NCBI GenBank assembly: GCA_964345445.1
Contig: CAYFQT010000024.1
Location: 4,634-68,633 of the forward strand
Length of the DNA: 64,000 nucleotides
Direction of reading: 5' to 3'
DNA from: an uncultured Candidatus Saccharibacteria bacterium
Lineage (GTDB): Bacteria; Patescibacteriota; CPR2_A; CAYFQT01
The notes below the pieces were generated by a model. The model was given only the letters and a program-made list of their open reading frames with translations, had not been told where the DNA came from and did not search any database. The position numbers were made by a program, and so were the translations under genes. Positions 1 through 64,000 of this stretch are shown piece after piece; within the stretch, counting starts at the first letter, position 1, and each line of letters begins with the position of its first letter.

Positions 1-357
1 GAGGAAACAAAATTAACTCAGCAGTTTATTCAAGAGGAGATAAAAAAAGAAGAAGCTGCAGCCGCGAAAGCGCCCTCCTTCACTAAAGCTACGAAGGGTA
101 AACAAAAGGAGGCAAAAACACAAAGAGAAAAAGCTGCAATCACAAAGACGCAAAAACTTCGCAAAGACGTGAAAAAAGAGAAAGTAAAAAAACCATCTGT
201 AGTTAAAGCTTTAGAGGGTGAGGGAAAGAAAATAAAAGAAGAAAAGCCAAAGGTTATATCTAAAGAAAAGAAAAAATTTTTTGAGATAGAAAAAAGGCCA
301 AAAGTAAGAAAAAAAGAGTCATTTTTCAAAAAATTTTTTCGACGTAAATCTGTGTAG
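1..357 (+). CDS. 5'-partial Lys/Glu/Ala-rich low-complexity ORF, open from the window edge. By position it is the C-terminal extension of ribosomal protein L22 or a separate small basic protein
   Basis: Frame 1 is open from nt 1 to the TAG at 355-357. The translation is K/E-rich with no globular motif. It sits immediately upstream of rpsC, where rplV lies in the S10 operon. Confidence 0.35.
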   Translation, partial: EETKLTQQFIQEEIKKEEAAAAKAPSFTKATKGKQKEAKTQREKAAITKTQKLRKDVKKEKVKKPSVVKALEGEGKKIKEEKPKVISKEKKKFFEIEKRPKVRKKESFFKKFFRRKSV

Positions 358-490
358 CGGCTTCGCCACTACACAGATAGCCACAGATAAATTAATGATG
401 GACACGGATAACGGATAACGGGTCAAGTCAGTGATCAGTGGCTATCCGTAATCAATCAGTAAAAATCAGTGTTTTACTGGAGGTAAAAAT
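358..490 (+). repeat. Family-1 intergenic element (cacagat/cacggat/cagtgat word array), preceded by a post-stop hairpin and followed by a conserved pre-RBS leader
   Basis: tagcggcttcgccacta hairpin, then cacagatagccacagataaat...cagtgatcagtggctatccgtaatcaatcagtaaaaatcagtgttttactggaggtaaaaatATG. Confidence 0.8.
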
Positions 491-1174
491 ATGGGGCAAA
501 AAGTAAATCCAATAGGTTTAAGAATTGGTATCACAGATAGTTGGCGATCTAATTGGTTTGCTACCAAAGGATATACTAAATTCTTACATGAAGATATAAA
601 GCTACGTAATTTTATTCTTAAAAAATTATCTCGGCAAGGAGTAGCTTCTGTTTTAATTGAGAGATCAGCTAATAATATAATTGTTAATATTCATTCTTCT
701 AGACCTGGTGTGATTATTGGTAGAAAGGGTGAAGGTGTTGAAAAGTTAAGAGAACAACTGCAAAAGATAACTAAAACAAAAGTTCAGATTAATATTGAAG
801 AAGTTTCTGAACCAGAAAGCAATGCTTATTTGGTGGCTGAAAATATTGCTTCTCAGTTGGAAAAAAGAATTTCTTTTAGAAGGGCTTTAAAACAAACCAT
901 TGACCGAGCAATGAATACAAAAAGTTGCCAAGGAATAAAAATAACAGTTTGTGGAAGATTGGGGGGGATAGAAATGGCTAGATGTGAGACTTTAAATACT
1001 GGAAAGATGCCCTTGAATACTTTAAGATCCAATATTGATTATGCTTGTGTGCCTGCTTTTACAACTTATGGAGTAATTGGAGTAAAAGTTTGGATATATA
1101 AAGGTGAGATTTTTGAGAAGAAAGTTCAAAATGTTAAAAATGTTCAAGATGTTCAAAATTTTAGCAAGCGTTAG
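491..1174 (+). CDS. rpsC: 30S ribosomal protein S3
   Basis: N-terminus MGQKVNPIGLRIGI... is the S3 signature. RBS ggaggtaaaaat precedes the ATG. The C-terminal ~13 aa are encoded by the atgttcaa repeat array. Confidence 0.95.
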   Translation: MGQKVNPIGLRIGITDSWRSNWFATKGYTKFLHEDIKLRNFILKKLSRQGVASVLIERSANNIIVNIHSSRPGVIIGRKGEGVEKLREQLQKITKTKVQINIEEVSEPESNAYLVAENIASQLEKRISFRRALKQTIDRAMNTKSCQGIKITVCGRLGGIEMARCETLNTGKMPLNTLRSNIDYACVPAFTTYGVIGVKVWIYKGEIFEKKVQNVKNVQDVQNFSKR

Positions 1175-1243
1175 CGATAGAACAATTTGAACAAGGCCCA
1201 AGGGACCGATTGAACAATTAGAACATTTTCGGAGGAAATATTT
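1135..1243 (+). repeat. Family-4 element (atgttcaa / ttgaacat inverted word array), overlapping the rpsC 3' end
   Basis: aatgttaaaaatgttcaagatgttcaaaat ... atagaacaatttgaacaa ... ttgaacaattagaacatttt. Left and right arms are reverse complements. Confidence 0.75.
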
Positions 1244-1687
1244 ATGTTAATGCCTCGTAAGATAAAACATAGAAAACATCAAAGAGGAAGAATGTCGGGT
1301 AAATCTAGTCGAGGATCTTTAATTGCTTTTGGTCGTTTTGCTTTACTTTCTACTGGGCGTGCTTGGATATCTGCTCGTCAGATTGAAGCTGCTAGAAGAG
1401 CAATGACTCGTTATATAAAAAGAGGGGGAAAGATTTGGATTAGAGTTTTTCCTGACAAACCAGTAACCAAGAAAGGAGCAGAAACACCAATGGGAAGTGG
1501 AAAAGGATCTTTAGATCATTTTGTAGCTGTGGTAAAACCAGGAAAGATTTTGTTTGAAATGGATGGAGTCCCAGAGGATGTAGCTCGTGAAGCTATGAGA
1601 CTTGCTTCACATAAGTTATCTATTGGCACTAAATTTTTAGTTAAAGAAACTCCTGGTGAGGAGGAAACAAAAAATGAAGAAAATTAA
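1244..1687 (+). CDS. rplP: 50S ribosomal protein L16
   Basis: [17 protein letters not shown]...[25 protein letters not shown] is the L16 signature. RBS ggagg is present. Confidence 0.95.
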
Positions 1688-1922
1688 AGGCTTAAAAACG
1701 AAAAAAACAAGTGAATTAGTTTCTGAACTTAAAAAAACTCGTCAAAAATTAAGAGCTTTAAATTTTGATTTAGTGACTAAAAAGTTAAAAAATCATCAAG
1801 AAGTTACTTATACAAAAAGAAAGATTGCAATAATTTTGACAATTTTGTCAGAAAGAAGATTGGAAGAAATAGAAAAAATTGCAACCGCAGAGGTACAAAA
1901 AGAAGCAAAGAAGCAAAAGTAA
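1674..1922 (+). CDS. rpmC: 50S ribosomal protein L29
   Basis: [33 protein letters not shown]... is L29-like. ATG at 1674 is preferred over the track's GTG at 1656 (same frame) because RBS gaggagg lies upstream. Overlaps the rplP 3' end. Confidence 0.85.
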
Positions 1923-1986
1923 TTTAGCGACTTTGCTACAACAAATCAGTAACAATCTGTGTTTATCTAATGAATAGGAGATAATT
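1923..1986 (+). repeat. Short family-1-like leader (aatcagtaacaatctgtgttta)
   Basis: Same word set as the pre-RBS part of the family-1 spacers. Confidence 0.5.
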
Positions 1987-2235
1987 ATGGATAAAAAGAA
2001 AAAAAGGACTAAAATTGGTATGGTTGTAAGTGATAAAATGGATAAGACAGTTATTGTAGAAGTTGAAAGATTAAAAGAACACCCATTATATAAAAAAAAA
2101 TATAAAATAAATAGAAGATACAAAGCTCATGATTCTAAAAATGAGTATAAAAAAGGCGATAAAGTTGAAATAGAAGAGACAAGGCCTTTATCTCGTGAAA
2201 AGAGATGGAAAGTAGTGAGTAAAATATCCCAATAG
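1987..2235 (+). CDS. rpsQ: 30S ribosomal protein S17
   Basis: [29 protein letters not shown] is the S17 OB-fold signature. RBS ggagataatt is present. Confidence 0.9.
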
Positions 2236-2403
2236 CGGCTTTGCCACTACCATAAATAGCCACAGACCTACCTGTGCTCTACCAAAGGCGGACAGGCGGC
2301 AGGGCAGGTAAGTCACTGATGGCTACGGATCACAGATGGATCAGTGATTAATGGCTATCTGTAATCAATCCTTGTAAATCTGTGTTTTAGCGGAGATAAA
2401 AAT
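2236..2403 (+). repeat. Family-1 intergenic element with embedded GC-rich cctacctg...caggtaag palindrome
   Basis: tagcggctttgccacta hairpin; ...atagccacagacc; GC palindrome 2267-2322; gtcactgatggctacggatcacagatggatcagtgattaatggctatctgtaatcaatccttgtaaatctgtgttttagcggagataaaaatATG. Confidence 0.8.
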
Positions 2404-2772
2404 ATGATTCAATCTCAAACAAGATTAAAAGTAGCTGATAATACTGGAGCAAAAGAAATTATGTGTATCACAGTTTTAGGCGGCTCCCGAAAAAAATATG
2501 CAAAAATTGGAGATCTTATTACTGCTTCAGTTAAATCAGCTATACCCAATGGGGTGGTTAAAAAGAAAGATAAAGTTTTAGCAGTAATTGTGCGTACTAA
2601 TAAAGAATTTAGGAGGAAAGATGGAACAGTTGTACGTTTTGATGATAATGCAGCAGTAATTATAGGAAAAGATAGGGTTCCAAAAGGAACACGTATTTTT
2701 GGTCCTGTAGCACGAGAATTAAGAGAAAAAAGATTTTCTAAAATAATTTCCCAAGCGCCAGAGGTGCTTTAG
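2404..2772 (+). CDS. rplN: 50S ribosomal protein L14
   Basis: [22 protein letters not shown]... is the L14 signature. Confidence 0.95.
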
Positions 2773-2896
2773 CGGCTTCGCCGCTAAACACAGATTAGCT
2801 ACGGATAAATCAATGATGGCCACAGATTAAGGATTATGAATTACTAATTACTAATAACGAACCAGATCAGTAATCCGTGTTTAGAAGGAGGTGAAT
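2773..2896 (+). repeat. Family-1 intergenic element
   Basis: tagcggcttcgccgcta hairpin, then cacagattagctacggataaatcaatgatggccacagat... Positions 2805-2883 are identical to 3221-3299. Confidence 0.8.
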
Positions 2897-3205
2897 ATGA
2901 AAATAAAAAAGGATGATACAGTTTTAGTTATATGTGGGAAAGATCGAGGTAAGACAGGAAAAGTAGAAAAAGTTTTGCCTCAAAAAAATAAGATTGTAGT
3001 TTCAGGGGTTAATAAACTAAAAAAACATGTAAAACCTTCTTCTAAAAATCCACAAGGAGGAATTATTCAATTTGATGCTCCACTTGACATATCTAATGTA
3101 ATGTTATTATGTTCTCGATGTGATAGAACCACAAGAGTTGGATACAGAATATTAAAAGATGGAACAAAACAAAGGATTTGTAAAAAGTGTAAGGAAGCAG
3201 TATAA
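2897..3205 (+). CDS. rplX: 50S ribosomal protein L24 (KOW domain) with C-terminal CxxC...CxxC ribbon
   Basis: KIKKDDTVLVICGKDRGKTGKV is the KOW motif. ATG at 2897 follows RBS aaggagg. The C-terminus carries CSRC...CKKC. Confidence 0.85.
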   Translation: MKIKKDDTVLVICGKDRGKTGKVEKVLPQKNKIVVSGVNKLKKHVKPSSKNPQGGIIQFDAPLDISNVMLLCSRCDRTTRVGYRILKDGTKQRICKKCKEAV

Positions 3206-3386
3206 ACAGGATAGTTGCTGATAAATCAATGATGGCCACAGATTAAGGATTATGAATTACTAATTACTAATAACGAACCAGATCAGTAATCCGTGTTTAT
3301 TCGACTGAAAACTCGGGGTCCCAAAAATTGTAATGGAACAAAGCGGAATGTTAAGCAATTTTTGGGGTGAAAAAAAGAGGATAAAT
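3206..3386 (+). repeat. Family-1 intergenic element (contains exact 79-bp copy of 2805-2883)
   Basis: ataaatcaatgatggccacagattaaggattatgaattactaattactaataacgaaccagatcagtaatccgtgttta is identical in both spacers. Confidence 0.8.
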
Positions 3387-3932
3387 ATGGCTCGTCTCAA
3401 AGATAAATATGAGAAGGAAATTATTCCAAAATTAAAAGAAGAATTTGGTTATAAAAATGATTTACAAGCTCCCCGTATTTTAAAAGTGGTTATAAATAGT
3501 GGGGTAGGGAGATTTTCTAGAGATACAAAATATTTAGACCAAGTATCTCATGTTCTTGCACAAATTACTGGACAGAAACCTATTTCTAGGAATGCTAGAA
3601 AATCTATTGCCGGATTTAAAGTTAAGAAAGGAATGACTGTAGGCTATATGGTCACTTTAAGAGGGGTGCGGATGTATGAGTTTTTAGATAAATTAATTAA
3701 TATAGTTTTACCAAGAATTAGAGATTTTAAAGGGTTAGATCCAAAAGCTTTTGATGGGAAAGGAAATTATAATATTGGAATTACAGAACATACAGTTTTT
3801 CCAGAAATAAGCTACGAGGATGTTCAGCAGTCTTTTGGATTAGAAATTAGTATTATAACTACGGTTTCTGATAATAAAAAAGCAAAAAAACTCTTGGAAT
3901 TTTTAGGATTTCCCTTTAAAAAAGTATCATAA
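3387..3932 (+). CDS. rplE: 50S ribosomal protein L5
   Basis: [24 protein letters not shown]...VVINSGVG is the L5 signature. Start taken at the in-frame ATG 3387; the track start at 3333 lies inside the repeat spacer. Confidence 0.9.
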
Positions 3933-3952
3933 CGACCAAAGGGAGTAAAAAT

Positions 3953-4138
3953 ATGACTAATAAAGCACAGATTATAAAATCTCAAAAAAAACCTAAATAT
4001 AAAACTCGAAAAATAAATCGATGTAAAATATGTGGAAGGAAAAGAGCTTATATGCGTAAATTTGGAATGTGCCGGATTTGTTTTAGAGAGTTAGCTTCTC
4101 GTGGTGAGATACCAGGGATTACTAAATCAAGTTGGTAG
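3953..4138 (+). CDS. rpsZ: 30S ribosomal protein S14, type Z (zinc-binding)
   Basis: 61 aa with [25 protein letters not shown], the CxxC-x12-CxxC motif. Confidence 0.9.
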
Positions 4139-4419
4139 GTGCTGAAGGCACCTCCACAAATAACTCACAATTACAAAATATTACTCACAAATAGAAACTT
4201 GTTTGTCGGTTACGGTTACGAAACCCGCCCAGAAAGCTTTCTAGGCCCGTATCGTCTCTTGGTTACGAAGTTTGTCAATATAATGCTTGGATAACGTAGC
4301 CCTAACCGCCTCACGATACCCACTTCGTAACCCTAATCATAACTGATTAACTTTATAAAATAGTAATAGTGAGTCAAATGCTTGTTAAAGTGAGTAATAG
4401 TGATTTACCGGAGGTAAAT
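4139..4419 (+). repeat. Compound nested quasi-palindrome: family-3 arms (ttactcacaa / tagtgagtaa) flanking a family-6 core (ggttacg / cgtaacc)
   Basis: Left: aactcacaattacaaaatattactcacaaat. Core: cggttacggttacgaaacc...cgtaaccc. Right: aatagtaatagtgagtcaaatgcttgttaaagtgagtaatagtgatttaccggaggtaaatATG. Confidence 0.75.
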
Positions 4420-4857
4420 ATGACTGATCCAATAGCGGATATGTTAGTTAGAATAAGAAATAGTCAAATGGTTAAAAAAGAGTTTGTTATTGTTCCTTTT
4501 TCTAAAATTAAATGGGAAATAGGTAAAATTTTAGAAAAGGAAGGATTTATAAAAGATTGCAGTCGAATTAAGGCCAGTGATTTATATCAGGATAAGTCTT
4601 TTCGTCTCCGATTTTATAAAGGGAAAAATTTTCCTCAAATAAAAATTGAATTAAAATATTCTGATCAAAAACCAGCTGTATCTGGTCTTAGGCGAGTGAG
4701 TAAACCGGGCCGAAGAATTTATGTTAAAAAGGAAAAGTTACCTTATGTTTTAAGAGGATTAGGAATTGCTATTATTTCTACTTCTTTTGGTATAATGACT
4801 GACAAGGAGGCTAGGAAGAAGAAATTAGGAGGAGAAGTACTTTGTGAGATTTGGTAG
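4420..4857 (+). CDS. rpsH: 30S ribosomal protein S8
   Basis: [15 protein letters not shown]... is the S8 signature. ATG 4420 follows RBS ggaggtaaat. Confidence 0.9.
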
Positions 4858-4977
4858 ACACAATAATAAGTGTCAAGAGTGTCAAAAGTATCACAGGTGT
4901 CAAAGATATATTGCAATAATAACTGATACTTTTGATACATCTGATACCTCTGACACCTGCGACTGGAAGGAGCAAAT
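4858..4977 (+). repeat. Family-2 element: 10-bp-periodic gtgtca/gtatca words mirrored by tgatac/tgacac words around a tatata centre
   Basis: aagtgtcaagagtgtcaaaagtatcacaggtgtcaaagatatattgc...ctgatacttttgatacatctgatacctctgacacctgcgac. Confidence 0.8.
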
Positions 4978-5529
4978 ATGTCTAGAATAGGGAAAATGCC
5001 TATTAAAATCCCTGAAGGAATAAAAGTAAATATTCAAGGCAAAAAAATTACCACAAGTGGTCCTTGTGGAGAATTAAGCTATATTCTACCTGTTTGTATT
5101 GATGTGTTAGAGAAAGATAATAATTTAATTTTAAAAAGGAAAAATGAACAAAAAATTACTCGGAGCCTGCATGGCACTTCAAGAACTTTAATTTCTAATA
5201 TGATTTACGGAGTAACCAAAGGTTTTACAAAAGAATTAGAAATTTCTGGGATAGGTTTTAAAGCATCTAAAAAAGGTGATAATTTAGTATTACAAGTAGG
5301 ATTTTCTCATCCAGTAGAAATTAAACCTCCACAAGGAATAAGTTTTCAAGTTAACAAAAATATAATTACTGTTTTTGGAATTGATAAACAGAAAGTAGGT
5401 ACTATTGCTGCTAAAATCAGATCAGTTCGAAGGCCTGAACCTTATAAAGGCAAGGGAATTAAATATGTTGGGGAGGAAATAAAGAGAAAAGTAGGTAAGG
5501 CTGCTAAAGTAGGTACAGAAGGTCCATAG
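4978..5529 (+). CDS. rplF: 50S ribosomal protein L6
   Basis: MSRIGKMPIKIPEGIKV... is the L6 signature. RBS ggagcaaat is present. Confidence 0.9.
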   Translation: MSRIGKMPIKIPEGIKVNIQGKKITTSGPCGELSYILPVCIDVLEKDNNLILKRKNEQKITRSLHGTSRTLISNMIYGVTKGFTKELEISGIGFKASKKGDNLVLQVGFSHPVEIKPPQGISFQVNKNIITVFGIDKQKVGTIAAKIRSVRRPEPYKGKGIKYVGEEIKRKVGKAAKVGTEGP

Positions 5530-5610
5530 AAGTTAAAATTAGATTCCCTAAAAGAATGTTGCAGAGTGGGGGTGTAAAAAATTTCTGGGATGGTAAGAAG
5601 GGGTATAAGA

Positions 5611-5997
5611 ATGAGTAAATTAGATAAACAGAAATCTAGATTAAGACGAAAAAAAAGAATAAGATCAAAAGTTTTTGGTACAAAAAGAATACCTCGATTT
5701 TGTGTTACAATAAGTTTAAAACATATTTATGTGCAATTAATTAATGATGAGGAAGGAAAAACTATTTTAGCTGCTTGTGATAGCGAAATTGGAAAAAATA
5801 AAAAGTCTAAGAAAGATTTTAAAAAAAATAGTTTAAGTAGAAAAGTGGGATTGTCCTTTGAGGTAGGAAGGTTAGCAGCAAAGAAGGCAAAAGAGAAGAA
5901 AATAAAAAAGGTTGTTTTTGATCGCTCAGGATATAAATATCACGGTCGGGTAAAAGCAGTGGCTGAAGGGGCAAGAAAAGAAGGGTTGGAATTTTGA
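5611..5997 (+). CDS. rplR: 50S ribosomal protein L18
   Basis: MSKLDKQKSRLRRKKRIRSKVFGT...PRFCVTISLKHIYVQLI is the L18 signature. ATG 5611 is in frame with the track start 5590. Confidence 0.85.
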   Translation: MSKLDKQKSRLRRKKRIRSKVFGTKRIPRFCVTISLKHIYVQLINDEEGKTILAACDSEIGKNKKSKKDFKKNSLSRKVGLSFEVGRLAAKKAKEKKIKKVVFDRSGYKYHGRVKAVAEGARKEGLEF

Positions 5998-6149
5998 AGT
6001 CACTTTGTAACTTCCACTATCACTTACAGTTACAGACTATTACTCACAAATGAAATATATAATAGTGAGTTAAATGTATGTAATAGTGAGTAACTTGTGT
6101 TTGTCCGAAGGACAAAATAGTAAGTAATAGTGATTTGCCGGGGGCAAAT
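5998..6149 (+). repeat. Family-3 element (cactatcacttaca...ttactcacaaat // atagtgagttaa...tagtgagtaa)
   Basis: Nearly identical word order to 7785-7901 and 16030-16121. Ends in tagtgatttgccgggggcaaatATG. Confidence 0.75.
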
Positions 6150-6530
6150 ATGAATCGGAAAATTTTACTTTTAATTATATTTTTACTAGCAATTGCAGGA
6201 CTTCTTTTTACAGAACAGGGGAAAAGTATTATTGACAGGTTTCGTAGTTATCATCAGTTAACCATCCATCTTAAAGATTCTCAAAAAGAAAATGTTTCTT
6301 CAGCTGAAGTAGGGGTATTCAAAACTTCTGAAAGTGTTAATGAAACCATTGAATCGAAAGAAACAGATGAAAATGGAAAAGTAACATTTACTCTTCCAGA
6401 AGGAAGATATTATATTTGGGTAGCTAATCCTTTAGAACCTGCAAAGAGAGAAACTATTTTTTTTCCTGGGGACGGAGAAGGAGTTTCCTTGTTATATAAT
6501 AGAGAAATAGAGGTTGTTACTAGTCCTTAA
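6150..6530 (+). CDS. Hypothetical small signal-anchored/secreted protein with a beta-rich, Cna-B/carboxypeptidase-regulatory-like domain, inserted between rplR and rpsE
   Basis: MNRKILLLIIFLLAIAGLLF is a hydrophobic N-terminus. Motifs ENGKVTFTLPEGRYYIWV suggest a beta sandwich. There is no ribosomal-protein homology, and L30 would normally follow L18/S5 here. Confidence 0.5.
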   Translation: MNRKILLLIIFLLAIAGLLFTEQGKSIIDRFRSYHQLTIHLKDSQKENVSSAEVGVFKTSESVNETIESKETDENGKVTFTLPEGRYYIWVANPLEPAKRETIFFPGDGEGVSLLYNREIEVVTSP

Positions 6531-6565
6531 AATTAGCTTCTTAGGTTAAAAAAACAGGAGTTAAA

Positions 6566-7129
6566 ATGATTAAGAAGAAAAATGAGATAAAAGAAAAAAA
6601 TAATAAATCTTCTAGCAATTTAAAGAAAAAAGGAAATACAAAGACACCCGGGGTTGCAGAAGAGAAACCAGAGGAAATTAAAGAAAAAATAGTTCAGATT
6701 GATCGAGTGGCTCGAGTAGTTAAAGGTGGTAGAAGATTTAGATTTAGAGCAATTGTTGTGGTAGGAAATGAAAAAGGTAGAGTAGGAGTAGGAGTGGGGA
6801 AAGGAACAGAGGTATCTCTAGCAGTACAAAAAGCGAAGGCCAAAGCACAAAAAAATATGATTTCTGTTCCACTACAAGGCTTTACTATTCCTCATGAAAT
6901 TCAGGTTTCTTTTGGAAGTGCAAAAGTTCTCTTAAAACCAGCTTCACCTGGTACTGGGGTGATTGCTGGAGGAGCAGTAAGAGCAGTTGTAGAATTAGCT
7001 GGTGTAAAAGATATTCTAAGTAAAATTTTGGGATCAGCTAATAAAGTTAATAATGTCCAAGCAGCCTTTTTGGCTCTAAAAGAAATAAAGTCGCCTATTA
7101 ATACGGATAAGCCACGGATAAATCACTAA
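6566..7129 (+). CDS. rpsE: 30S ribosomal protein S5 with Lys-rich N-terminal extension
   Basis: [36 protein letters not shown] is the S5 signature. The last codons (NTDKPRINH) are read from cacggat/cacagat repeat words. Confidence 0.9.
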
Positions 7130-7235
7130 TAGCCACAGATTACCAATAACAAATAACTAATAATGAATCAAATCAGTGATCAGTGGCTATCTATAATAAA
7201 TCAGTGAAAATCTGTGTTTTACCGGAGGTAAAAAT
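7100..7235 (+). repeat. Family-1 element starting inside the rpsE 3' end
   Basis: aatacggataagccacggataaatcactaatagccacagat ... aaatcagtgatcagtggctatctataataaatcagtgaaaatctgtgttttaccggaggtaaaaatATG. Confidence 0.8.
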
Positions 7236-7784
7236 ATGCAGTTACATAAACTTAAATCAAGAAAATTAAAGAGTGTAAAAAGAGTAGGTAGAGGAATTTC
7301 AGCTGGGAGAGGGAAAACCTGTGGCCGAGGCACTAAAGGACAAAAATCCCGATCTGGTGCAAAAGCAAAACCAGGTTTTGAAGGTGGACAATCCTCCCTT
7401 ATTAAACGCTTGCCCAAAAAAAGAGGATTTTATAATATATTTTCTACACACTGGCAGATTGTTAATGTAGGTAAATTAAATGAGTTAAAAAATGGAACAA
7501 AAGTTAATATTAAATTATTATATAATAAAGGAATTATTAGAGATTTAAAAGATAAATTAAAAATTTTAGGTGATGGGGTATTGGATAAAAAGTTAGAAAT
7601 TTATGCCCATTCATTTTCCAAACAAGCTAGGAAGAAAATAGAACAAGCTGGAGGAAAGGCAGTTATAGTAAAGGTGTCACAAGTGTCAGGTGTATCACAG
7701 GTGTCAAAAGAGAAAAAAGCTGCAAACCTGAAAAAAACCACCCCGCAGAAACAGAACAAGCAAGAACGTAAAAAACCTAAGTAG
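7236..7784 (+). CDS. rplO: 50S ribosomal protein L15 with extended Lys-rich C-terminus
   Basis: LKSVKRVGRGISAGRGKTCGRGTKGQKSRSG is the L15 signature. It directly follows rpsE with no rpmD (L30) between. The C-terminal VKVSQVSGVSQVSKEKK is encoded by gtgtca repeat words. Confidence 0.9.
   Translation: MQLHKLKSRKLKSVKRVGRGISAGRGKTCGRGTKGQKSRSGAKAKPGFEGGQSSLIKRLPKKRGFYNIFSTHWQIVNVGKLNELKNGTKVNIKLLYNKGIIRDLKDKLKILGDGVLDKKLEIYAHSFSKQARKKIEQAGGKAVIVKVSQVSGVSQVSKEKKAANLKKTTPQKQNKQERKKPK
7676..7715 (+). repeat. Family-2 words inside the rplO coding sequence (encodes VKVSQVSGVSQVSK)
   Basis: aaggtgtcacaagtgtcaggtgtatcacaggtgtcaaaag. Confidence 0.6.
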
Positions 7785-7901
7785 CGGCTTCGCCGCTAGC
7801 ACTATCACTTACAATTACAGACTATTACTCACAAATGAAATATATAATAGTGAGTTAAACGTAGGTGATAGTGAGTAATAGTGATTTGCCAGAGGCAAAT
7901 A
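7785..7901 (+). repeat. Family-3 element with post-stop hairpin tagcggcttcgccgcta
   Basis: gcactatcacttacaattacagactattactcacaaatgaaatatataatagtgagttaaacgtaggtgatagtgagtaatagtgatttgccagaggcaaataATG. Confidence 0.8.
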
Positions 7902-9191
7902 ATGCTGGAGAAAATTAAACAAGTTTTTACCTACAAAGATTTAAGAAAGAAAATTTTATACACCATAGCTTTGTTAGTTATTTTTCGCATTGCTGCTTCT
8001 ATCCCTATTCCCTGGGTAAATTTAGAAGCATTAAGGGAATTCTTTACAAAAAGTAGAGTTTTAGGAATTTTAAATATTCTCTCTGGTGGAGCTATGAGTC
8101 GATTTTCTATTGTAATGATGGGTGTAGCTCCTTATATTAATGCTGTAATTATTATGGAACTTTTGACAATGATTATTCCGCGTCTTGAAGCTTTATCCAG
8201 AGAAGGAGAACAAGGACATAACAAAATTAATCGATATACTAGATATTTGACTGTTCCTTTAGCTGCTTTAGAATCTTTTGGGATGATTAAACTTTTACAG
8301 ACTCAAGGACAACAGGCAGGTCAGCAGATTTTACCACAGATTACTTTTTTTCAATGGATAGCTATGGTTATAACTATAACTTGTGGGACTATATTTGTAA
8401 TGTGGTTAGGGGAATTAATTTCTGAAAGCGGTATAGGCAATGGAATATCTTTAATTATTTTTGTGGGAATTATAGCTGGTGGACCGCAAGCTTTACAACA
8501 TGTTTTTGCTTCTTTAATGAATAAAGAACAAATTTTACAATTATTTATTTTTCTTTTTATAGCTTTGGTGGTAATTTTTGGAGTAGTTTTAGTAGACCGA
8601 GGACAACGGAAAATTCCTGTATCTTATGCTAAGCAGATTAGAGGAATGAAAATGTATGGCGGAGTAGCTTCTCATATTCCTTTAAAAGTAAATCAAGGCG
8701 GAGTGATCCCTATAATTTTTGCCATTTCTTTAATGCTCTTCCCAGGAATGGTTGCCAATTTTTTCACAACAGCCAAGACTGTTTGGATCGCTTCTGTTGC
8801 TTCATTTGTAGCTAATCTTTTTAAAAATCCTATTTTTTATGGAAGTTTATATTTTCTTTTAGTAGTTGGATTTACTTATTTTTATACAGCAATTGTTTTT
8901 AATCCTGAACGAATAGCAGAAAATCTTCAAAAACAAGGAGGATTTATACCTGGAATTCGTCCTGGTCCTTCTACTATAGAATATCTGCATAAGTTATTAA
9001 ATCGAATTAATTTAGCAGGGGGGGTATTTTTAGGAGCTATTGCTGTATTGCCCCTTTGTTTCCAAAGTTTAATTCCTGGTTTAGATTTAGCTATTGGAGG
9101 AACAGGACTTTTAATTGTAGTTAGTGTAATATTAGAAACCTCAGAACAAATAAAAGCTCAGGTTTTAATGCGGAGCTATGAGAGCTACTAA
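7902..9191 (+). CDS. secY: Preprotein translocase subunit SecY
   Basis: 10-TM profile with SecY motifs GIGNGISLIIF and GGVIPIIFA. ATG 7902 is preferred over the track's GTG 7881, which lies in the repeat spacer. Confidence 0.9.
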   Translation: MLEKIKQVFTYKDLRKKILYTIALLVIFRIAASIPIPWVNLEALREFFTKSRVLGILNILSGGAMSRFSIVMMGVAPYINAVIIMELLTMIIPRLEALSREGEQGHNKINRYTRYLTVPLAALESFGMIKLLQTQGQQAGQQILPQITFFQWIAMVITITCGTIFVMWLGELISESGIGNGISLIIFVGIIAGGPQALQHVFASLMNKEQILQLFIFLFIALVVIFGVVLVDRGQRKIPVSYAKQIRGMKMYGGVASHIPLKVNQGGVIPIIFAISLMLFPGMVANFFTTAKTVWIASVASFVANLFKNPIFYGSLYFLLVVGFTYFYTAIVFNPERIAENLQKQGGFIPGIRPGPSTIEYLHKLLNRINLAGGVFLGAIAVLPLCFQSLIPGLDLAIGGTGLLIVVSVILETSEQIKAQVLMRSYESY

Positions 9192-9374
9192 ATATAAAAT
9201 TCTAAATTCAAAATTATAAACACTAAACAATATCGAATGTTTTAAATCCAAATGTTCAAAAATAAATCTGATTTACAGAATAGTTTAAGACATTAAAAAA
9301 TTTAAATTTTGAATTTGTTTAGATATTAGAAATTAGATATTAGGATTTATTTCTTAAATTAATAAGAGATTTCT
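9192..9374 (+). repeat. Family-5 element (ttctaaat / aatcctaaat words mirrored by atttagaa / attaggatt)
   Basis: aaattctaaattcaaaatt...ttaaatccaaatgttc ... gaatttgtttagatattagaaattagatattaggatttatttc. Confidence 0.7.
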
Positions 9375-10037
9375 ATGAAGTCTTTAAACATTATTCTTTT
9401 TGGTCCTCCTGGAACAGGTAAAGGAACTCAGGCACAAAAGCTAGCACATAGACTTGGTTTGGAATATATTGCTACTGGGGACTTTGTTCGTGATTTTGCC
9501 AAAAAAAATGATAAACTAGGAAAAGAGGTAAAAAAATATTTGGATTCTGGAGAACTTGTTCCTAATGAAATAATTAATGATTATATAAGGAAGAAATTAA
9601 ATAAATTACCCAAATCTTCCGGAGTAATTTTTGATGGTTTTCCTAGGAATAGAAAACAAGCCGAAGATTTTAAGAAAATATTACAGGATACAAAAAGAAA
9701 TAATTTAAAGGTTATTTATATAAAAAGTAGTGAAAAAGCCTTAGTGGAAAGATTAAGTAATAGAAAGATTTGTAAAGAATGTAAGAAAATTTTTCCTAAT
9801 CCTCCGGCAGATATGAAGAAATGCCCTCAGTGTAGGGGCAAGTTATTTATTCGAAATGATGATAGACCTATGGTTGTTAGACAGAGACTTCATATATATA
9901 ATATTCGGACAAAACCATTAGTTGATTATTATAAAGAAGAAGGCAAATTAGTAGAGATTAATGGAGATCAGCCAATTGAAGAAGTTTTTGAGGAAATTTT
10001 AAGTAAAATTGGAAAAGATAATTGTTCAAAATGTTGA
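9375..10037 (+). CDS. adk: Adenylate kinase (zinc-lid type)
   Basis: IILFGPPGTGKGTQA is the P-loop. The LID carries CKECKK...CPQCRG, four Cys. Confidence 0.9.
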   Translation: MKSLNIILFGPPGTGKGTQAQKLAHRLGLEYIATGDFVRDFAKKNDKLGKEVKKYLDSGELVPNEIINDYIRKKLNKLPKSSGVIFDGFPRNRKQAEDFKKILQDTKRNNLKVIYIKSSEKALVERLSNRKICKECKKIFPNPPADMKKCPQCRGKLFIRNDDRPMVVRQRLHIYNIRTKPLVDYYKEEGKLVEINGDQPIEEVFEEILSKIGKDNCSKC

Positions 10038-10184
10038 AATTGTTCAAGATGTTCAAATTGAACAAGGACAAGTGAGCGGAGCGAACGATTGGACAAATGA
10101 ACGAAGTGAGTGATTGAACAAACGAAGTCCCGCTCAGCGGGACGAGCGATAGAACAACTCGAACATTTTTGGAGAAGACCCAAA
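10020..10184 (+). repeat. Family-4 element (ttgttcaagatgttcaaattgaacaa ... ttgaacaaacgaag ... agaacaactcgaacattttt) with central gtcccgctcagcgggac hairpin
   Basis: Same words as 1135-1243. Overlaps the adk 3' end. cccgctcagcggg is a perfect palindrome. Confidence 0.7.
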
Positions 10185-10952
10185 ATGATTATTATAAAAA
10201 AACCTGAAGAAATCGAAAAAATGCGCCAAGGGGGGAAAATTTTAACAGATATCTTAAGGTATATAAAAAAAGAGATTAAACCAGGAATAACTACAAAAAA
10301 ATTAGATAGTTTGGCAGAAAATTTGATATATAAAAATAATGCCACTCCTTCTTTTAAAAATTTTTCATCTAACTCTTATCAGGAAATAAAATACCCAGCT
10401 GCTTTATGTACTTCAGTCAATGATGAGGTAGTACATGGGATTCCTTCGAGTCGGAAATTAAAAGAAGGGGATATAATAGGTTTAGATTTAGGAATTTGTT
10501 TTAAAAGTTTTTATACAGATGCAGCTATTACTGCCCCAGTGGGAAAGGTTGGAAAAGAAGTTAAAAGATTAATTGATGTTACAAAAAAAGCTTTAAAGCA
10601 AAGCGTTAAAGAGGTAAAACCAAAAAATAGAATTGGAGATGTTTCTTCGGTTATTCAAAAAACAATAGAAGCTGCTGGTTTTTCACCAGTTAGAGATTGT
10701 GTAGGACACGGAGTGGGAAAATTTGTTCATGAGGAGCCTTCGATTCCTAATTATGGTGAGCCCGGGGTAGGCAAGTTATTAAAGACAGGAATGACTTTAG
10801 CTATTGAACCCATAGCTGATTTAAGAGAATATAAAGTAAAAGTTTGCCAGGACGGTTGGACAATCAGAACTTGTGATGGAAGCCCCTCAAGCCATTTTGA
10901 ATGGACAGTCGCTGTCACTGATGATGGATATGAGGTTTTGACACCGATTTAA
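10185..10952 (+). CDS. map: Methionine aminopeptidase type I
   Basis: M24 fold motifs GDIIGLDLG, VGHGVGKFVHEEP and LAIEP. ATG 10185 is in frame with the track start 10110, which lies within the repeat spacer. Confidence 0.9.
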   Translation: MIIIKKPEEIEKMRQGGKILTDILRYIKKEIKPGITTKKLDSLAENLIYKNNATPSFKNFSSNSYQEIKYPAALCTSVNDEVVHGIPSSRKLKEGDIIGLDLGICFKSFYTDAAITAPVGKVGKEVKRLIDVTKKALKQSVKEVKPKNRIGDVSSVIQKTIEAAGFSPVRDCVGHGVGKFVHEEPSIPNYGEPGVGKLLKTGMTLAIEPIADLREYKVKVCQDGWTIRTCDGSPSSHFEWTVAVTDDGYEVLTPI

Positions 10953-11140
10953 AGATAAAGTGTCACAAGTATCAAAGGTGTCAAAAGTAGCCACTTTTAG
11001 AAAATAATTAGAAAAGTCCTAAATCCGAAACAAATTATAATGTCCCAAATTCTAAATTATAAACTGTTTGAAACATTGGAACATTAGAATTTAGATATTG
11101 TTTAGAAATTATATATTAGAAATTAGGATTTTAAAAGCCT
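10953..11140 (+). repeat. Short family-2 block (gtgtcacaagtatcaaaggtgtcaaaag) followed by a family-5 element
   Basis: ...aagtcctaaatccgaaacaaattataatgtcccaaattctaaatt ... ttagaatttagatattgtttagaaattatatattagaaattaggatttt. Confidence 0.7.
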
Positions 11141-11259
11141 TGTAATCTACTGACTAATAGTAATAAAAATTAATTAAAATTGCCCCGTAATCCACTTACG
11201 TTACTACGGGGCCTCAGCCTTTGCAAGGAATAATTATAGCAAAGACTTCGGGAGGTTTT

Positions 11260-12078
11260 ATGGTCAAAGAAATTTTGCCTAAAAAGTATCGTTGGTTTAT
11301 TTGGTGTATTGTTATTATTGTTGCAGTTGGATTATCCTTAGCTGCATATGCTTACATTACTGGAATTAACATTGAAACAGAAACATCAGAAATTGTGGTT
11401 TCTTTTCGTGTTTTAAGAAAAGGTAAGATCAAAGTTGTTAGTAACCCAGATCAAGCTAAGATTTATCTAGATGGCAAAGATACAGGCAAAGAAACCAATG
11501 CCACAGTTTCTACTAAACCAGGAACCCATATTTTGAAACTGACCAAAGATGGTTATAAAGATTATATTGTAGAGATACAGGTTAAAAGAGGAGAAATAGC
11601 TCAGATATCTGTTGGGCTGGAAGAAGGAGAAGGAGTAACTTATCCCCAAGAAGTATCTGAAACTAGTGACTGGGAGACTTATACGAATGAAGAGTATGGA
11701 TATGAGATAAATTATCCGCAAGATTGGAAAATAGAAGATATTACAGCTCAAAAAGTTAATAGTGAAGGACCTTGGTATGTGACTTCTGAATATTTATTAA
11801 ATGTATTAAAAATTAGTAATAATGAAGGTTGGTTAGATATCTGGACATTAAGTAACAAAGAAGGAACTATTGATAATAAGTTTAGATTAGGAAGTGGGTT
11901 AGCTGATAAAGAGGAAATAAGTTTTACAGGAGAAGAAGCTTGGAAATATTCTAAAGATAATTATTATGAAATAGTTATTTTAAAAGGTACTTATATTTAT
12001 AGTATAACCTCAAATACTTATGATAAGAGTAAATCAGATATTGATCAGATGCTTTCTACTTTCCAATTCACGAAATAG
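11260..12078 (+). CDS. Hypothetical membrane-anchored protein with PEGA-like domain, inserted between map and infA
   Basis: N-terminal TM helix WFIWCIVIIVAVGLSLAAY. PEGA-like segment KVVSNPDQAKIYLDGKDTGKETNATVSTKPGTHILKLTKDGYKDY. ATG 11260 follows RBS gggagg. Confidence 0.6.
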   Translation: MVKEILPKKYRWFIWCIVIIVAVGLSLAAYAYITGINIETETSEIVVSFRVLRKGKIKVVSNPDQAKIYLDGKDTGKETNATVSTKPGTHILKLTKDGYKDYIVEIQVKRGEIAQISVGLEEGEGVTYPQEVSETSDWETYTNEEYGYEINYPQDWKIEDITAQKVNSEGPWYVTSEYLLNVLKISNNEGWLDIWTLSNKEGTIDNKFRLGSGLADKEEISFTGEEAWKYSKDNYYEIVILKGTYIYSITSNTYDKSKSDIDQMLSTFQFTK

Positions 12079-12250
12079 ATTTTCGTTAAGAGGTTAGGGT
12101 TATGAAATGTGTATCGTAGTTCGGTTACGGTTATGTGGAAATTAAATGACGTAACCGACTAACGTAACCGATACGGGCATCCTAACCTTAAACGTAACCG
12201 ATTTACAATCTCTAGTAAACTTTAGCAATATCTATCAACTATTTAGTAAC
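12079..12250 (+). repeat. Family-6 element (ggttagggttatg / ggttacggttatg mirrored by cgtaaccg x3 / cctaacc)
   Basis: gaggttagggttatgaaatgtgtatcgtagttcggttacggttatgtgg...gacgtaaccgactaacgtaaccgatacgggcatcctaaccttaaacgtaaccgat. Confidence 0.7.
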
Positions 12251-12378
12251 TAATATTAACCATTAATGTAGCTGCTCAATTTATTGAGCTAACAAAGCTG
12301 CTAATGCCGCTAAATCAGTAAGCTACTTGTTTCATATATAAAAGATTGCTATAATAAAGGAGTATCTAAACAAAATTT

Positions 12379-12657
12379 ATGGCAAAAAAAGAGAAGAAAA
12401 ATCCAAAATCGGCAACAGATAAGGATGAAATACAAGCCAAAAAGAAAAAAGAAGTGATCGAAGCCGAAGGAACCGTCCTAGAAACTTTGCCCAATGCTAC
12501 ATTCCGTGTAGAGTTAGAAAACGGGAATGTTATATTGGCTCATATTTCCGGTAGAATGCGAATGAATTATATCCGCATTATCCCTGGAGATAAAGTTACT
12601 GTGGAAATGACTCCTTATGATTTAACCAAAGGACGAATCACTTATAGACATAAGTAG
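12379..12657 (+). CDS. infA: Translation initiation factor IF-1 with Lys-rich N-terminal extension
   Basis: [60 protein letters not shown] is the IF-1 S1-fold signature. Confidence 0.9.
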
Positions 12658-12829
12658 CGACTTCGTCGCTACCACAGATAGCCACGGACAAATCACTGAT
12701 AACCACAGATCGCGGATCATAAATAACTGATAACGAATAATAGGTGATGAATAATAGATCAGTGATCAGTTGGCTATCCGTAACAAATCAGTGAAAATCC
12801 GCGTTTATCCGACTAAGGAGGATAATGGA
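12658..12829 (+). repeat. Family-1 element with covarying post-stop hairpin tagcgacttcgtcgcta
   Basis: ccacagatagccacggacaaatcactgataaccacagatcgcggatcat...gatcagtgatcagttggctatccgtaacaaatcagtgaaaatccgcgtttatccgactaaggaggataatgg. Confidence 0.8.
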
Positions 12830-12943
12830 ATGAAAGTTAGAGCTTCAGTTAAAAAAATATGTTCCAAATGTAAAATAGTCCGCCGCAAGGGGAAAGTGCG
12901 GGTTATTTGTGAAAATCCCAAGCATAAACAACGTCAGGGGTAA
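12830..12943 (+). CDS. rpmJ: 50S ribosomal protein L36 (not in the supplied ORF track)
   Basis: Manual translation gives [37 protein letters not shown], 37 aa with the canonical L36 Cys/His zinc motif. RBS aaggagg lies 6 nt upstream. It sits between infA and rpsM as expected. Confidence 0.85.
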
Positions 12944-13050
12944 GATGTCAGAAGTATCACAGGTGTCATTGGTGTCAAAGGATATATATGATAACCTCTG
13001 ATACTTTTGATACATTTGATACCTCTGACACCTGCGACGAAGGAGCAAAT
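12944..13050 (+). repeat. Family-2 element
   Basis: gatgtcagaagtatcacaggtgtcattggtgtcaaaggatatatatgataacctctgatacttttgatacatttgatacctctgacacctgcgac. Near-identical right arm to 4930-4970. Confidence 0.8.
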
Positions 13051-13437
13051 ATGGCACGTATTGCTGGTGTAAATATTCCCACTGATAAAAGAATAGAAAT
13101 TTCTTTAACCTATATTTATGGTATAGGCAGGAGTTTAAGTGGCAAAATTTTATCTCAAGCTAACATTGATCCAAATGTAAAGACTTCTGCTTTAACCGAG
13201 GAAGAAATAAATCGCCTTAGAGAAATAATAGAGAAAAATTATAAGGTAGAAGGAGATTTAAAAAGAGAAATAACTAAAAATATTAAGAGATTAAAAGATA
13301 TTAGTAGTTACAAAGGGGATAGACATAGGAGAAATCTTCCTACCAGAGGGCAAAGAACTAAAACTAATGCTAGAACAAAAAGAGGGAAGAAAGTTACTGT
13401 AGGAACCGGTCGTAGAAAACCACCCGAGAAAACTTAG
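13051..13437 (+). CDS. rpsM: 30S ribosomal protein S13
   Basis: [28 protein letters not shown] is the S13 signature. ATG 13051 follows RBS aaggagc. The track's upstream extension is read from repeat words. Confidence 0.9.
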
Positions 13438-13575
13438 GCGCCTACGGCGTCTCACGAGAGCCACGGATAAGTCACTGATGGCCGCGGCTCACGGATAACT
13501 AATGTCTAATCAGATCAGTGATCAGTGGCTATCCGTAATAAATTAGTGGCAATCTGTGTTTAAATGGGGAATAAA
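13438..13575 (+). repeat. Family-1 element with post-stop hairpin aggcgcctacggcgtct
   Basis: gagccacggataagtcactgatggccgcggctcacggataactaatgtctaatcagatcagtgatcagtggctatccgtaataaattagtggcaatctgtgtttaaatgggg. Confidence 0.8.
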
Positions 13576-13983
13576 ATGAAAGAGTCTAAAAAGAGAACAA
13601 TAAGTAGAAAGAAAAAAAAGCGCGAGATAAAGAGGGAAATTAAAAAAGGTCAGGCTTATATTCAGTCAACGTTTAATAATACTATTATTACTATCACTGA
13701 TTTAGAGGGAAATGCTATTTGTTGGGGAAGTGCTGGTACATTAGGATTTAAAGGGACTAGAAAAAGTACCCCTTATGCTGCTCAAATTACAGCCCAATCT
13801 ATAGCTGACAAAGTCAAAGGAAAAGGAATAGAAGAATTGGAAGTGTATGTAAAAGGAATAGGGGCAGGTAGAGAATCAGCAATTCGTGCTTTGGATGCTG
13901 CAGGAATTAATGTAATTTCTATTAAAGATAAAACTCCTATTCCTCATAATGGTTGCCGACCCAAAAAACCTAGACGGGTCTAG
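13576..13983 (+). CDS. rpsK: 30S ribosomal protein S11 with Lys-rich N-terminal extension
   Basis: [42 protein letters not shown] is the S11 signature. ATG 13576 follows tgggga; ATG 13564 is an in-frame alternative. Confidence 0.85.
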
Positions 13984-14244
13984 ACACAAAATATCACAAA
14001 AAGATACACAAAAATTCACTAATACGAAAGGTTACAAATATAATATTCGTAATAATTAGCGAGTGAAGACTACAGTTACGAATAACTACCTACCTGCGGC
14101 GGACAAATTACTATACGAATTAGATACAAATATATAATATTAGTGATTAATTAGTGAGCGGAAGTAAACAATCATAGCTATTTTAATATTTAATTTAAGT
14201 TCAAACAATACAAATAAGAATGCAAAATTAGTGAGGTTTAGTGT
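13984..14244 (+). repeat. Word-array spacer, private dialect (attcactaatacgaa / attcgtaataattagcgagtgaa / cgaattagatacaaat / ttagtgattaattagtgagcg)
   Basis: Inverted word symmetry around 14100. Occupies the whole 260-bp rpsK-rpsD spacer. Confidence 0.6.
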
Positions 14245-14862
14245 ATGAAAGACAATGTTTGTAAAAAATGTAGAAGAGAAGGTGTAAAACTCTTTTTGAA
14301 AGGCGAAAGGTGTCTTACTCCAAAGTGTTCTATAGTTCGCCGAAGTTATGCTCCAGGAGAGCATGGAATGCGGCCTATAAGACTTTCAGATTTTGGCGTC
14401 CAATTACGAGAAAAACAGAAAGTGCGTAAAATTTATGGAATTTCAGAAAGACAATTTAGAAATTATTTTAAAAAAGCTGACAGAAAAGAAGGGATTACTG
14501 GTGATATTTTATTTCAATTGCTAGAGATGAGATTAGATAATGTTGTATATAGATTAGGATTAGCAAGCTCTAGAAGGCAAGCAAGAATTTTAATTGACCA
14601 TGGACATTTTTTAATAAATGGTAAAAAAGTAGACATCCCTTCTTATCAAGTAAGAGAAGGAGATAAAATAGAAATAAAAAAGAGAAGTAAAGAAAGTTTT
14701 TTATTTAAACAATTGACTAAAAAACTTTCTAAATATAATCCTCCTTCTTGGCTTAAATTAGACTCTAAGAAATTAAAAGGAGAAGTTTTAAAAATCCCTG
14801 AACGTAAAGAAATAGATGCAAATATTGATGAATCACAAATTGTGGAGTTTTATTCAAGATAG
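14245..14862 (+). CDS. rpsD: 30S ribosomal protein S4 (zinc-ribbon N-terminus)
   Basis: CKKCRREGVKLFLKGERCLTPKC is the ribbon. SRRQARILIDHGHFLINGKKVDIPSYQV is the S4 domain. Confidence 0.9.
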   Translation: MKDNVCKKCRREGVKLFLKGERCLTPKCSIVRRSYAPGEHGMRPIRLSDFGVQLREKQKVRKIYGISERQFRNYFKKADRKEGITGDILFQLLEMRLDNVVYRLGLASSRRQARILIDHGHFLINGKKVDIPSYQVREGDKIEIKKRSKESFLFKQLTKKLSKYNPPSWLKLDSKKLKGEVLKIPERKEIDANIDESQIVEFYSR

Positions 14863-15054
14863 ACATGAATAGTAAATAGTTGAAGGTTAGAGCATCCGGT
14901 TTAGTTTTTGGTTTAAAGGCTATGGGTATAAAAAACTAATAGACTACTTACTACAGACTAAACCGGCTACCGAACCTAACAAACATAAACTATAGACTAA
15001 TAATTTATATTAAAATAACTGCGTATAAATTTGTAACTTATAAGGAGGACTTCA
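14863..15054 (+). repeat. Word-array spacer, private dialect (ccggtttagtttttggtttaaagg // ctaaaccggctaccgaacctaacaaac)
   Basis: Inverted arms around ctatgggtataaaaaactaatagactac. Confidence 0.55.
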
Positions 15055-16029
15055 ATGCCAGAAGATCAATTTTTACAAATTTTTCCCAAGATTAAAACTA
15101 TTTCACAAACAAAAGACAAAGGGGTTTTTATCATTGAACCATTTTATCCTGGTTATGGAATGACTATTGGTAATTCTCTCAGGAGAGTGCTTCTATCATC
15201 TTTAGAAGGATCAGCTATCACAGCAGTGAAAATTAAAGGGGTATCTCATGAATTTTCTGCTCTCCCTCATATAAAAGAAGATATAGTAGAGATTATTTTG
15301 AATTTAAAAACAATACGTATTAAATCTCATTCTAAAAAACCCATAACTCTTGAATTAAAAGCTAAAGGTAAAAAAAAGCTTAAAGCTGGTGATATTCAAA
15401 AATCTCAGGATATAGAAATTATCAATCCTGATTTACACATTGCTACTTTAGATAGTCCAAAAGCAGAGTTGATTATAGAAATGCGATTAGAAAAAGGAAG
15501 AGGCTATCTTCCAATAGAGGAAAGAGGAGATGAAAAATTATCTTCTGGAATGATTGCTATTGATGCTATTTTCACACCAATTAAGCGAGTTTCTTATAAT
15601 GTAGAGCATACTCGAGTAGGAAGAATGACCAACTTAGAAAAGTTAAATTTAGAAATTATGACGGATGGGACGGTTAGTCCTAAAGATGCTCTGCAACAAG
15701 CTTCTAAAATTTTGGTAGAACATTTTTCTCTTTTTACTCCAGAGGGTGTAGAGAAGAAAAAAGTTACAAAAACTCCTTCTCGTAAAACAATCCAAAGAGC
15801 TAAAGCTAAGAAATTTTCAGTTGAAGAAGTAGATTTTTCTCCCCGTGCTGCCAATGCTCTTTTAAATAATAAGATAAAAACAATGGGAGAAATTACTAAA
15901 TTAACCGAAGAAGAACTCGGACAACTTAAAGGTTTTGGTAATGTAGCTTTGGGTGAAATAAAAACTAAATTATCTGAATTAGGATTAAAATTAAAGGAGC
16001 CAAAGAAGTCAGAAACTCCTCACAAATAA
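15055..16029 (+). CDS. rpoA: DNA-directed RNA polymerase subunit alpha
   Basis: IEPFYPGYGMTIGNSLRRVLLSSLEGSAITAVKIKGVSHEFS is the RpoA N-terminal domain. A C-terminal domain is present. RBS aaggagg is present. Confidence 0.9.
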   Translation: MPEDQFLQIFPKIKTISQTKDKGVFIIEPFYPGYGMTIGNSLRRVLLSSLEGSAITAVKIKGVSHEFSALPHIKEDIVEIILNLKTIRIKSHSKKPITLELKAKGKKKLKAGDIQKSQDIEIINPDLHIATLDSPKAELIIEMRLEKGRGYLPIEERGDEKLSSGMIAIDAIFTPIKRVSYNVEHTRVGRMTNLEKLNLEIMTDGTVSPKDALQQASKILVEHFSLFTPEGVEKKKVTKTPSRKTIQRAKAKKFSVEEVDFSPRAANALLNNKIKTMGEITKLTEEELGQLKGFGNVALGEIKTKLSELGLKLKEPKKSETPHK

Positions 16030-16121
16030 CTCACTGTTACAGACTATCACTCACAAATATTAGTAACAGTGAGTAATATGTTAGTTAAAGTGAATAACAG
16101 TGGTTTTTATCGGAGATAAAA
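16030..16121 (+). repeat. Family-3 element
   Basis: ctcactgttacagactatcactcacaaatattagtaacagtgagtaatatgttagttaaagtgaataacagtggtttttatcggagataaaaATG. Confidence 0.75.
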
Positions 16122-16472
16122 ATGAGGCATCGGAAAAAGGGTAAAAAATTAAATTTATCTAAAGATAGACGAGAGGCTTTATTAAAAAATTTAGCTACTT
16201 CAGTTATTCTTTATGAAAAAGTAAAGACCACTGAAGCTAAAGCTAAAGCAGTACGTCCTATTGTTGAGAAGCTAATTACTATAGGTAAAAAAGGTAATTT
16301 ATCTGCACAAAGACAGCTTTTATCTTATTTACCTGACAGGAATGCTGTGCGGAAAATTATGGAAGAATTTGCTAAAAAATACAAAGATAAGCCTGGAGGT
16401 TATATAAGGATTTATAAAATCGGATATAGAGCTGGAGACAAAGCCAAAATGGTTTATATAGAACTTATTTAG
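16122..16472 (+). CDS. rplQ: 50S ribosomal protein L17
   Basis: MRHRKKGKKLNLSKDRREALLKNLATSVILYEKVKTTEAKAKAVRPIVEKLIT is the L17 signature. Confidence 0.9.
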   Translation: MRHRKKGKKLNLSKDRREALLKNLATSVILYEKVKTTEAKAKAVRPIVEKLITIGKKGNLSAQRQLLSYLPDRNAVRKIMEEFAKKYKDKPGGYIRIYKIGYRAGDKAKMVYIELI

Positions 16473-16641
16473 GTCCTTTGGACCCTCCACAGATAGCCAC
16501 GACCTGCCTGCTCCACCAAAAGCGGACAGGCGGCAGGCAAGTAAATCACTGATGGCCACGGATCGCAGATCACAACTTATGGATTATAGATTAATAATCA
16601 GTGACAATCCATGGTTATTTGACTGAAAGGAGAATAACAAG
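16473..16641 (+). repeat. Family-1 element with post-stop hairpin aggtcctttggaccct and embedded GC palindrome
   Basis: ccacagatagccacgacctgcctgctccaccaaaagcggacaggcggcaggcaagtaaatcactgatggccacggatcgcagatcacaact...aatcagtgacaatccatggttatttgactgaaaggag. Confidence 0.8.
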
Positions 16642-17070
16642 GTGAAGACTTACATTCCCAAAATTAAAAATATTCAAAGAAAATGGTATTTAATTGATGC
16701 CAGAGGCAAGAATTTAGGAAGGTTATCTTCTGAGATAGTAATGTTGCTTTGTGGTAAGAAGAAAGCTATTTTTACTCCGCATTTAGATTGTGGGGATTAC
16801 GTTGTTGTAATTAATGCTAAATATATAAAAGTTACAGGTTCAAAACAAAATAAAAAAGTTTATTTTCAACATAGTGGATATCCAGGAGGTGTTAAATCTG
16901 AAAGTTTTAAGCAACTTCTTCAAAAAAATCCTTCTGAGATTATTTATAAAGCAGTATGGGGTATGTTATCTCATAATAGGCTAGGAAGAGATATTATTAA
17001 AAAGTTAAAAATTTATCCAGAGTCTGAATATCCCCAAAAGAGTCAAAAATTGGAAAAATATGAAATTTAG
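16642..17070 (+). CDS. rplM: 50S ribosomal protein L13
   Basis: KWYLIDARGKNLGRLSSEIVMLLCGKKKAIFTPHLDCGDYVVVINAKYIKVTG is the L13 signature. GTG start follows RBS aaggag. Confidence 0.9.
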   Translation: MKTYIPKIKNIQRKWYLIDARGKNLGRLSSEIVMLLCGKKKAIFTPHLDCGDYVVVINAKYIKVTGSKQNKKVYFQHSGYPGGVKSESFKQLLQKNPSEIIYKAVWGMLSHNRLGRDIIKKLKIYPESEYPQKSQKLEKYEI

Positions 17071-17158
17071 TATTATATAGACTATTGACTATGATCTACA
17101 GTCTACAAATTACTGATTAAATTAAAATAATAAAATAATAAAAGGTCTATGTCTTTCT

Positions 17159-17704
17159 ATGACCATCGGGAAAATAGGGAAAACTATGCCAAAAGAAAAA
17201 AAAGCAACTATTCCAAAAAAAACGGGACAGGTAAAAAAACAAAAAAAACCGCAAAAACTACAGAAGAAAATAATTTCTTCAAAAGAGAAGGTTGAACAAA
17301 AGTCTTCTATCTCAAAGAAGAAATACTTTTATGCTGTTGGTAGAAGAAAATGTGCAGAAGCTCAGGTGCGTTTATATTCAGGAAAGGGGGAGATAATAAT
17401 AAATAATAAACCATGTAGGGAATATTTTCCTACTTTTTTTCTTCAGAAGATTATATATCAACCTCTTTTACTTGTAGGAGGTGAAAAAAAATTTAATATA
17501 GAAGTTAAGACAAAAGGTGGGGGTATGCGAGGTCAAGCTGAAGCTATTCGTCTGGGTATAGCCCGGGCTTTATTAAATTTTGATAAAAATCTAAAGAAGA
17601 CTGTGAAAAAAGCTGGATTCCTAACTCGTGATCCTAGAAAAAAAGAACGCAAAAAATATGGATATAGAGGGGCCCGTAGGGGTCGCCAGTTTAGAAAGAG
17701 ATAG
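17159..17704 (+). CDS. rpsI: 30S ribosomal protein S9 with ~50-aa Lys-rich N-terminal extension
   Basis: YFYAVGRRKCAEAQVRLYSGKG...GGGMRGQAEAIRLGIARALL...YGYRGARRGRQFRKR is the S9 signature. An alternative in-frame start is at 17186. Confidence 0.85.
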   Translation: MTIGKIGKTMPKEKKATIPKKTGQVKKQKKPQKLQKKIISSKEKVEQKSSISKKKYFYAVGRRKCAEAQVRLYSGKGEIIINNKPCREYFPTFFLQKIIYQPLLLVGGEKKFNIEVKTKGGGMRGQAEAIRLGIARALLNFDKNLKKTVKKAGFLTRDPRKKERKKYGYRGARRGRQFRKR

Positions 17705-18004
17705 TCATAGATAAGAAGCAAAAATCCTAAATACGAAATTCTAAACCCTAAACAATATCAAATTACCAAATGACCAAAATACCAAAGGGCTGAAGAACAA
17801 AGATTGTTATTAAGCTTACCTTTAGGAAATCGGAGGGTTATTACATTAATAATTTATTTAGTTTAGAACATTTGAATTTAGATATTAGGATTTGTTTAGA
17901 AATTAGATATTAGAAATTAGTATTTATTTCATCATATTGAGAAGTTAAGTTATATTTTTATATATGATAGTAACATAAGTTAGTGACCAAATTAGTAACT
18001 CATT
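17705..18004 (+). repeat. Family-5 element (aaaatcctaaatacgaaattctaaaccctaaacaatatc ... gaatttagatattaggatttgtttagaaattagatattagaaattagtattt)
   Basis: Left and right arms reverse-complementary. Fills the rpsI-cdaA spacer. Confidence 0.7.
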
Positions 18005-18883
18005 ATGCTTGAAGAATTTTTACAAGATTTACAACAATTATTTTCTAATATAAGCAATCCTTTCTCTTATAGTTTTGGTTTAAGGAGTAATTATTTATTT
18101 ACTATTTTAGATATAGTAATTGTAGCTTTACTTTTTTATTGGTTGTATATTTTAATTCGAGGCACAAAAGCTATCCGTATACTCTTAGGGATAGTGGTTT
18201 TAGTTGTTGTTATGATGATAAGTAGAATTTTAGGGTTGATTACTTTAAATTGGCTATTGCGATATTTGGTTACTATGCTAATTATTGCTATTCCTATTGT
18301 TTTTCAGCCAGAGTTACGAAGGGCTTTAGAAAAAATTGGACGAACCGGTTTTTTAGGGAGTCTTCGTTCAAATGAAGATAAATTAGAATATATTGTAGAT
18401 GAGATTATAAAAGCAATTGGTGAGATGTCTAAAAATAAAATTGGAGGTTTGTTAGTTTTAAAACGAAAGACTGAATTGGGAGAATATGTTGATACAGGTA
18501 CAAAAATTGACGGCAGGTTATCTTCTGAGTTAATTTTAAACATATTTTTTCCTCATTCCCCCTTACATGATGGAGCTATAATTATTGATGGTGATAAAGT
18601 TCTGTCAGCTGGTTCTATGTTACCACTTTCTGAGGAAGGAAAATTATCTTTTAATTTTGGTACAAGACACAGAGCCGCTCTAGGACTTTCTTTAGAAACT
18701 GATGCAGTGATAATTGTTATTTCAGAAGAGAAAGGTACTGTTTCTCTAGTATCTGAGGGCAAAATTACTAAGGATATAGATATTCCAAAATTACAAAAAA
18801 TACTTTTGAAGTTATTAAAAACCGACCAGAAAAAAGTTGGCCGGTCTTTTTTAAAAAAGGAAAGAAGAAAAACTAGAAGCTAA
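18005..18883 (+). CDS. cdaA: Diadenylate cyclase CdaA (DAC domain with N-terminal TM helices)
   Basis: DAC motifs HSPLHDGAIIIDGDKVLSAG and GTRHRAALGLSLETDAVIIVISEEKGTVSL. Three N-terminal TM segments are predicted. Confidence 0.8.
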   Translation: MLEEFLQDLQQLFSNISNPFSYSFGLRSNYLFTILDIVIVALLFYWLYILIRGTKAIRILLGIVVLVVVMMISRILGLITLNWLLRYLVTMLIIAIPIVFQPELRRALEKIGRTGFLGSLRSNEDKLEYIVDEIIKAIGEMSKNKIGGLLVLKRKTELGEYVDTGTKIDGRLSSELILNIFFPHSPLHDGAIIIDGDKVLSAGSMLPLSEEGKLSFNFGTRHRAALGLSLETDAVIIVISEEKGTVSLVSEGKITKDIDIPKLQKILLKLLKTDQKKVGRSFLKKERRKTRS

Positions 18884-18956
18884 TAATAACTAATAATTTT
18901 TATCCACCCCTGCCTGTCGGCAGACAGGCTTGGTGGAAATAACTAATAACCATACT

Positions 18957-20120
18957 ATGAGATTTTTTACAAAAAATATAGGTGTTAAAATTTTGGCTTT
19001 AGTTTTTGCTACCTCCCTGTGGGTATATGTAACCTCTGGAGAGGCTAAAACAGCTTCCTTCCCAGGTAGTATTCCTATCGAGGTAAGAAATACACCCAAA
19101 GATACTGCTTTAGTTGAGGAAATAGAAGATTTAAATTTAAAAATTAAAGCCCCTTATACTAGTTGGCAAAATCTTTCTGTTGATGATTTTACAGCTTATA
19201 TAGATTTAGAAGATTTAGAACAAGGAGCTTACAAAATAGATGTAGAGGTACAAGTTTCTGATCCACAAGTCCAAATTATAGAGAAAAACCCTTCACGAGT
19301 TTCTGTTCGTTTAGATCCTGTTGAAACAAAAAAAGTACCTGTTTCTGTAAAAATAGAAGGGGAGGCAGGTGAAGGTTTTGCTCCGGGAGAACCTAAAGTA
19401 GATACTGAAGAAGTAGAAATTAAAGGAGCAAAAACCAAGGTTGAAGAAGTTTCTTATGCCACTGCACCTGTTAAATTAGAGGGGGAAATGGCTAAAATTG
19501 AGAAATCAGTAAGGCTTACAGCTTTTGATTCCAGAGGCAAAGAGATAAAAAATATTATTTTTACTCCTGGTGTTGTTAAAGTTGCTATAAACATTGAACC
19601 AGCGGCTAATGTAAAAAATGTAGGTATAAAAGTAAATATAGTTGGTCAACCCAAAGCAGGTTACTGGGTTTCTAAAGTGACTACACAACCTGCCACAGTT
19701 AATATAAAAGGTGACCAAGAAGTAATGGAAAAAATTGAGTATTTAGAAACAGCCAATATAGATGTGAGTAATTTATCTTCAGGAATAAACAAAACAGCTG
19801 TTTTGTCTTTGCCAGAGGGGATAAGTTTAGTAGATGCTGATTTTAATATTTCCGTGAGAATTTATATATCCCAGGATTTAACTACTCGTACTATCCCAGC
19901 TAGTTTTACATTTTCTGGCGCTGGGTCTACTTCTAATATTGTTAATGTTACAGTCAGCGGTCCTTCATCTTCTGTAGATTCTTTAACTTCAGACAATATA
20001 GTGATTAATATAGGAGATAATATGGGAAATATTTCCATAACAAAAGATATGATTTCAGTTCCTTCTGATATAGAAATTATTGACTTTTCTCCCAAAGTGA
20101 TAAATGTGATTGTGGAATAA
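18957..20120 (+). CDS. cdaR: YbbR-like domain protein CdaR (regulator of CdaA)
   Basis: Signal-anchor then repeated YbbR-like beta modules, immediately downstream of cdaA in the conserved cdaA-cdaR arrangement. ATG 18957 is in frame with the track's TTG 18930. Confidence 0.7.
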   Translation: MRFFTKNIGVKILALVFATSLWVYVTSGEAKTASFPGSIPIEVRNTPKDTALVEEIEDLNLKIKAPYTSWQNLSVDDFTAYIDLEDLEQGAYKIDVEVQVSDPQVQIIEKNPSRVSVRLDPVETKKVPVSVKIEGEAGEGFAPGEPKVDTEEVEIKGAKTKVEEVSYATAPVKLEGEMAKIEKSVRLTAFDSRGKEIKNIIFTPGVVKVAINIEPAANVKNVGIKVNIVGQPKAGYWVSKVTTQPATVNIKGDQEVMEKIEYLETANIDVSNLSSGINKTAVLSLPEGISLVDADFNISVRIYISQDLTTRTIPASFTFSGAGSTSNIVNVTVSGPSSSVDSLTSDNIVINIGDNMGNISITKDMISVPSDIEIIDFSPKVINVIVE

Positions 20121-20198
20121 TCTGGTTGCTAAGTTTAATAAATTGCTAAAGTAATAAGGTTAAAGGCGATAAGTTTAAATATTGTTATTTGGATTTTT

Positions 20199-20226
20199 AC
20201 ACCCTTTTGGGTGTTTTTATTTTTTA
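20199..20226 (+). terminator. Rho-independent terminator after cdaR
   Basis: acaccc tttt gggtgt followed by tttttatttttt. Confidence 0.6.
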
Positions 20227-20327
20227 GGGTTTAAGATTGGGAGAGTTTTTAGTATAATGGTAGTATAAAATATAATTAGTTTTGATCTACCAGCCGGTCC
20301 GCCAGCCGGCGGAAAAAAGGGAGAAAT

Positions 20328-23207
20328 ATGTTCAAAAAAGTTAAATCTCAAGTTAATTTTCCTAAATTGGAGGAAAAAATTCTTCAATTTTGGAAGAAAA
20401 ACAAGATTTTTAAAAAAAGTCTGAGGCGGCGCAAAGATGCCAAAAATTTTGTTTTTTATGAAGGCCCACCTACAGCTAACGGCAAACCAGGGTCTCATCA
20501 TGTCCTATCCCGTGTTTTTAAAGATGTCATTCCCCGTTATAAAACAATGTGTGGATTTTATGTGGAAAGAAAAGGAGGATGGGATACCCATGGATTGCCA
20601 GTCGAGTTAGAAGTAGAAAAAGAAATTGGAATATCCGGAAAGCCAGAAATTGAAAAATATGGAATTGCTAAATTTAATAAAAAATGTAAACAAAGCGTTT
20701 TTAAATATGAAAAAGAATGGAAAAGAATGACTCAAAGAGTTGGTTTTTGGTTGGATATGGATAATCCTTACATTACTTATAGTAATGATTATATGGAGTC
20801 TGTATGGTGGGTAATAAAACAGATTTGGGACAAAGGCTTACTTTTTCGAGATTATAAAGTAGTTCCTTGGTGCCCTCGTTGTGGGACTGCCTTATCTTCA
20901 CATGAAGTAGCTTTAGGTTATCAGGATATTACAGAACCTTCTATTTATATTAAATTTAAATTAGAGGGAGAAAAAAATACTTATTTATTAGCCTGGACAA
21001 CTACTCCATGGACTTTGCCAGGCAATGTAGCTTTAGCTATCAATCCAAAGATTAAATATGTAAAAGCGAAAGTAGGAAAAGAATATTTTATTTTAGCTAA
21101 ATCAAGAGTTGAGGTTTTAGATAATTATAAAATAGTAGAGGAAATCACAACCAGTGATTTATTGGGGAAGAAATATAAACCACTATTTACTTTTACAAAT
21201 CCTGAAAAACCTTGTTGGTGTGTAATTTCTGGAGATTTTGTCACAACAGAAGATGGCACAGGCATTGTTCATATTGCTCCGGCCTTTGGGGAAGATGACT
21301 TAAATGTAGGCAAAGAAAATGATTTGCCTTTGGTTTGTGATGTTAGTTCTGAAGGAAAATTTACTTCTTCTGTTAAACCATATGCAGGAATGTTTGTAAA
21401 AGATGCTGACCCAAAGATTATTAAAGATTTAAAAGATAAAGGAGTTTTATATAAAGAGGAGAAATTTACCCACACTTATCCATTTTGCTGGCGTTGTGAT
21501 ACACATCTTTTGTATTTTGCCAAAAAAACATGGTTTATCCGAATGTCTTCTCAAAGAGAAAAGTTAATAAAGAATAATCGAAAGATAAATTGGTATCCTT
21601 CTCATATTAAAAATGGCCGTTTTGGAGAGTGGATATCATCTGCTAAAGATTGGGCTTTACTTCGAGAAAGATATTGGGGAACGCCAATTCCTATATGGAA
21701 ATGTGAAAAATGTAAAAAATTTATTTGTATTGGTTCTAAAAAAGAACTAAGGACACAATCGCTAACTAAATTTTCTAAAGATTTAGACCTCCACAGGCCC
21801 TACATTGATAAAATTAAATTAAGATGTAAATGTGGAGGCCACGCTTTTAGACTACCTTTTGTAATTGATTGTTGGTTTGATTCAGGTTCTATGCCTTATG
21901 CCCAATGGCATTATCCTTTTGAAAATCAAGAAAAGTTTAAAAAGCAGTTTCCTGCTGATTTTATTTCTGAAGCTATTGATCAAACAAGGGGTTGGTTTTA
22001 TACTCTTTTAGCAATTTCCACTCTTCTAGATTTAGGCCCAACTTACAGGAATGTTATTTGTCTAGGACACATTTTGGATGAGGGAGGGGTAAAGATGTCT
22101 AAATCAAAAGGAAATGTGGTTGATCCATGGGTTGTGCTTGAAAAGCATGGTGCTGATGCTTTTCGTTGGTATATGTATACAGCGACTAGTCCCGGAGATT
22201 CACGATGTTTCTCCGTTAATTTAGTTGAAGAAGTTGTGCGTAAATTTCTATCTACTTTGTGGAATACCTATTCATTTTTTATAATTTATGCAAAGATAGA
22301 TAAATTTGTTCCCAAAAATTCAAGTATATTCCATAAAAAGAGAGCTTTACTGGATAGATGGATTCTGTCAAAATTAAATGAGTTAGTTTTAAATATTAAT
22401 AAGAAAATGGATAATTATGACATCACATCAGCAGGTAGGGAGTTAGAAAAATTCATAGATGAACTTTCTAATTGGTATGTTAGAAGATCAAGAAGGAGGT
22501 TTTGGAAATCAGAAAACGATAAGGATAAACAAACGGCCTACCAAACTTTATATGAAGTTTTAGTTACTTTATCTAAACTACTTGCGCCATTTACTCCTTT
22601 TATTTCTGAAGAAATATATCAGAATTTGGTTTACTCTGTGGATAGAAAAGCACCAGATAGTGTTCATCTTTGTGATTATCCAAAAGCAGATAAAAAGTTA
22701 ATTGATAATAAATTAAATCAACAAATGGATAGTGTAAGAAAGGTTGTAGAGGTAGCATTAGCGGAAAGAGCAGAAGCCGGGATTAAAGTCAGGCAACCTC
22801 TTGCTTCCTGTAGAATTTATGGGATTAAAAAGTTAAATAAAGAATTAAGCGATTTGATTATTGACGAGATAAATGTTAAAAAACTGGAATTTGTATCAGG
22901 TAAAGAATTAAGAGTCAAATTAGATACTAAATTGACTCATAAATTAAAACAAGAGGGCATATCGCGAGATATAGTGCGAGTAGTTCAACAAATGCGCAAA
23001 AAAGCTGATTTTAATATTTCCGATAGAATTACAACTTTCTATTATACCTCTGATAAAGAAATACTTTCTGCAGTTGTGAAACATAATGATTATATTAAAA
23101 AAGAGACCTTATCTTTAAATTTAATTTTTAAAAAAGAAACCAAGGTTGATATCCAAGGCGCAAAAAAGCTGGGTAAAAAACAAATTTGGTTAGGATTAAA
23201 GAAATAA
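20328..23207 (+). CDS. ileS: Isoleucyl-tRNA synthetase (type 2)
   Basis: FYEGPPTANGKPGSHHV at the HIGH position. Editing-site motif WTTTPWTLPGNVALAI. KMSKSKGN is present. Zinc knuckles CPRCGT and WRCDTH. Size is 959 aa. Confidence 0.85.
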   Translation: MFKKVKSQVNFPKLEEKILQFWKKNKIFKKSLRRRKDAKNFVFYEGPPTANGKPGSHHVLSRVFKDVIPRYKTMCGFYVERKGGWDTHGLPVELEVEKEIGISGKPEIEKYGIAKFNKKCKQSVFKYEKEWKRMTQRVGFWLDMDNPYITYSNDYMESVWWVIKQIWDKGLLFRDYKVVPWCPRCGTALSSHEVALGYQDITEPSIYIKFKLEGEKNTYLLAWTTTPWTLPGNVALAINPKIKYVKAKVGKEYFILAKSRVEVLDNYKIVEEITTSDLLGKKYKPLFTFTNPEKPCWCVISGDFVTTEDGTGIVHIAPAFGEDDLNVGKENDLPLVCDVSSEGKFTSSVKPYAGMFVKDADPKIIKDLKDKGVLYKEEKFTHTYPFCWRCDTHLLYFAKKTWFIRMSSQREKLIKNNRKINWYPSHIKNGRFGEWISSAKDWALLRERYWGTPIPIWKCEKCKKFICIGSKKELRTQSLTKFSKDLDLHRPYIDKIKLRCKCGGHAFRLPFVIDCWFDSGSMPYAQWHYPFENQEKFKKQFPADFISEAIDQTRGWFYTLLAISTLLDLGPTYRNVICLGHILDEGGVKMSKSKGNVVDPWVVLEKHGADAFRWYMYTATSPGDSRCFSVNLVEEVVRKFLSTLWNTYSFFIIYAKIDKFVPKNSSIFHKKRALLDRWILSKLNELVLNINKKMDNYDITSAGRELEKFIDELSNWYVRRSRRRFWKSENDKDKQTAYQTLYEVLVTLSKLLAPFTPFISEEIYQNLVYSVDRKAPDSVHLCDYPKADKKLIDNKLNQQMDSVRKVVEVALAERAEAGIKVRQPLASCRIYGIKKLNKELSDLIIDEINVKKLEFVSGKELRVKLDTKLTHKLKQEGISRDIVRVVQQMRKKADFNISDRITTFYYTSDKEILSAVVKHNDYIKKETLSLNLIFKKETKVDIQGAKKLGKKQIWLGLKK

Positions 23208-23312
23208 TGTTCGCCTCGGTAAATAACGGGGCGGAAGAGGAGTAGTGAGCTGTAGACGGTAGTGATTTTTCAACGAAAATCATGGAAGTCGGAAGTTCAC
23301 TCCGACGAGACA

Positions 23313-24431
23313 ATGGCTTTTAATAAAATTAAAGTAAAAATTAGAGATTTTGATTGGATTATAGCAATTTTAAGTATAATTTTAGCTACTATAGGGGTTG
23401 TAATAATTTATAGTATTACTGTTGGCAAAGAAGGTAATTCTTTTCCTCAGTTAGCTGTCAATCAGATAGTTTTTGTTTGTTTAGGTATATTGACGATGGT
23501 TTTTTTTGTTTTTTTTGATTATAGATTGCTTAAAAATTTTACTGCTGTGTTATATTTTTTAATGATTGCTCTTTTAGTATTAGTATTATTTATAGGAAAA
23601 GGTGCAGGGGGTGCTACTCGCTGGATTAATTTAGGTTTTTTTCAATTACAACCCTCAGAGATTTCTAAAATAATTTTAATTATTGTCTTAGCAAAATACT
23701 TTTCTTCACATCAAAAAGATATTTATAAATTTCGCCACATTGTTATCTCAGGAATATTTGTCGCTGTTCCTCTGTTTTTGGTAGCTTCTCAACCTGATTT
23801 AGGAACAGCTTTAGTTTTTGTAGTTATTTGGGGTGGAATGCTTTTAATCTCAGGGATTAGAAATATATATATTTTCTTAACTAGTATTTTAGGTTTAGCT
23901 TTCCTGCCTATTTTTTGGTATTTTTTAAAAGACTATCAAAAAAATAGAATTTTGACTTTTTTAAATCCTACAGCTGATCCTTTGGGAGAAGGATATAATG
24001 TTATTCAGTCTAAGATTGCTATTGGTTCAGGAAAGCTTTTGGGAAGAGGATTAGGTCATGGCTCACAAAGTTATCTTAATTTTTTACCACAGGCTGCTCA
24101 ACACACAGATTTTATTTTTGCTGTTTTAGCTGAAGAATTGGGATTTTTAGGGGCAATTTTACTTCTTGGGCTATTTTTTATTCTTCTTATAAGAGGATTA
24201 AGAATAGCAAGACTTGCCCGAGATAATTTTGGGATGCTCTTGAGCATGGGGATTGTGGTTATGTTTACTTTCCAAATTTTAATTAATGTAGGAATGAATC
24301 TCGGTCTTATGCCTATAACGGGAATTCCTTTGCCTTTTGTAAGTTATGGAGGTAGTTCAATGGTTTTAGTATTTTGTGCCTTGGGAATCCTGCAGAATGT
24401 TATTGTTCGTCATCGTCAAATTGCATTTTAA
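23313..24431 (+). CDS. SEDS-family peptidoglycan glycosyltransferase (FtsW/RodA)
   Basis: 10-TM protein with SEDS motifs GATRWINLGFFQLQPSE and PDLGTALVF. ATG 23313 is in frame with the track start. Confidence 0.8.
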   Translation: MAFNKIKVKIRDFDWIIAILSIILATIGVVIIYSITVGKEGNSFPQLAVNQIVFVCLGILTMVFFVFFDYRLLKNFTAVLYFLMIALLVLVLFIGKGAGGATRWINLGFFQLQPSEISKIILIIVLAKYFSSHQKDIYKFRHIVISGIFVAVPLFLVASQPDLGTALVFVVIWGGMLLISGIRNIYIFLTSILGLAFLPIFWYFLKDYQKNRILTFLNPTADPLGEGYNVIQSKIAIGSGKLLGRGLGHGSQSYLNFLPQAAQHTDFIFAVLAEELGFLGAILLLGLFFILLIRGLRIARLARDNFGMLLSMGIVVMFTFQILINVGMNLGLMPITGIPLPFVSYGGSSMVLVFCALGILQNVIVRHRQIAF

Positions 24432-24627
24432 ATATGTAATTACTGTAGGAGACCTCCTCCTATTAAGCCATAGTAACCATTAGTAACCTCTAGTAACTTA
24501 TAGCAACTTCTAGTAACCTCTATTTATTTAACCTATATTAACTATCTGAATAATGGTTGACGATATAAAGACTATTTGTTATTATATGATCGTTATAAAT
24601 TTTAATCACTAAATAGAGAAGATAAAA
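24432..24627 (+). repeat. Word-array spacer, private dialect (tagtaacc / tagtaact repeats)
   Basis: ccatagtaaccattagtaacctctagtaacttatagcaacttctagtaacctctattt. Confidence 0.55.
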
Positions 24628-25089
24628 ATGCCTACAAAAAAATCTACTTCTACCTCTAAATCAGAACACCGTTTTAAAAAAAATAGGGCAAGGAAAAACA
24701 AAACGAAGGTTAATAAGAAAAAATCTACAAAAAAAATTGCCAAAAAAACTAAGAAGAAACTCGTTGAACCTTCTTTGTTTGCTGTTATAAAAACTGGGGG
24801 CAAACAATATAAATTAAAAGAAAAAGACATAATAAAAGTGAATAGGCTAGAGGCGAAAGAAGGGGATGAAGTAGAATTTAATGATGTATTGTTAATTGCT
24901 GATAAAGACAATATTAAAATTGGTACTCCTTGTGTTTCTAAAGCCAAAGTTAAAGCTCGTGTTTTAGAACAAGGGAAGGATAAAAAAATAATTGTCTTAA
25001 AATATAAACCCAAAAAACGTTATCGCAAAACCTATGGTCACAGGCAAAAATATACCAAGTTAGAGATTAAGAAGATATTAACAAAATAA
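24628..25089 (+). CDS. rplU: 50S ribosomal protein L21 with ~45-aa Lys-rich N-terminal extension
   Basis: FAVIKTGGKQYKLKEKDIIKVNRLEAKEGDEVEFNDVLLIAD...KIIVLKYKPKKRYRKTYGHRQKYTKLEI is the L21 signature. Confidence 0.9.
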   Translation: MPTKKSTSTSKSEHRFKKNRARKNKTKVNKKKSTKKIAKKTKKKLVEPSLFAVIKTGGKQYKLKEKDIIKVNRLEAKEGDEVEFNDVLLIADKDNIKIGTPCVSKAKVKARVLEQGKDKKIIVLKYKPKKRYRKTYGHRQKYTKLEIKKILTK

Positions 25090-25166
25090 TTTTTAAAAAG
25101 AGCCTATAGATTTGTAGACTCTTTTATATTATTTAATATCTTAAAAAATTGTGAAATGCCATCAGG

Positions 25167-25979
25167 CTATAATTGTGGTACTAAAGATTGTTGGTTTTGT
25201 AGGTTATATTCTGGGATTTGGATAATTTGCCAAGAGGAAAATGGCCAGGGTCTGATCCAAACTTTGCCGGCAATGTTGCTTTTAGAAACATTCCATCCTT
25301 CCCGAGAATCTCTAGATTGATTGGGTTCTCGGTTATCTCCTAAAACAAAATATTCATCGTCTTCCAAAGTTGTATATACATCACCTAAAGTTTCCACCTC
25401 TGGTTTAATATATGTTTCTTTTAATTTTACTCCCTTAGAATTTTCATCGTTATAAATGATAACATCTCCACCTTTTATTTCTACTTTTTCTCCTGGCAGT
25501 CCAATAATTCGTTTAATGAAATTCTTTTCAGGACTTTTAGGATATTTAAATACTATTACCTCACCTCGTCTAGGAGCTCTCAAGCGATAGGAAATTTTGT
25601 CAATTAAAAGATAATCACTTTCTGAAAAACTAGGCTCCATAGATGAACCTATAACTATAAATGGCTGAATTAGAAAAAAACGAATTAAAAAAGCAATTAT
25701 GAGTATTATATCTACAATTATTTTAGTACTATACCAACTAGAGAGAATTATAGGTTCTTCTGAGGTTGTTATAGAATAATTTCTAATAAAGTAATAAATA
25801 CTTAAAATTATTCCCACAGAAGCTAAAATAATAAAATTTATCAGTATTATATTTTCTACTGGTCCTAAAATATTTAAATTACGATTAAAATTATAAAAAA
25901 ATAAACCAGCAATTAAATTAATTAAAGCAATAGAAATGGATTTGATTCTCAGGTTCATTATTGCTCCCTTCGGTCGCAT
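25167..25979 (-). CDS. lepB: Signal peptidase I
   Basis: S26 motifs IVIGSSMEPSF, RGEVIVFKYP, IKRIIGLPGEKVEI and VLGDNREPNQSRDSREGW. Confidence 0.85.
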   Translation of the reverse strand: MRPKGAIMNLRIKSISIALINLIAGLFFYNFNRNLNILGPVENIILINFIILASVGIILSIYYFIRNYSITTSEEPIILSSWYSTKIIVDIILIIAFLIRFFLIQPFIVIGSSMEPSFSESDYLLIDKISYRLRAPRRGEVIVFKYPKSPEKNFIKRIIGLPGEKVEIKGGDVIIYNDENSKGVKLKETYIKPEVETLGDVYTTLEDDEYFVLGDNREPNQSRDSREGWNVSKSNIAGKVWIRPWPFSSWQIIQIPEYNLQNQQSLVPQL

Positions 25980-26060
25980 GTGTCAGACGTGTCAGATATA
26001 TTAAGTGTTTCAAAGGCTGTTATATTATATCCTTTGATACCCATAACACTTGTGATGTTT
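25980..26060 (+). repeat. Family-2 element upstream of minus-strand lepB
   Basis: tgtgtcagacgtgtcagatatattaagtgtttcaaaggctg...cctttgatacccataacacttgtgatgtttatgat. Confidence 0.65.
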
Positions 26061-26217
26061 ATGATAATTTAATTATACTGTAGAGATTATAGCATAAAAA
26101 TGCTTATCTTTCAATTTTTTTCTATTGTTTTTACTTTTTTTATGTTATAATATTCTAAGCCTAACTAATATGATGGGTCTTAATTTTTATATTTTAGTTT
26201 TTTAAAGGAATATATAA

Positions 26218-27579
26218 ATGGTGAGATTTTTCAATTTTACTCCCTTAGAGTTAAAGCGAAAAGTAATAGACACAAAACCTAAATTAAAGAAAAAACATTG
26301 GTATAAATTACCTCTTTTAATTTTAGTTATTCTGTTTTTAACTTCAGGGGGGTTATTTGCTTACAAAATATTAAGAGCTACAAAAAAAATAATTACAGAG
26401 AATCTTTCTAATTCTGCGCCTGCTATTGTGGGCGGAGTTGAACCTGATAAATTAAAAGGTGAGGGAGACGGAAGAATTAATATTTTACTTTTAGGGATAG
26501 GAGGTGAAGGTCACGATGCTCCAAATTTAACTGATACTATTATTGTAATGTCAATTGATCCTAAGAGTAAAACAGTATCCTTACTTTCTATACCCCGAGA
26601 TTTATATGTAAATATCCCTTCTTTTGGATATAACAGAATCAATAGTGCCTATGCACAAGGAGAGGAAAAAGGATATCAAGGTGGGGGGGCGACTTTAGCT
26701 AAAGAAGTAGTTAGTAATATTTTAGATTTACCTATTCATTATTACATTCATCTTGATTTTGCTGGATTTAAAAAAATAGTAGATACTTTAGGGGGGATTA
26801 CAGTGGAAGTAGAAAAAGATATTTATGACTGGGAATATCCTGATGATAGAGGTGGTTATGAGCCTTTTTATATTAAAGAAGGTATATATGATATGAATGG
26901 AGAGTTAGCTCTAAAGTTTGCCCGTTCTCGAAAAACTAGCTCAGATTTTGATAGAGCTCGTCGACAACAAAAAGTATTGTTAGCTATAAAAGAGAAATCC
27001 TTTGCTTTAGGAACAATTTTAAATCCTAAAAAAATAAATGAGATAATTAATGCTTTAGAGAATCATCTAAGAACAGACTTACAGCTTTGGGAAATAGAAA
27101 GACTTATTGAAATATCTTCTGATATCAATACAGATAATATAGTTCATAAAGTACTTGATAATACTCCAGAAGGACTTTTATATGATGATAATGTAGGAGG
27201 GATGTATGTCCTAAGGCCCAGAGCAGGAAACTGGAGCGAAGTTCGCAAACTTACCCATCAACTTTTTATAGATGCTTATATAAAAGAAGAGCAAGCTAAT
27301 ATTGAATTATTAAATGGAACTTCAAAAAGTAATATAGCTACTTCCATAAAAGAACTATTACAAAGTTATGGATATAATATAGTAGGAGTGGGATTTGCTG
27401 AAAGTCGTGATTTCAAACAATGTGTAATTTACGACTATAATGGAAGTAAACCTTATACTGTTACTTATTTAAGCAAAAGATTTAATGCTCAAGTAAAAAG
27501 GCAATTTTTAGGTAATAAACCAGAAGGAATAGATTTAAGGATTATAATAGGAGAAGATTATCTAAAAGTCATGGATTAA
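26218..27579 (+). CDS. LytR-CpsA-Psr (LCP) family cell-wall polymer transferase with LytR_C domain
   Basis: N-terminal TM, then INILLLGIGGEGHDAPNLTDTIIVMSIDPKSKTVSLLSIPRDLYVNIP (LCP core). C-terminal LytR_C-like segment NGTSKSNIATSIKELLQSYGYNIVGVG. Confidence 0.8.
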   Translation: MVRFFNFTPLELKRKVIDTKPKLKKKHWYKLPLLILVILFLTSGGLFAYKILRATKKIITENLSNSAPAIVGGVEPDKLKGEGDGRINILLLGIGGEGHDAPNLTDTIIVMSIDPKSKTVSLLSIPRDLYVNIPSFGYNRINSAYAQGEEKGYQGGGATLAKEVVSNILDLPIHYYIHLDFAGFKKIVDTLGGITVEVEKDIYDWEYPDDRGGYEPFYIKEGIYDMNGELALKFARSRKTSSDFDRARRQQKVLLAIKEKSFALGTILNPKKINEIINALENHLRTDLQLWEIERLIEISSDINTDNIVHKVLDNTPEGLLYDDNVGGMYVLRPRAGNWSEVRKLTHQLFIDAYIKEEQANIELLNGTSKSNIATSIKELLQSYGYNIVGVGFAESRDFKQCVIYDYNGSKPYTVTYLSKRFNAQVKRQFLGNKPEGIDLRIIIGEDYLKVMD

Positions 27580-27630
27580 TACAAAAATCGAGAGACTTTT
27601 AATCTATAATCATTCCATATTAAGGATAAA

Positions 27631-28401
27631 ATGGACAAAAAACAAGGAAAGGCAGATTTACATATTCATAGTATTTATAGTTATGATGGTACATCTACTA
27701 CCCAAGAAATTATAGATTTTGTTGAATATAATACAGATTTGGATATCATTGCTATTACTGATCATAATAAAATTCAAGGCGCTAAAGAAGCTCATAATTT
27801 ATCTTGTAATTATAGAGTTTCTGTAGTTATAGGGGAAGAAATTTTAACTAAAGAAGGAGAGATCTTAGCTTTATTTATTCATGAAAGAATTAAACCTTTT
27901 AGAAGTGTTACAAATACTATTTACGAAATTCATTCTCAAGGAGGATTAGCAATTGCTCCTCATCCTATAAGTTGGGTAAATCCCAGCATTCCTTTAAAGA
28001 CTTTATATAAAGTAAGTAATGGAGTTCCTGCAGCCTATCGTTTAGATGCTATTGAGATTTTAAATTCCAGTCTTTCTGGAAAATCTAGATATCAAAAAAG
28101 AAAGAGATTAAATAGCAAAGTTTTTACCCTGCCAGAAGTTGCTTCCAGTGATTCCCATTATGCTAAAAATATTGGTTGTGCTTATACTGTATTTCCTGGC
28201 AATACTCCGGAAGATTTATATAATAGTATTAAATTAGGACAAACTTCTACCCATGGAATTTTTCTACCAGTAAGTGATTTTTTCAAAATTTGTCACTTAA
28301 ATTTCAAAAAATATTGCAGAAAAGTTGCTAAACCTCCAGCTAGACCATATAAATTTTTTAAAAAAATAAAAGAAGAATTTGTAACTTTAGAAGATAAGTA
28401 G
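27631..28401 (+). CDS. PHP-domain metal-dependent phosphoesterase
   Basis: ADLHIHSIYSYDGTSTTQEIIDF...IAITDHN is the PHP signature. Confidence 0.7.
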   Translation: MDKKQGKADLHIHSIYSYDGTSTTQEIIDFVEYNTDLDIIAITDHNKIQGAKEAHNLSCNYRVSVVIGEEILTKEGEILALFIHERIKPFRSVTNTIYEIHSQGGLAIAPHPISWVNPSIPLKTLYKVSNGVPAAYRLDAIEILNSSLSGKSRYQKRKRLNSKVFTLPEVASSDSHYAKNIGCAYTVFPGNTPEDLYNSIKLGQTSTHGIFLPVSDFFKICHLNFKKYCRKVAKPPARPYKFFKKIKEEFVTLEDK

Positions 28402-28407
28402 TCCTAA

Positions 28408-29265
28408 ATGGCAACATTGGAAAATATTAAAATTAAACGAAAAAGTTTTCTTGTTACTTTTATTATATTTTTAGGTCTTCAAGCTTTGAGTGTAAGACCT
28501 GATTTATTTTTGAATTTATTCCCGAAATATAATTTGTTATTATGGTCGGGAATATTTAGTTTAATATTATGGTTGGGTGTTTTTTGGATTTGTAAGAATG
28601 TCCAATTTATTATTTCTTCTGAAAGATATTTGTTTAATAAAATTAAATTGCCTTTTAGAATAACTTCTATTCATCTTTTAATTTTGCCAACAATGTTGCT
28701 TTGGGGAAGTATTTTAAGTAATTTCTTTTTATTTTTTGAAGATTTATTGTTTCAACAAATAATTATTTTTTCTTCTACTATTTTACTTTATATTCTAATT
28801 TTTAAATTGGATTATAATATACAAAACCTTTCCATTTTATATCAAAATGTAATAAATATAACTATATTTTTTACTGTCTTTTTATGGTACTCTCTTATTT
28901 TTTATTTTTATTTATTTTTTGGTTGGCCTAAGTGGGCAGTTATACTTTCTGTTTTTATAATAAGTTTTTTGATTACCTATCAAGCTTTACTTAAGAAAAA
29001 TATTCCTTCAGTTGCTTCTTGGGTATATATTTTAATAACTGTTTTGATATTATCTGAGATAACTTGGGTTATAACTTTTTGGCCAGTGGTGTATTTAATA
29101 GGAGGAATGGTAATTCTAACTTCTTTTTATGTTGTTTGGGGATTAATACAAGATCATATCGATAATAAATTAGAACTCAAGATTATCTTGGAATATTTAG
29201 CTGTTGCTTTTACTATTTTAGCTATTGTTTTAGCAACTACTCGTTGGATTTCTCCTTATATGTAG
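28408..29265 (+). CDS. Hypothetical polytopic membrane protein
   Basis: About 8 hydrophobic helices and no recognisable catalytic motif. Translationally coupled to the PHP gene. Confidence 0.5.
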   Translation: MATLENIKIKRKSFLVTFIIFLGLQALSVRPDLFLNLFPKYNLLLWSGIFSLILWLGVFWICKNVQFIISSERYLFNKIKLPFRITSIHLLILPTMLLWGSILSNFFLFFEDLLFQQIIIFSSTILLYILIFKLDYNIQNLSILYQNVINITIFFTVFLWYSLIFYFYLFFGWPKWAVILSVFIISFLITYQALLKKNIPSVASWVYILITVLILSEITWVITFWPVVYLIGGMVILTSFYVVWGLIQDHIDNKLELKIILEYLAVAFTILAIVLATTRWISPYM

Positions 29266-29345
29266 ATATAAGTGTCGAAAGTATCAAAGGTGCCACAGGT
29301 GTCAGAAACATCAAAAGATATATAGTAATGTCTGATATTTTAATT
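29266..29345 (+). repeat. Family-2 element
   Basis: taagtgtcgaaagtatcaaaggtgccacaggtgtcagaaacatcaaaagatatatagtaatgtctgatatttt. Confidence 0.65.
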
Positions 29346-29396
29346 ATATTTCGCAAAGGGATTTTTAAGTAGTAATCTTTTAAATTTCAAATTAAA

Positions 29397-29912
29397 ATGA
29401 GTCAAGAATTAGATAATATAACCTTTAGCTTTTATTGTTCTTTTTTAAATTATTTCATAGTGATGAAAATAGACAAAAATGATATAATTAAAGAAGTAAC
29501 TTTGAGCAAAAAAGATATAAATATAAAAAGCAAAAAAAGTAATAAATTAACAAGTTCTTTAATTGGTGATTTTAAGAAATATTTTAAAGGACAGAAAATA
29601 AATTTTGGAAATTATAAAATTGATATAAGTGGTTATTCTACTTTTGAGAACAAAGTCTTAAAAGAAGTAAAAAATATACCCTATGCTCAAGAAGTTACTT
29701 ATAGGCAATTAGCCTATAAAATAAAAAGTCCTAAAGCTTATAGGTCAGTAGGTAAGACATTAAACAAAAATCAATTTTTTATTATTATCCCTTGTCATAG
29801 AGTAATAGGCAAAAGAAATATTGGGGGATTTAAATATCCAATTATTATTAAGAAAAAACTTTTAAAATTGGAGCAGAAAATACAACCGCAAAGACAAAAA
29901 AATAATTCTTAG
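29397..29912 (+). CDS. ogt: Methylated-DNA--protein-cysteine methyltransferase (Ogt/MGMT)
   Basis: VTYRQLAYKIKSPKAYRSVGKTLNKNQFFIIIPCHRVIG carries the PCHRV active-site cysteine motif. The true start may be an internal ATG (29463). Confidence 0.75.
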   Translation: MSQELDNITFSFYCSFLNYFIVMKIDKNDIIKEVTLSKKDINIKSKKSNKLTSSLIGDFKKYFKGQKINFGNYKIDISGYSTFENKVLKEVKNIPYAQEVTYRQLAYKIKSPKAYRSVGKTLNKNQFFIIIPCHRVIGKRNIGGFKYPIIIKKKLLKLEQKIQPQRQKNNS

Positions 29913-29962
29913 CGTTTTAGCGCCCGAAGGATTTAGTACTTTTGCGGTTACGGGGAGAATAT

Positions 29963-31165
29963 ATGGGTGTAAAAAATATCAAAATGATTTCTGAAGAAAA
30001 TTCGGATAAACCTATTAAAATAAAAAAGAGAAGGTCTAAAATTTGGGTAGTTTTGGGGGTTATTTTATTGAGTTTTATTTTTGGAATTTTAGGAGGAGGA
30101 GTCGCTGAGAAAGTAATTATACCTTTTATTTTAGGAAAATTAAAAAGCGATAAAAAAGTAGAAATAACAGAAAAGAAAGAAGAAGTTACAGTAGAAGAAC
30201 AATCAGGGATAATTGAGGCAGTAGATAAATTAAATCCTTCAGTAGTAAGTATTGTTTCCAGTAAAGAAGTATATGATTTTTGGGGTGATGTGTTCGAACA
30301 AAAAGGTGGGGGAACAGGTTTTGTTATAACTACTGACGGTTTAATTTTAACTAACAAACATGTGGTTTCAGATAAGAGTGCTGAATATACAGTGATTACT
30401 CATAATGGGAAAGATTTTGAAGCTAAAGTGCTCAGTTTAGATCCTATAAATGATTTAGCAGTAATTGATATCCAAGCAGATAATCTTACGCCGGTAGATA
30501 TTGGAGATAGTGATGACTTAAAAGTAGGTCAGAGGGTTATCGCTATAGGCAATGCTTTAGGAGAATATCAAAATACAGTGACAGAAGGAGTAATCAGTGC
30601 AAAAGGAAGAGCTATTATAGCTAGTGATGAAACAGGTCAAGGTGAAAGATTAGAAGGAGTTATTCAAACAGATGCAGCTATAAATCCTGGAAATTCCGGT
30701 GGCCCCTTGGTTAATATTAAAGGTCAAGTAGTAGGAATTAACACTGCTATAGAGCAAGGAGGTCAATTAATTGGTTTTGCTTTGCCTATTAATATAGTAA
30801 AGCCTATAGATAAATTTATAGAAAATATAAGAACAAGAGGTAAGATTGTTCGTCCTTTACTTGGCGTTCGGTATATTCCTATAACAAAAGAGTTTGCGTC
30901 TTTAAATGATTTAGATGTTACAGAAGGAGCTTTAGTAAGTGAAGGTAGAATGGGAGAAGCGGCAGTAATACCTGGTAGCCCAGCTGATCTTGCTGGAATT
31001 GAAGAAGGGGATATTGTAACTCATATTAATCAAGACAAAATTGATGAAAAGAATAGTCTTTCTTCTCTAATCCAAAAATACCAACCAGAGGAAGAAGTAG
31101 AGGTTACTTTATTAAGAGGTTCAAAAGAAATGAAAGTAAAAGCAACTTTAGAGGAGATGAAATAA
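29963..31165 (+). CDS. htrA: HtrA/DegP-family serine protease with C-terminal PDZ domain
   Basis: Catalytic triad context NKHVV (His), DLAVI (Asp), GNSGGPL (Ser). PDZ segment GALVSEG...PGSPADLAGIEEGDIVTHIN. ATG 29963 follows RBS cggggag. Confidence 0.85.
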   Translation: MGVKNIKMISEENSDKPIKIKKRRSKIWVVLGVILLSFIFGILGGGVAEKVIIPFILGKLKSDKKVEITEKKEEVTVEEQSGIIEAVDKLNPSVVSIVSSKEVYDFWGDVFEQKGGGTGFVITTDGLILTNKHVVSDKSAEYTVITHNGKDFEAKVLSLDPINDLAVIDIQADNLTPVDIGDSDDLKVGQRVIAIGNALGEYQNTVTEGVISAKGRAIIASDETGQGERLEGVIQTDAAINPGNSGGPLVNIKGQVVGINTAIEQGGQLIGFALPINIVKPIDKFIENIRTRGKIVRPLLGVRYIPITKEFASLNDLDVTEGALVSEGRMGEAAVIPGSPADLAGIEEGDIVTHINQDKIDEKNSLSSLIQKYQPEEEVEVTLLRGSKEMKVKATLEEMK

Positions 31166-31222
31166 TTTAGTGACAAGTAACAAGGAGTTAGTGACTAGGA
31201 TTTAGGAACTAGGGGATTGATA

Positions 31223-31256
31223 AAAAAGCTGGTTTTACCAGCTTTTTTAGTTTTAT
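31223..31256 (+). terminator. Rho-independent terminator after htrA
   Basis: aaaaagctgg ttttacc agcttttt, then tagtttt. Confidence 0.6.
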
Positions 31257-31286
31257 TTAGCGCAAATATTCGTTCTATTTGTGTTT

Positions 31287-31326
31287 AAAAAAAATAAGGG
31301 CAAAGACTTACAAGGAGTCTTGGCCC
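31287..31326 (-). terminator. Rho-independent terminator for the minus-strand prmC / K-rich ORF transcript
   Basis: Plus strand: aaaaaaaa taa gggcaaagactt acaagg agtcttggccc. On the minus strand this is a hairpin followed by a U-run. Confidence 0.5.
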
Positions 31327-31354
31327 TTTAAGGTTGTAAAAAAGTTGTCAAATA

Positions 31355-31738
31355 TTATTTCTTCTTTTTCTTTTTCCTCCGTTTCTTCTTTTTCTTACCC
31401 CCATTGTTTTTTGGTTTTATTATTTTAAATCGGGTATTACTTTTTTTGTCTTCCATTCCCTCGGATTTTTCTCCTTTAATAGAATTTTCTTCCGTTGTTT
31501 TTTGTATAGAATGAGAAACAATCACATTTCTATCTCTATATCCGAATAATAATCTTGAAATGAAACCTGGCTTTCTTTTTTTCTCTCCATTTTTCTTACT
31601 ATACATTGCAATTTCTTTTTCTATTTCCTCTAAATTTTGGTTACATTCAGCAAGATCTTTTTCTAATTTCTCCTCGATTTTTAACTTTCCTGTAGAGAAA
31701 TTTGTATTCTCTTTCATCTTTGTCCACCCCCACTTCAA
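31355..31738 (-). CDS. Hypothetical small basic protein with coiled-coil N-terminus and poly-Lys/Arg C-terminal tail
   Basis: Ends in GGKKKKKRRKKKKKK. No conserved domain was recognised. Confidence 0.4.
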   Translation of the reverse strand: MKWGWTKMKENTNFSTGKLKIEEKLEKDLAECNQNLEEIEKEIAMYSKKNGEKKRKPGFISRLLFGYRDRNVIVSHSIQKTTEENSIKGEKSEGMEDKKSNTRFKIIKPKNNGGKKKKKRRKKKKKK

Positions 31739-31917
31739 AATCTTTCTTTTCTTGCTTATTACTTTGCTTTCTGCGATGGTTAATAGGAAATATATTTCCT
31801 ATTCCAACTACACTAGTCCCCCAAGCCATCACAATTCCTCCTTTTCCCAAGATATGTTGTTAAACTACAATATTATATTTTCAATTAGATTACATCTTAA
31901 CAAAATTTCAGATAATG

Positions 31918-32826
31918 TCAAGAAGAAATTAAAACTATCCTATCTAGTCTTGAATAATCCTTTTTAATTTCTATCTTGCCTTGAGGGAAATATTTTTTAG
32001 CTATTATTTTGACTAAGTCAGTTTGATAGGGGCTAATCTCTAAAAATATTTTAACTTTTTTATTAAGGTATTTTCTAATTTGATATAGTAATTTTTTATA
32101 GTAATCTAAACCTTCTTTTCCACCATAAAGAGCAGTTTTTGGTTCATATTTTTTAATGCCATTAGGCAATTTTTCCATTTCTTGATCTTTTACATAAGGT
32201 AAATTAGCAACAATAATATCAATTCTTGTCTCTTGTATCTTATCGCTTGTCACTGGAATTAATAAATCTCCTTGCAGGAAAGTTATTCTATTTTGTACAT
32301 TGTGTTTTTTGGCATTTAATTTGGCTACTTCCAGGGCTTTTTTAGAAATATCCGTAGCATAAATAGTTAATTGCTTGTTGCTTATTGCTAATTTTTTAGC
32401 TAAAGAAATTGCAATACAACCAGAACCAGTTCCCACATCTACAATATTAAATCTTATCTCATATCTCATATCTCTTATCGCTTTTAATACTTCTTCTACA
32501 AGTAATTCGGTTTCTGGACGGGGGATTAAAAGACTATTGTTAACATAAAAATCCAATCCATAAAATTCTTTTTTACTTGTGATATAAGCAACTGGTTCAT
32601 ATCTAGCTCTCTTTTCTATTATTTTTTTATATTTTCTATAGGCTGTAGACGGTAGTCTGTATGCCGAGTTAGCATAAATCCACTCCTTTGTTACATTTGT
32701 TACTTCTGTTACCTTTGTCACATTTAATAAATAGCATAATAAAACCTCCGCATCTAAGTGTGCCGAGGGGATATTTTTGCTTTTTAATTTTTGATTTGCC
32801 CAGCTTAAAGCTTGTTTTATAGTCAT
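31918..32826 (-). CDS. prmC: Release factor glutamine N5-methyltransferase PrmC (HemK)
   Basis: SAM-binding VDVGTGSGCIAISLA. Catalytic IVANLPYV, an NPPY-type motif. Lies directly downstream of prfA. Confidence 0.85.
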   Translation of the reverse strand: MTIKQALSWANQKLKSKNIPSAHLDAEVLLCYLLNVTKVTEVTNVTKEWIYANSAYRLPSTAYRKYKKIIEKRARYEPVAYITSKKEFYGLDFYVNNSLLIPRPETELLVEEVLKAIRDMRYEIRFNIVDVGTGSGCIAISLAKKLAISNKQLTIYATDISKKALEVAKLNAKKHNVQNRITFLQGDLLIPVTSDKIQETRIDIIVANLPYVKDQEMEKLPNGIKKYEPKTALYGGKEGLDYYKKLLYQIRKYLNKKVKIFLEISPYQTDLVKIIAKKYFPQGKIEIKKDYSRLDRIVLISS

Positions 32827-32929
32827 TTATTAAGTATCAATATTGGTTATTAGGAATATGGAATCAGTATAAGATATTTATAATTTTCCTAATTTCCAAT
32901 TCCGTATTCCTTATTACTATAACTTATTA

Positions 32930-34000
32930 TCACTTATTCTCTAAGGTCAATTTCTTAGTCTGATCTTCTTCAATCAATTTCTCAATAATTTTATCCAGAT
33001 TACCAGATAAAACGGATTCTATATTATGTACAGATAACTTAATCCGATGGTCTGTTATTCTATCTTGAGGAAAATTATAGGTTCTGATTTTTTCTGATCT
33101 ATCTCCTGTGCCAATTTGTATTTTTCTTTCCTCACCTCTAGCTTTTTGCTGTTCTTCTTGTTTTTTTACAAAAAGTCTTGATCTTAATATAGATAAAGCC
33201 TTGTTTTTATTTTTTAATTGAGATTTTTCATCTTGACAAGAAACATTAATTTGTGAAGGTAGGTGAGTGATACGTACAGCTGAATCAGTAACATTGGCAT
33301 GTTGACCACCAGGCCCTGAAGATCTAAAAGTATCAATTTTCAAATCGCGAGGTGAAATTTCAATATCAATTTCTTCTGCTTTAGGTAAAATAGCCACTGT
33401 TGCACAAGATGTATGAATTCTTCCACTTGATTCTGTAATTGGTATTCTTTGCACTCTGTGGACTCCGCTTTCATATTTTAGCCTAGAATAAGGGGAACTT
33501 CCTTTAATTTCAAAAATAATCTCTTTAAAACCACCTTTTTCACTTACTGAAGAGCTTAAAATTTCTATATTCCAGCCTTTTTGTTGGGCATAACGAGAAT
33601 ACATTTTAAAAAGGTCAGAGGCAAATAAAGCTGCTTCTTCTCCTCCAGTGCCGGCTCGGATTTCCATAATTACATCCTTTTCATCATTAGGATCAGAAGG
33701 CAAAAGGTCTATTTCTAGCTCTTTTTCCAATTTTTCTTTTTCTTTTTCCAATTTTTCTATCTCTATTTCAGCCAATCGAACCAGCTCAAAATCTTTTTCT
33801 TTAAGAATAATTTCTTTAGATTCAGCTAAATTCTTGTTTATTTTTTGTAACTTTTCCTGCTTTTTTATTATTTTTTTAAATTCAGTATGTTTTTTTGTTA
33901 ATTTCTGATATTCTTTTTGATTGGAAATAACTTCTGGCTGGCTTAATTTTTTTTCCAGTTGTTTATATTCTTTTTTAATTTCTTCTATTTTTTTTAGCAT
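32930..34000 (-). CDS. prfA: Peptide chain release factor 1
   Basis: GGQ motif [21 protein letters not shown]1-type P-x-T tripeptide in RIPITES. Followed by prmC. Confidence 0.9.
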
Positions 34001-34096
34001 TTTTTCACTCGGTTATTAAAAACCAAGCATACACTTGGTTTTTTAGCACTAAGTATTTGACCTAAGGTCAATTATCCTTAGTGCCTTATTTAAAAC

Positions 34097-34351
34097 TTAT
34101 TTCCCAGAATTTTTCCCTTTTTCCCTTTTTCCTTTTTCAGTTTTCTTTCTTTCAGCATGAGCTATTTTAGCTTTAAATTTGTCCACCCTTCCTGCTGTGT
34201 CCACTAATTTTTGTTTTCCAGTATAAAAAGGGTGGCACTGGGAACAGATTTCCACCTTTAAATGAGGGATAGTGGCTCTGGTTTCAAAACTATAACCACA
34301 AGCACATTCAACTTGGGCTTTTATATATTTTGGATGAATATCTTTTTTCAT
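34097..34351 (-). CDS. rpmE: 50S ribosomal protein L31 (zinc form) with Lys-rich C-terminal tail
   Basis: [59 protein letters not shown] is the L31 signature. Confidence 0.9.
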
Positions 34352-34600
34352 TTTTACCTCTCTATTTCCGATTAACTTTTGTTAATCGGAACGAGCCGTT
34401 CTAGTCGCTTGCAAGCGACTAGAAATAGGCCGAAAAACACGGATTTACACAGATTTTTTATGGATAGCCACTGATCACTGATTTGGTCCATTACTCGTTA
34501 TCCGTTATTAGTTATCCGTGATCTGTGGCTATCAGTGATTTACCTGCCTGCCGGCAGGTCCGTGGCTATCTGTGGTAGAGCAGTGAAACTGCTACATATA
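34352..34600 (-). repeat. Family-1 element in minus orientation forming the 5' leader of rpmE
   Basis: Reverse complement reads gtagcagtttcactgctac (hairpin) caccacagatagccacggacctgccggcaggcaggtaaatcactgatagccacagatcacggataactaataacggataacg...aaatcagtgatcagtggctatccataaaaaatctgtgtaaatccgtgttttt...gagaggtaaaaATG. Confidence 0.8.
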
Positions 34601-34629
34601 ATTATACTAAATAAAAACCTTCTTAGCAA
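34601..34629 (-). promoter_or_regulatory. Candidate promoter for rpmE-prfA-prmC (TTGCTA-17-TATAAT on the minus strand)
   Basis: The minus strand reads TTGCTAagaaggtttttatttagTATAATtatatgtagcag. The predicted TSS falls at the gtagcagtttcactgctac hairpin that heads the family-1 leader. Confidence 0.45.
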
Positions 34630-34779
34630 TAAGAATTTGATAACATAAGAATTTGATAATTTACTTAATTAATTTTGATATATTTTAACTTTAGAGTCAT
34701 AAGTAAGACAAAAATTGGTAATTTCTTCCATACTTTCAAGTATGAGAGTTTTTTCCATTTTTTCATAATTAAATTTTTC

Positions 34780-34807
34780 TTGCATTTTGGGTTTAATTTG
34801 GTATACT
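34780..34807 (+). promoter_or_regulatory. Candidate promoter for rpsB-tsf-pyrH-frr (TTGCAT-16-TATACT)
   Basis: cTTGCATtttgggtttaatttggTATACTg, 180 nt upstream of rpsB. The leader contains hairpin cccgatgactatcggg. Confidence 0.4.
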
Positions 34808-34988
34808 GTTTTTTGTTTGGAAATTTCTTGATTCTATTTTAAAATTTGTTTATACTATTATTGAATATAGATATAAGAGATAAGAGATAAGTTCTAATCA
34901 CACACGTCTTCAGACTATCTTTTCCTTGCCCCGATGACTATCGGGATCATAAGATAGGGAGAAGGAGGCGGCGGAAAGAAAGGAAAAA

Positions 34989-35750
34989 ATGAAAAGTATT
35001 TCTATGGAAAAAATGTTAGAGGCTGGTTTGCATTTTGGGCATCAAGCACAAAGATGGAATCCCAAGATGGAGCCTTTTATTTTTGGGCAAAGAGCTGGTG
35101 TTCATATAATTAATTTAGAAAAAACAGCAGAAAAATTAAAAAAAGCCACAGATTTTATAAAAAAAATATCTTCTGAAGATAAAATTATTTTATTTATAGG
35201 TACTAAAAAACAAGCACAGCAAATAATAGCTTCTGAAGCTACCCGATGTAAAATGCCTTATGTATCAGAACGTTGGTTGGGAGGAATGTTAACAAATTTT
35301 ACAACTATCTGCAGGAATATTAAAAAACTTAAAGAATTAGAAAAGATTAAAAATAGCAATCAGATTCAAAGATTTACTAAGAAAGAAAAAATTAATTTTC
35401 AAAAAAATTTAGGGAAGCTGGAAGATACATTACAGGGGGTAAAAGAAATAAATAGATTGCCTGATGTTTTGTTTGTAGTTGATGTAGTAAAAGAAAATAC
35501 TGCAATAGGTGAAGCTTGTAAATTAGGCATTCCTATTGTAGCAATTTGTGATACTAATGCAGATCCTTCAGGAATTGATTATATCATTCCTGCCAATGAT
35601 GATGCTATTAAGTCTATAAGATTTTTAGTCTCTCATGTAGCTGATGCTGTATTAGAAGGAAAAAAGAAAGTTAAAAAATCTAAAACTATATCTAAAAAAA
35701 CAGTTGGCAAGGAAAAAATAGTTAAAGAGAAAATTGTTGCTGGAAAATAA
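34989..35750 (+). CDS. rpsB: 30S ribosomal protein S2
   Basis: MLEAGLHFGHQAQRWNPKMEPFIFGQRAGVHIINLEKT is the S2 signature. Confidence 0.9.
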   Translation: MKSISMEKMLEAGLHFGHQAQRWNPKMEPFIFGQRAGVHIINLEKTAEKLKKATDFIKKISSEDKIILFIGTKKQAQQIIASEATRCKMPYVSERWLGGMLTNFTTICRNIKKLKELEKIKNSNQIQRFTKKEKINFQKNLGKLEDTLQGVKEINRLPDVLFVVDVVKENTAIGEACKLGIPIVAICDTNADPSGIDYIIPANDDAIKSIRFLVSHVADAVLEGKKKVKKSKTISKKTVGKEKIVKEKIVAGK

Positions 35751-35777
35751 TTTTTTTCTTAGATTTATGGAGATTAT

Positions 35778-36284
35778 ATGAGTAAAATTAATGAGAAAAT
35801 AAAAGAACTTCGCAAATTAACTTCTGCCTCAATTTCAGATTGCAAAAAAGCTTTAGAAGAAGCAAAAGATGATTTAGATAAAGCAAAAGATATATTGCGC
35901 AGGAGAGGTCAAAAGATAGCCTCCAAAAAAGCAGAAAGAGAAACTACCGAGGGCTTGATTGAAAATTATATTCATTCTAATAATAAAATAGGGGTTTTGT
36001 TGGAAATAAACTGTGAAACTGATTTTGTGGCAAAAAATACTGAATTTAGACAATTAGCCCATGATATTGCTATGCATATTGCCGCAATGGATCCTCAATA
36101 TATAAAACCTGAGGAAGTGAAAAGTAAACCTAAAGATAAAAAACCAGAAGAAATTTCTCTTTTGACTCAACCCTTTATTAAAAATCCCGAAATTACTATT
36201 GGTGAAAAAATAAACGAGGCAATTTCTCATTTAGGCGAAAATATTCAAATAAAAAGATTTATAAGATATGAAGTTGGAGAATAG
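35778..36284 (+). CDS. tsf: Elongation factor Ts (short form)
   Basis: IKELRKLTSASISDCKKALEEAKDDLDKAKDILR is the UBA-like N-terminus. GLIENYIHSNNKIGVLLEINCETDFVAKN is the Ts signature. Confidence 0.85.
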   Translation: MSKINEKIKELRKLTSASISDCKKALEEAKDDLDKAKDILRRRGQKIASKKAERETTEGLIENYIHSNNKIGVLLEINCETDFVAKNTEFRQLAHDIAMHIAAMDPQYIKPEEVKSKPKDKKPEEISLLTQPFIKNPEITIGEKINEAISHLGENIQIKRFIRYEVGE

Positions 36285-36387
36285 AAAATAAGGTGTCAAA
36301 TGTGTCAAAAGTATCAGAGGTTATTATAATATCTTATGATACTTGTGATACCTTTGATACTTATGATACCTGCAAGGTAGGAGCATT
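36285..36387 (+). repeat. Family-2 element
   Basis: aaggtgtcaaatgtgtcaaaagtatcagaggttattataatatcttatgatacttgtgatacctttgatacttatgatacctgcaaggtaggagcattATG. Confidence 0.8.
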
Positions 36388-37134
36388 ATGAAGCCTAAAT
36401 ATAAAAGAGTATTACTTAAACTTTCTGGTGAAGCTTTATTAGGCAATCGTCAATATGGAATTGATCCTAAAGTAGTTTTAAAAATTGCTAAACAGATTAA
36501 AGAGATAGATAAATTAGGCGTTCAGGTGGCAGTTATAATTGGAGGAGGAAATATTTTTCGAGGATATACAGCAGCGGCTTCGGGTATGGATCGAGCCACA
36601 GCTGACTATATGGGAATGTTAGCTACAGTAATGAATGCTTTGGCTTTACAAGATGCTATAGAAAGCGAAGGAATTCCTTCAAGAGTTCAATCAGCTATTT
36701 CTATGCCAGAAGTAGCTGAATCTTATATTCGTCGTAGAGCTATAAGACATTTGGAAAAGAAAAGAGTTGTGATTTTTGCTGCTGGTACTGGTAACCCTTA
36801 TTTTTCTACTGATACTGCTGCATCTTTACGAGCTTTAGAAATTGATTGCGAAATAATTCTAAAAGCCACTAAAGTAGATGGGGTATATGATAAAGATCCT
36901 ATTTTATACAAAAAAGCCAAAAAAATAGATAAGTTGACTCATATTCAGGTTTTAAATAATAATTTAAAAGTTATAGATTCCACAGCTATATCTTTGTGTA
37001 TGGATAATAACCTGCCAATTATTATTTTTAATTTATTAAAGGATGGAAATATTAAAAAAGCAATCTATGGAGAAAAAATTGGGACAATTATTATCCCTAG
37101 TCAAACTAAATTAAAACTTGATAGAAATAAATAA
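36388..37134 (+). CDS. pyrH: UMP kinase
   Basis: [13 protein letters not shown] and [10 protein letters not shown] are PyrH motifs. Upstream of frr as usual. Confidence 0.9.
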
Positions 37135-37147
37135 TGGAGATTTTAAT

Positions 37148-37708
37148 ATGATTGAACAAATTTTGGATAGTATAAAGCCTAAGGCGAAAAAGACTATTGA
37201 GCATTTAAAAGATGAACTTAAAACTATTCGTACTGGACGAGCCACTCCTTCTTTAGTAGAAGAAGTTCCAGTTTCTTATTATGGAACTAAAGTTCCTTTG
37301 AAACAAGTGGCTACAATTAACGTTCCCAGTCCTCGTTTAATTATGATTCAACCTTGGGATAAAAATAGTTTGGCGGATATTCAGACAGCTATTTCTAAAA
37401 ATTCTGTGTTGGGAGTAACTCCAACAAATGATGGCAAAGTTATCCGTTTAAATATCCCTGCTTTAAGTGAAGAACAGAGAGAAGAATTTATTAAATTAGT
37501 TCATAGGAAAGTAGAAGAAGCTCGTATTTCTTTACGAAATATTCGTCACGAGGCAAAAGAAGAAATTCGCTATCAAAAAGATGAAGGAAAGATTTCTGAA
37601 GATGATATGTATAAAGGCGAAGAAAAGCTACAAAAAAATATTGGTGAATTTATCAAGAAGATAGATGAAATATCTTCAAAAAAAGAAAAAGAGATTAAAG
37701 AGGTATAG
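37148..37708 (+). CDS. frr: Ribosome recycling factor
   Basis: LKTIRTGRATPSLVEEVPVSYYGTKVPLKQVATINVPSPRLIMIQPWDKN is the RRF signature. ATG 37148 is in frame. Confidence 0.9.
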   Translation: MIEQILDSIKPKAKKTIEHLKDELKTIRTGRATPSLVEEVPVSYYGTKVPLKQVATINVPSPRLIMIQPWDKNSLADIQTAISKNSVLGVTPTNDGKVIRLNIPALSEEQREEFIKLVHRKVEEARISLRNIRHEAKEEIRYQKDEGKISEDDMYKGEEKLQKNIGEFIKKIDEISSKKEKEIKEV

Positions 37709-37717
37709 GGGAATATA

Positions 37718-38440
37718 ATGATAAGAGAACAAAAAATGAAAAATCTTGTTCATGTAGCTATTATTTTAGATGGTAACCGTCGCTGGGCCAAAAAAAGAGG
37801 ATATAATCCTTGGATAGGGCATGAATATGGAGCTAGGAAAGTTGAGGAGATACTTAAGGTTGCTTTAGATTTAAAAATCCCTTACATATCTTTATGGGGT
37901 TCTTCTTTGGATAATTTAGCAAAGCGCTCTAAACGAGAAACTTCATTTTTATTAGGAATATTTAAAAAAGAATTTATAAAATTAGCTAAAGATAAAGATA
38001 TTCATAAAAATAAAGTAAGAATAAAAGTATTAGGACGATGGAATCAGATGTTTCCCGAGGAAGTAAAAAAATCAATCCAACAAGCTATAGATAAAACAAA
38101 AAATTATAACAATATGTTTTTGACTTTCTTTCTTGCTTATAGCGGAGTTGATGAAATGATGCAAGCAATAAAAAATATTGTTAGGCTAGCTCGGAATAAA
38201 AAAGATCTTAAAATAACTTCCCAACTTATTAAAGATAATCTTTTTACTTATGATTTGCCTCCAGTGGATTATCTCATCCGAACAGGAGGCGAACCCCATC
38301 TTTCTTGTGGGTTTATGATGTGGGATATTGCTGATACCAGATTATATTTTTCTAATAAACTTTGGCCTGATTTTACTAAAAAAGATTTTATATGTGCTAT
38401 CGAGCAATACAAAAAGGTAGAAAGAAGATTTGGGAAATAA
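37718..38440 (+). CDS. uppS: Undecaprenyl diphosphate synthase
   Basis: HVAIILDGNRRWAKKRG and ISLWGSSLDNL are cis-prenyltransferase motifs. Confidence 0.85.
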   Translation: MIREQKMKNLVHVAIILDGNRRWAKKRGYNPWIGHEYGARKVEEILKVALDLKIPYISLWGSSLDNLAKRSKRETSFLLGIFKKEFIKLAKDKDIHKNKVRIKVLGRWNQMFPEEVKKSIQQAIDKTKNYNNMFLTFFLAYSGVDEMMQAIKNIVRLARNKKDLKITSQLIKDNLFTYDLPPVDYLIRTGGEPHLSCGFMMWDIADTRLYFSNKLWPDFTKKDFICAIEQYKKVERRFGK

Positions 38441-38542
38441 TAAGAGTATAGGTGTCATAAGTATCATTGGTGTCAGAGGTGTCAGTTATATAATATGATA
38501 CTTTTGATACATCTGACACATTTGACACCTTTAGAGTTTTGT
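38441..38542 (+). repeat. Family-2 element
   Basis: ataggtgtcataagtatcattggtgtcagaggtgtcagttatataatatgatacttttgatacatctgacacatttgacaccttt. Confidence 0.8.
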
Positions 38543-39622
38543 ATGTTCACTATATTAATTTTTATTTTAGTTTTAAGTCTGCTTATTTTTGTTCATGAAA
38601 TAGGTCATTTTATTTTTGCTAAAAAAGCAGGAGTTGTTGTAGAAGAATTTGGTTTTGGCTTTCCACCAAGAATTTGGGGGATTAAAAGAGGAAACACTAC
38701 TTATTCTATAAATACTATTCCTTTTGGGGGATTTGTAAAAATGCGTGGTGAGGACCAGAAAGATACATCACCAGGAAGTTATTGGAATAAGTCTATTTTT
38801 GATAGAGCAAAAATAATAGCTTTTGGTCCAATAATGAATTTTTTGTTGGCGCTTGTTTTTTTATCTTTAATTTACAGTATAGGATTTAATCCATTTATTC
38901 CTGGAATGGAAAAACATTTTGGGGTTGTGAATAATCAAAAAGTTTTTGTAAAAGAAGTAGAGGAAAATACCCCAGCTGTTCAAGCAGGTATTAAAGAAGG
39001 AGATATAATAACTGCTGTTGATGACAAAGAAGTTTTTACGGATTTAGAATTAATTCTTTTAATTCAGGAAAGGAAAGGAGAGGAAGTAAATCTTAAAATT
39101 AACCGAGATGGGGAAATAATTAATAAAAATTTAACTCCTTATAAGACAGAACTAGAAGGTTATGAGGGTGATTATTTCCGATTAGGAGTATTAATTGAAA
39201 CAGAAGGTAAAGTATCCTGTCCTTTTTATTTAAGCCCCTATGTTGCTTTTGTAGAAATGATAAGAGTTACAAAATTAGTCTTTATAGCTCTGGGTAATTT
39301 TTTCAAAAATTTATTCTTATTTTTTACTGTTCCTCCTGGGGTAGCTGGTCCTGTAGGTATTGTTAATTTGACTGGCAAATTTGCCAATTTAGGATGGTTT
39401 TATCTTATCCAATTTGTTGCTTTCTTAAGTATTAATTTAGGAGTGATTAATTTAGCCCCTTTCCCTGCTTTAGATGGAGGAAGATTACTGTTTTTGACAA
39501 TTGAGAAAATTAGAGGCAAAAGAATAAATCAAAAAGTAGAAAATTTAATTAATAATATAGGATTTGCTTTATTAATAATATTAATTTTAATACTAACCTA
39601 TCATGATATTTTGAGATTTTGA
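38543..39622 (+). CDS. rseP: Site-2 zinc metalloprotease RseP/MmpA with PDZ domain
   Basis: MFTILIFILVLSLLIFVHEIGHF carries HExxH. PDZ segment QAGIKEGDIITAVDDK. C-terminal LDGG. The track's upstream extension (38495-38542) is translated from gatac/gacac repeat words, so ATG 38543 is preferred. Confidence 0.85.
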   Translation: MFTILIFILVLSLLIFVHEIGHFIFAKKAGVVVEEFGFGFPPRIWGIKRGNTTYSINTIPFGGFVKMRGEDQKDTSPGSYWNKSIFDRAKIIAFGPIMNFLLALVFLSLIYSIGFNPFIPGMEKHFGVVNNQKVFVKEVEENTPAVQAGIKEGDIITAVDDKEVFTDLELILLIQERKGEEVNLKINRDGEIINKNLTPYKTELEGYEGDYFRLGVLIETEGKVSCPFYLSPYVAFVEMIRVTKLVFIALGNFFKNLFLFFTVPPGVAGPVGIVNLTGKFANLGWFYLIQFVAFLSINLGVINLAPFPALDGGRLLFLTIEKIRGKRINQKVENLINNIGFALLIILILILTYHDILRF

Positions 39623-39701
39623 TAGTCAGGAATTTGTGCTAATAAAATGTATAATTTATATCACTAATTAATCACTAATATTAATATAATTTGGGAGTTG
39701 A

Positions 39702-41144
39702 ATGGAAAAAGAATATGTAAAGAAAATTACTAAGAAAAGTAAAGATTTTGCTAAATGGTATACTGATGTTATAACCAGAGCAGAATTAGCTGACTATGCA
39801 CCAGTAAAAGGCTGTATGGTTATTCGTCCTTATGGTTTTAAGTTATGGGAAAATATTCAAAAAATTCTTGATTTGAAAATTAAAAAAGAAGGGGTGCCTA
39901 ATGCTTATTTCCCTCTTTTTATTCCTGAAAGTTTTCTTAGGAAAGAATCTGAACATGTAGAAGGTTTTGCTCCTGAGGTGGCTTGGGTAACTCATGGTGG
40001 GGGTAAAAAACTAAAAGAAAAATTAGCTATTCGTCCAACCTCAGAGACTATTATATATTCTATGTTTTCTCGTTGGATTCAATCTTATCGAGACCTGCCG
40101 TTGAAGGTTAATCAATGGGCTAATATTGTAAGATGGGAGATGAGAACTAGACTATTTATCAGAACAGCAGAATTTTTGTGGCAGGAAGGTCATACTGCTT
40201 ATGGTAGCCTTAAAGAAGCTGACAAAGATACTATAAGAATGTTAGAGATGTATCAAGATTTTTGTGAGAATTATTTAGCAATACCGGTTGTAATAGGTAA
40301 AAAATCTGAATTAGAGAAATTTGCTGGAGCTCTATATACCACGACAGTGGAAGCTTTAATGACTGATGGTAAAGCCTTGCAGATGGGAACATCGCATAAT
40401 TTAGGACAGAATTTTTCCAAACCATTTGAAATAGAATATCTTGACCGGGAAGGAAAAAGACAATTTGTTTGGCAAACTAGCTGGGGAGTTTCCACTCGAC
40501 TTATTGGGGGAATTATTATGGCTCATGGTGATAATCAAGGGCTTATTTCTCCTCCTCGTGTAGCACCTATTCAAATTATTATTATTCCTATTTGGGCTAA
40601 TAGTAAAGAAAAGAAAGCAATAGGCAAAAAAGTTGATAAAATTAGAAAAATTTTAGGCAATAAATTTAGAATAGAAGTTGACAGTTGTGAAGAATATACT
40701 CCTGGTTGGAAATTCAATCAGTGGGAATTAAAAGGTGTTCCATTAAGATTAGAAATTGGACCAAAAGATATTCAAAAAAATCAAATAGTTTTAGTCAGAA
40801 GAGATAACAGAGAAGAAAAAATAGTAGAAGAAAATAAATTATTTGAAACTGTTAATGTTTTACTCAAAGACATTCAAAAAAGTTTATTTAAGAAGGCAAA
40901 GAAATTCCAAGAAGATAATACACATAAAGTAGATAATTTTGATCAGTTTAAAAAGATTATAGATAAAAATCAAGGATTTATAAAAGCTTATTGGTGTGGA
41001 GAGGAGAAATGTGAACAGAAGATAAAAGATTTAACAGGTGCTAGTATTCGTTGCATTCCTTTAAAGCAGGAATCCAAAACAGGCAAATGTATAAAATGTG
41101 GTAAGAAGTCAAAAGATTTAGTTTATTTTGCCAGAGCATATTAA
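39702..41144 (+). CDS. proS: Prolyl-tRNA synthetase, archaeal/eukaryotic-type
   Basis: Class II motifs FRPYGFKLW and WQTSWGVSTRLIGGIIMAHGD. About 480 aa with no INS domain. C-terminal Cys cluster CGEEKC...CIKCGKK ending in Tyr. Confidence 0.85.
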   Translation: MEKEYVKKITKKSKDFAKWYTDVITRAELADYAPVKGCMVIRPYGFKLWENIQKILDLKIKKEGVPNAYFPLFIPESFLRKESEHVEGFAPEVAWVTHGGGKKLKEKLAIRPTSETIIYSMFSRWIQSYRDLPLKVNQWANIVRWEMRTRLFIRTAEFLWQEGHTAYGSLKEADKDTIRMLEMYQDFCENYLAIPVVIGKKSELEKFAGALYTTTVEALMTDGKALQMGTSHNLGQNFSKPFEIEYLDREGKRQFVWQTSWGVSTRLIGGIIMAHGDNQGLISPPRVAPIQIIIIPIWANSKEKKAIGKKVDKIRKILGNKFRIEVDSCEEYTPGWKFNQWELKGVPLRLEIGPKDIQKNQIVLVRRDNREEKIVEENKLFETVNVLLKDIQKSLFKKAKKFQEDNTHKVDNFDQFKKIIDKNQGFIKAYWCGEEKCEQKIKDLTGASIRCIPLKQESKTGKCIKCGKKSKDLVYFARAY

Positions 41145-41351
41145 TTCGCATTACTCTTGTAATTTTTTTCATTTATTGATACACTGAAATATCTAATAGT
41201 TAGTAGTTTATAGTTAACTCTTCAACTATGTTTATGGTAGACAGTTAAAAATTGATGACTGACAGTTTGCAAATAATAATGTACAATAGTATTGCTATGA
41301 GTAATTTTTTGTTCCTCCGGTAGACCACCAAGAGGAATAGGGAGGTAATAA

Positions 41352-42407
41352 GTGGTAGTTAATAAAATTTTAGGAGTTTTTTCTTCTGACATAGGAATAG
41401 ATTTAGGAACAGCCAATACTTTAGTATATGTTCGAGGAAGGGGGATAATTATTAATGAACCTTCTGTTGTGGCTATAAATCTTAAGAATAAGCAGATATT
41501 AGCCATTGGTGATGAAGCTAAAAAAATGGTTGGACGGACACCGTCTAATATTATAGCTAATCGTCCTTTAGTTGATGGGGTTGTTTCTGATTTTGAAGTT
41601 ACTGAACAAATGCTTCGTTATTTTATTGAAAAAGTTCATCAGAAGGCATTTACTTTCTTGCCCCGTCCACGCGTCGTTATAGGTATTCCTTCAGGAGTGA
41701 CTGAAGTAGAGAAAAGAGCGGTAGAAGAAGCTACAACAAATGCTGGTGCCCGGCAAGCATTTTTGATTGAGGAACCTATGGCAGCGGCTATTGGGTCAAG
41801 ATTACCTGTTCAAGATGCCTCCGGCTCTATGATTGTAGACATTGGTGGAGGGACAACTGAAGTGGCGGTTATTTCTTTAGGAGGTATTGTTTCTAATAAA
41901 TCTATTCGAGTAGCTGGTGATGAATTAAATGAAGATATTATTCAATTTGGTAAAGATGAATTTAATTTACTTCTAGGAGAAAGAACAGCCGAAGATATTA
42001 AAATTAGAATTGGTTCAGCTTACCCTCTAGAAGATAAGCTGGAAATGACAATGCGAGGTAGAGATTTGGTCACTGGATTACCTAAAGCTGTTATTGTAAA
42101 TGATGCACATATAAGAAGTGCTTTATCTAAATCAGTTCAGATTATAGTAGATGCTATAAAGACTACTATTGAACAAACTCCCCCAGAACTTGTTGCTGAT
42201 ATTATGGATAGAGGTATTATGTTAGTAGGAGGGGGAGCATTACTTCGAGGACTAGATAAGTTAATAGCTGAACAGACTCAAATGCCCGTGGCTGTAGCTG
42301 ATGATCCTATGACCTGTGTTGTTAGGGGCACAGGATTGGTTTTAGAAGACATTGAGTCTCTAAAAGAAGTTTTAGTAACAACTCAATACGAAAAAGCCCC
42401 AAGATAA
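41352..42407 (+). CDS. mreB: Rod-shape determining protein MreB
   Basis: DIGIDLGTANTLVYVRGRGIIINEPSVVA is the actin-fold phosphate-1 motif. GTG start. Confidence 0.9.
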   Translation: MVVNKILGVFSSDIGIDLGTANTLVYVRGRGIIINEPSVVAINLKNKQILAIGDEAKKMVGRTPSNIIANRPLVDGVVSDFEVTEQMLRYFIEKVHQKAFTFLPRPRVVIGIPSGVTEVEKRAVEEATTNAGARQAFLIEEPMAAAIGSRLPVQDASGSMIVDIGGGTTEVAVISLGGIVSNKSIRVAGDELNEDIIQFGKDEFNLLLGERTAEDIKIRIGSAYPLEDKLEMTMRGRDLVTGLPKAVIVNDAHIRSALSKSVQIIVDAIKTTIEQTPPELVADIMDRGIMLVGGGALLRGLDKLIAEQTQMPVAVADDPMTCVVRGTGLVLEDIESLKEVLVTTQYEKAPR

Positions 42408-42611
42408 TCACAAAAATAATCAATTAAGAAACAAAATCCTAAATCCGAAATCCTAAATACTAAACAATTTCAAAATTCCAATATTCTAATGTTCTAAACA
42501 TTTGTTTTGGTCATTTGGATTTTCCGCCAGAGGCGAATCAGCCTTTGGCTGAAGATATTAGGATTTGTTTAGGATTTAGTGCTTAGAAATTAGATATTAT
42601 TTTCTTATATT
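42408..42611 (+). repeat. Family-5 element
   Basis: aaaatcctaaatccgaaatcctaaatactaaacaatttcaaaatt ... gatattaggatttgtttaggatttagtgcttagaaattagatattattttc. Confidence 0.7.
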
Positions 42612-43418
42612 ATGCGAAAAATATTTACTAAACATTTTATCTTATTTATTATTCTTATAGCAGTTTGTATACTGCTTATTATTTTATATCAGATAAGTTT
42701 TTTAGCTCCGGTAAATAGTGTAGTATATAAAATAACTGTTCCTTTTCGGGTTGCATTTATAAAAATATCTGATACAATTTCTGGAAACTTTAACATTATT
42801 TTTACAGCCAAAAACCTGCAGAAAGAAAATCAAGAGTTAAAAAAACAAGTTGATGAACTTACTGCTGAAGTATCTCAATTGAAAGAGTTTAAAGTAGAAA
42901 ATGAAATTTTAAGAAAACAATTAGATTTTGCTCAACATGAAGAATTTATGTTAGTTCCTTGTGAAATTATAAGTTATGAGCCTAGTAATTTTTTAAAAAA
43001 TTTTGAAATTAATAAAGGAAAAAATCAAGGAATAGATGAAAAAATGGCTGTAATTTCCTCAGGACTTTTAGTAGGGCAGGTAATTGAAGTGAGTGATGAT
43101 TTTTCTAAAGTTTCTTTGATTACTGATTCTGAAAGTAAAATAGGGGGGATAGTTCAAGATACCCGAGCTACAGGAATAGTAAAAGGGCAACTGGGCTATG
43201 GAATAGTAATGGATTCTATTCCTCAAGATGAATTAATAGAATCAGGACAGAAAGTAATTACTTCTGGTTTAGGCGGAGAAATGCCCAAAGGAATAGTTAT
43301 CGGCTATATCCAAGATATTTCTGGAAAACCTACTGAAGTTTTCCAACAAGCTACTGTACGTCCGGCAGTAGATTTCCGACATCTAGAGATGGTATTTGTG
43401 ATAGTGGGAAGTAAGTAA
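42612..43418 (+). CDS. mreC: Rod-shape determining protein MreC
   Basis: N-terminal TM, coiled coil (LQKENQELKKQVDELTAEVSQLKE), C-terminal beta domain. Position between mreB and mreD. Confidence 0.75.
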   Translation: MRKIFTKHFILFIILIAVCILLIILYQISFLAPVNSVVYKITVPFRVAFIKISDTISGNFNIIFTAKNLQKENQELKKQVDELTAEVSQLKEFKVENEILRKQLDFAQHEEFMLVPCEIISYEPSNFLKNFEINKGKNQGIDEKMAVISSGLLVGQVIEVSDDFSKVSLITDSESKIGGIVQDTRATGIVKGQLGYGIVMDSIPQDELIESGQKVITSGLGGEMPKGIVIGYIQDISGKPTEVFQQATVRPAVDFRHLEMVFVIVGSK

Positions 43419-43570
43419 AAAGTATCAAAGGTGTCAGATGTATCAATAAAAAAATGTCAAGCGTGTCAAATATGTCAGAAGTGTCAAATGTTATTATATA
43501 TTCTTTGACACCATTGATACCTGTGATACTTTTGATACCTATTATTAATGCTTATGATACTTGTTATTTT
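43419..43570 (+). repeat. Family-2 element (longest instance)
   Basis: aaagtatcaaaggtgtcagatgtatcaataaaaaaatgtcaagcgtgtcaaatatgtcagaagtgtcaaatgttattatatattctttgacaccattgatacctgtgatacttttgatacctattattaatgcttatgatacttg. Confidence 0.8.
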
Positions 43571-43620
43571 GGCACTAGTAGCACACTTGCAATACTAATA
43601 TTTTATTAAGGTGAATATTC

Positions 43621-44178
43621 ATGAAGACTTTTTTAAGTGGAATAATTATATTTTTTGCTGTGATTTTGCAAGTTACAATTTTGCCTAAAATAACTATTTG
43701 GGAAGTAATGCCTAATTTAATTCTTCTATTGATTGTTTGCCAAAGTGCAATTAAAGGATATAAAGAAGGAATGGTTTGGGCTTTCTCTTGTGGGCTTCTT
43801 TTGGATTTTTTCTCCAATGTATATTTTGGAATTTTCTCTTTAATTTTTTTGTTTATTGCTTTTATTGTTAGTTTTGTAACCAAAAAATTTTTGGGAAAGA
43901 TTGGTTTATTATCCATAATAATTATTTCTGTAATTTCTACTATAATGTTTGATTTTATTTTTCTCTCAGTTATAAAAATTAATGTTTTAAGTTCAGAAGT
44001 TATTTTGGATTTTATTCGTTCTACTTTTCCTGAGTATTTTATTCAAATAATATTTAAAGAAATAATCTTCAATGCTTTTCTAGCAATTATTGTTTATCTT
44101 TTATTGTTTAAATTTAATGATTGGTTAAAATATTATGAAGGTAGGGTTAGATTACCTGGTGATTTTTATCGAAGATAG
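43621..44178 (+). CDS. mreD: Rod-shape determining protein MreD-like polytopic membrane protein
   Basis: Small 5-TM protein following mreC. Assigned mainly by synteny. Confidence 0.6.
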   Translation: MKTFLSGIIIFFAVILQVTILPKITIWEVMPNLILLLIVCQSAIKGYKEGMVWAFSCGLLLDFFSNVYFGIFSLIFLFIAFIVSFVTKKFLGKIGLLSIIIISVISTIMFDFIFLSVIKINVLSSEVILDFIRSTFPEYFIQIIFKEIIFNAFLAIIVYLLLFKFNDWLKYYEGRVRLPGDFYRR

Positions 44179-44224
44179 TAATTTTTCGAATGAGATGAGA
44201 AAAATTCTACACCGGAGGTGCAAG

Positions 44225-46204
44225 ATGAAAAAAAATAACATTTTTGGAGAACATTACGAAGGTATTTCCAAAGATAATAAAAAAAGATTTATTGATGGAA
44301 ACATTGATAATTTAGAAGAAGACTGGACAGATGCATTAACACATTCAGATGAAGAAATGCCTGAAAGTGAAACAAAAGTTAGTTTTAGGAGCATCGTTTT
44401 CTTTCATCTGGTTATTTTTTTGATTTTTGTTTTTTTATCTTCTGGACTCTGGTATCTTCAAATTTTAAATGGAAAATATAATCTTTCTTTAGCTGAAGGT
44501 AATCGCATCCGTACAACAACCGTAAGAGCTAAAAGAGGAATAATCTATGATAGAAACAAAAAACAACTTACAGAGAATACCCCTAACTTTGAAATCAGTA
44601 TAGTTCCCGCAGATTTACCTAAGGATGAAAGCCAAAGAGATAATTTTTATAATAATCTAGCAGCAGTTTTAGGGATAGATCCCCAGGAAATTAAAAAAAT
44701 GGTAGAAGAAAAAGGATATGATACCTATGAACCTGTAATAATCAAAAAAGATGTAGACAGAGATACTAAGATGATGTTTGAGCTTAAACATAATCAGTTT
44801 TACCAGGCTCATTTATCTGAAAATCCTACCCGAGAATATACCGAAAAAAATATATTTTCCCATATTATTGGTTATATAAGTAGGATTGATGAGAAAGAAC
44901 TAGAAGAGAAAAGAAATTCTCCCGAAGAAGCTGATATTAATTATGCTTTGAATGATTATATTGGCAAAACTGGTTTAGAATATTCTTATGAATCTACATT
45001 ACATGGGAAAAATGGAAGAGAAAGGGTAGAAGTAGATGCAGATGGAAAAGTAATCAAGGTTCTAGCTTCAGAACCACCCCAGCCAGGAGAAAGTCTGGTC
45101 CTATCTATAGATTCTGATTTGCAAAAAGAAGTAACTAAATATTTACAAGAAGGAATTGCTAATGTTAGGTCAACTTCTGGGGCTGCTGTTGCTTTAAATC
45201 CTCAGACAGGGGAAGTTTTAGCTTCAGTTTCTCTGCCAGATTTTGATAATAATTTGTTTGCTAAAGGTATATTGCCTGAAGATTACCAGAGCCTACTTAT
45301 TGATTCTAAAAAACCTTTATTTAATAGAGTAATTTCTGGCACTTATCCTTCTGGATCCACTATTAAGCCAGTTGTTGGGGCTGCAGGTCTTCAGGAAGGA
45401 ATAATAAGTTCAGGTTCATATATTCACTGTCCAGGGGTGATTGAAGTTCCTAATCAATATAATCCGGAAATTATTTATAAATTTCCCTGTTGGAATTTAG
45501 CAGGGCATGGCTCAGTTGCTATAATTGATGCTATTGCCCAATCTTGTGATGTGTTTTTCTACACGGTAGGTGGAGGATATCAAGGAAGAAAGAGTTTGGG
45601 TTTAGAAAAACTTAGACATTATATGGCCCTTTTTGGACTGGGGGAGCAGACAGGTATTGATTTACCTAATGAAGATTCTGGGTTGGTTCCTTCCGAGGAA
45701 TGGAAAATAAATGCAAAGGGAGAAACTTGGTATCAAGGAGACACTTATCATATGTCTATAGGGCAAGGAGATCTCCTGGCTACCCCTTTACAAGTGGCAA
45801 ATTTCACAGCAACTGTTGCCAATGGTGGTAAATTATATAAACCTCAGGTTGTTCGTCAAATAATAGATGTAAATGGTCAGGTAACAAGAGATTTTACTCC
45901 TTTTGTAATTCGAGAAAATTTTATTTCTGAAAGTAACATTAATCTTGTTCGTCAAGGGATGCGCAAGGTAGTGACATCAGGCACTGCCAGGAGCTTAAAT
46001 TCCTTACCTGTTCCTGCAGCTGGAAAAACAGGTACAGCTGAATATGGATTTTATGGTGAAAAAAAGCATGCTTGGTTTACTTGCTTTGCTCCCTATGATA
46101 ATCCTCAAATTGCTTTAGTTGTTTTAATTGAAGGTGGGGGAGAGGGTCATGATGCTGCTGTTCCCGTAGCCGGTAAAATATTACAATATTATTTCACCCG
46201 TTGA
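44225..46204 (+). CDS. mrdA: Penicillin-binding protein 2 (elongation transpeptidase)
   Basis: Dimerisation domain YLQILNGKYNLSLAEGNRIRTTTVRAKRGIIYDRN. Transpeptidase motifs SGSTIKP (SxxK), SIGQGD and KTGTAE. ATG 44225 follows RBS ccggaggtg; the track start 44135 overlaps mreD. Confidence 0.85.
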   Translation: MKKNNIFGEHYEGISKDNKKRFIDGNIDNLEEDWTDALTHSDEEMPESETKVSFRSIVFFHLVIFLIFVFLSSGLWYLQILNGKYNLSLAEGNRIRTTTVRAKRGIIYDRNKKQLTENTPNFEISIVPADLPKDESQRDNFYNNLAAVLGIDPQEIKKMVEEKGYDTYEPVIIKKDVDRDTKMMFELKHNQFYQAHLSENPTREYTEKNIFSHIIGYISRIDEKELEEKRNSPEEADINYALNDYIGKTGLEYSYESTLHGKNGRERVEVDADGKVIKVLASEPPQPGESLVLSIDSDLQKEVTKYLQEGIANVRSTSGAAVALNPQTGEVLASVSLPDFDNNLFAKGILPEDYQSLLIDSKKPLFNRVISGTYPSGSTIKPVVGAAGLQEGIISSGSYIHCPGVIEVPNQYNPEIIYKFPCWNLAGHGSVAIIDAIAQSCDVFFYTVGGGYQGRKSLGLEKLRHYMALFGLGEQTGIDLPNEDSGLVPSEEWKINAKGETWYQGDTYHMSIGQGDLLATPLQVANFTATVANGGKLYKPQVVRQIIDVNGQVTRDFTPFVIRENFISESNINLVRQGMRKVVTSGTARSLNSLPVPAAGKTGTAEYGFYGEKKHAWFTCFAPYDNPQIALVVLIEGGGEGHDAAVPVAGKILQYYFTR

Positions 46205-46272
46205 TATAAATATCAAGGTTCAAAAATCAAAATTTAAAATGTAAAATATATATTTGATTTTTTAATAAAACT

Positions 46273-46301
46273 CTTGACATGTTTAAAAAAATTTGCTAAT
46301 A
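46273..46301 (+). promoter_or_regulatory. Sigma70-type promoter (TTGACA-17-TAATAT) with extended AACTCTTGACA box, driving the 46.3-47.65 kb ORF-free region
   Basis: aaactcTTGACAtgtttaaaaaaatttgcTAATATcag. Confidence 0.5.
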
Positions 46302-46309
46302 TCAGACCC

Positions 46310-47350
46310 TACTGACTAATTTTTGAAATTTGACAAAGAATTAATAGTTTGTTAATATATTTTTTACATAACGAACATTGAAAATTAATATATAAATGTC
46401 TTCCATTTTAATCTAGCGAGAGGCAAAAATTGCTGGCTCGAGGAATCGGATCTGGCTCAGTATCTGAGCCGGGCCGCATTTTGCGCTTGATTCTATTCGT
46501 ACTATTAAATCGCTGAAAAAGAGCCAGCTTTCCTACTAGCTATCTTCGCGTCAGTTGTCTATAGTTTTCAATTATGTATAGACAGTTGCATACATGCCCC
46601 AGTTAACTGGATATATAGAATTGCATGTATGAGCGTGGCGCGTCAATGATCTGTAGTTGTCAATTATGTACAGATGGTTGCATATATGCCCCGGAATATC
46701 CGGATAGGTAGAATTGCATATGTGAGCCCAAGCTAGTAGGAAATATGATGAGAGGGGAAGGGAGACTCTGTTCTGGAAGGAATAAAAGGGTTTTAGGCTA
46801 AATATTCAGGGAGAGTACTGTTCTCTTGACAGTTGCCAGGCATTATAGATCAAATGTTGAATCTCTTCTTGGGCATCTTTTTTACTTAGAAAAAATTTGA
46901 GTCTTGTTCAACCAGCCCAGAAGAACAAGATTTATACCCCTCTCATTACCTTTTTTGATTTCAGTTTGGACTGGGTGGTAAGTAAAATTATAGGAAAGGT
47001 GGCATAACCTCCTGAGATTTCAAAATTGGATATTTTTATTAAGCCACCCAGTCCACCAAAGTTGTACCTGGGGATTGTAAGTGATGGGTAGGGAAGTCCG
47101 AACTTCTCCATCCCCGATAATTTCGTCCGAAAGGACTAGGAAAAAGCGGACTAACCCAGGCACATACTTAGCAACAGATTTGTTTTTTGCAGCTTTATAT
47201 CTAAGGATATAAGGTGCTAGGGTGTAATTTACAAGCTGTTGCTGGACATTTCTTATTGTGATAAAATTCGCCGCGTGTAACACAGGGAGAAAGGGAATTT
47301 TGGAGATTTCCCTAGTGATTGAAAAAATTTTCCTTCTCTCTGGTCAACTC
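46310..47350 (+). ncRNA. Candidate large structured non-coding RNA or very long structured 5' leader (ORF-free, GC-elevated)
   Basis: No credible ORF over ~1.3 kb; local GC is well above the ~30% background. Immediately downstream of the consensus promoter. Many perfect hairpins: 46454-46470; the domain 46532-46740 with two covarying modules; 46903-46929; the 11-bp inverted repeat 46968-46978 / 47044-47054. Confidence 0.35.
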
Positions 47351-47424
47351 AACAGCAAAGATGTAGTGTTTTTGCACAACATTTCCCATCTTTGCTGTTT
47401 TTTAAATCTTCAATATTATCTTGT

Positions 47425-47470
47425 AAATATATAAAAGTATCGCGGTCGCGATAAAATAATATATTTTGAT
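47425..47470 (-). repeat. Third, inverted copy of the AT-flanked cgcg-core element (aaagtatcgcggtcgcgataaaataatatatttt)
   Basis: Near-identical to the reverse complement of copies A/B (one substitution in the core). Contains the quasi-palindrome ATCGCGgtCGCGAT. Confidence 0.7.
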
Positions 47471-47507
47471 ATTTTAAGTTATTGTTAAAAAGACAGTTTA
47501 ATGCTAT

Positions 47508-47654
47508 ACTTTTTAATAATGGAAACTCTGCGGGCAAATACCCGCATTTTCCCAAAGAAACTGTTTTCTTATTGTACCGAGAAAATTTTACCAAATTCTC
47601 CCATAGTTTATGCCAAGATTTTTATTCGGTACAGTATAAAAGGAGCATAGATTT
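47508..47654 (+). promoter_or_regulatory. Leader RNA element copy A (aaactctgcgggc...acccgcattttcccaaag...tgtaccgagaaaat...cggtacagtataaaaggagc) upstream of folD
   Basis: Homologous to 49276-49466. Stem gcggg/cccgc. Stem tgtaccgag/tcggtaca flanks the RBS. Confidence 0.45.
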
Positions 47655-48500
47655 ATGGCCGCTAAAATTTTAGATGGAAAAAAAATAGCAGAAAAAATTT
47701 TAAGCAAGGTAGGAAAAGAAACAGAGAATTTTAAAAAACAAGGAATTATTCCTTGCTTAGCTTGTATTCTAGTAGGCCAAAATCCTGCCTCCCAAATTTA
47801 TGTAAGAAATAAAAAAGAAGCTTGTGCTAAAACTGGGATAGTTTTTCGATTGTTTTCTTTTTCTGAAAATGTGACTGAAGAGGAAATTCTTGATAAAATA
47901 AGGGAATTTAATTTAGATAAATCAATTCATGGAATTATAGTTCAACTACCTTTACCAGAATATATTAATAACCAGAAAATTATAGAATCTATTTCACCCC
48001 AAAAAGATGTAGATGGATTTCATCCTCAAAATTGGGGAAAATTAGCCTATAATGAAAAAGGATTTGTCCCAGCTACTCCAGCAGGTATTTTAAGATTATT
48101 AGATGAATATAATATTTCACTAGCTGATAAATATGTTGTGGTTGTTGGTATGAGTAATATCGTGGGGAAACCTTTGGCTTTGCTTTGTCTGCAGAGAAAT
48201 GCTACAGTAACTGTTTGCCATAAAAAAACTAAAAATTTAAAAAATCATACCAGAGGTGCTGATATTTTGATTTCGGCAACCGGAGTTCCTAAATTAATTA
48301 AAAAAGATATGGTTGGTAAAGATGCCGTTGTGGTTGATGTAGGAATAAATAGAGTTGATGGTAAAATAACAGGCGATGTAGATTTTGATAATGTAAAAAA
48401 TATTGCCAGTTTTATAACTCCCGTACCTGGCGGAGTAGGACCAATGACAGTAACTATGCTTCTGGTAAATGTAATTTTTGCAATAAATAAAAATACTTGA
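47655..48500 (+). CDS. folD: Bifunctional methylene-THF dehydrogenase/methenyl-THF cyclohydrolase
   Basis: MAAKILDGKKIAEKIL...CLACILVGQNPASQIYVRNKKEACAKTGI...GIIVQLPLP are FolD signatures. Confidence 0.9.
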   Translation: MAAKILDGKKIAEKILSKVGKETENFKKQGIIPCLACILVGQNPASQIYVRNKKEACAKTGIVFRLFSFSENVTEEEILDKIREFNLDKSIHGIIVQLPLPEYINNQKIIESISPQKDVDGFHPQNWGKLAYNEKGFVPATPAGILRLLDEYNISLADKYVVVVGMSNIVGKPLALLCLQRNATVTVCHKKTKNLKNHTRGADILISATGVPKLIKKDMVGKDAVVVDVGINRVDGKITGDVDFDNVKNIASFITPVPGGVGPMTVTMLLVNVIFAINKNT

Positions 48501-48524
48501 CAAGATTTTATAATATGTTAATAT
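48497..48524 (+). promoter_or_regulatory. Candidate promoter (TTGACA-16-TAATAT) downstream of folD
   Basis: tacTTGACAagattttataatatgtTAATATcgg. Confidence 0.35.
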
Positions 48525-48807
48525 CGGATTAATATCAAAAGAATTTTTTTTAAATATTTATAATTTAAGAGTCGAGAATCTGAAATACTTGACTCTATTT
48601 TTCATACACGAAAGAGCACGAAAATTTGCATAAATATTCACTAACACAAAAAGTTACAAACACGAAAATGTTTGTTTCACAAAAGGATTTTTTTATAGAC
48701 AAAATTAAGTATGAATGAATTGCACGAGAAGTTACTAAGATTATAGAATATTTTTAGTATTAATTCCTTTATGTTTCGTGTCATTTAGTGTCAAGGAGGG
48801 TAAAAAA

Positions 48808-49275
48808 ATGATACAGAGAAAAATATTTTTAACTAAAGAAGGTTTAGAAAAAATAAAAAAAGAATTGGATGAACTTATCAATAAAAAACGTCCAGAAGTA
48901 ATTAAGAGAATTAAAGAAGCCAAGGCCTATGGAGATCTTTCAGAAAATTCTGAATATGAAGATGCTAAAAATGAACAGTCATTTATTGAAGGAAAGATTT
49001 CTGAACTTCAAAATATGATTAAAAATGCTCAAATAATTGATAAAAAAGATAAAAAAAGCAATATTATATCTTTAGGTTCTACAATTATTGCATCTTTAGA
49101 TGGAAAAGATAATGAATACACAATCGTTGGTTCTGCAGAAGCTGATCCTTCAAAAGGAAAGATTTCTAATGAATCTCCTATTGGTGAAGCGCTTTTGGGT
49201 AAAAAAGCAGGGGATGAGGTAGAAGTAGAGGTTCCTGCTGGTAAAATTAAATTTAAAATCAAAAACATAAAATGA
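48808..49275 (+). CDS. greA: Transcription elongation factor GreA
   Basis: KIFLTKEGLEKIKKELDELIN...RIKEAKAYGDLSENSEYEDAKNEQSFIEGKISEL is the GreA coiled-coil signature. ATG 48808 follows RBS aaggaggg. Confidence 0.85.
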   Translation: MIQRKIFLTKEGLEKIKKELDELINKKRPEVIKRIKEAKAYGDLSENSEYEDAKNEQSFIEGKISELQNMIKNAQIIDKKDKKSNIISLGSTIIASLDGKDNEYTIVGSAEADPSKGKISNESPIGEALLGKKAGDEVEVEVPAGKIKFKIKNIK

Positions 49276-49466
49276 AAACTCTGCGAGCATCTGCCCGCCA
49301 ATAACTTCCTGCCCGATCGTGCCTCGCAGTGGCAGGCGGGCATACCCGCATATTCCCGAAGATATAGTTTTCATACTGTACTGAGAAAACTAGCGCCAGA
49401 TTAGTCCCAAAAGCTTTGACTACGAGTTTTCTCTGGTACAGTATAGAAGCTAAAATAGGAAATTGA
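49276..49466 (+). promoter_or_regulatory. Leader RNA element copy B (longer, with ~35-nt insertion) upstream of the membrane protein gene
   Basis: aaactctgcgagcatctgcccgcc...ctcgcagtggcaggcgggcatacccgcatattcccgaag...actgtactgagaaaact...gagttttctctggtacagtatagaagc. Complementary stems ctgcgag/ctcgcag and ctgcccgcc/ggcgggcat. Confidence 0.45.
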
Positions 49467-50087
49467 ATGCTAAAGATATTATCAAAAAGCTTTCAAGTAT
49501 TTCTGCGGCTTAAAAAAATAATAATTTTGGTATTTTTATTATATATTTTTTCTTTTTTAGTTGGATATATTTTAGTAGGGGTATATAAGCTGGAATGGAT
49601 TTTAGAATATAGAGAAAATATAGTCCAAGATATTTTTCAAACAGGTCCTTTTAAACAGATTATTATTTTTTTATTTCAAGAAAAGTTTATATTATCAATT
49701 ATTTTGACTTTTGGTTATAATTTAATTATAGGAGCTTTCCTAACCACGACTTTAGTTGGAGTGGTATTTTTTATTCCACTTATTGTTACTGCATTAAGAG
49801 GTTGGATTTCCGGAATTATTTTTTTTGGAGTTTTTACTACTTTTGGAAGAACTGTCTTAGCTTTAGGAACTTTATTTTTAGAATTTCTAGCTTATTCTTT
49901 ATCCGCAGCCGGAGGTATACATATAGGGCTTTCTCTTATTAAACCCTGTCGATATAAAACAAAAAGGCGCATAAAAGGTTTAATTTTAGCATCTCTTGAT
50001 GTACTCTATTTATATTTATTTATTGTGATATTATTAGCATTGGGTGCAGTTTGGGAAATAATAGGAATTGTTTTATTAAATTTTTAA
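49467..50087 (+). CDS. Hypothetical polytopic membrane protein
   Basis: About 6 TM helices and no motif recognised. Preceded by the structured leader element at 49276-49466. Confidence 0.5.
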   Translation: MLKILSKSFQVFLRLKKIIILVFLLYIFSFLVGYILVGVYKLEWILEYRENIVQDIFQTGPFKQIIIFLFQEKFILSIILTFGYNLIIGAFLTTTLVGVVFFIPLIVTALRGWISGIIFFGVFTTFGRTVLALGTLFLEFLAYSLSAAGGIHIGLSLIKPCRYKTKRRIKGLILASLDVLYLYLFIVILLALGAVWEIIGIVLLNF

Positions 50088-50097
50088 GAGGAAAAAA

Positions 50098-51642
50098 ATG
50101 ACTTTTTGGGCAGATAAAATTGCTTTGGAAATTATTAAACAAAAAGGCAAAGAACAAAATATTGCCACGGGGATTACTCCTTCTGGACCTATTCATATTG
50201 GAAATATAAAAGAAGTGATTACAGCCTTTGCTATTTTAAAAGAATTGGAGGATCAAAAAGCAAAACCAAAACTGATTTATATTGCTGATGATTTTGATCC
50301 TTTACGCCGACTATATCCTTTTTTGCCTAAAAAATTTGCTCAACATGTGGGTAAACCTCTATTTTTAATTCCTGATCCTTTTGAATGCTGTGAAAATTAT
50401 GCCCAGCACTTTTTGAAGCCTTTTTTTGAGTCATTATCAGAGCTTAAAATTAAACCTCAGATTTTTTATGCCAGCGAGATGTATGAAGAAGGTTTATATA
50501 CGCCATATATTAAAGAAGTTTTATCTAATATCAATAGAATTAAAAAGATTATTGAGGAAGTTTCTGGGAGGAAAGTTAAAGAAGATTGGATTCCTTATAA
50601 TCCTCTATGTAAAAAATGTAATAAGATAACAGATACTAAAGTCACCAATATAAATTTAAATAAGAGTTATGTTCAGTATGAATGTGACTGTGGTTATTCT
50701 GGTAAAGCTGATTTAAAAAAAGCAGAGGGTAAATTGCCTTGGCGAATTGACTGGCCAGCCAGATGGAAGATTTTGAAAATAACAGCAGAGCCTTTTGGTA
50801 AAGACCATGCTGCCCCGGGCGGTTCCTATGATACCGGCCAAAAAATCTCTAAAGAGATTTTCTCTTTCTCCCCACCTTTTCCTGTTTTCTATGAATGGAT
50901 TTATTTAAAAGGGAAAGGCGCTATGTCTTCATCTCGCGGAGTATTTTTTGAAGCCAATGATTTTTTTTCTATTTTACCTCCTGAAATTTTAAAATATTTA
51001 ATTTTGAAAGTAAGACCAGAAAAACATATAACTTTTGATCCTTCTGAAGGGCTGGCAAATTTAGTTGATGAATTTGCTGAATTGGAGGAAAAATATTATA
51101 AAAAGAAGGAAAAATCCAAAAGAAGTAAGATTTACCAGTTAAGTCAAATTCAGATTAAAAAAAGAGTTCTACCTCCTGTTTCTTTTAGGCATTTAGTTAA
51201 TGCAACACAAGCAGCAAATGGCAAATTTGATGAAATGTGTAGAATTTTGGAAAGAACAGGTCATAAAAAGGCCACAAAAGATAAAAATTTGTTAAAAAAA
51301 CAAACAAGAAGAATAGAAAATTGGCTTAAAAATTATGCTCCTGATAATTTAAAATTTCAAGTTTCAAAAAATTTACCTGAACAAGTTAAAGATTTGAATA
51401 AAAAACAGAAGGAATTTTTAAAAAAATTAGCAGAAAGTTTTAAAAAGCAAAAATGGGAAGCGGAAAAACTGCATAACAAAATTTATGAGATATTGAAAGA
51501 TTTAAATCTAGAACCATCTTTGGCTTTTAGTGCTATATATATTTCTCTATTAGGTCAAGAAAGTGGTCCCAAAGCAGGGTGGTTCCTGACGGTTTTAGAT
51601 AAAGATTTTGTAGTTGAAAGATTCAAACGAGCCGCCAAATAA
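50098..51642 (+). CDS. lysK: Lysyl-tRNA synthetase, class I (LysK-type)
   Basis: GITPSGPIHIGNIKEV is the HIGH-type motif. GKGAMSSSRGV is the KMSSS variant typical of class I LysRS. About 514 aa. A central Cys cluster is present. Confidence 0.8.
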   Translation: MTFWADKIALEIIKQKGKEQNIATGITPSGPIHIGNIKEVITAFAILKELEDQKAKPKLIYIADDFDPLRRLYPFLPKKFAQHVGKPLFLIPDPFECCENYAQHFLKPFFESLSELKIKPQIFYASEMYEEGLYTPYIKEVLSNINRIKKIIEEVSGRKVKEDWIPYNPLCKKCNKITDTKVTNINLNKSYVQYECDCGYSGKADLKKAEGKLPWRIDWPARWKILKITAEPFGKDHAAPGGSYDTGQKISKEIFSFSPPFPVFYEWIYLKGKGAMSSSRGVFFEANDFFSILPPEILKYLILKVRPEKHITFDPSEGLANLVDEFAELEEKYYKKKEKSKRSKIYQLSQIQIKKRVLPPVSFRHLVNATQAANGKFDEMCRILERTGHKKATKDKNLLKKQTRRIENWLKNYAPDNLKFQVSKNLPEQVKDLNKKQKEFLKKLAESFKKQKWEAEKLHNKIYEILKDLNLEPSLAFSAIYISLLGQESGPKAGWFLTVLDKDFVVERFKRAAK

Positions 51643-51648
51643 ATAACT

Positions 51649-51677
51649 CTTGACAAGGATTATATATCTTTATAAAA
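51649..51677 (+). promoter_or_regulatory. Candidate promoter (AACTCTTGACA-17-TAAAAT) abutting the lysK terminator hairpin
   Basis: taactcTTGACAaggattatatatctttaTAAAATaaaacttgcc. Ambiguous because the terminator hairpin starts 4 nt downstream. Confidence 0.3.
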
Positions 51678-51680
51678 TAA

Positions 51681-51710
51681 AACTTGCCTTTAAAAATAGG
51701 CAAGTTTTTT
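51681..51710 (+). terminator. Rho-independent terminator after lysK
   Basis: aacttgcc tttaaaaata ggcaagtt tttttg. Confidence 0.5.
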
Positions 51711-52385
51711 GAAAATTGAATTTAATTATCCCAGGTAGGTGGCAAAAAAACAAGAACACTGCTCCTTATTCCTTTTCGGGGAAAAGGAGAGATGTTATCA
51801 TGTGTTCTATTGTGGCGCTCAAGTTTTAAAACCCTATTCTTTAGGATTAAAGAACAAGAGTGTACCACCAGCACTTATCTGGGATGCAATTTATGCCGCG
51901 GTAAAGTAAGAAGTGAAAGAGCGATAAATTGAAAAAAATAAGCCCAAAATAAAAGCGAAAGAGGGGATTTGAGGCTAGAAAATATTCAAAAAAACCTTCA
52001 CTTGTTTGCTTTTTTGCCGCGGCGCCAGCTTCCCCATGGTTAACAGAAGCATGGGTCTCGAAAACCAAGGGGAATGAATTGAATCTTGGGGAGGACAGTT
52101 AAAAAAGATGTGAGTAACTACCTCAAATGTGGATTAGATCTTTATTTGAGGTTATTATTGTCCTCCCCGCCAAGTTTGGAGAGAAGTAGTGTAAATTCCA
52201 CATTTTCCTCATGTTGTCCCTTGCAGCATGACCTCCTTTGGCTGTACTACATGAACCTCTCCTTTTTTCTTTTTACCCTTGATAATTGAGGGTATTTTTT
52301 TTATACTTATATTAGCACACAGCACACCTGCCTGCCGGCAGACAGGTAGCATATAGCCCAAGTCTAATTTCATTATGGAGTAATT

Positions 52386-53636
52386 ATGTTAGATATAAAA
52401 TTCATCCGCAAAAATCCTCAAAAAGTGAAGAAGTCAGCCAAAGATAAAGGGGTTAGTGTTGATATTGCTAAACTTTTAAAATTAGACAAAAAGAGAGTGG
52501 ATTTGATTCAAAGAAGAGATCATTTAAGATCAAAAAGAAAATCTCCCAAAAAACCTACTAAAAGTGAAATAACAAAAATTAAAAATATTAAAAAAGATTT
52601 GGGAAAAATAGAAAAAGATCTTTCGGAGATTGAAAAAGAATTTAAAAATTTAATGTTACAGATTCCTAATCCTGCTCGCCCTGATGTAAAAATAGGAAAA
52701 GACGAGTCAGATAATGAAGTGATTAAAAAAGTTGGTAAGCCAACAAAATTTTCTCATAAACTTAGAGATTATATGCAAATAAGCAAGGATTTAGATTTGA
52801 TTGATATCGAACGAGCTTCTGTTACTTCTGGCACTCGTTTTGGCTACCTGAAAAATCAAGTGGCTCTTTTGGAATTCGCTATTGTTTCTTATACATTAAA
52901 TACATTGACTAAGGAAGGATTTATTCCTGTTGTTCCTCCAGTAATGGTCAAAGAGCAAGCTATGGCGGCAATGGGATATCTAGAGCATGGTGGGGGAGAA
53001 GAGATATACCACTTGCAAAAAGATAAATTATATTTAGTGGGAACTTCTGAACAATCTGTTGGACCAATGCATTCAGATGAAATTTTATCCGAAGATGAGC
53101 TACCTAAGCGATATACAGCTTTTTCCACTTGTTTTCGGAGAGAAGCAGGTTCTTATGGAAAAGACACTAAAGGAATTTTTAGAGTACATCAGTTTGATAA
53201 AGTGGAAATGTTTTCTTTTACCAAGCCTGAAGACTCAGATTCGGAACATGAATATTTTTTAAGTTTGGAAGAAAAATTAACCAAAAGTTTAGGTTTGTCT
53301 TATCAAGTGGTAAAAATGTGTACAGGGGATTTAGGTAATCCCGCAGCTCGGAAGTATGATATTGAATGTTGGATTCCATCTGAAAATAGATATAGAGAGA
53401 CACATTCTACTTCAACTTGTACAGATTTTCAAGCTCGAAGATTAAATATTCGCTATAAGGACAAAAAAACAGGCAGAAACGAATTTGTGCATACTATAAA
53501 TGGCACTGCCTTTGCTATTGGTAGGATTATCATTGCTATTTTAGAGAATGGTCAACAAAAGGATGGAAGTGTAAAAATTCCTGAGGTTTTACAAAAATAT
53601 TGTGGTTTTAAAGTTATAAGAAAGGAGGGAAAGTGA
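52386..53636 (+). CDS. serS: Seryl-tRNA synthetase
   Basis: N-terminal coiled coil, then class II motifs FRREAGSYGKDTKGIFRVHQF and TGDLGNPAARKYDIECWIP. Confidence 0.85.
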   Translation: MLDIKFIRKNPQKVKKSAKDKGVSVDIAKLLKLDKKRVDLIQRRDHLRSKRKSPKKPTKSEITKIKNIKKDLGKIEKDLSEIEKEFKNLMLQIPNPARPDVKIGKDESDNEVIKKVGKPTKFSHKLRDYMQISKDLDLIDIERASVTSGTRFGYLKNQVALLEFAIVSYTLNTLTKEGFIPVVPPVMVKEQAMAAMGYLEHGGGEEIYHLQKDKLYLVGTSEQSVGPMHSDEILSEDELPKRYTAFSTCFRREAGSYGKDTKGIFRVHQFDKVEMFSFTKPEDSDSEHEYFLSLEEKLTKSLGLSYQVVKMCTGDLGNPAARKYDIECWIPSENRYRETHSTSTCTDFQARRLNIRYKDKKTGRNEFVHTINGTAFAIGRIIIAILENGQQKDGSVKIPEVLQKYCGFKVIRKEGK

Positions 53637-54025
53637 GGATTTTTATTAAATCTAAAAACTTCAAAATTACCCCCCAAATAAAAGATTATATTGGAGAGAA
53701 AATTGGACGACTTTCAAAATATGAGAGTAAAATTTTAAACACCCATATAAAAATTACTTCTGGTAAAGAGAAGCATTCAGATAGCAAATTTCGAGCAGAA
53801 GTAACTATGCATCTGCCAGGAAAGATTTTCATCAGAGCTGAAGAAGCCGGATCTACGCCCCAGGCAGCCATTGATTTAGTTTCTGAAGATTTAGAAAGAC
53901 AAGTAGAAAAGAGGATGAAGAAAATGGGGAGATTGGGGATAAAGGAAAAAGACCAGCAGGCAATTACAGGCTCTTTTCCTTCAGAAGTGGAGATAGAGGA
54001 AATAGAAGAGGAGGAGTCTACCTAG
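53633..54025 (+). CDS. hpf: Ribosome hibernation promoting factor / RaiA family
   Basis: MRIFIKSKNFKITPQIKDYIGEKIGRLSKYESKILNTHIKIT...AAIDLVSEDLERQ is the YfiA/HPF fold. GTG start overlaps the serS stop. RBS aaggaggg is present. Confidence 0.8.
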   Translation: MRIFIKSKNFKITPQIKDYIGEKIGRLSKYESKILNTHIKITSGKEKHSDSKFRAEVTMHLPGKIFIRAEEAGSTPQAAIDLVSEDLERQVEKRMKKMGRLGIKEKDQQAITGSFPSEVEIEEIEEEEST

Positions 54026-54048
54026 AGTTATTATTTAAATGTTATTTT

Positions 54049-54087
54049 GGCGGTAAAATATGCTTTTTACCGCTAATTTTATATTTT
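54049..54087 (+). terminator. Rho-independent terminator after hpf
   Basis: ggcggtaaaa tatgc ttttaccgc, then taattttatattttt. Confidence 0.5.
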
Positions 54088-54175
54088 TAAGATTTATTTA
54101 AGTATGAAAAAATGGTAAAATAAATAGGTGTAGGATTAAAATGATGAATAAGAATTTAATATAAAGGAGCTTTTA

Positions 54176-56737
54176 ATGGGAATTTTAGGTAAAATAATGG
54201 GAGATCCTAATAAGAAAGTTTTGGATAGGCTACAGCCACAAGTTGATAAGATAAATGAACTAGAGCCAGAATTTGAAAGACTGAAAGATGGGGATCTTCG
54301 TAAGAAAACTGATGAATTTAAAAAACGCCTTAAGGAAGGTGAAACATTAGATGATTTATTATCGGAAGCATTTGCAGCAGTAAGAGAAGCATCTAAAAGA
54401 ACCATTGGCCAGCGTCATTTTGATGTACAGCTTTTGGGAGGAATTGTTTTACACAAAGGAATGATTGCCGAAATGAAAACTGGTGAAGGAAAAACATTGG
54501 CCGCTACCTTACCTTTATATTTAAATGCTTTAAGTGGCTGTGGCACTCATGTTGTTACTGTCAATGATTATTTAGCCAAGCGAGATACCCAATGGATGGG
54601 TCCTATTTATAATCTGTTAGGTTTATCTTGTGGCTGTATTCAGCATGAAAAAGCCTATTTATTTGAAGATCGGGGGGAGAAAGGATTGGAAGGAGAAAAC
54701 AATTTAGTGCCAGTAGAAAGGAAAGAGGCTTATAATGCCGATATTACTTACGGCACTAATAATGAATATGGCTTTGATTATCTAAGAGATAATATGGTAT
54801 CAGATATTTCCCAATGTTCACAAAGAGAACTTTTCTATGCCATTGTTGATGAAATAGACAGTATTTTAATTGATGAAGCGCGAACTCCCCTTATAATTTC
54901 TGCTCCTGCTGAGGAGTCAACGGAAAAATATTATCAATTTGCTCGGCTTGTTCCTAGACTTATAGAAAATATAGATTACAATATTGATGAAAAAATGAAA
55001 GCAACAACTTTAACTGATTCAGGAATTTCTAAAATGGAACAATGGTTAGGTGTAAAAAATATTTATACAGAGAGAGGGATAGAAGATGTGCATCATATTG
55101 AGCAAGCATTAAAAGCGCATACTTTATTTAAAAAAGATCGGGATTATGTCGTTCGTGATGGAGAAGTGGTTATTGTTGATGAATTTACTGGAAGATTAAT
55201 GTTTGGACGGAGATATTCAGAGGGCTTACATCAAGCCATTGAAGCGAAAGAGAAAGTGGAAATTAAAAAAGAAAGTAGAACCCTAGCTACAATTACTTTT
55301 CAGAATTATTTTAGAATTTATAAAAAACTTGCCGGAATGACTGGTACAGCAGCAACAGAAGCCGAAGAATTTCATAAAATTTATAATTTGGATGTGGTAA
55401 TTGTTCCCACTAATAAACCAATGATCCGTGATGATTTTCAAGATAAGATTTATAAAACAGAAGAAGCTAAGTTTAAAGCAGTAGTTGAAGATATTATCAC
55501 CCATCACGGACAAGGTCAGCCAGTTTTGGTGGGAACAGTATCTATTGAAAAAAATGAACTTTTAGGAGATATGCTTAGGCGAAGAGGAATTCCTTATGAA
55601 ATTTTAAATGCCAAAAATCATGAAAATGAAGCAAAAATTATTGCCCAGGCTGGAAAGGTAGGGTCAGTTACTGTGGCTACTAATATGGCTGGACGAGGTG
55701 TAGATATTATGTTGGGAGGTAATCCTCCAGATCAAAAAGAGCATGAAAAAGTTATCTCCCAAAGCGGTTTATATGTAATTGGCACAGAAAGACACGAAGC
55801 TCGGAGGATTGATAATCAACTGCGAGGTCGTTCAGGACGTCAAGGAGATCCCGGCTCTTCTTGTTTTTATGTATCTTTGGAAGATGACCTGATGCGACTT
55901 TTTGGTTCAGAAAAGGTTGCTTCCATTATGGAGCGCCTTAGATTTCCAGAAGACCAGCCTATTGAACATTCTATAATAACTCGTTCCTTAGAATCTGCTC
56001 AAAAGAAAGTGGAAGGACATAATTTTGATATTAGAAAACATCTTTTAGAATATGATGATGTAATGAATAAACATAGGGAAGTAGTTTATAAAAAAAGAAG
56101 AGAAATTTTAAAATCAAAAAATTTAAAATCAGAAGTTCAAGAGATGATAGAAAGTGAAATTAACGAATCAGTTTCTATTCATTTTTCAGAAAATAGAAAA
56201 GAAATTTATGAAATTTTAAACACTATTTTTTCTTTATCGGATGAGGCAAAAGAAAAAGTAGAAAAAGCACGAGAACAAGAAGAATTAATTAAATATTTAA
56301 AAGACCAGGCACAAAAATCATATGATGAAAAGGAAAAAGAATTAGGAGAAGAAACAATGAGATTTTTAGAAAAAGCACTAATGTTGCGCAGTATTGATAC
56401 TTTATGGATAGAACACTTGGAGATTACAGATGCTTTACGAGAAGGGATTTCACTCCGGGCATATGGTCAAAAAGATCCTTTGGTGGAATTTAAAAAAGAA
56501 GGCCACCTGATGTTTCAGAAACTTCTTGCTAATATTCAAAACAATGTTGTTTACTCTATTTATAAAGTAAATGTTATAAAAAAACCTTCTCTAATGGAAA
56601 GCCAGCAGATTCGTGAAAGTCGAGGAGGAGAGGGGGGAAGAAGACAGGAGGTAAAAAGAGAGGGTGAAAAAGTAGGCCGTAATGACCCCTGCCCTTGTGG
56701 AAGTGGAAAGAAATATAAAAAATGCTGTGGAAAATAA
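54176..56737 (+). CDS. secA: Preprotein translocase ATPase SecA
   Basis: MKTGEGKTL is Walker A. The DEAD-like motor, preprotein cross-linking domain and HSD/HWD domains are present. C-terminal zinc finger [14 protein letters not shown]. Confidence 0.95.
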
Positions 56738-56791
56738 TCTAATCTAGAAATATAAAATATAAATAGAGAATATTATTATTAATAATAAATA

Positions 56792-56831
56792 ATATATAAA
56801 TATACCGCGACCGCGATAGAAATATATATTT
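56792..56831 (+). repeat. 40-bp direct repeat, copy A (atatataaatataccgcgaccgcgatagaaatatatattt)
   Basis: Identical to 57464-57503. GC core ccgcgaccgcg sits in pure AT context. Lies 40 bp upstream of the PaaX-like gene. Confidence 0.85.
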
Positions 56832-56870
56832 ATATAAAAAGTATAAAAGTATAAAAAAATAGGAGTTATT

Positions 56871-57425
56871 ATGAAACTTACTCTTACTGAAAAATTATTA
56901 ATTGTTCTAAATGAAATTTTTGAAGATATAGATGATGTAGTCACCACGCATACCTGGAATGATTATTTTAAAAAAATATACAATAAGACACCTGTTAGAG
57001 AAAGAGTAAGATCAACAATTCAATATTTGGAAAAAAAGAAATATGTTGAGGTATATAAGGGAGAAAAAGGAAAATTATATAAGATTACTCCATATGGTAG
57101 AAATAAAATTCGTAGTTATATATTTTCTGAAGAAAACTGGGACAAAAAATGGAGGATTGTTATATTTGATATTCCGGAAGACAAGAAGAATGATAGGGAT
57201 TATTTTAGATATAAATTAAAAGAATTAGGATTTAAAAAATTACAAAAGAGCGTCTGGGTTTGTCCTTTTGATATAATAGATGAAACAAAAGAATTAGTAA
57301 ATAAACTTAGAGTAAAATCATATGTAAAATGTATATTGGCAGACTATATTGATGATCAAGAAAAATTTCTATCTAAATTTATAGTTGATAATAAATCATT
57401 AACAGTAAAGAATAAAAAATATTAA
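56871..57425 (+). CDS. PaaX-like regulator: N-terminal winged-helix plus C-terminal Cas2/VapD-fold (PaaX_C-like) domain
   Basis: N-terminal wHTH-like segment STIQYLEKKKYVEVYKGEKGKLYKITPYG. C-terminal WRIVIFDIPEDKKNDRDYFRYKLKELGFKKLQKSVWVCP matches the Cas2/PaaX_C beta-alpha-beta pattern. The gene is bracketed by identical 40-bp direct repeats. Confidence 0.6.
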   Translation: MKLTLTEKLLIVLNEIFEDIDDVVTTHTWNDYFKKIYNKTPVRERVRSTIQYLEKKKYVEVYKGEKGKLYKITPYGRNKIRSYIFSEENWDKKWRIVIFDIPEDKKNDRDYFRYKLKELGFKKLQKSVWVCPFDIIDETKELVNKLRVKSYVKCILADYIDDQEKFLSKFIVDNKSLTVKNKKY

Positions 57426-57463
57426 AAATTTTAAGAATATTATTAATATATAAAATATATAAA

Positions 57464-57503
57464 ATATATAAATATACCGCGACCGCGATAGAAATATATA
57501 TTT
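57464..57503 (+). repeat. 40-bp direct repeat, copy B
   Basis: Identical to copy A. Lies 39 bp downstream of the PaaX-like gene stop. Confidence 0.85.
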
Positions 57504-57696
57504 GAAATTTTTGAATTTACAACCAATTTTAGTTTTTTAAATTTATAAAGAATTTTTCTAAGATTTTTATCTGTTTGATAAAAATCTTTTTTTATATTTG
57601 AATAGGTTTTTTAAATTATATAACTTTTATATTAATTTTGGATAAGGGCTTGAAAACCCTTATAAATAGGCAAAAAAAAGTTTTTTAAAAAAACTC

Positions 57697-57725
57697 TTGA
57701 CAAGTGAAGAATAATTTGTTACAAT
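57697..57725 (+). promoter_or_regulatory. Consensus sigma70-type promoter (TTGACA-17-TACAAT) with extended AACTCTTGACA box
   Basis: aaaactcTTGACAagtgaagaataatttgtTACAATact, preceded by an A/T tract. Confidence 0.55.
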
Positions 57726-57731
57726 ACTATC

Positions 57732-58139
57732 TTCTAAATTAAAAATAAAATAATACAAAAACCCTTCTATGTTTCTGCGGACAAGAAAGCTTTGGAGGAC
57801 AGTCCCTAAACCAAAAATCAATTCAGGGCAAGCAGAAACAAAAAACAAAAACCAACAAAATACAGTTTTGAGTTTGAGTATTTAGTCTGAGTTTATTTAT
57901 ACTCATAGTTCCAACTCTAAGCTCAAAACTACACCGTTGGTTTTTTAATTTGCACATTAAATTTTTTATCTTGTTTTTATCTTATCTCGATCTTTATCGA
58001 GATGACGTGGGGGCGTTGAACTATGATCTGTAATTGGTCACTTGGATTATAGGGAGCCAGTAGTGAAACCGGCCACAAATTAGCTTTTAGCACTTAGCAC
58101 ATAGTGCTTAGCTAAAAGATATAAAGGCCGGTTTTTTTA
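57732..58139 (+). ncRNA. Candidate small/medium non-coding RNA transcribed from the 57697 promoter and ending at the 58068-58139 terminator
   Basis: No ORF. 5' stem gtttctgc...gcagaaac encloses ggac...gtcc. Hairpin atctcgatctttatcgagat. Terminal hairpin aaaccggcc...agcttttagcacttagcac atag tgcttagctaaaag...ggccggttttttt. Confidence 0.3.
58068..58139 (+). terminator. Long compound terminator hairpin
   Basis: aaccggcc ... ggccggtt plus a U7 run, with the inner perfect stem agcttttagcacttagcac / gtgcttagctaaaag. Confidence 0.5.
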
Positions 58140-58378
58140 TAACACGGATTAACGCGGATTGGTTACGGATAGACACGGATATTATATAGTGTGTAGAATT
58201 CTGCGTAGGTAATTTAGTCTGTCTACCGTCCTTGGCAGACTACAAATTTACCTATGCAGATTCCTATTCATTATATTAGTTCTTTGATATTTTAAAAATA
58301 AATATAAGGTAATCCTCGGGGGAACTTGAGGGCGAAAACTTGATTATAAAATATTGTAGTCAAATTTTCGTCCTTAAA

Positions 58379-58404
58379 GGGCCCCGCGAGGGGCCCTTTA
58401 TTTG
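58379..58404 (+). terminator. Rho-independent terminator (GC-clamp hairpin)
   Basis: gggcccc gcga ggggccc followed by tttattt. Confidence 0.55.
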
Positions 58405-58664
58405 GATTTTGTTGTTAAGGACGAAAAGGACGAAAATATCAAAAGATGAAAACTTTTTACCCTGATGCTCTCCAACTCTGGAGGAGCATTCTGGCCCAGA
58501 AGGGAAAAGTGGAAATCTTTTGTTAAGTTTTACTGTTTGGCTTCCGTATTTAATTTACGGAAATTTGATCCAGAGTCGAAATAGATGTTTTTGGTTCGAT
58601 GGTACAGTCCATCGAACTGTAGATCTAGTCGAAATTTCTGATTTAAAAGGAAGGAGTGAAGAAC

Positions 58665-60035
58665 ATGTCTATAAAAGACAGATTGTCGAGTTTTTGGGGC
58701 TGGCTGAGAAGATTGCGCCGTGAGACGCGAAGCCAGCTTAAGCTCTGTTGGATTCCGTTTACAGCAGTTGTAGTAATGTTAGCAGTAATAGCTAGTACAA
58801 ATTATTATGCTATAGCGTCAGTTAGACAAACACCAGCTGAAGCAAAAGAAATTTTAAAAGACATCAAGACAGAACGAAAAACATTCAAGCAAGATATGCG
58901 TAGGGAACGAGAAGCCTTTTTTGAAGAGTTTAAGAAGGCACGAGAGGAGCAAGGAGCTAAAACTGAGGTAGTTGAAACAACTGAAGCAAAAGCAACCCAG
59001 GCAGCGGCAGTTCAGGTGACTGAGGAGTATCCATTAATGATGAGTGGAATCCCCTGTGAAATGACAGCAAAGAACATTAAGAAATTAGTGGCGGCACAAC
59101 CTGTGGCGATCCAGCAGGCTTACAATGATCGGGCACAGAGCCTGGGATATTCTGACTTTCAGAGTATTCCTAAAGGTGATATGAGTTTTGAAACCCTTCA
59201 GTATGGAGGGATGTATAAAAACTCATATTACAAAGGTGGGGTAGTGCGCTTCGTCCGGATGTATATTGCATCTGGTACCCCTGTTCTAGTAGTAGAGGGT
59301 AATGTTTTCGCCAAGACTAATTGCGGAAACATTTTGTACCCAGCACCAGCTCCAAAACCAGCCCCGAGTCGGAGAGTTGTGCACAGAGTAGAGCGGGTGG
59401 AAGTCAAGGAATATGAGACAGTCATTATTCGTATTTTTGAGAAAGAAGAATATATAGAGAAGATTGTCAAAGTTCCTTGTGAAAAGCCTGTTGTAGAACA
59501 AAAACCTTGCCAGGTTCCACCACAGTTTCCACCAACTCAGGAACAGAAGGATTTCGAGCAAGAGCAAAAAGATAAAGAGCCTACAAAGAAGCCTTGTCCT
59601 CCTAAGGAACCAAAACCAAAAGAGCCGCAAGAACCTCAAGAACCTCAGGAGCCACAAGAACCAGACCAAAAGCAAGAGCCTGATCAGAAACAAGAACCTG
59701 ATCAGAAACAAGAACCAGACCAAAAGCAAAAGCCAACAGTAACGCAGAATCAAACTGAAGTTCAGCAGGATCAGAAGCAGGATACAAAACAGGAAGAACA
59801 GCAAGTACAGGAACAAAAAGAACAGCCGACAAAACAAGAATCAACAGTAAAACAGCAAGAAGAAACAAAACAGGAGCAGCAGCAATCACCAAAGCAAGAA
59901 ACTCAGCAACAACAGACCCAGACTCAGCAAAAGCAAACTCAACAACAGAACCAGCAACAACAGAACAATCAGCAGAATCAACAGCAAAATCCAGTACAAC
60001 AAAACTCGGTACAGCAAGCACCAAACACAAGTTAA
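58665..60035 (+). CDS. Hypothetical signal-anchored secreted protein with globular central domain and long P/E/Q/K-rich low-complexity C-terminus
   Basis: TM at WIPFTAVVVMLAVIAS. Repeats PKEPQEPQEPQEPQEPDQKQEPDQKQ then a poly-Gln tail. Region GC is higher than the genome background. ATG 58665 follows RBS aaggag. Confidence 0.5.
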   Translation: MSIKDRLSSFWGWLRRLRRETRSQLKLCWIPFTAVVVMLAVIASTNYYAIASVRQTPAEAKEILKDIKTERKTFKQDMRREREAFFEEFKKAREEQGAKTEVVETTEAKATQAAAVQVTEEYPLMMSGIPCEMTAKNIKKLVAAQPVAIQQAYNDRAQSLGYSDFQSIPKGDMSFETLQYGGMYKNSYYKGGVVRFVRMYIASGTPVLVVEGNVFAKTNCGNILYPAPAPKPAPSRRVVHRVERVEVKEYETVIIRIFEKEEYIEKIVKVPCEKPVVEQKPCQVPPQFPPTQEQKDFEQEQKDKEPTKKPCPPKEPKPKEPQEPQEPQEPQEPDQKQEPDQKQEPDQKQEPDQKQKPTVTQNQTEVQQDQKQDTKQEEQQVQEQKEQPTKQESTVKQQEETKQEQQQSPKQETQQQQTQTQQKQTQQQNQQQQNNQQNQQQNPVQQNSVQQAPNTS

Positions 60036-60235
60036 TTAATTAGCTTCTAGCTTCTCTTGATTATTCCATTGGCCAGAGTGGAGAAAAATAGTTAGGAAGT
60101 GAGTTAGATGCTCAAAAAGTACGACCTTTTTAGCGCTAAGAAGGGGCGAAAAAAGTATTATTGAATAAATTTATTATTCAATCTTTTTCGCCCCTAGACT
60201 AAATCACATTTTTTGGAATTAATTACAAAATTATT

Positions 60236-60362
60236 AAAAGTGGTATAATGAAATTGTTAGACGGTTACGGGTTAGGAAGTGCGTATCGTCAAACGGTTAT
60301 GTTAGACGTTAAATTTTAAACAATACGGGTTTCGTAACCATAACCTTAACCATAAATAATTT
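60236..60362 (+). repeat. Family-6 element (cggttacgggttagg / cggttatgttagacg mirrored by cgtaacc / taacc)
   Basis: gacggttacgggttaggaagtgcgtatcgtcaaacggttatgttagacgtt...gggtttcgtaaccataaccttaaccataaataatttATGgagg. Confidence 0.65.
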
Positions 60363-60374
60363 ATGGAGGTGAAC

Positions 60375-62123
60375 ATGAATAGAAAATTTACAAAACTAAA
60401 TAAATTATCTCAGAAGGCAATTATACTTTTGTTAATTGTCAGTTTAGTTATGCCTGCTGGTTTAACTTGGGCAGGGAAAGTTGTTTATGCAGCGACCGGA
60501 ACTTCTAAAGTTACTTTGTCAGCCAATCCTCAGATAATCACAGCCGGTCAAGCATCTACCTTATCAGGACAACTTTCTCCCTATCATTCCGGGGTATATA
60601 TTTATCTATATTATTGGAATGGTTCAAATTGGGTTTTAGTTGAGAAGAAAAAAACTGATAGTTATTCTAAATTTTCATTTCAAGTAAAACCTACAAAAGA
60701 TACTTATTACACAGCCCTATGGGCTGGAGATACAGATCATAATTGGTCATATTCTGAATATATAAAAGTTAAGGTGCAGCAGGAAACCAGAGAGTCTCAA
60801 ATTACTTTATCAGCCAATCCAGATGTTGTTGCCCCAGGCGAATATTCAGTTTTATCCGGAACACTGTCTCCTTCACATAATAATATTTCTGTTTATCTAT
60901 ATTATTGGGATGGTTCTGATTGGAAATATTTAACTCAGACTAAGACTAATCTTAATTCCAAATTTTCCTTCACTGTAAAGCCTACTCAAGATACTTACTA
61001 TACAGCTTTATGGGTAGGTGATTCTGACCATAATTGGTCCTATTCTGAATATATCCAAGTTAAAATTCAACAGGAAACTTCAGAGTCTCAAATTACTTTA
61101 TCTGCTAATCCTCAAACTGTTCAACCTGGGCAACAGACAACTTTATCTGGAGAGATTTCCCCATCACATCCTAATGTACAAGTCTATTTATATTATTGGA
61201 ATGGAGAAGATTGGGTTTATATACAAAATACAAAAACTAACAGCCAATCTAAATTTTCTTTCACAGCCGAACCTCAAAATAATACTTATTATTGTGCCTT
61301 ATGGTCTGGGGATTCAAGTCACTCATGGGCTTACTCAGAATTTGTCTATGTAACTGTTGAGGAAGATGGGGGAGGAACATCTTATGTTCCTTGGTCAGGA
61401 TGGTGGTGGCCATATTTAGATACAATTAACCCTAATCTTTATGATTCAGGCGGTCCTTTGGATAAATATGATAAATATGTAGGAAATACCCGAGGATATA
61501 ATCCTTCAAGTCGCAGTTGGGAATATGGCAATCACTATACTTTAAATCCTTCAGCCACCTGGTGGGGACATTGCCATGCGCTGGCTGCTGCATCTATCTT
61601 GGAGCCTGAACCTAGAACAAATCGTAATAAAGGAGGGATTTCCTTCCAAGTTGCCGATCAAAAAGGAATGATAACAGAATTATATTATAGTCCTCAATCC
61701 TTGATGTGGGGAGATAGATATGGTGATGGAAGAGGTTCAGAAGATTTTTCTGATATTGCTCCAGGTGCTTTCCATAGCCTTTTGTTAAATTATATTAAAA
61801 GCCAGAAGAAGTCCTTGGTTTTCGATACCAATGCTGGATATCAAGTATGGAATTTCCCTGCTTATAAATATAGTATGACATCTCAAGAAGAAGGTGGTCG
61901 CACATATTATACAACAACTGTTTGGTTTGCAAATTACACAAGCCCTAATTCTGTAGGAACTAGTTCATTTACCAAGACATACACTTATTGGATTTCCGGC
62001 AATCAAAGCGGCTGGACAGGGTCAAGTATAAATGATCATCCAGATTTTGTATGGTTGCCTACTGGTAGATATCAGCAAGGGAATCCAATAAATTACAATA
62101 TTGTTAAAGAAATATTAAATTAA
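60375..62123 (+). CDS. Secreted protein: signal peptide, three tandem ~97-aa Ig-like repeats, C-terminal transglutaminase/papain-like Cys-core domain
   Basis: Signal peptide KAIILLLIVSLVMPAGLTWA. Three repeats of ...TLSANP...TLSG.LSP.H..V.IYLYYWNG.DW...TKT...SKFSF...P..DTYY.ALW.GDS.H.W.YSE... The C-terminal domain contains WWGHCHALAAAS, a G-x-C-x-x-L-A transglutaminase-like catalytic Cys context. Confidence 0.55.
   Translation: MNRKFTKLNKLSQKAIILLLIVSLVMPAGLTWAGKVVYAATGTSKVTLSANPQIITAGQASTLSGQLSPYHSGVYIYLYYWNGSNWVLVEKKKTDSYSKFSFQVKPTKDTYYTALWAGDTDHNWSYSEYIKVKVQQETRESQITLSANPDVVAPGEYSVLSGTLSPSHNNISVYLYYWDGSDWKYLTQTKTNLNSKFSFTVKPTQDTYYTALWVGDSDHNWSYSEYIQVKIQQETSESQITLSANPQTVQPGQQTTLSGEISPSHPNVQVYLYYWNGEDWVYIQNTKTNSQSKFSFTAEPQNNTYYCALWSGDSSHSWAYSEFVYVTVEEDGGGTSYVPWSGWWWPYLDTINPNLYDSGGPLDKYDKYVGNTRGYNPSSRSWEYGNHYTLNPSATWWGHCHALAAASILEPEPRTNRNKGGISFQVADQKGMITELYYSPQSLMWGDRYGDGRGSEDFSDIAPGAFHSLLLNYIKSQKKSLVFDTNAGYQVWNFPAYKYSMTSQEEGGRTYYTTTVWFANYTSPNSVGTSSFTKTYTYWISGNQSGWTGSSINDHPDFVWLPTGRYQQGNPINYNIVKEILN
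60507..61375 (+). repeat. Three tandem ~291-bp repeats inside the CDS, encoding Ig-like modules
   Basis: DNA and protein self-similarity: ...actttatcagccaatcc... x3 and ...tattattgg(a/g)atgg... x3. Confidence 0.75.
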
Positions 62124-62139
62124 AAGGACGGTACAAAAT

Positions 62140-62817
62140 ATGAAGAGGAAATTAACAATTGCGATAGTTATTATAATTTGGATAGCAGTGGGTTTTGTTG
62201 GGTTGAAAATAAAATGGTCAAAGAATGAAGAGAAGGAACCCACAAAGAATGACTCTCAGGTAGAAAAACAAGAGCGACAGGAAGGATCAGAAAATCTTTT
62301 GGGCTGGGAAAAAGGAGACTGGTGGGAAGTTCAAACAAGTCAGTATTCTGCTTGGATAGCTCAGCCGGAATGGATGCCTGGCCCCAAATTGAAATTTGAA
62401 GTAGAAAATATAAAAGAAGATGAAGGACAAAAAAAGGCAGAAATTCTTGTAACTTATTCGGATAAAGAAAATCAGCCAGAATTGACACGCGAAGATTTTA
62501 CAAAAGTAATTTATAATTTAGAAAATTTTCAGATTTTAGAAATCCAAGCCCGAGTTTACGGAGAAGATTCAAATTTTGAAAATTCTAATATGCAGTTTGC
62601 TCCTTATTATTCTTTGTGCCGACTGCCTGAAAAACCTCACCAAGAAGGAAATGATACTATATTTAAACTTACAGAGGGAAAATTAAAAGATCAATTGCTA
62701 ACTGGCAGAAAAATTTCTATAGATAGCAGTTTTCAGATTTGGCATGAGAATATTCCTTGGTGGGCATATTATGAGGATGAGAATACAAAAGGAGAAATTA
62801 TAAATTGGCAATTATAA
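62140..62817 (+). CDS. Hypothetical signal-anchored protein
   Basis: N-terminal TM LTIAIVIIIWIAVGFVGL. Acidic, Trp-rich ectodomain with no known motif. Confidence 0.45.
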   Translation: MKRKLTIAIVIIIWIAVGFVGLKIKWSKNEEKEPTKNDSQVEKQERQEGSENLLGWEKGDWWEVQTSQYSAWIAQPEWMPGPKLKFEVENIKEDEGQKKAEILVTYSDKENQPELTREDFTKVIYNLENFQILEIQARVYGEDSNFENSNMQFAPYYSLCRLPEKPHQEGNDTIFKLTEGKLKDQLLTGRKISIDSSFQIWHENIPWWAYYEDENTKGEIINWQL

Positions 62818-63005
62818 AAATATCAGTTTAATAATAAATAAAGGTCGATATTAAAAAAGAAAATAATTAATAATTTAAAAACAGTTTACCCCTGAAAATA
62901 CTTTAGTATTTTCAGAGAAAAGGAGGAAGGAACTGAAGATGCGAGTTCCGGTAAATACCGGAACGAAGGTCGGAAGTGCCTTCCGACGAGACAAGGAGGT
63001 GAATT

Positions 63006-63743
63006 ATGAAAAGATTAATTTCTATTTTAAAAACAGCAAAGATTGATGAAGCCACAAAAGAGAGATTTAAATTGGCAGAGGCAAAATTTGCTTATCGTTT
63101 AGGCAAAAGCAGGAAAATAGTTGCTGTATTAGTTGTTATTTTGTTTGTGGCTCAAATAGGAGTTGGCATTAGTCAGAGTATGGCCTCAGGCGAGGAACCT
63201 AATAAGACTCAAAAGGTAGAAGAGAAAAAACCTACTCAGCCAGAGCAACCTGACAAAAAAGGTGAACCTACTCAACCAGAAAAACCGCAAGAGCCTGAAA
63301 AACCTCAGGAACCAGAAAAACCGCAAGAGCCTGAAAAACCTCAGGAACCTGAAAAACCGCAAGAGCCTGAAAAACCTCAGGAACCAGAAAAATTAAAACC
63401 AGAATTACCCAAAATAGAAGAACCAATAATTGAAAAGAAACCTCAATTGCCTAAGATAGAAAAACCAGAAGAACCCAAGATTCCTCAGCCACCTGTACCA
63501 TCTCAAGATCAGCAGCAACAAATTCAGCAAGAACCAGAGAAACCTCAAGAACCACAGGAGCCACAAAAGCCTCAGGTTCCTTCAGAGCCAGAACCACAGG
63601 TTTTAGGTACTAAGACTCTGCCCCGAGTAGGAGCAGGTTTAAACATCTTATTAGGAATTTTTCTGGTATTAGCTAGTGGATATCTTTATTTTCGAGAGAA
63701 AATTTTATTTAAGTTAGCTTTAAAGAAGGTAAAAGTTAATTAA
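63006..63743 (+). CDS. Proline-rich surface protein with (P)EKPQEP tandem repeats and C-terminal LPxxG-type sorting-signal-like anchor
   Basis: N-terminal TM. At least 6 copies of EKPQEP encoded by an 18/36-bp DNA repeat. The C-terminus is LPRVGAG + hydrophobic stretch LNILLGIFLVLASGYLYF + basic REK, resembling a sortase substrate cell-wall sorting signal. Confidence 0.55.
   Translation: MKRLISILKTAKIDEATKERFKLAEAKFAYRLGKSRKIVAVLVVILFVAQIGVGISQSMASGEEPNKTQKVEEKKPTQPEQPDKKGEPTQPEKPQEPEKPQEPEKPQEPEKPQEPEKPQEPEKPQEPEKLKPELPKIEEPIIEKKPQLPKIEKPEEPKIPQPPVPSQDQQQQIQQEPEKPQEPQEPQKPQVPSEPEPQVLGTKTLPRVGAGLNILLGIFLVLASGYLYFREKILFKLALKKVKVN
63276..63392 (+). repeat. Tandem 36-bp (2 x 18 bp) repeat encoding (EKPQEP)n
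   Basis: ccagaaaaaccgcaagagcctgaaaaacctcaggaa repeated about 3.3 times with perfect identity. Confidence 0.8.
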
Positions 63744-63775
63744 AAAGTGGCGCCTGTCGTGTTTTAAATATATAA

Positions 63776-63803
63776 AAGAGACCCCCAAGGGTCTCTTTTG
63801 TGA
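63776..63803 (+). terminator. Rho-independent terminator after the surface-protein gene
   Basis: aaagagaccc ccaa gggtctcttt tg. Confidence 0.6.
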
Positions 63804-64000
63804 TATAATATTAACAAATATCAAAATTCAAAGTGTAAAGTGCAAAATGAAAATGTAAAATTTAAAATATTTTTTATTTGTAATTTTATTTTTTGATTTT
63901 TAATATTTGATATTATTGATAGGAGGATTGATATCATGAAAGAATTACTTACAGAATTTAAAGAATTAAACAAGAAAATTGAACATACAAAGGGGTGTCT

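What the first reader, a model, noticed from the sequence alone, without database searches (positions are those of the whole stretch)
56792..57503. PaaX-like (wHTH + Cas2-fold) gene precisely bracketed by identical 40-bp direct repeats; third inverted copy 9 kb away
atatataaatataccgcgaccgcgatagaaatatatattt occurs at 56792-56831, 40 bp before the start codon, and again at 57464-57503, 39 bp after the stop. The two copies are perfectly identical. A third, inverted, one-substitution copy sits at 47425-47470 between the large ORF-free region and the folD leader. The core is a GC island in pure AT DNA and contains the quasi-palindrome ATCGCGgtCGCGAT. Two interpretations are possible. It may be a small mobile or recombining gene cassette whose direct repeats are att-like sites or target duplications. 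Or it may be an operator bound by the encoded winged-helix regulator, which is autoregulated at both ends and also acts at the 47.4-kb locus. The protein's C-terminal Cas2/PaaX_C-like fold is notable: the organism has no evident phenylacetate pathway or CRISPR locus in view.
Basis: seen in the sequence. Interest (0 to 1): 0.65.

Follow-up and report, generated by a model that had tools for sequence, protein, structure and literature searches.

The report
Mini-PaaX repressor gene flanked by its operators
A small DNA-binding protein gene in an uncultivated Patescibacteria (CPR) genome sits between two identical 40-bp palindromes that are most likely its own binding sites, and the same site-gene-site arrangement, with a different palindrome each time, recurs in about two thirds of the homologous genes examined, which had not been described in the literature I could search.

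Summary
Identical 40-mers lie at 56792-56831 and 57464-57503, and a related site lies at 47426-47465. The gene (56871-57425) encodes a winged-helix domain plus a PaaX_M/Cas2-like domain. It lacks PaaX's effector domain.

The pattern holds across the family:
- In 71 homologous loci, mostly CPR metagenome contigs, 68% share a locus-specific word of at least 12 nt between the two flanks.
- The figure is 3-6% in controls.

The shared element is a palindrome of about 40 bp. It has 6-8-bp outer arms about 26 bp apart, A/T-rich spacers and a GC-rich core. This matches the geometry of the E. coli PaaX box, TGATTC(N27)GAATCA.

Several results favour double-stranded DNA operators over att sites, target duplications or RNA hairpins:
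- The sequence differs from locus to locus, but the two copies within a locus match.
- The upstream copy usually overlaps the best promoter candidate.
- There is no strand bias in hairpin stability.
- The spacers show the least mirror symmetry.

A syntenic relative (SecA 85% identical) lacks the whole module. Its counterpart of the third site has also decayed. A 76% homologue sits in a different junction that is empty elsewhere, so the module is gained and lost as a unit.

Best reading: a self-contained autoregulatory mini-PaaX module. It is a new variant of a known kind.

The parts
56792..56831 (.). Upstream 40-bp palindromic element (U). Core TACCGCGACCGCGATA at 56803-56818. Outer arms ATATAT at 56792-56797 and 56824-56829.
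   Evidence: Exact 40-mer. Member of the family-wide class of 40-bp palindromes.
56861..56865 (+). Shine-Dalgarno-like AGGAG, 5 nt before the ATG.
   Evidence: Read directly from the sequence.
56871..57425 (+). Gene for a 184-aa mini-PaaX: N-terminal winged helix plus PaaX_M/Cas2-like ferredoxin-fold domain, no PaaX_C.
   Evidence: PF20803 at 3.3e-27. TIGR02277 scores 41 bits against a 264.55 cut-off; cas2 TIGR01573 scores 31.1 against 24.5. AF2 model pLDDT 81. Best Foldseek hit is E. coli PaaX 8a39.
57464..57503 (.). Downstream 40-bp palindromic element (D), identical to U. It starts 38 nt after the stop codon.
57561..57593 (+). Intrinsic terminator (AGATTTTTATC / GATAAAAATCT followed by a T-run). 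In the relative L106 the same terminator directly follows secA.
   Evidence: Sequence. Alignment with L106.
47426..47465 (.). Third element (site C). Core TATCGCGGTCGCGATA at 47438-47453. It lies between the terminator of the upstream ORF-free region and the folD promoter.
   Evidence: Degenerate in L106.
47482..47510 (+). Likely folD-operon promoter (TTGTTA-17-TATACT with TG), conserved in L106. It starts 17 bp after site C.
47353..47403 (+). Intrinsic terminator that ends the ORF-free region upstream of site C (CAGCAAAGATG / CATCTTTGCTG followed by T6).
   Evidence: Sequence. Conserved in L106.

Best explanation
The gene encodes a 'mini-PaaX': a winged-helix DNA-binding domain fused to the Cas2-like dimerisation domain of PaaX-type repressors, without PaaX's C-terminal effector domain. 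The two 40-mers, and the related third site, are its cognate operators.

Proposed mechanism:
- Each operator is a ~40-bp palindrome with outer arms about three helical turns apart. This is where the two winged helices of a PaaX-type dimer would sit. The GC-rich palindrome at the dyad lies under the conserved Cas2-like dimer core.
- The upstream site covers the gene's own promoter, so the protein represses its own synthesis.
- The downstream site, placed right after the stop codon whatever the neighbouring gene is, acts as a second operator. It would work either by cooperative looping over the ~650-bp gene or as a roadblock that insulates the gene from neighbouring transcription.
- The third site extends control to the folD...secA operon.

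Protein and sites co-evolve rapidly, and the site-gene-site unit is gained and lost as one block.

What is shown here (computationally): the repeats, the protein fold, the family-wide bracket, the geometry, the promoter overlap, the absence of an RNA signature, and the presence/absence pattern.

What is inferred: binding itself, repression, looping or roadblock, and control of folD.
For: 1. Identical 40-mers flank the gene, and the core occurs 3 times in 64 kb against 0.03 expected.

2. Protein identity. PaaX_M scores 3.3e-27. The AF2 model shows three helices plus a beta wing, then a beta-alpha-beta-beta-alpha-beta fold. The best structural match is E. coli PaaX 8a39, followed by Cas2 proteins. 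A profile of the family matches the AspA, PadR and MarR winged helices and PaaX residues 56-172.

3. Family-wide bracket. Of 71 homologous genes with both flanks available, 68% share an exact word of at least 12 nt between the upstream and downstream 300 nt.
- Cross-locus pairings give 3.2%.
- 330 other genes in the same loci give 5.8% (Mann-Whitney p=4.5e-22).
- At 14 nt or more the figures are 49% vs 0.4% (cross-locus) and 50% vs 2.4% (other genes in the same loci).

4. Anatomy of 88 sites.
- Mirror symmetry is strong at positions +-1-5, with C at -3 and G at +3 in 91% of sites.
- It is strong again at +-12-18 (0.70-0.84 observed vs 0.27-0.38 expected).
- It is weakest in the 86-94% A/T spacer at +-9-11.
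- It falls to background beyond +-21.
- This matches the E. coli PaaX box TGATTC(N27)GAATCA, and PaaX represses its own promoter Px (review PMC9493321).
- Window: ATATAT-N26-ATATAT. L103: ATCAAT-N26-ATTGAT.

5. Sites differ between loci, but the two copies within a locus are 66-86% identical across +-5-18.

6. In about half of 33 loci the best sigma70-like promoter overlaps U, in one of two fixed registers: either the -35 hexamer is the right outer arm, or the core lies between -35 and -10.

7. No RNA signature. Sense and antisense hairpin stability do not differ (U 17:23, D 20:15). In the window the antisense hairpin is the more stable one. Site C lies between a terminator and the next promoter.

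8. The relative L106 (SecA 85% identical, fully syntenic) lacks the gene and both 40-mers. Its counterpart of site C has lost the palindrome, while the flanking terminator and promoter are conserved.

9. Extra copies are rare (8 in 434 kb) and mostly intergenic.
Against: - No binding experiment exists. Everything here is comparative.
- In the window itself no convincing promoter could be placed relative to U, because the DNA is extremely A/T-rich.
- The role of the downstream site is not explained by any tested property. There is no helical phasing of U-D distances.
- In the outer arms, G:T mirror mismatches outnumber A:C (42 vs 17, non-independent counts). This weakly hints at a strand-specific constraint.
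- The central palindrome has no counterpart in the described PaaX box.
- U and D are identical even at spacer positions in the window. That also fits recent copying or gene conversion.
- The protein has no recognisable effector domain, so what it senses is unknown.
- Whole-module presence/absence, and a 76% homologue in a different junction, also fit a mobile unit.
- The window's genome could not be searched beyond these 64 kb.
Confidence: 0.7

Rival explanations
1. The site-gene-site unit is a small mobile or selfish element. The palindromes are its ends, and the winged-helix/Cas2-like protein is a site-specific nuclease or recombinase that acts on them.
For: - The whole module, including both sites, is absent from the syntenic secA junction in L106.
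- The 76%-identical homologue sits between fmt and DHH (L103/L104/L001). That junction is empty in syntenic L107/L108.
- No conserved neighbour gene was found across 55 loci.
- The family keeps the Cas2-type Asp (FDIPE), which E. coli PaaX lacks, and it scores above the NCBIfam cas2 cut-off.
- Assemblies break or gap at the module (L001 and L104 start at U; there is an N-run in L002).
Against: - No transposase or recombinase domain was found in Pfam, NCBIfam, PADLOC or PHROGs.
- No target-site duplication, and no solo end, is visible at the empty site.
- There is one copy in the 64-kb window. Only 1 of 85 loci has a second family gene, and that one is 50% identical, not a copy.
- The position next to secA is kept at 50% protein identity (L003), and also occurs in L035.
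- U overlaps promoter elements.
- The element has the geometry of the operator of a known repressor family.
- Only one hit was found in 2.9 million viral contigs.
Confidence: 0.1
2. The elements act as RNA. Hairpins in the 5' and 3' untranslated regions of the mRNA serve as terminators, stabilisers or processing sites, and are bound or cut by the Cas2/VapD-like domain.
For: - The palindromes can fold (mean MFE -14.7 kcal/mol for 44-mers).
- D lies in the 3' UTR position, ahead of the terminator at 57561-57593.
- The terminator scan picks up the core hairpin, but on the - strand.
- G:T exceeds A:C among mirror mismatches in the outer arms (42 vs 17).
- Cas2 and VapD relatives include RNases (one search hits 3exc, 3ui3).
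Against: - Sense and antisense hairpin stability show no bias. In the window the sense hairpin is the weaker one (-7.2/-8.7 vs -12.0/-12.5 kcal/mol).
- Spacer positions +-9-11 show the weakest mirror symmetry of the whole element (z 2.6-5.1, against 9-10 in the outer arms), so there is no continuous stem.
- Most mirror mismatches are transversion-type: 317 against 72 G:T.
- Site C lies between a terminator and the next -35 hexamer.
- U overlaps -35/-10 elements in many loci.
- Where orientation can be read it is not fixed: 10 direct, 3 inverted.
Confidence: 0.07
3. The sites are centromere-like or chromosome-organising sites for a segregation-type winged-helix protein of the AspA/TubR kind, rather than transcriptional operators.
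For: The best PDB sequence matches of the family's winged helix are AspA (6.5e-5), with TubR also listed. Both bind palindromes next to their own genes.
Against: - No ParA- or TubZ-type partner, and no conserved neighbour of any kind, was found.
- The loci are chromosomal housekeeping regions.
- The structural best match over both domains is PaaX.
- The sites are single units rather than arrays in most loci.
Confidence: 0.04
4. The 40-mers are target-site duplications or att sites left by integration, or just another of this genome's many intergenic repeat families that happens by chance to flank this gene.
For: - The two copies are perfectly identical and in direct orientation.
- The window is full of other intergenic repeat families.
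Against: - Homologues elsewhere carry the same architecture with unrelated sequences: 68% against 3-6% in controls.
- The elements are structured palindromes, not arbitrary target sequence.
- The empty site in L106 holds no copy of the 40-mer.
- No integrase is present.
Confidence: 0.02

Closest known systems
PaaX, the phenylacetyl-CoA-responsive repressor of E. coli and Pseudomonas (PDB 8a39; TIGR02277), and its PaaX box
   Same: - Winged helix followed by the PaaX_M/Cas2-like domain, with a WD(K/G)KW motif.
- Best structural match of the model.
- Operator built from short inverted repeats about 26-27 bp apart, roughly 39-40 bp in total.
- The repressor gene has an operator at its own promoter (PMC9493321).
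   Different: - No PaaX_C effector domain, and only 41 bits against the 264.55 equivalog cut-off.
- No paa genes nearby.
- An additional GC-rich palindrome at the dyad.
- A second operator directly after the stop codon.
- Keeps the Cas2-type FDIPE Asp, which E. coli PaaX lacks.
- Site sequence differs in almost every locus.
Cas2 (CRISPR adaptation protein) and VapD
   Same: - Ferredoxin-like fold with an Asp at the end of strand 1.
- Scores above the NCBIfam cas2 cut-off, and some sources annotate homologues as Cas2.
- Like the repeats Cas1-Cas2 acts on, the associated DNA elements are partly palindromic repeats of about 30-40 bp (my own knowledge; a resemblance only).
   Different: - Fused to a winged helix.
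- No cas1 and no repeat-spacer array in the window.
- The repeats bracket the protein's own gene.
- No evidence of nuclease or integrase function.
Lambda-type immunity regions and other looping repressors (CI with OL/OR; GalR OE/OI; LacI O1/O2)
   Same: A repressor uses operators on both sides of a gene or gene block. The promoter-proximal operator gives autoregulation and a distal one acts as an auxiliary operator (my own knowledge; an analogy for mechanism only).
   Different: An unrelated protein family. Here each operator is a single ~40-bp palindrome, the loop would enclose only the repressor's own ~550-bp gene, and cooperativity is untested.
REP/RAYT units (REPtrons) and TIR-bounded insertion sequences
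   Same: A gene bracketed by palindromic repeats that its product is thought to recognise. The unit shows presence/absence between relatives.
   Different: - No HUH or DDE domain.
- No dispersed high-copy repeats: 8 extra copies in 434 kb.
- No target duplications.

Membership tests
PaaX-type repressors | Central PaaX_M (Cas2-like) domain, PF20803 | tested here: met
   94.8 bits against a cut-off of 24, E=3.3e-27, residues 88-163.
PaaX-type repressors | N-terminal winged-helix DNA-binding domain | tested here: met
   - AF2 model: helices 5-19, 26-37 and 43-55, plus a beta hairpin at 59-72.
- Profile hits to the AspA, PadR, MarR and ArsR winged helices, and to PaaX 8a39 residues 56-172.
- The Pfam PaaX_N model itself did not score. 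Only weak HTH_34 and PadR hits were found.
PaaX-type repressors | C-terminal PaaX_C effector (phenylacetyl-CoA) domain, PF08223 | tested here: not met
   No hit. The protein ends about 20 residues after PaaX_M. A minority of homologues do carry PF08223.
PaaX-type repressors | NCBIfam equivalog TIGR02277 score above cut-off | tested here: not met
   41 bits against 264.55.
PaaX-type repressors | Linked to phenylacetate catabolic (paa) genes | tested here: not met
   Neighbours here and in syntenic loci are folD, greA, lysS, serS, hpf, secA and a c-di-GMP-II riboswitch gene. The rest of the genome was not available.
PaaX-type repressors | Operator of short inverted repeats about 27 bp apart (PaaX box TGATTC-N27-GAATCA) | tested here: met
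   Mirror symmetry peaks at +-12-18 across 88 sites. Window: ATATAT-N26-ATATAT. L103: ATCAAT-N26-ATTGAT (box quoted from PMC9493321).
PaaX-type repressors | Protein binds the box and represses transcription, including its own | not testable with these tools
   Positional evidence only: U overlaps the best promoter candidates in about half of 33 loci.
Cas2 (CRISPR adaptation) | Cas2 fold and sequence signature | tested here: met
   TIGR01573 scores 31.1 bits against 24.5. PF09827 scores 23.8 against 23.8. Foldseek hits to several Cas2 structures.
Cas2 (CRISPR adaptation) | Encoded next to cas1 and a CRISPR array | tested here: not met
   No repeat-spacer array in 64 kb. Neighbours are housekeeping genes. 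No conserved neighbour across 55 loci.
Transposable element bounded by terminal repeats | Recognisable transposase or recombinase | tested here: not met
   None in Pfam, NCBIfam, PADLOC or PHROGs.
Transposable element bounded by terminal repeats | Target-site duplication; empty site lacks the element | tested here: inconclusive
   An empty site exists (L106) and lacks the whole unit, but no duplication or microhomology is visible in the A/T-rich junctions.
Transposable element bounded by terminal repeats | Several near-identical copies per genome | not testable with these tools
   - The window's genome is absent from the searchable collections.
- There is one copy in 64 kb.
- One of 85 loci has a second family gene, at 50% identity.
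REP/RAYT | Many dispersed copies of the palindrome in the genome | tested here: not met
   Eight extra copies in 434 kb of loci, and one extra in the 64-kb window. No multi-hit genome in the genome-contig scan.

The most novel reading that the evidence does not exclude
The site-gene-site unit may be a selfish or recently domesticated mobile module. In it, a winged helix targets a Cas2-like metal-dependent nuclease to ~40-bp palindromic ends, placing the conserved Asp pair of the dimer over the GC-rich dyad. That would be a new class of minimal element. It would also be a living example of a Cas2-fold protein that recognises partly palindromic repeats on its own, which bears on how Cas2 and CRISPR repeats came together.
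Probability: 0.08. Interest if true: 0.85.

Novelty: new variant of a known kind. Interest (0 to 1): 0.55.

Why it matters
Transcription factors of Patescibacteria (CPR) are almost unstudied, because the organisms are uncultivated. This work pairs a large protein family with predicted DNA sites that can be read directly from each genome.

- Family size: 1,421 clusters at 50% identity score 1e-30 or better, and 6,852 score 0.001 or better.
- This gives dozens to hundreds of candidate repressor/operator pairs with different specificities. They can be tested in E. coli with synthetic DNA and could be useful as orthogonal parts.
- It corrects database names, which currently read 'Cas2' or 'PaaX'.
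- It shows an unusual design in which a regulator's gene is enclosed by its own operators and travels with them.
- It also poses a clear question: what does the conserved Cas2-like domain do when no effector domain is attached?

Tried and rejected
1. A genome-wide search for the motif (WWWTAYCGCGACCGCGATANWW) in 185,579 species genomes gave 18 single hits in unrelated taxa, about the ~17 I estimated by hand for chance hits. The window's genome is therefore not in that collection.

2. Exact look-ups failed for the window protein, for its 184-aa cluster mate P0122 and for the 100% SecA match P0124. The source contig (115,690 bp) could not be fetched.

3. U-D distances show no helical phasing (Rayleigh p>0.06 at all periods tested).

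4. Protein similarity barely predicts site similarity across 903 pairs (Spearman rho 0.05 for the N-terminal part and 0.10 for the C-terminal part). Only close pairs are informative:
- L032/L089 have the same arms but a different core.
- L031/L041 have the same core but different arms.
- The window and L001 share 12 of 16 core positions by my own count (sequences).

5. The G:T versus A:C test for RNA pairing gave 72 vs 61 overall. The excess in the arms comes from non-independent counts. The MFE strand test was negative.

6. No conserved neighbour gene was found.

7. Other database searches:
- Viral contigs gave one hit.
- PADLOC gave only Cas2 models.
- PHROGs gave nothing useful.

8. The literature search found no paper linking PaaX with CPR or with Cas2.

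9. A reciprocal empty-site test in the window was not possible, because the window lacks priA, def, fmt, DHH and IF2.

10. I could not decide whether the 76% homologue reflects horizontal transfer, because no gene is shared between its contigs and the window.

11. The promoter scan in the window itself was uninformative in such A/T-rich DNA.
Full report
**Observation.**
The 40-mer ATATATAAATATACCGCGACCGCGATAGAAATATATATTT is present exactly twice on the + strand, at 56792-56831 and 57464-57503. No match occurred in 100 dinucleotide-preserving shuffles. The identity runs to 41 nt, and the similarity to 55 nt at 91%.

The two copies enclose the ORF 56871-57425. There are 39 nt between the first copy and the ATG, and 38 nt between the stop codon and the second copy.

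The core CGCGACCGCG occurs three times in the 64 kb (0.03 expected). The third occurrence is at 47441-47450 on the other strand. That third site, 47426-47465, has a 16-bp core with one substitution (TATCGCGGTCGCGATA). It is 32/40 identical overall, including the ATATAT outer arms.

**The protein.**
The 184-aa product matches Pfam PaaX_M, described as the 'PaaX protein central Cas2-like domain', at 3.3e-27. It has only weak winged-helix hits and no PaaX_C.

In NCBIfam it scores far below the PaaX equivalog cut-off (41 vs 264.55 bits). It scores above the cas2 cut-off (31.1 vs 24.5).

An AlphaFold2 model built on a 35-sequence alignment has mean pLDDT 81. It shows three helices plus a beta hairpin (a winged helix), a linker helix, and a beta-alpha-beta-beta-alpha-beta domain.

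The best Foldseek match in the PDB is E. coli PaaX (8a39, 5.6e-5). Cas2 proteins, VapD and two PaaX-like structural-genomics entries follow. A family profile matches the winged helices of AspA, PadR, MarR and ArsR, and aligns to PaaX residues 56-172. In that alignment WDGKW is shared, but the family's FDIPE motif (the Cas2-type Asp) is not.

The domain is PaaX_M, not PaaX_C.

**Host and locus.**
SecA encoded just upstream (54176-56737) has a 100% match on a 115,690-bp NCBI contig that could not be retrieved. Otherwise its named relatives are all Patescibacteria/CPR. Homologues of the mini-PaaX are likewise almost all from CPR.

The family is large. With the profile, 1,421 clusters at 50% identity score 1e-30 or better, and 6,852 score 0.001 or better.

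The window has no tRNA genes and no CRISPR-like array. The next feature downstream is a c-di-GMP-II riboswitch (58000-58083), behind a strong promoter (57697-57725).

**The bracket is a property of the family.**
The three closest loci already showed it.
- A 99% strain (L002) has the same repeats.
- A 76% homologue (L001, also L103 and L104) is flanked by AAATCAATAAATTTATCACGATCGCGATAAAAAA on both sides.
- A 50% homologue in conserved synteny after secA (L003) is flanked by copies of GTATGCGATCGCA.

I then fetched 80 metagenome loci using the family alignment and measured the longest exact word shared by the 300 nt upstream and the 300 nt downstream of each gene.

| Shared word | Family genes, own flanks | Cross-locus pairings | 330 other genes in the same loci |
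|---|---|---|---|
| at least 12 nt | 68% of 71 | 3.2% | 5.8% |
| at least 14 nt | 49% (50% of 70) | 0.4% | 2.4% |

The Mann-Whitney test against the 330 other genes gives p=4.5e-22. The shared words are specific to each locus.

**Anatomy.**
Centred on their dyad, 88 upstream and downstream sites show the following mirror-complementarity profile:
- It is nearly complete at positions +-1-5, a GC-rich core with consensus RCGATCGY. C at -3 and G at +3 occur in 91% of sites.
- It is weakest at +-9-11, where the bases are 86-94% A/T (0.57-0.64 observed vs 0.38-0.44 expected).
- It rises again at +-12-18 (0.70-0.84 observed vs 0.27-0.38 expected).
- It falls to background beyond +-21.

Identity between the two copies of a locus follows the same limits.

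The unit is therefore a ~40-bp palindrome with 6-8-bp arms about 26 bp apart and a central palindrome. The review PMC9493321 gives the E. coli PaaX binding sequence as TGATTC(N27)GAATCA, and states that PaaX represses its own promoter Px. The arms here have the same geometry: ATATAT-N26-ATATAT in the window, and ATCAAT-N26-ATTGAT in L103. The central palindrome is an addition.

Some loci carry two upstream and two or three downstream units (L032, L089, L084, L062, L090, L003).

**DNA or RNA?**
Four results point to recognition of duplex DNA.
- The spacers show the least mirror symmetry of the element. A continuous stem is therefore not selected.
- Most mirror mismatches are transversion-type (317, against 72 G:T and 61 A:C). 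The G:T excess within the arms (42 vs 17) rests on non-independent counts.
- RNA folding energies of the sense and antisense strands do not differ (U 17:23, D 20:15). In the window the sense hairpin is the weaker one.
- Site C lies between an intrinsic terminator (47353-47403) and the -35 hexamer of the folD promoter (47482-47510). Both are conserved in a relative.

**Position.**
The upstream centre lies a median 48.5 nt before the ATG. The downstream centre lies a median 32.5 nt after the stop. The two are a median 649 bp apart, with no helical phasing.

In 33 loci with a sigma70-like candidate promoter, 16 fall into two registers:
- In the first, the -35 hexamer is the right outer arm, for example TTGACA in L087 and TAGACA in L041.
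- In the second, the core lies between -35 and -10.

These are consensus matches only, but they place U over the promoter.

D is present whether the next gene is co-directional (24 loci) or convergent (10 loci). It therefore belongs to the module rather than to the neighbour.

**Other copies.**
Outside the brackets I found 8 further copies in 434 kb, mostly intergenic. Examples:
- upstream of gap (GAPDH gene) in L035, where secA itself lies between D and the extra site;
- upstream of a YebC-family gene in L046;
- upstream of a permease in L102.

In the window, site C heads the folD-greA-lysS-serS-hpf-secA block, and U follows it.

**Presence and absence.**
L106 (GCA_004196295.1; SecA 85%, lysS 79%, folD 74% identical) is syntenic from PBP2 to the genes beyond the riboswitch. 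It has no family gene and no 40-mer. Window 56774-57540 has no counterpart in it.

The secA terminator directly follows secA in L106, but follows the module in the window. At the place of site C, L106 has GTGGCCGTG, so the palindrome is lost, while the flanking terminator and promoter are conserved.

The 76% homologue lies between fmt and a convergent DHH gene. The syntenic L107/L108 (fmt 57%, IF2 61%, DHH 75% identical) has only 98 bp there.

The module is therefore gained or lost as a unit at two junctions. No neighbour gene is conserved across loci. Direction (insertion or deletion) and horizontal transfer could not be resolved.

**Interpretation.**
The best-supported explanation is a self-contained autoregulatory module.
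- A mini-PaaX dimer binds ~40-bp operators.
- The upstream operator occludes the promoter.
- The downstream operator acts as an auxiliary operator or roadblock.
- Occasional extra sites bring a few other promoters under control.

Binding, repression and the role of D are inferred, not shown. The rapid turnover of site sequence fits a protein that has only two or three sites to keep up with.

The main rival is a mobile unit whose ends are the palindromes. It is kept alive by the presence/absence data and by the retained Cas2-type Asp. It lacks a recombinase, target duplications and multiple copies. RNA-level, centromere-like and target-duplication readings are less likely, for the reasons given under each rival.

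**Comparison and novelty.**
The module works like PaaX and shares two of its three domains and its operator geometry. It fails the equivalog test, lacks the effector domain and is not linked to paa genes. It has the Cas2 fold and signature but no CRISPR context.

I found no paper connecting PaaX with CPR or with Cas2 in the held library. I rate it a new variant of a known kind, of moderate interest.

Noticed in passing
window 4870-4963, 7674-7717, 10951-10994, 12936-13047, 25980-26071, 29263-29307, 36291-36376, 38450-38535, 43404-43554: Intergenic runs of 9-nt periodic words (GTGTCAnnn/GTATCAnnn), each followed by their reverse complement. They form long imperfect palindromes between genes at nine places in the window. 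Function unknown; they may be terminators or binding arrays.
   Followed up: no
window 379-493, 2309-2406, 2785-2883, 3201-3299, 7098-7238, 12680-12811, 13459-13580, 16531-16584, 34434-34553; also 4155-4420, 6014-6150, 7799-7903, 16021-16120; and 9182-9361, 11067-11144, 17721-17938, 42433-42611: Three further families of intergenic repeats recur between genes in the first 44 kb of the window (not annotated here): the AGCCACGGATAAATCACTGATGG type, the TAATAGTGAGT/ACTCACAAT type and the TTAGAAATTAGATATTAG type.
   Followed up: no
window 46204-47403: A 1.2-kb stretch with no ORF and higher G+C (0.39-0.42) than its surroundings. It has two tandem TTGACA-17-TAATAT promoters (46274, 46330) and ends in an intrinsic terminator (47353-47403). 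Blocks of it are 74-77% identical to L106. It has no Rfam match even at E<=1. It may be an undescribed large non-coding RNA.
   Followed up: partly
window 47523-47644: The folD leader carries about 120 nt that are absent from the relative L106. This stretch includes the hairpin CTGCGGGCAAATACCCGCA.
   Followed up: no
window 58000-58083 (promoter 57697-57725): A c-di-GMP-II riboswitch (69.9 bits) lies behind a near-consensus promoter, upstream of the ORF 58656-60035, whose coding sequence contains proline/glutamate/glutamine-rich repeats. The region is 73-80% conserved in L106.
   Followed up: partly
window 59596-59729 and 63229-63596; 60603-61288: Coding repeats. Two ORFs contain 18-nt (PEPK/PQEP-like) tandem repeats, and ORF 60363-62123 contains a 291-nt tandem repeat of 2.4 copies.
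   Followed up: no
L002 1222-1308; L001 and L104 contig starts: Public assemblies gap or break exactly at the module. L002 has a run of N that starts inside the upstream 40-mer. The L001 and L104 contigs begin about 80 nt before their upstream site. This is probably an assembly effect of the repeat or of strain variation.
   Followed up: no
L050 8188-8227; L084 4474-4513: Two extra sites keep the outer arms of their locus's element but have a different central palindrome: CTACGGCCGTAG instead of AACGATCGTT, and CACCATGGTG instead of CGCAATTGCG. This suggests that arms and core can vary independently.
   Followed up: no
L107 9010-9040: At the empty fmt|DHH junction there is a lone 30-nt A/T-rich palindrome, AAAAATATATTGCATCTGCAATATATTTTT, between the convergent genes. 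It is probably a bidirectional terminator.
   Followed up: no
alignment A1 (homologues P0010, P0026, P0054, P0067, P0080, P0103 and others): Many homologues have a hydrophobic, Gly/Ala/Val/Ile-rich N-terminal segment of about 20 residues, and some have extensions of 20-60 residues. The window protein has an amphipathic helix at that position. Whether this segment is a membrane anchor was not examined.
   Followed up: no

What the first reader, a model, noticed from the sequence alone, without database searches (positions are those of the whole stretch)
58665..63743. Terminal cluster of four secreted/surface proteins with internal repeats: Ig-like triplet plus transglutaminase-like domain, and an LPxxG-type sorting-signal-like anchor
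Gene 60375-62123 encodes a signal peptide, three near-identical ~97-aa beta-rich repeats (DNA repeats ~291 bp) and a C-terminal domain whose WWGHCHALAAAS matches the G-x-C-x-x-L-A catalytic-cysteine context of transglutaminase/papain-like enzymes. Gene 63006-63743 has (EKPQEP)n repeats and ends with LPRVGAG plus a hydrophobic helix plus REK. That is the architecture of a sortase-processed cell-wall anchor, although with a non-canonical motif. Gene 58665-60035 shares the PQEPQEP low-complexity style. Its DNA is clearly GC-richer than the rest of the window, which could indicate horizontal acquisition or simply low-complexity composition. A cross-linking enzyme plus repeat-rich adhesin-like proteins would suit an attachment or host-interaction module in an episymbiotic small-genome bacterium. 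That last point is speculative.
Basis: partly seen in the sequence, partly recalled or inferred. Interest (0 to 1): 0.55.

Follow-up and report, generated by a model that had tools for sequence, protein, structure and literature searches.

The report
Riboswitch-fronted transglutaminase surface-protein operon

Summary
Four same-strand genes (58665-63743) each start with a hydrophobic export or anchor segment. Gene 2 has three Ig-like repeats (53-63% identical, so not near-identical). Its C-terminal domain is a significant member of Pfam PF16683 (E=1.3e-24; PDB 3TW5 E=4.6e-13), and it keeps the family's unusual Cys-His motif.

Gene 4's LPRVG tail is a modular signal. The same L[PA]xxG…YLYFR[EQ][KR] module ends unrelated SdrD_B/SpaA/DUF11 adhesins. 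No sortase was found, and no curated sorting-signal model matches.

New findings:
- A c-di-GMP-II riboswitch (58000-58083, 69.9 bits) lies upstream. Its 3' strand overlaps a terminator, which is ON-switch geometry.
- About 520 nt of conserved, unexplained structured leader follows it.
- Gene 3 is a conserved partner of PF16683 genes in distant lineages.
- The tails of genes 1 and 4 are Gln/Lys/Pro/Glu-rich, which suits transglutaminase substrates.
- Gene 1's GC3 is about twice background, and also in a syntenic relative, so any horizontal transfer is old.

Best model, partly inferred: c-di-GMP induces an enzyme that covalently cross-links surface tethers. This is a new variant of known kinds. 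Interest is moderate to high.

The parts
57697..57725 (+). Sigma-70-type promoter, TTGACA-17-TACAAT with an extended -10 TG. It is conserved in L001.
   Evidence: 11 of 12 matches; conserved block in alignment A1.
57847..57949 (+). First terminator-like hairpin with a U-run (T1) between the promoter and the aptamer. It may be an attenuator or the end of a small RNA.
   Evidence: z = -5.2. The CCAACAA...UUGUUGGUUUUUU arms are conserved in L001.
58000..58083 (+). c-di-GMP-II riboswitch aptamer (Rfam RF01786).
   Evidence: 69.9 bits against a gathering score of 53.5, E = 1e-13, full-length model match 1-84.
58065..58138 (+). Expression platform: intrinsic terminator T2. Its 5' arm GAAACCGGCC is the aptamer's conserved 3' segment; the 3' arm is GGCCGGUUUU followed by a U7 run. 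Aptamer and terminator are mutually exclusive, which gives a ligand-ON switch.
   Evidence: folds of the window and L001, z = -3.5 to -4.1; sequence checked.
58184..58276 (+). Long conserved hairpin in the leader, function unknown.
   Evidence: z = -7.4 in the window and -6.1 in L001.
58299..58437 (+). Second switch-like element. It has competing antiterminator and terminator pairings (T3 stem 58375-58400), perfect 13-nt complementary arms at 58365-58377 and 58415-58427, and a tandem AAGGACGAA.
   Evidence: (z = -6.95). No Rfam family matches at E <= 10.
58440..58655 (+). Highly conserved 3' leader hairpins with compensatory changes against L001, followed by the AGGAG ribosome-binding site.
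58665..60035 (+). Gene 1 (456 aa): N-in signal-anchor (about residues 23-53), a conserved globular core of unknown fold (residues 120-228, 59022-59348), then a disordered Gln/Lys/Glu/Pro-rich tail (from residue about 281, 59505 onward; Q 36%, K 12%). It is a candidate transglutaminase substrate.
   Evidence: No Pfam, NCBIfam or PDB match. Orthologues are in L001 and L006.
60142..60195 (+). Conserved GC-clamped hairpin without a U-tract in the gene 1-gene 2 spacer. A promoter-like site lies at 60222-60249.
60375..62123 (+). Gene 2 (582 aa): Sec signal peptide, three Ig-like repeats (60498-61370), and a GP42-type transglutaminase domain (about 61380-62120). In 582-aa numbering the key residues are Cys400-His401 (61572-61577), Asp428 and Asn493.
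62140..62817 (+). Gene 3 (225 aa): N-terminal membrane anchor plus an all-beta domain. It belongs to an unnamed family encoded immediately downstream of PF16683 genes in distant lineages.
   Evidence: (hhalign 94.6%, E = 6.6e-8). No Pfam or PDB hit.
63006..63743 (+). Gene 4 (245 aa): a long conserved N-terminal leader with a hydrophobic helix, a Pro/Glu/Gln/Lys stalk with (EKPQEP)n (63274-63392), then the C-terminal module LPRVGAG (63618-63632), a helix, and YLYFREK (63681-63701) plus tail.
63772..63801 (+). Canonical intrinsic terminator that closes the cluster.
   Evidence: z = -4.4.

Best explanation
This is a conserved, lineage-specific cell-surface operon that a c-di-GMP-II riboswitch most likely switches ON when c-di-GMP is high. 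Ligand binding sequesters the ACCGGCC segment in the aptamer, so terminator T2 cannot form and transcription continues into the genes.

Gene 2 is exported by a Sec signal peptide. It holds a GP42-type transglutaminase domain on a stalk of three Ig-like domains. Gene 3 is its membrane-anchored partner, possibly a tether, scaffold or regulator. Gene 1 (membrane-anchored) and gene 4 (anchored through an L[PA]xxG-type C-terminal signal, probably by a sortase-like enzyme) expose long disordered Gln/Lys/Pro/Glu-rich segments.

The enzyme is proposed to join Gln and Lys side chains of these segments, and possibly of partner-cell proteins, by isopeptide bonds. This would produce a covalently cross-linked surface layer or attachment tether in the sessile or attached state.

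Shown: gene structure, family memberships, riboswitch identity and terminator overlap, modularity of the signal, the gene 2-gene 3 pairing, and the compositional bias.

Inferred: ON logic in vivo, co-transcription of all four genes, enzyme activity, substrate identity, and the anchoring enzyme.
For: Riboswitch: RF01786, 69.9 bits against a gathering score of 53.5. The terminator's 5' arm is the aptamer's 3' strand in both the window and L001. In C. difficile, class II c-di-GMP riboswitches are transcriptional ON switches upstream of surface adhesins that are sortase substrates (CD2831, CD3246) and of pili (PMC11477304).

Enzyme: PF16683, 87 bits against a cut-off of 25; 3TW5 E = 4.6e-13. The Cys is invariant, and the CH motif, Asp and Asn are conserved and align to GP42 residues. 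The AF2 model has pLDDT 86. Oomycete members are cell-wall transglutaminases needed for wall integrity (bioRxiv 10.1101/2021.11.23.469665).

Partner: hhalign 94.6%, E = 6.6e-8 to the genes downstream of PF16683 genes in L003 and L004/L005.

Candidate substrates: the gene 1 tail is Q 36%, K 12%; the gene 4 stalk is P 26%, E 22%, Q 17%, K 16%; background is Q 3%, P 4%. The bias is kept in orthologues although the sequences diverge.

Signal: the C-terminal 51 aa matches the extreme C-termini of SdrD_B/SpaA/DUF11 adhesins among 1.84 billion representatives. One relative has LATTG at the same position.

Operon: same strand, synteny in L001, L002, L006, L088 and L089, and a single canonical terminator after gene 4.
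Against: No bacterial PF16683 protein has been characterised to my knowledge, and identity to GP42 is low and covers only part of the domain.

Gln/Lys/Pro-rich segments are also ordinary wall-spanning or spacer regions. No such proteins accompany PF16683 genes in the distant loci.

The 339-nt and 188-nt intergenic gaps hold hairpins and a promoter-like site. About 520 nt of extra structured leader, with a second terminator, lies between the riboswitch and gene 1. The riboswitch may therefore not be the only control, or may not control all four genes.

The L001 aptamer carries a 23-nt insertion and fails Rfam's threshold (20.9 bits).

No diguanylate cyclase and no sortase were found in the 64 kb examined.
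Confidence: 0.55

Rival explanations
1. The papain-like domain of gene 2 is a hydrolase (a protease or isopeptidase), not a cross-linker. It would process or release the neighbouring surface proteins, the way PPEP-1 releases c-di-GMP-regulated adhesins in C. difficile.
For: The papain-like superfamily contains both hydrolases and transferases with the same Cys-based chemistry (PMC10318531). No bacterial member has been assayed. Pro-rich stalks are protease targets in C. difficile (PMC11477304).
Against: The only biochemically characterised members of PF16683 are transglutaminases (GP42). The enzyme and its putative targets would be co-induced, whereas C. difficile regulates the releasing protease in the opposite direction. 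The Gln plus Lys enrichment fits cross-linking specifically.
Confidence: 0.15
2. The cluster is simply a set of neighbouring surface genes with no functional coupling between the enzyme and genes 1 and 4. The Gln/Lys/Pro-rich regions are inert spacers or wall-spanning segments. The riboswitch controls gene 1 only.
For: The internal gaps of 339 and 188 nt carry hairpins and a promoter-like site. Distant PF16683 loci keep only the gene 3-like partner and have no Gln/Lys-rich neighbours. Pro-rich wall-spanning segments are common in Gram-positive surface proteins (established knowledge).
Against: The four-gene order is conserved in every relative recovered. There is no canonical terminator until after gene 4. 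The Gln/Lys bias persists through sequence turnover.
Confidence: 0.2
3. Gene 4 is not a sortase substrate. It is either a protein anchored at both ends, with both termini in the cytoplasm and an extracellular Pro-rich loop, or its C-terminal module is recognised by a different, dedicated intramembrane sorting enzyme (by analogy with the exosortase, archaeosortase and rhombosortase systems).
For: Val replaces the canonical Thr. Residues inside the helix (N, G, F, YLY) and the cytoplasmic R[EQ][KR] tail are invariant across unrelated cargo, which is unusual for LPXTG signals and typical of dedicated sorting domains. The 36-residue segment before the first helix is strongly conserved. No LPXTG or other NCBIfam sorting model matches. 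No sortase is in the window or L001.
Against: The cargo domains that share the signal (SdrD_B, SpaA, DUF11) are classic sortase-substrate domains. A relative has LATTG, a class E-like sortase motif, at the same position. A sortase-family protein (PF04203) is encoded in a Patescibacteria MAG (L015). Only about 6-8% of the genome was inspected.
Confidence: 0.4
4. The cluster, or at least the leader plus gene 1, is a horizontally acquired island.
For: Gene 1's GC3 is 0.36 against 0.18 +/- 0.02 (7 SD). Genes 2-4 are at 0.24-0.27, above the background maximum of 0.22, and the leader GC is 0.38. The operon is absent downstream of SecA in all 80 other genomes examined. The closest non-clade transglutaminase relatives are from high-GC organisms.
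Against: The same position, order and gene 1 GC3 excess occur in L001, whose SecA is only 85% identical, while its genes 2-4 are at background GC3. Any transfer therefore predates the split of these genomes, and the cluster is now a stable clade feature. No mobile-element genes flank it.
Confidence: 0.35

Closest known systems
Phytophthora sojae GP42 / oomycete cell-wall transglutaminases (Pfam PF16683 TGase_elicitor; PDB 3TW5)
   Same: There is significant sequence homology. The nucleophile Cys is followed directly by His (the 'CH' motif), and the Asp (ADQKG/MDLKA), the Asn (VWN) and the C-terminal HPDF-W-P motif are conserved. Both are extracytoplasmic and envelope-associated.
   Different: This one is bacterial, from a small genome. 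It has an N-terminal triple Ig-like stalk instead of the oomycete TM/MANSC architecture. No Pep-13 elicitor region was examined. The activity is untested. It sits next to a dedicated partner gene and Gln/Lys-rich proteins.
Clostridioides difficile class II c-di-GMP riboswitch regulon (CD2831, CD3246, pilA1)
   Same: Both have a c-di-GMP-II aptamer with a transcriptional ON architecture upstream of cell-surface proteins that carry C-terminal sorting signals and Pro-rich stalks.
   Different: The phylum differs. The regulated genes include an enzyme rather than only adhesins. There is a much longer multi-hairpin leader with two further terminator-like elements. No group I ribozyme and no invertible element is present. 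No cognate releasing protease was seen.
LPXTG/sortase cell-wall sorting signals (with YSIRK-type dedicated signal peptides)
   Same: Both have a tripartite C-terminal signal (pentapeptide, hydrophobic helix, basic residues) shared by unrelated adhesin cargos. Here it co-occurs with a shared unusual N-terminal leader.
   Different: The pentapeptide is LPRVG, with Val at the Thr position. The helix and tail residues are strongly conserved. No curated model matches. The processing enzyme is unidentified.
Transglutaminase-built protein envelopes (mammalian cornified envelope involucrin/SPRR; Bacillus subtilis Tgl spore-coat cross-linking)
   Same: Both pair a cross-linking enzyme with short-repeat Gln/Lys/Pro/Glu-rich structural substrates. 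This rests on established knowledge plus the composition.
   Different: There is no homology of the enzyme or the substrates to those systems. The analogy is functional only and is untested here.

Membership tests
Pfam PF16683 TGase_elicitor (GP42-type transglutaminase) | Profile match above the curated gathering score. | tested here: met
   87.1 bits against a cut-off of 25, E = 1.3e-24; phmmer to 3TW5 E = 4.6e-13.
Pfam PF16683 TGase_elicitor (GP42-type transglutaminase) | Catalytic Cys at a helix N-terminus, followed directly by His (the 'CH' motif). | tested here: met
   GHCHAL. The Cys is invariant in 28 sequences, and it aligns with the Ser in the 3TW5 chain's GISHAW, which I take to be the crystallised Cys-to-Ser mutant (my recollection; the primary paper was not retrievable). 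The helix spans 403-413 in the model (586-aa numbering) (PMC10318531).
Pfam PF16683 TGase_elicitor (GP42-type transglutaminase) | Third polar residue: an Asp on a neighbouring helix and/or an Asn on strand beta2. | tested here: inconclusive
   Asp (ADQKG, at a helix N-terminus) and Asn (VWNFP) are conserved and align to Asp and Asn in GP42.
Pfam PF16683 TGase_elicitor (GP42-type transglutaminase) | Fold superposes on 3TW5. | not testable with these tools
Pfam PF16683 TGase_elicitor (GP42-type transglutaminase) | Ca2+-dependent transamidase activity. | not testable with these tools
   This needs a biochemical assay.
Rfam RF01786 c-di-GMP-II riboswitch | Covariance-model score above gathering, with a full-length aptamer. 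| tested here: met
   69.9 bits against 53.5, model positions 1-84 of 84, E = 1.2e-13.
Rfam RF01786 c-di-GMP-II riboswitch | An expression platform coupled to the aptamer. | tested here: met
   A terminator stem shares GAAACCGGCC with the aptamer's 3' end and is followed by a U7 run. It is conserved in L001.
Rfam RF01786 c-di-GMP-II riboswitch | Conservation of the aptamer in orthologous leaders. | tested here: inconclusive
   L001 keeps P1, P3, the loop and the 3' strand. It has a 23-nt insertion and altered junctions, and it scores only 20.9 bits.
Rfam RF01786 c-di-GMP-II riboswitch | Binds c-di-GMP. | not testable with these tools
   This needs in-line probing or ITC.
Sortase-dependent LPXTG cell-wall anchor | Tripartite C-terminal signal: pentapeptide, about 20 hydrophobic residues, then basic residues. 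| tested here: met
   LPRVG, a helix at residues 210-228, then REK....
Sortase-dependent LPXTG cell-wall anchor | Canonical LPXTG (Thr at position 4), or a match to curated anchor models. | tested here: not met
   Val is at position 4. There is no NCBIfam or Pfam anchor hit at E <= 10.
Sortase-dependent LPXTG cell-wall anchor | The signal is modular, shared by unrelated cargo proteins. | tested here: met
   P0035 (SdrD_B/SpaA), P0036 (DUF11/SpaA) and P0037 carry it at their extreme C-termini.
Sortase-dependent LPXTG cell-wall anchor | A cognate sortase is encoded in the genome. | tested here: inconclusive
   None was found in the 64-kb window or the 21.7-kb L001 locus, by motif, Pfam and two sortase probes. 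A sortase-family protein does occur in a Patescibacteria MAG (L015).
Bacterial Ig-like / adhesin extender beta-sandwich repeats | Beta-sandwich fold in tandem copies. | tested here: met
   AF2 gives three all-beta units with pLDDT about 90. Foldseek to 6XI3 (adhesin extender repeats) gives E = 1.8e-12, with macroglobulin domains also matching. Pfam matches are only sub-threshold (Big_3_5, Big_7).

The most novel reading that the evidence does not exclude
A reduced-genome Patescibacteria-like bacterium uses a c-di-GMP riboswitch, possibly reading a signal it does not make itself because no cyclase was seen, to trigger enzymatic isopeptide cross-linking of Gln/Lys-rich surface tethers. This would build a covalent attachment matrix or 'cornified' envelope. 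The system would involve a previously unrecognised transglutaminase-partner gene pair, a new L[PA]xxG...YLYFR sorting system with its own leader peptide, and a second, unknown RNA switch in the same 930-nt leader.
Probability: 0.2. Interest if true: 0.85.

Novelty: new variant of a known kind. Interest (0 to 1): 0.62.

Why it matters
Bacterial members of the GP42 transglutaminase family have no assigned role. This locus provides an enzyme, a conserved partner and two adjacent candidate substrates, so the question becomes directly testable in vitro.

It also puts a second-messenger riboswitch in front of a surface-remodelling operon in a lineage (probably CPR/Patescibacteria) whose regulation and attachment biology are almost unknown. 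I found no paper in the searched library that links c-di-GMP signalling to this group.

The L[PA]xxG...YLYFR[EQ][KR] module, paired with a shared long leader peptide, defines a searchable class of surface proteins in these organisms.

The roughly 520 nt of conserved structured leader may hide another regulatory RNA.

Tried and rejected
- Group I ribozyme coupled to the riboswitch, as in C. difficile Cdi2_1: no Rfam hit at E <= 10 in 57300-58800, and a normal ribosome-binding site and ATG are present. Rejected.
- Invertible DNA switch in the leader: no suitable flanking inverted repeats. Rejected.
- Conserved small ORF in the leader: the reading frames differ between the window and L001. Rejected.
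- More leader copies: a metagenome scan with a 19-base conserved pattern returned only the L001 contig plus chance high-GC hits.
- SecA-anchored genome scan, to find relatives and test synteny: the best hit was 61% identical, and none of the 80 loci carried the operon.
- Source contig: look-ups of the window's own proteins found nothing on record.
- AF2 of gene 3 gave pLDDT 51, so it was not used for fold searching.
- Reiss et al. 2011 (the GP42 structure paper) was not retrievable.
- Gene 1 core and gene 3 against the PDB: no meaningful hits. The JGI label 'VirB10-like' on a gene 1 relative has no Pfam support.
- ORF 10110-10952, which has a TxxTC motif, is methionine aminopeptidase and not a sortase.
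- Gln/Lys-rich neighbours at distant transglutaminase loci: none found.
- A fourth gene 3-like partner in L098 is only suggestive: it was the best non-seed hit among 7,499 ORFs but at E = 0.08.

Full report
OBSERVATION

The longer ORF starts reported by the ORF lister are less likely. Every product begins with a hydrophobic segment, and gene 4 has a second one at residues 204-230.

The 291-nt tandem repeat is genuine (TRF score 671). It encodes three 97-aa units at 60498-61370. These are 53-63% identical as protein and 62-68% as DNA, so 'near-identical' is an overstatement. Each unit resembles its positional counterpart in the orthologue more than its paralogues (for example R2-R2 75%, R3-R3 69%), so the triplication is old.

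Gene 1 really is GC-richer: 0.43 against 0.315 +/- 0.027 for background genes. The excess is present at synonymous sites too: GC3 is 0.363 against 0.184 +/- 0.024, with a background maximum of 0.222. It holds in both the globular half (0.374) and the low-complexity half (0.345).

An Rfam scan of the whole window gave exactly one hit above threshold: a c-di-GMP-II riboswitch aptamer at 58000-58083 (+). It scores 69.9 bits against a gathering score of 53.5 and matches the full model.

Directly downstream, the sequence GAAACCGGCC (58065-58074), which is the conserved 3' strand of the aptamer (P1 and pseudoknot), can instead pair with GGCCGGUUUU (58126-58135). That pairing is followed by a run of U. 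So the aptamer and an intrinsic terminator are mutually exclusive, and ligand binding should prevent termination. This is an ON switch. It is the behaviour described for class II c-di-GMP riboswitches in C. difficile, where they precede the sortase-anchored adhesins CD2831 and CD3246 and the type IV pilus genes (PMC11477304).

Upstream lies a near-consensus promoter (57697-57725, 11 of 12 matches with an extended -10), followed by a terminator-like hairpin (57847-57949).

Between the riboswitch terminator and the start codon are about 520 nt of hairpin-rich RNA:
- a long hairpin at 58184-58276 (z = -7.4);
- an element at 58299-58437 with competing antiterminator and terminator pairings, perfect 13-nt complementary arms and a tandem AAGGACGAA;
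- further hairpins that run up to the ribosome-binding site.

No Rfam family matches this stretch at E <= 10. There is no group I ribozyme, no invertible-repeat signature and no conserved small ORF. This part is unexplained.

RELATIVES AND SYNTENY

The closest relative, L001 (GCA_004196295.1, contig SDBS01000201.1), has the same order: SecA, leader, gene 1, gene 2, gene 3, gene 4, then a release-factor gene. Protein identities are SecA 85%, gene 1 61%, gene 2 76%, gene 3 67% and gene 4 68%. Short metagenomic contigs L002, L006, L007, L088 and L089 add partial copies in the same gene order.

The leader aligns over about 1 kb at 80% column identity, which in places is better than the coding DNA. 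Several hairpins show compensatory substitutions. L001's aptamer keeps P1, P3, the loop and the 3' strand with its terminator. It also carries a 23-nt hairpin insertion and scores only 20.9 bits, so whether it still binds ligand is open.

A pattern scan of metagenomes found no further leaders. A SecA-anchored scan of species-representative genomes found nothing closer than 61% identity. The top hits were mostly Patescibacteria MAGs, and none of the 80 loci carried the operon. The organism is therefore probably a sparsely sampled Patescibacteria/CPR lineage. This is an inference.

The rest of the window is housekeeping: ribosomal proteins, SecY, MreB/MreC/RodA/PBP2, an LCP protein, signal peptidase I, several tRNA synthetases, and CdaA plus YbbR for c-di-AMP synthesis. 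It contains no GGDEF, EAL or HD-GYP protein and no sortase.

GENE 2

The C-terminal 250 residues match Pfam PF16683 (TGase_elicitor) at 87 bits against a cut-off of 25. They also match the only solved member, Phytophthora GP42 (3TW5), at E = 4.6e-13.

This family has an unusual active site in which the catalytic His directly follows the Cys (the 'CH' motif). It interacts with an Asp on a nearby helix or an Asn on strand beta2 (PMC10318531). In a 28-sequence alignment the Cys is invariant. The window protein and its closest relatives keep Cys-His, while a more distant subfamily reads GHCNG. The Asp of ADQKG and the Asn of VWNFP are conserved and align to Asp and Asn in GP42. In the 582-aa protein these residues are Cys400, His401, Asp428 and Asn493.

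The AlphaFold2 model has mean pLDDT 86. It shows an N-terminal helix (the signal peptide), three beta-sandwich domains and an alpha/beta catalytic domain. Foldseek best matches for the whole model are adhesin extender repeats (6XI3, E = 1.8e-12) and macroglobulin domains, which confirms the Ig-like call. A direct superposition on 3TW5 could not be obtained.

Oomycete members are membrane-bound cell-wall transglutaminases required for wall integrity and appressorium function (bioRxiv 10.1101/2021.11.23.469665).

GENE 3

Gene 3 has no Pfam, NCBIfam or PDB match. It is nevertheless homologous to the gene that immediately follows PF16683 genes in two unrelated high-GC lineages:
- L004/L005: BLASTP E = 1e-9;
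- L003, where it sits between two transglutaminase paralogues inside an exopolysaccharide cluster: E = 1e-5.

A profile-profile comparison gives 94.6% probability and E = 6.6e-8 over 155 columns. All these proteins have an N-terminal membrane anchor, a GW.xGDWW motif and a C-terminal W...PWW.Y motif. A fourth case, in L098, is only suggestive.

The transglutaminase plus this partner is therefore the conserved core module. The AF2 model of gene 3 was too poor to use (pLDDT 51).

GENES 1 AND 4

Gene 1 has an N-in signal-anchor, a conserved globular core of unknown fold (residues 120-228) and a 175-residue tail with 36% Gln, 12% Lys, 13.5% Glu and 12% Pro. Gene 4 is almost all stalk: 26% Pro, 22% Glu, 17% Gln and 16% Lys. 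Background is 3% Gln and 4% Pro. Orthologues keep the composition while the sequences drift.

Gln and Lys are the two residues a transglutaminase joins. Short-repeat Gln/Lys/Pro/Glu-rich proteins are the classic substrates in transglutaminase-built envelopes such as involucrin and SPRR (established knowledge). This is the basis for proposing genes 1 and 4 as substrates. It is inference. Distant PF16683 loci lack such neighbours.

THE C-TERMINAL SIGNAL OF GENE 4

The tail is nearly identical in three orthologues. Searching the last 51 residues against 1.84 billion representative proteins returned, apart from the protein itself, three hits. All three match at their extreme C-termini:
- a 583-aa protein with SdrD_B and SpaA domains;
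- a 619-aa protein with DUF11 and SpaA/SdrD_B domains;
- a 70-aa fragment that has LATTG where the others have LPRVG.

The shared module is L-[PA]-x-x-G...N...G-x-F...Y-L-Y-[FL]-R-[EQ]-[KR]. The two large proteins also share gene 4's unusually long N-terminal leader at 34-35% identity.

This is what a modular sorting signal looks like, and the cargo domains are those of sortase substrates. Several points count against simple membership in the LPXTG class:
- Val sits at the Thr position.
- Residues inside the helix and the tail are invariant, which is more typical of dedicated sorting systems.
- No curated anchor model matches.
- No sortase was found in the DNA available, although a sortase-family protein (PF04203) does occur in a Patescibacteria MAG (L015).

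Sortase dependence is therefore plausible but unproven.

COMPOSITION AND HORIZONTAL TRANSFER

Gene 1's GC3 excess is also present in L001 (0.32 against 0.15-0.20), whereas L001's genes 2-4 are at background. Together with the conserved position, this means any acquisition predates the divergence of these genomes. The refutation criterion 'codon usage identical to core genes' is not met for gene 1, but recent transfer is not supported either.

OPERON ARCHITECTURE

The only canonical terminator downstream of the leader is at 63772-63801, after gene 4. The gene 1-gene 2 gap (339 nt) has a conserved hairpin without a U-tract and a promoter-like site. The gene 3-gene 4 gap (188 nt) has hairpins. 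Co-transcription is likely but not shown.

CONCLUSION

The locus is a conserved surface-remodelling operon. It has three parts: a c-di-GMP-II ON riboswitch with additional, unexplained leader structure; a GP42-type transglutaminase on an Ig-like stalk with its conserved membrane partner; and two anchored Gln/Lys-rich proteins that are the obvious candidate substrates, one of which carries a new variant of an LPXTG-like sorting signal.

Each component belongs to or resembles a known kind. The combination, the host lineage, the partner family and the signal variant are new. I rate it as a new variant of known kinds, with interest 0.62.

Noticed in passing
window 58140-58660: About 520 nt of conserved, hairpin-rich leader lies between the riboswitch terminator and gene 1. 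It includes a second terminator/antiterminator element (58299-58437), perfect 13-nt complementary arms and a tandem AAGGACGAA. It matches no Rfam family. It could be a second RNA switch or a protein-binding leader.
   Followed up: partly
window 57697-57949: A near-consensus conserved promoter is followed by about 200 nt of variable sequence and a terminator-like hairpin with a U-run. It may be a small RNA or a first attenuator ahead of the riboswitch.
   Followed up: partly
window 58143-58186: There are four ACGGAT motifs spaced 10-11 nt apart, just after the riboswitch terminator. They are largely deleted in L001, and they overlap a promoter-like site (58170-58199).
   Followed up: no
window 18005-20120: CdaA (DAC domain, c-di-AMP synthase) and its YbbR-type partner are encoded here, so the organism makes c-di-AMP. 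No c-di-GMP cyclase or phosphodiesterase was seen anywhere in the 64 kb.
   Followed up: partly
window 56871-57425: A small protein with a PaaX central (Cas2-like) domain and a winged helix lies between SecA and the operon promoter. It is absent from the syntenic relative L001.
   Followed up: no
window 58665-60035; L001 8208-9722: Gene 1's GC3 is about twice the genomic level in both genomes, in both its globular and low-complexity halves. The neighbouring genes are near background in L001.
   Followed up: partly
L001 7560-7660: The orthologous aptamer carries a 23-nt hairpin insertion between the P3 and P2 3' strands and has altered junctions. It scores 20.9 bits, so it is either a variant or a decaying riboswitch.
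   Followed up: partly
L100 3281-6570: In an unrelated metagenomic contig, a PF16683 transglutaminase gene is divergently adjacent to a sortase (PF04203) and next to an HD_5 (HD-GYP-type) protein. This transglutaminase has no sorting signal of its own.
   Followed up: partly
L003 6145-11707: Two PF16683 transglutaminases fused to discoidin domains flank a gene 3-like gene. They sit inside an exopolysaccharide cluster with PqqD, a radical SAM protein, Wzy_C and glycosyltransferases.
   Followed up: no
L015 18205-18795: A Patescibacteria MAG protein matching the sortase family (PF04203, E = 5e-24) reads TLQTS where sortases normally have TLxTC. It may have a Ser nucleophile or be an inactive variant.
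   Followed up: no
L004 957-1034; L005 1-55: Group II intron 3' domain fragments lie near the transglutaminase locus of a high-GC organism.
   Followed up: no
L008 (OZ246416.1): The best SecA match (61%) is an 886-kb chromosome labelled 'uncultured Gammaproteobacteria'. Its genome size and its neighbours in the hit list suggest a mislabelled Patescibacteria genome.
   Followed up: no
window 63937-64000: A release-factor-like gene starts here (MKELLTEFKELNKK...) and is cut by the window end. The L001 orthologue was called from a TTG well inside the gene, which would fit a prfB-type programmed frameshift.
   Followed up: no
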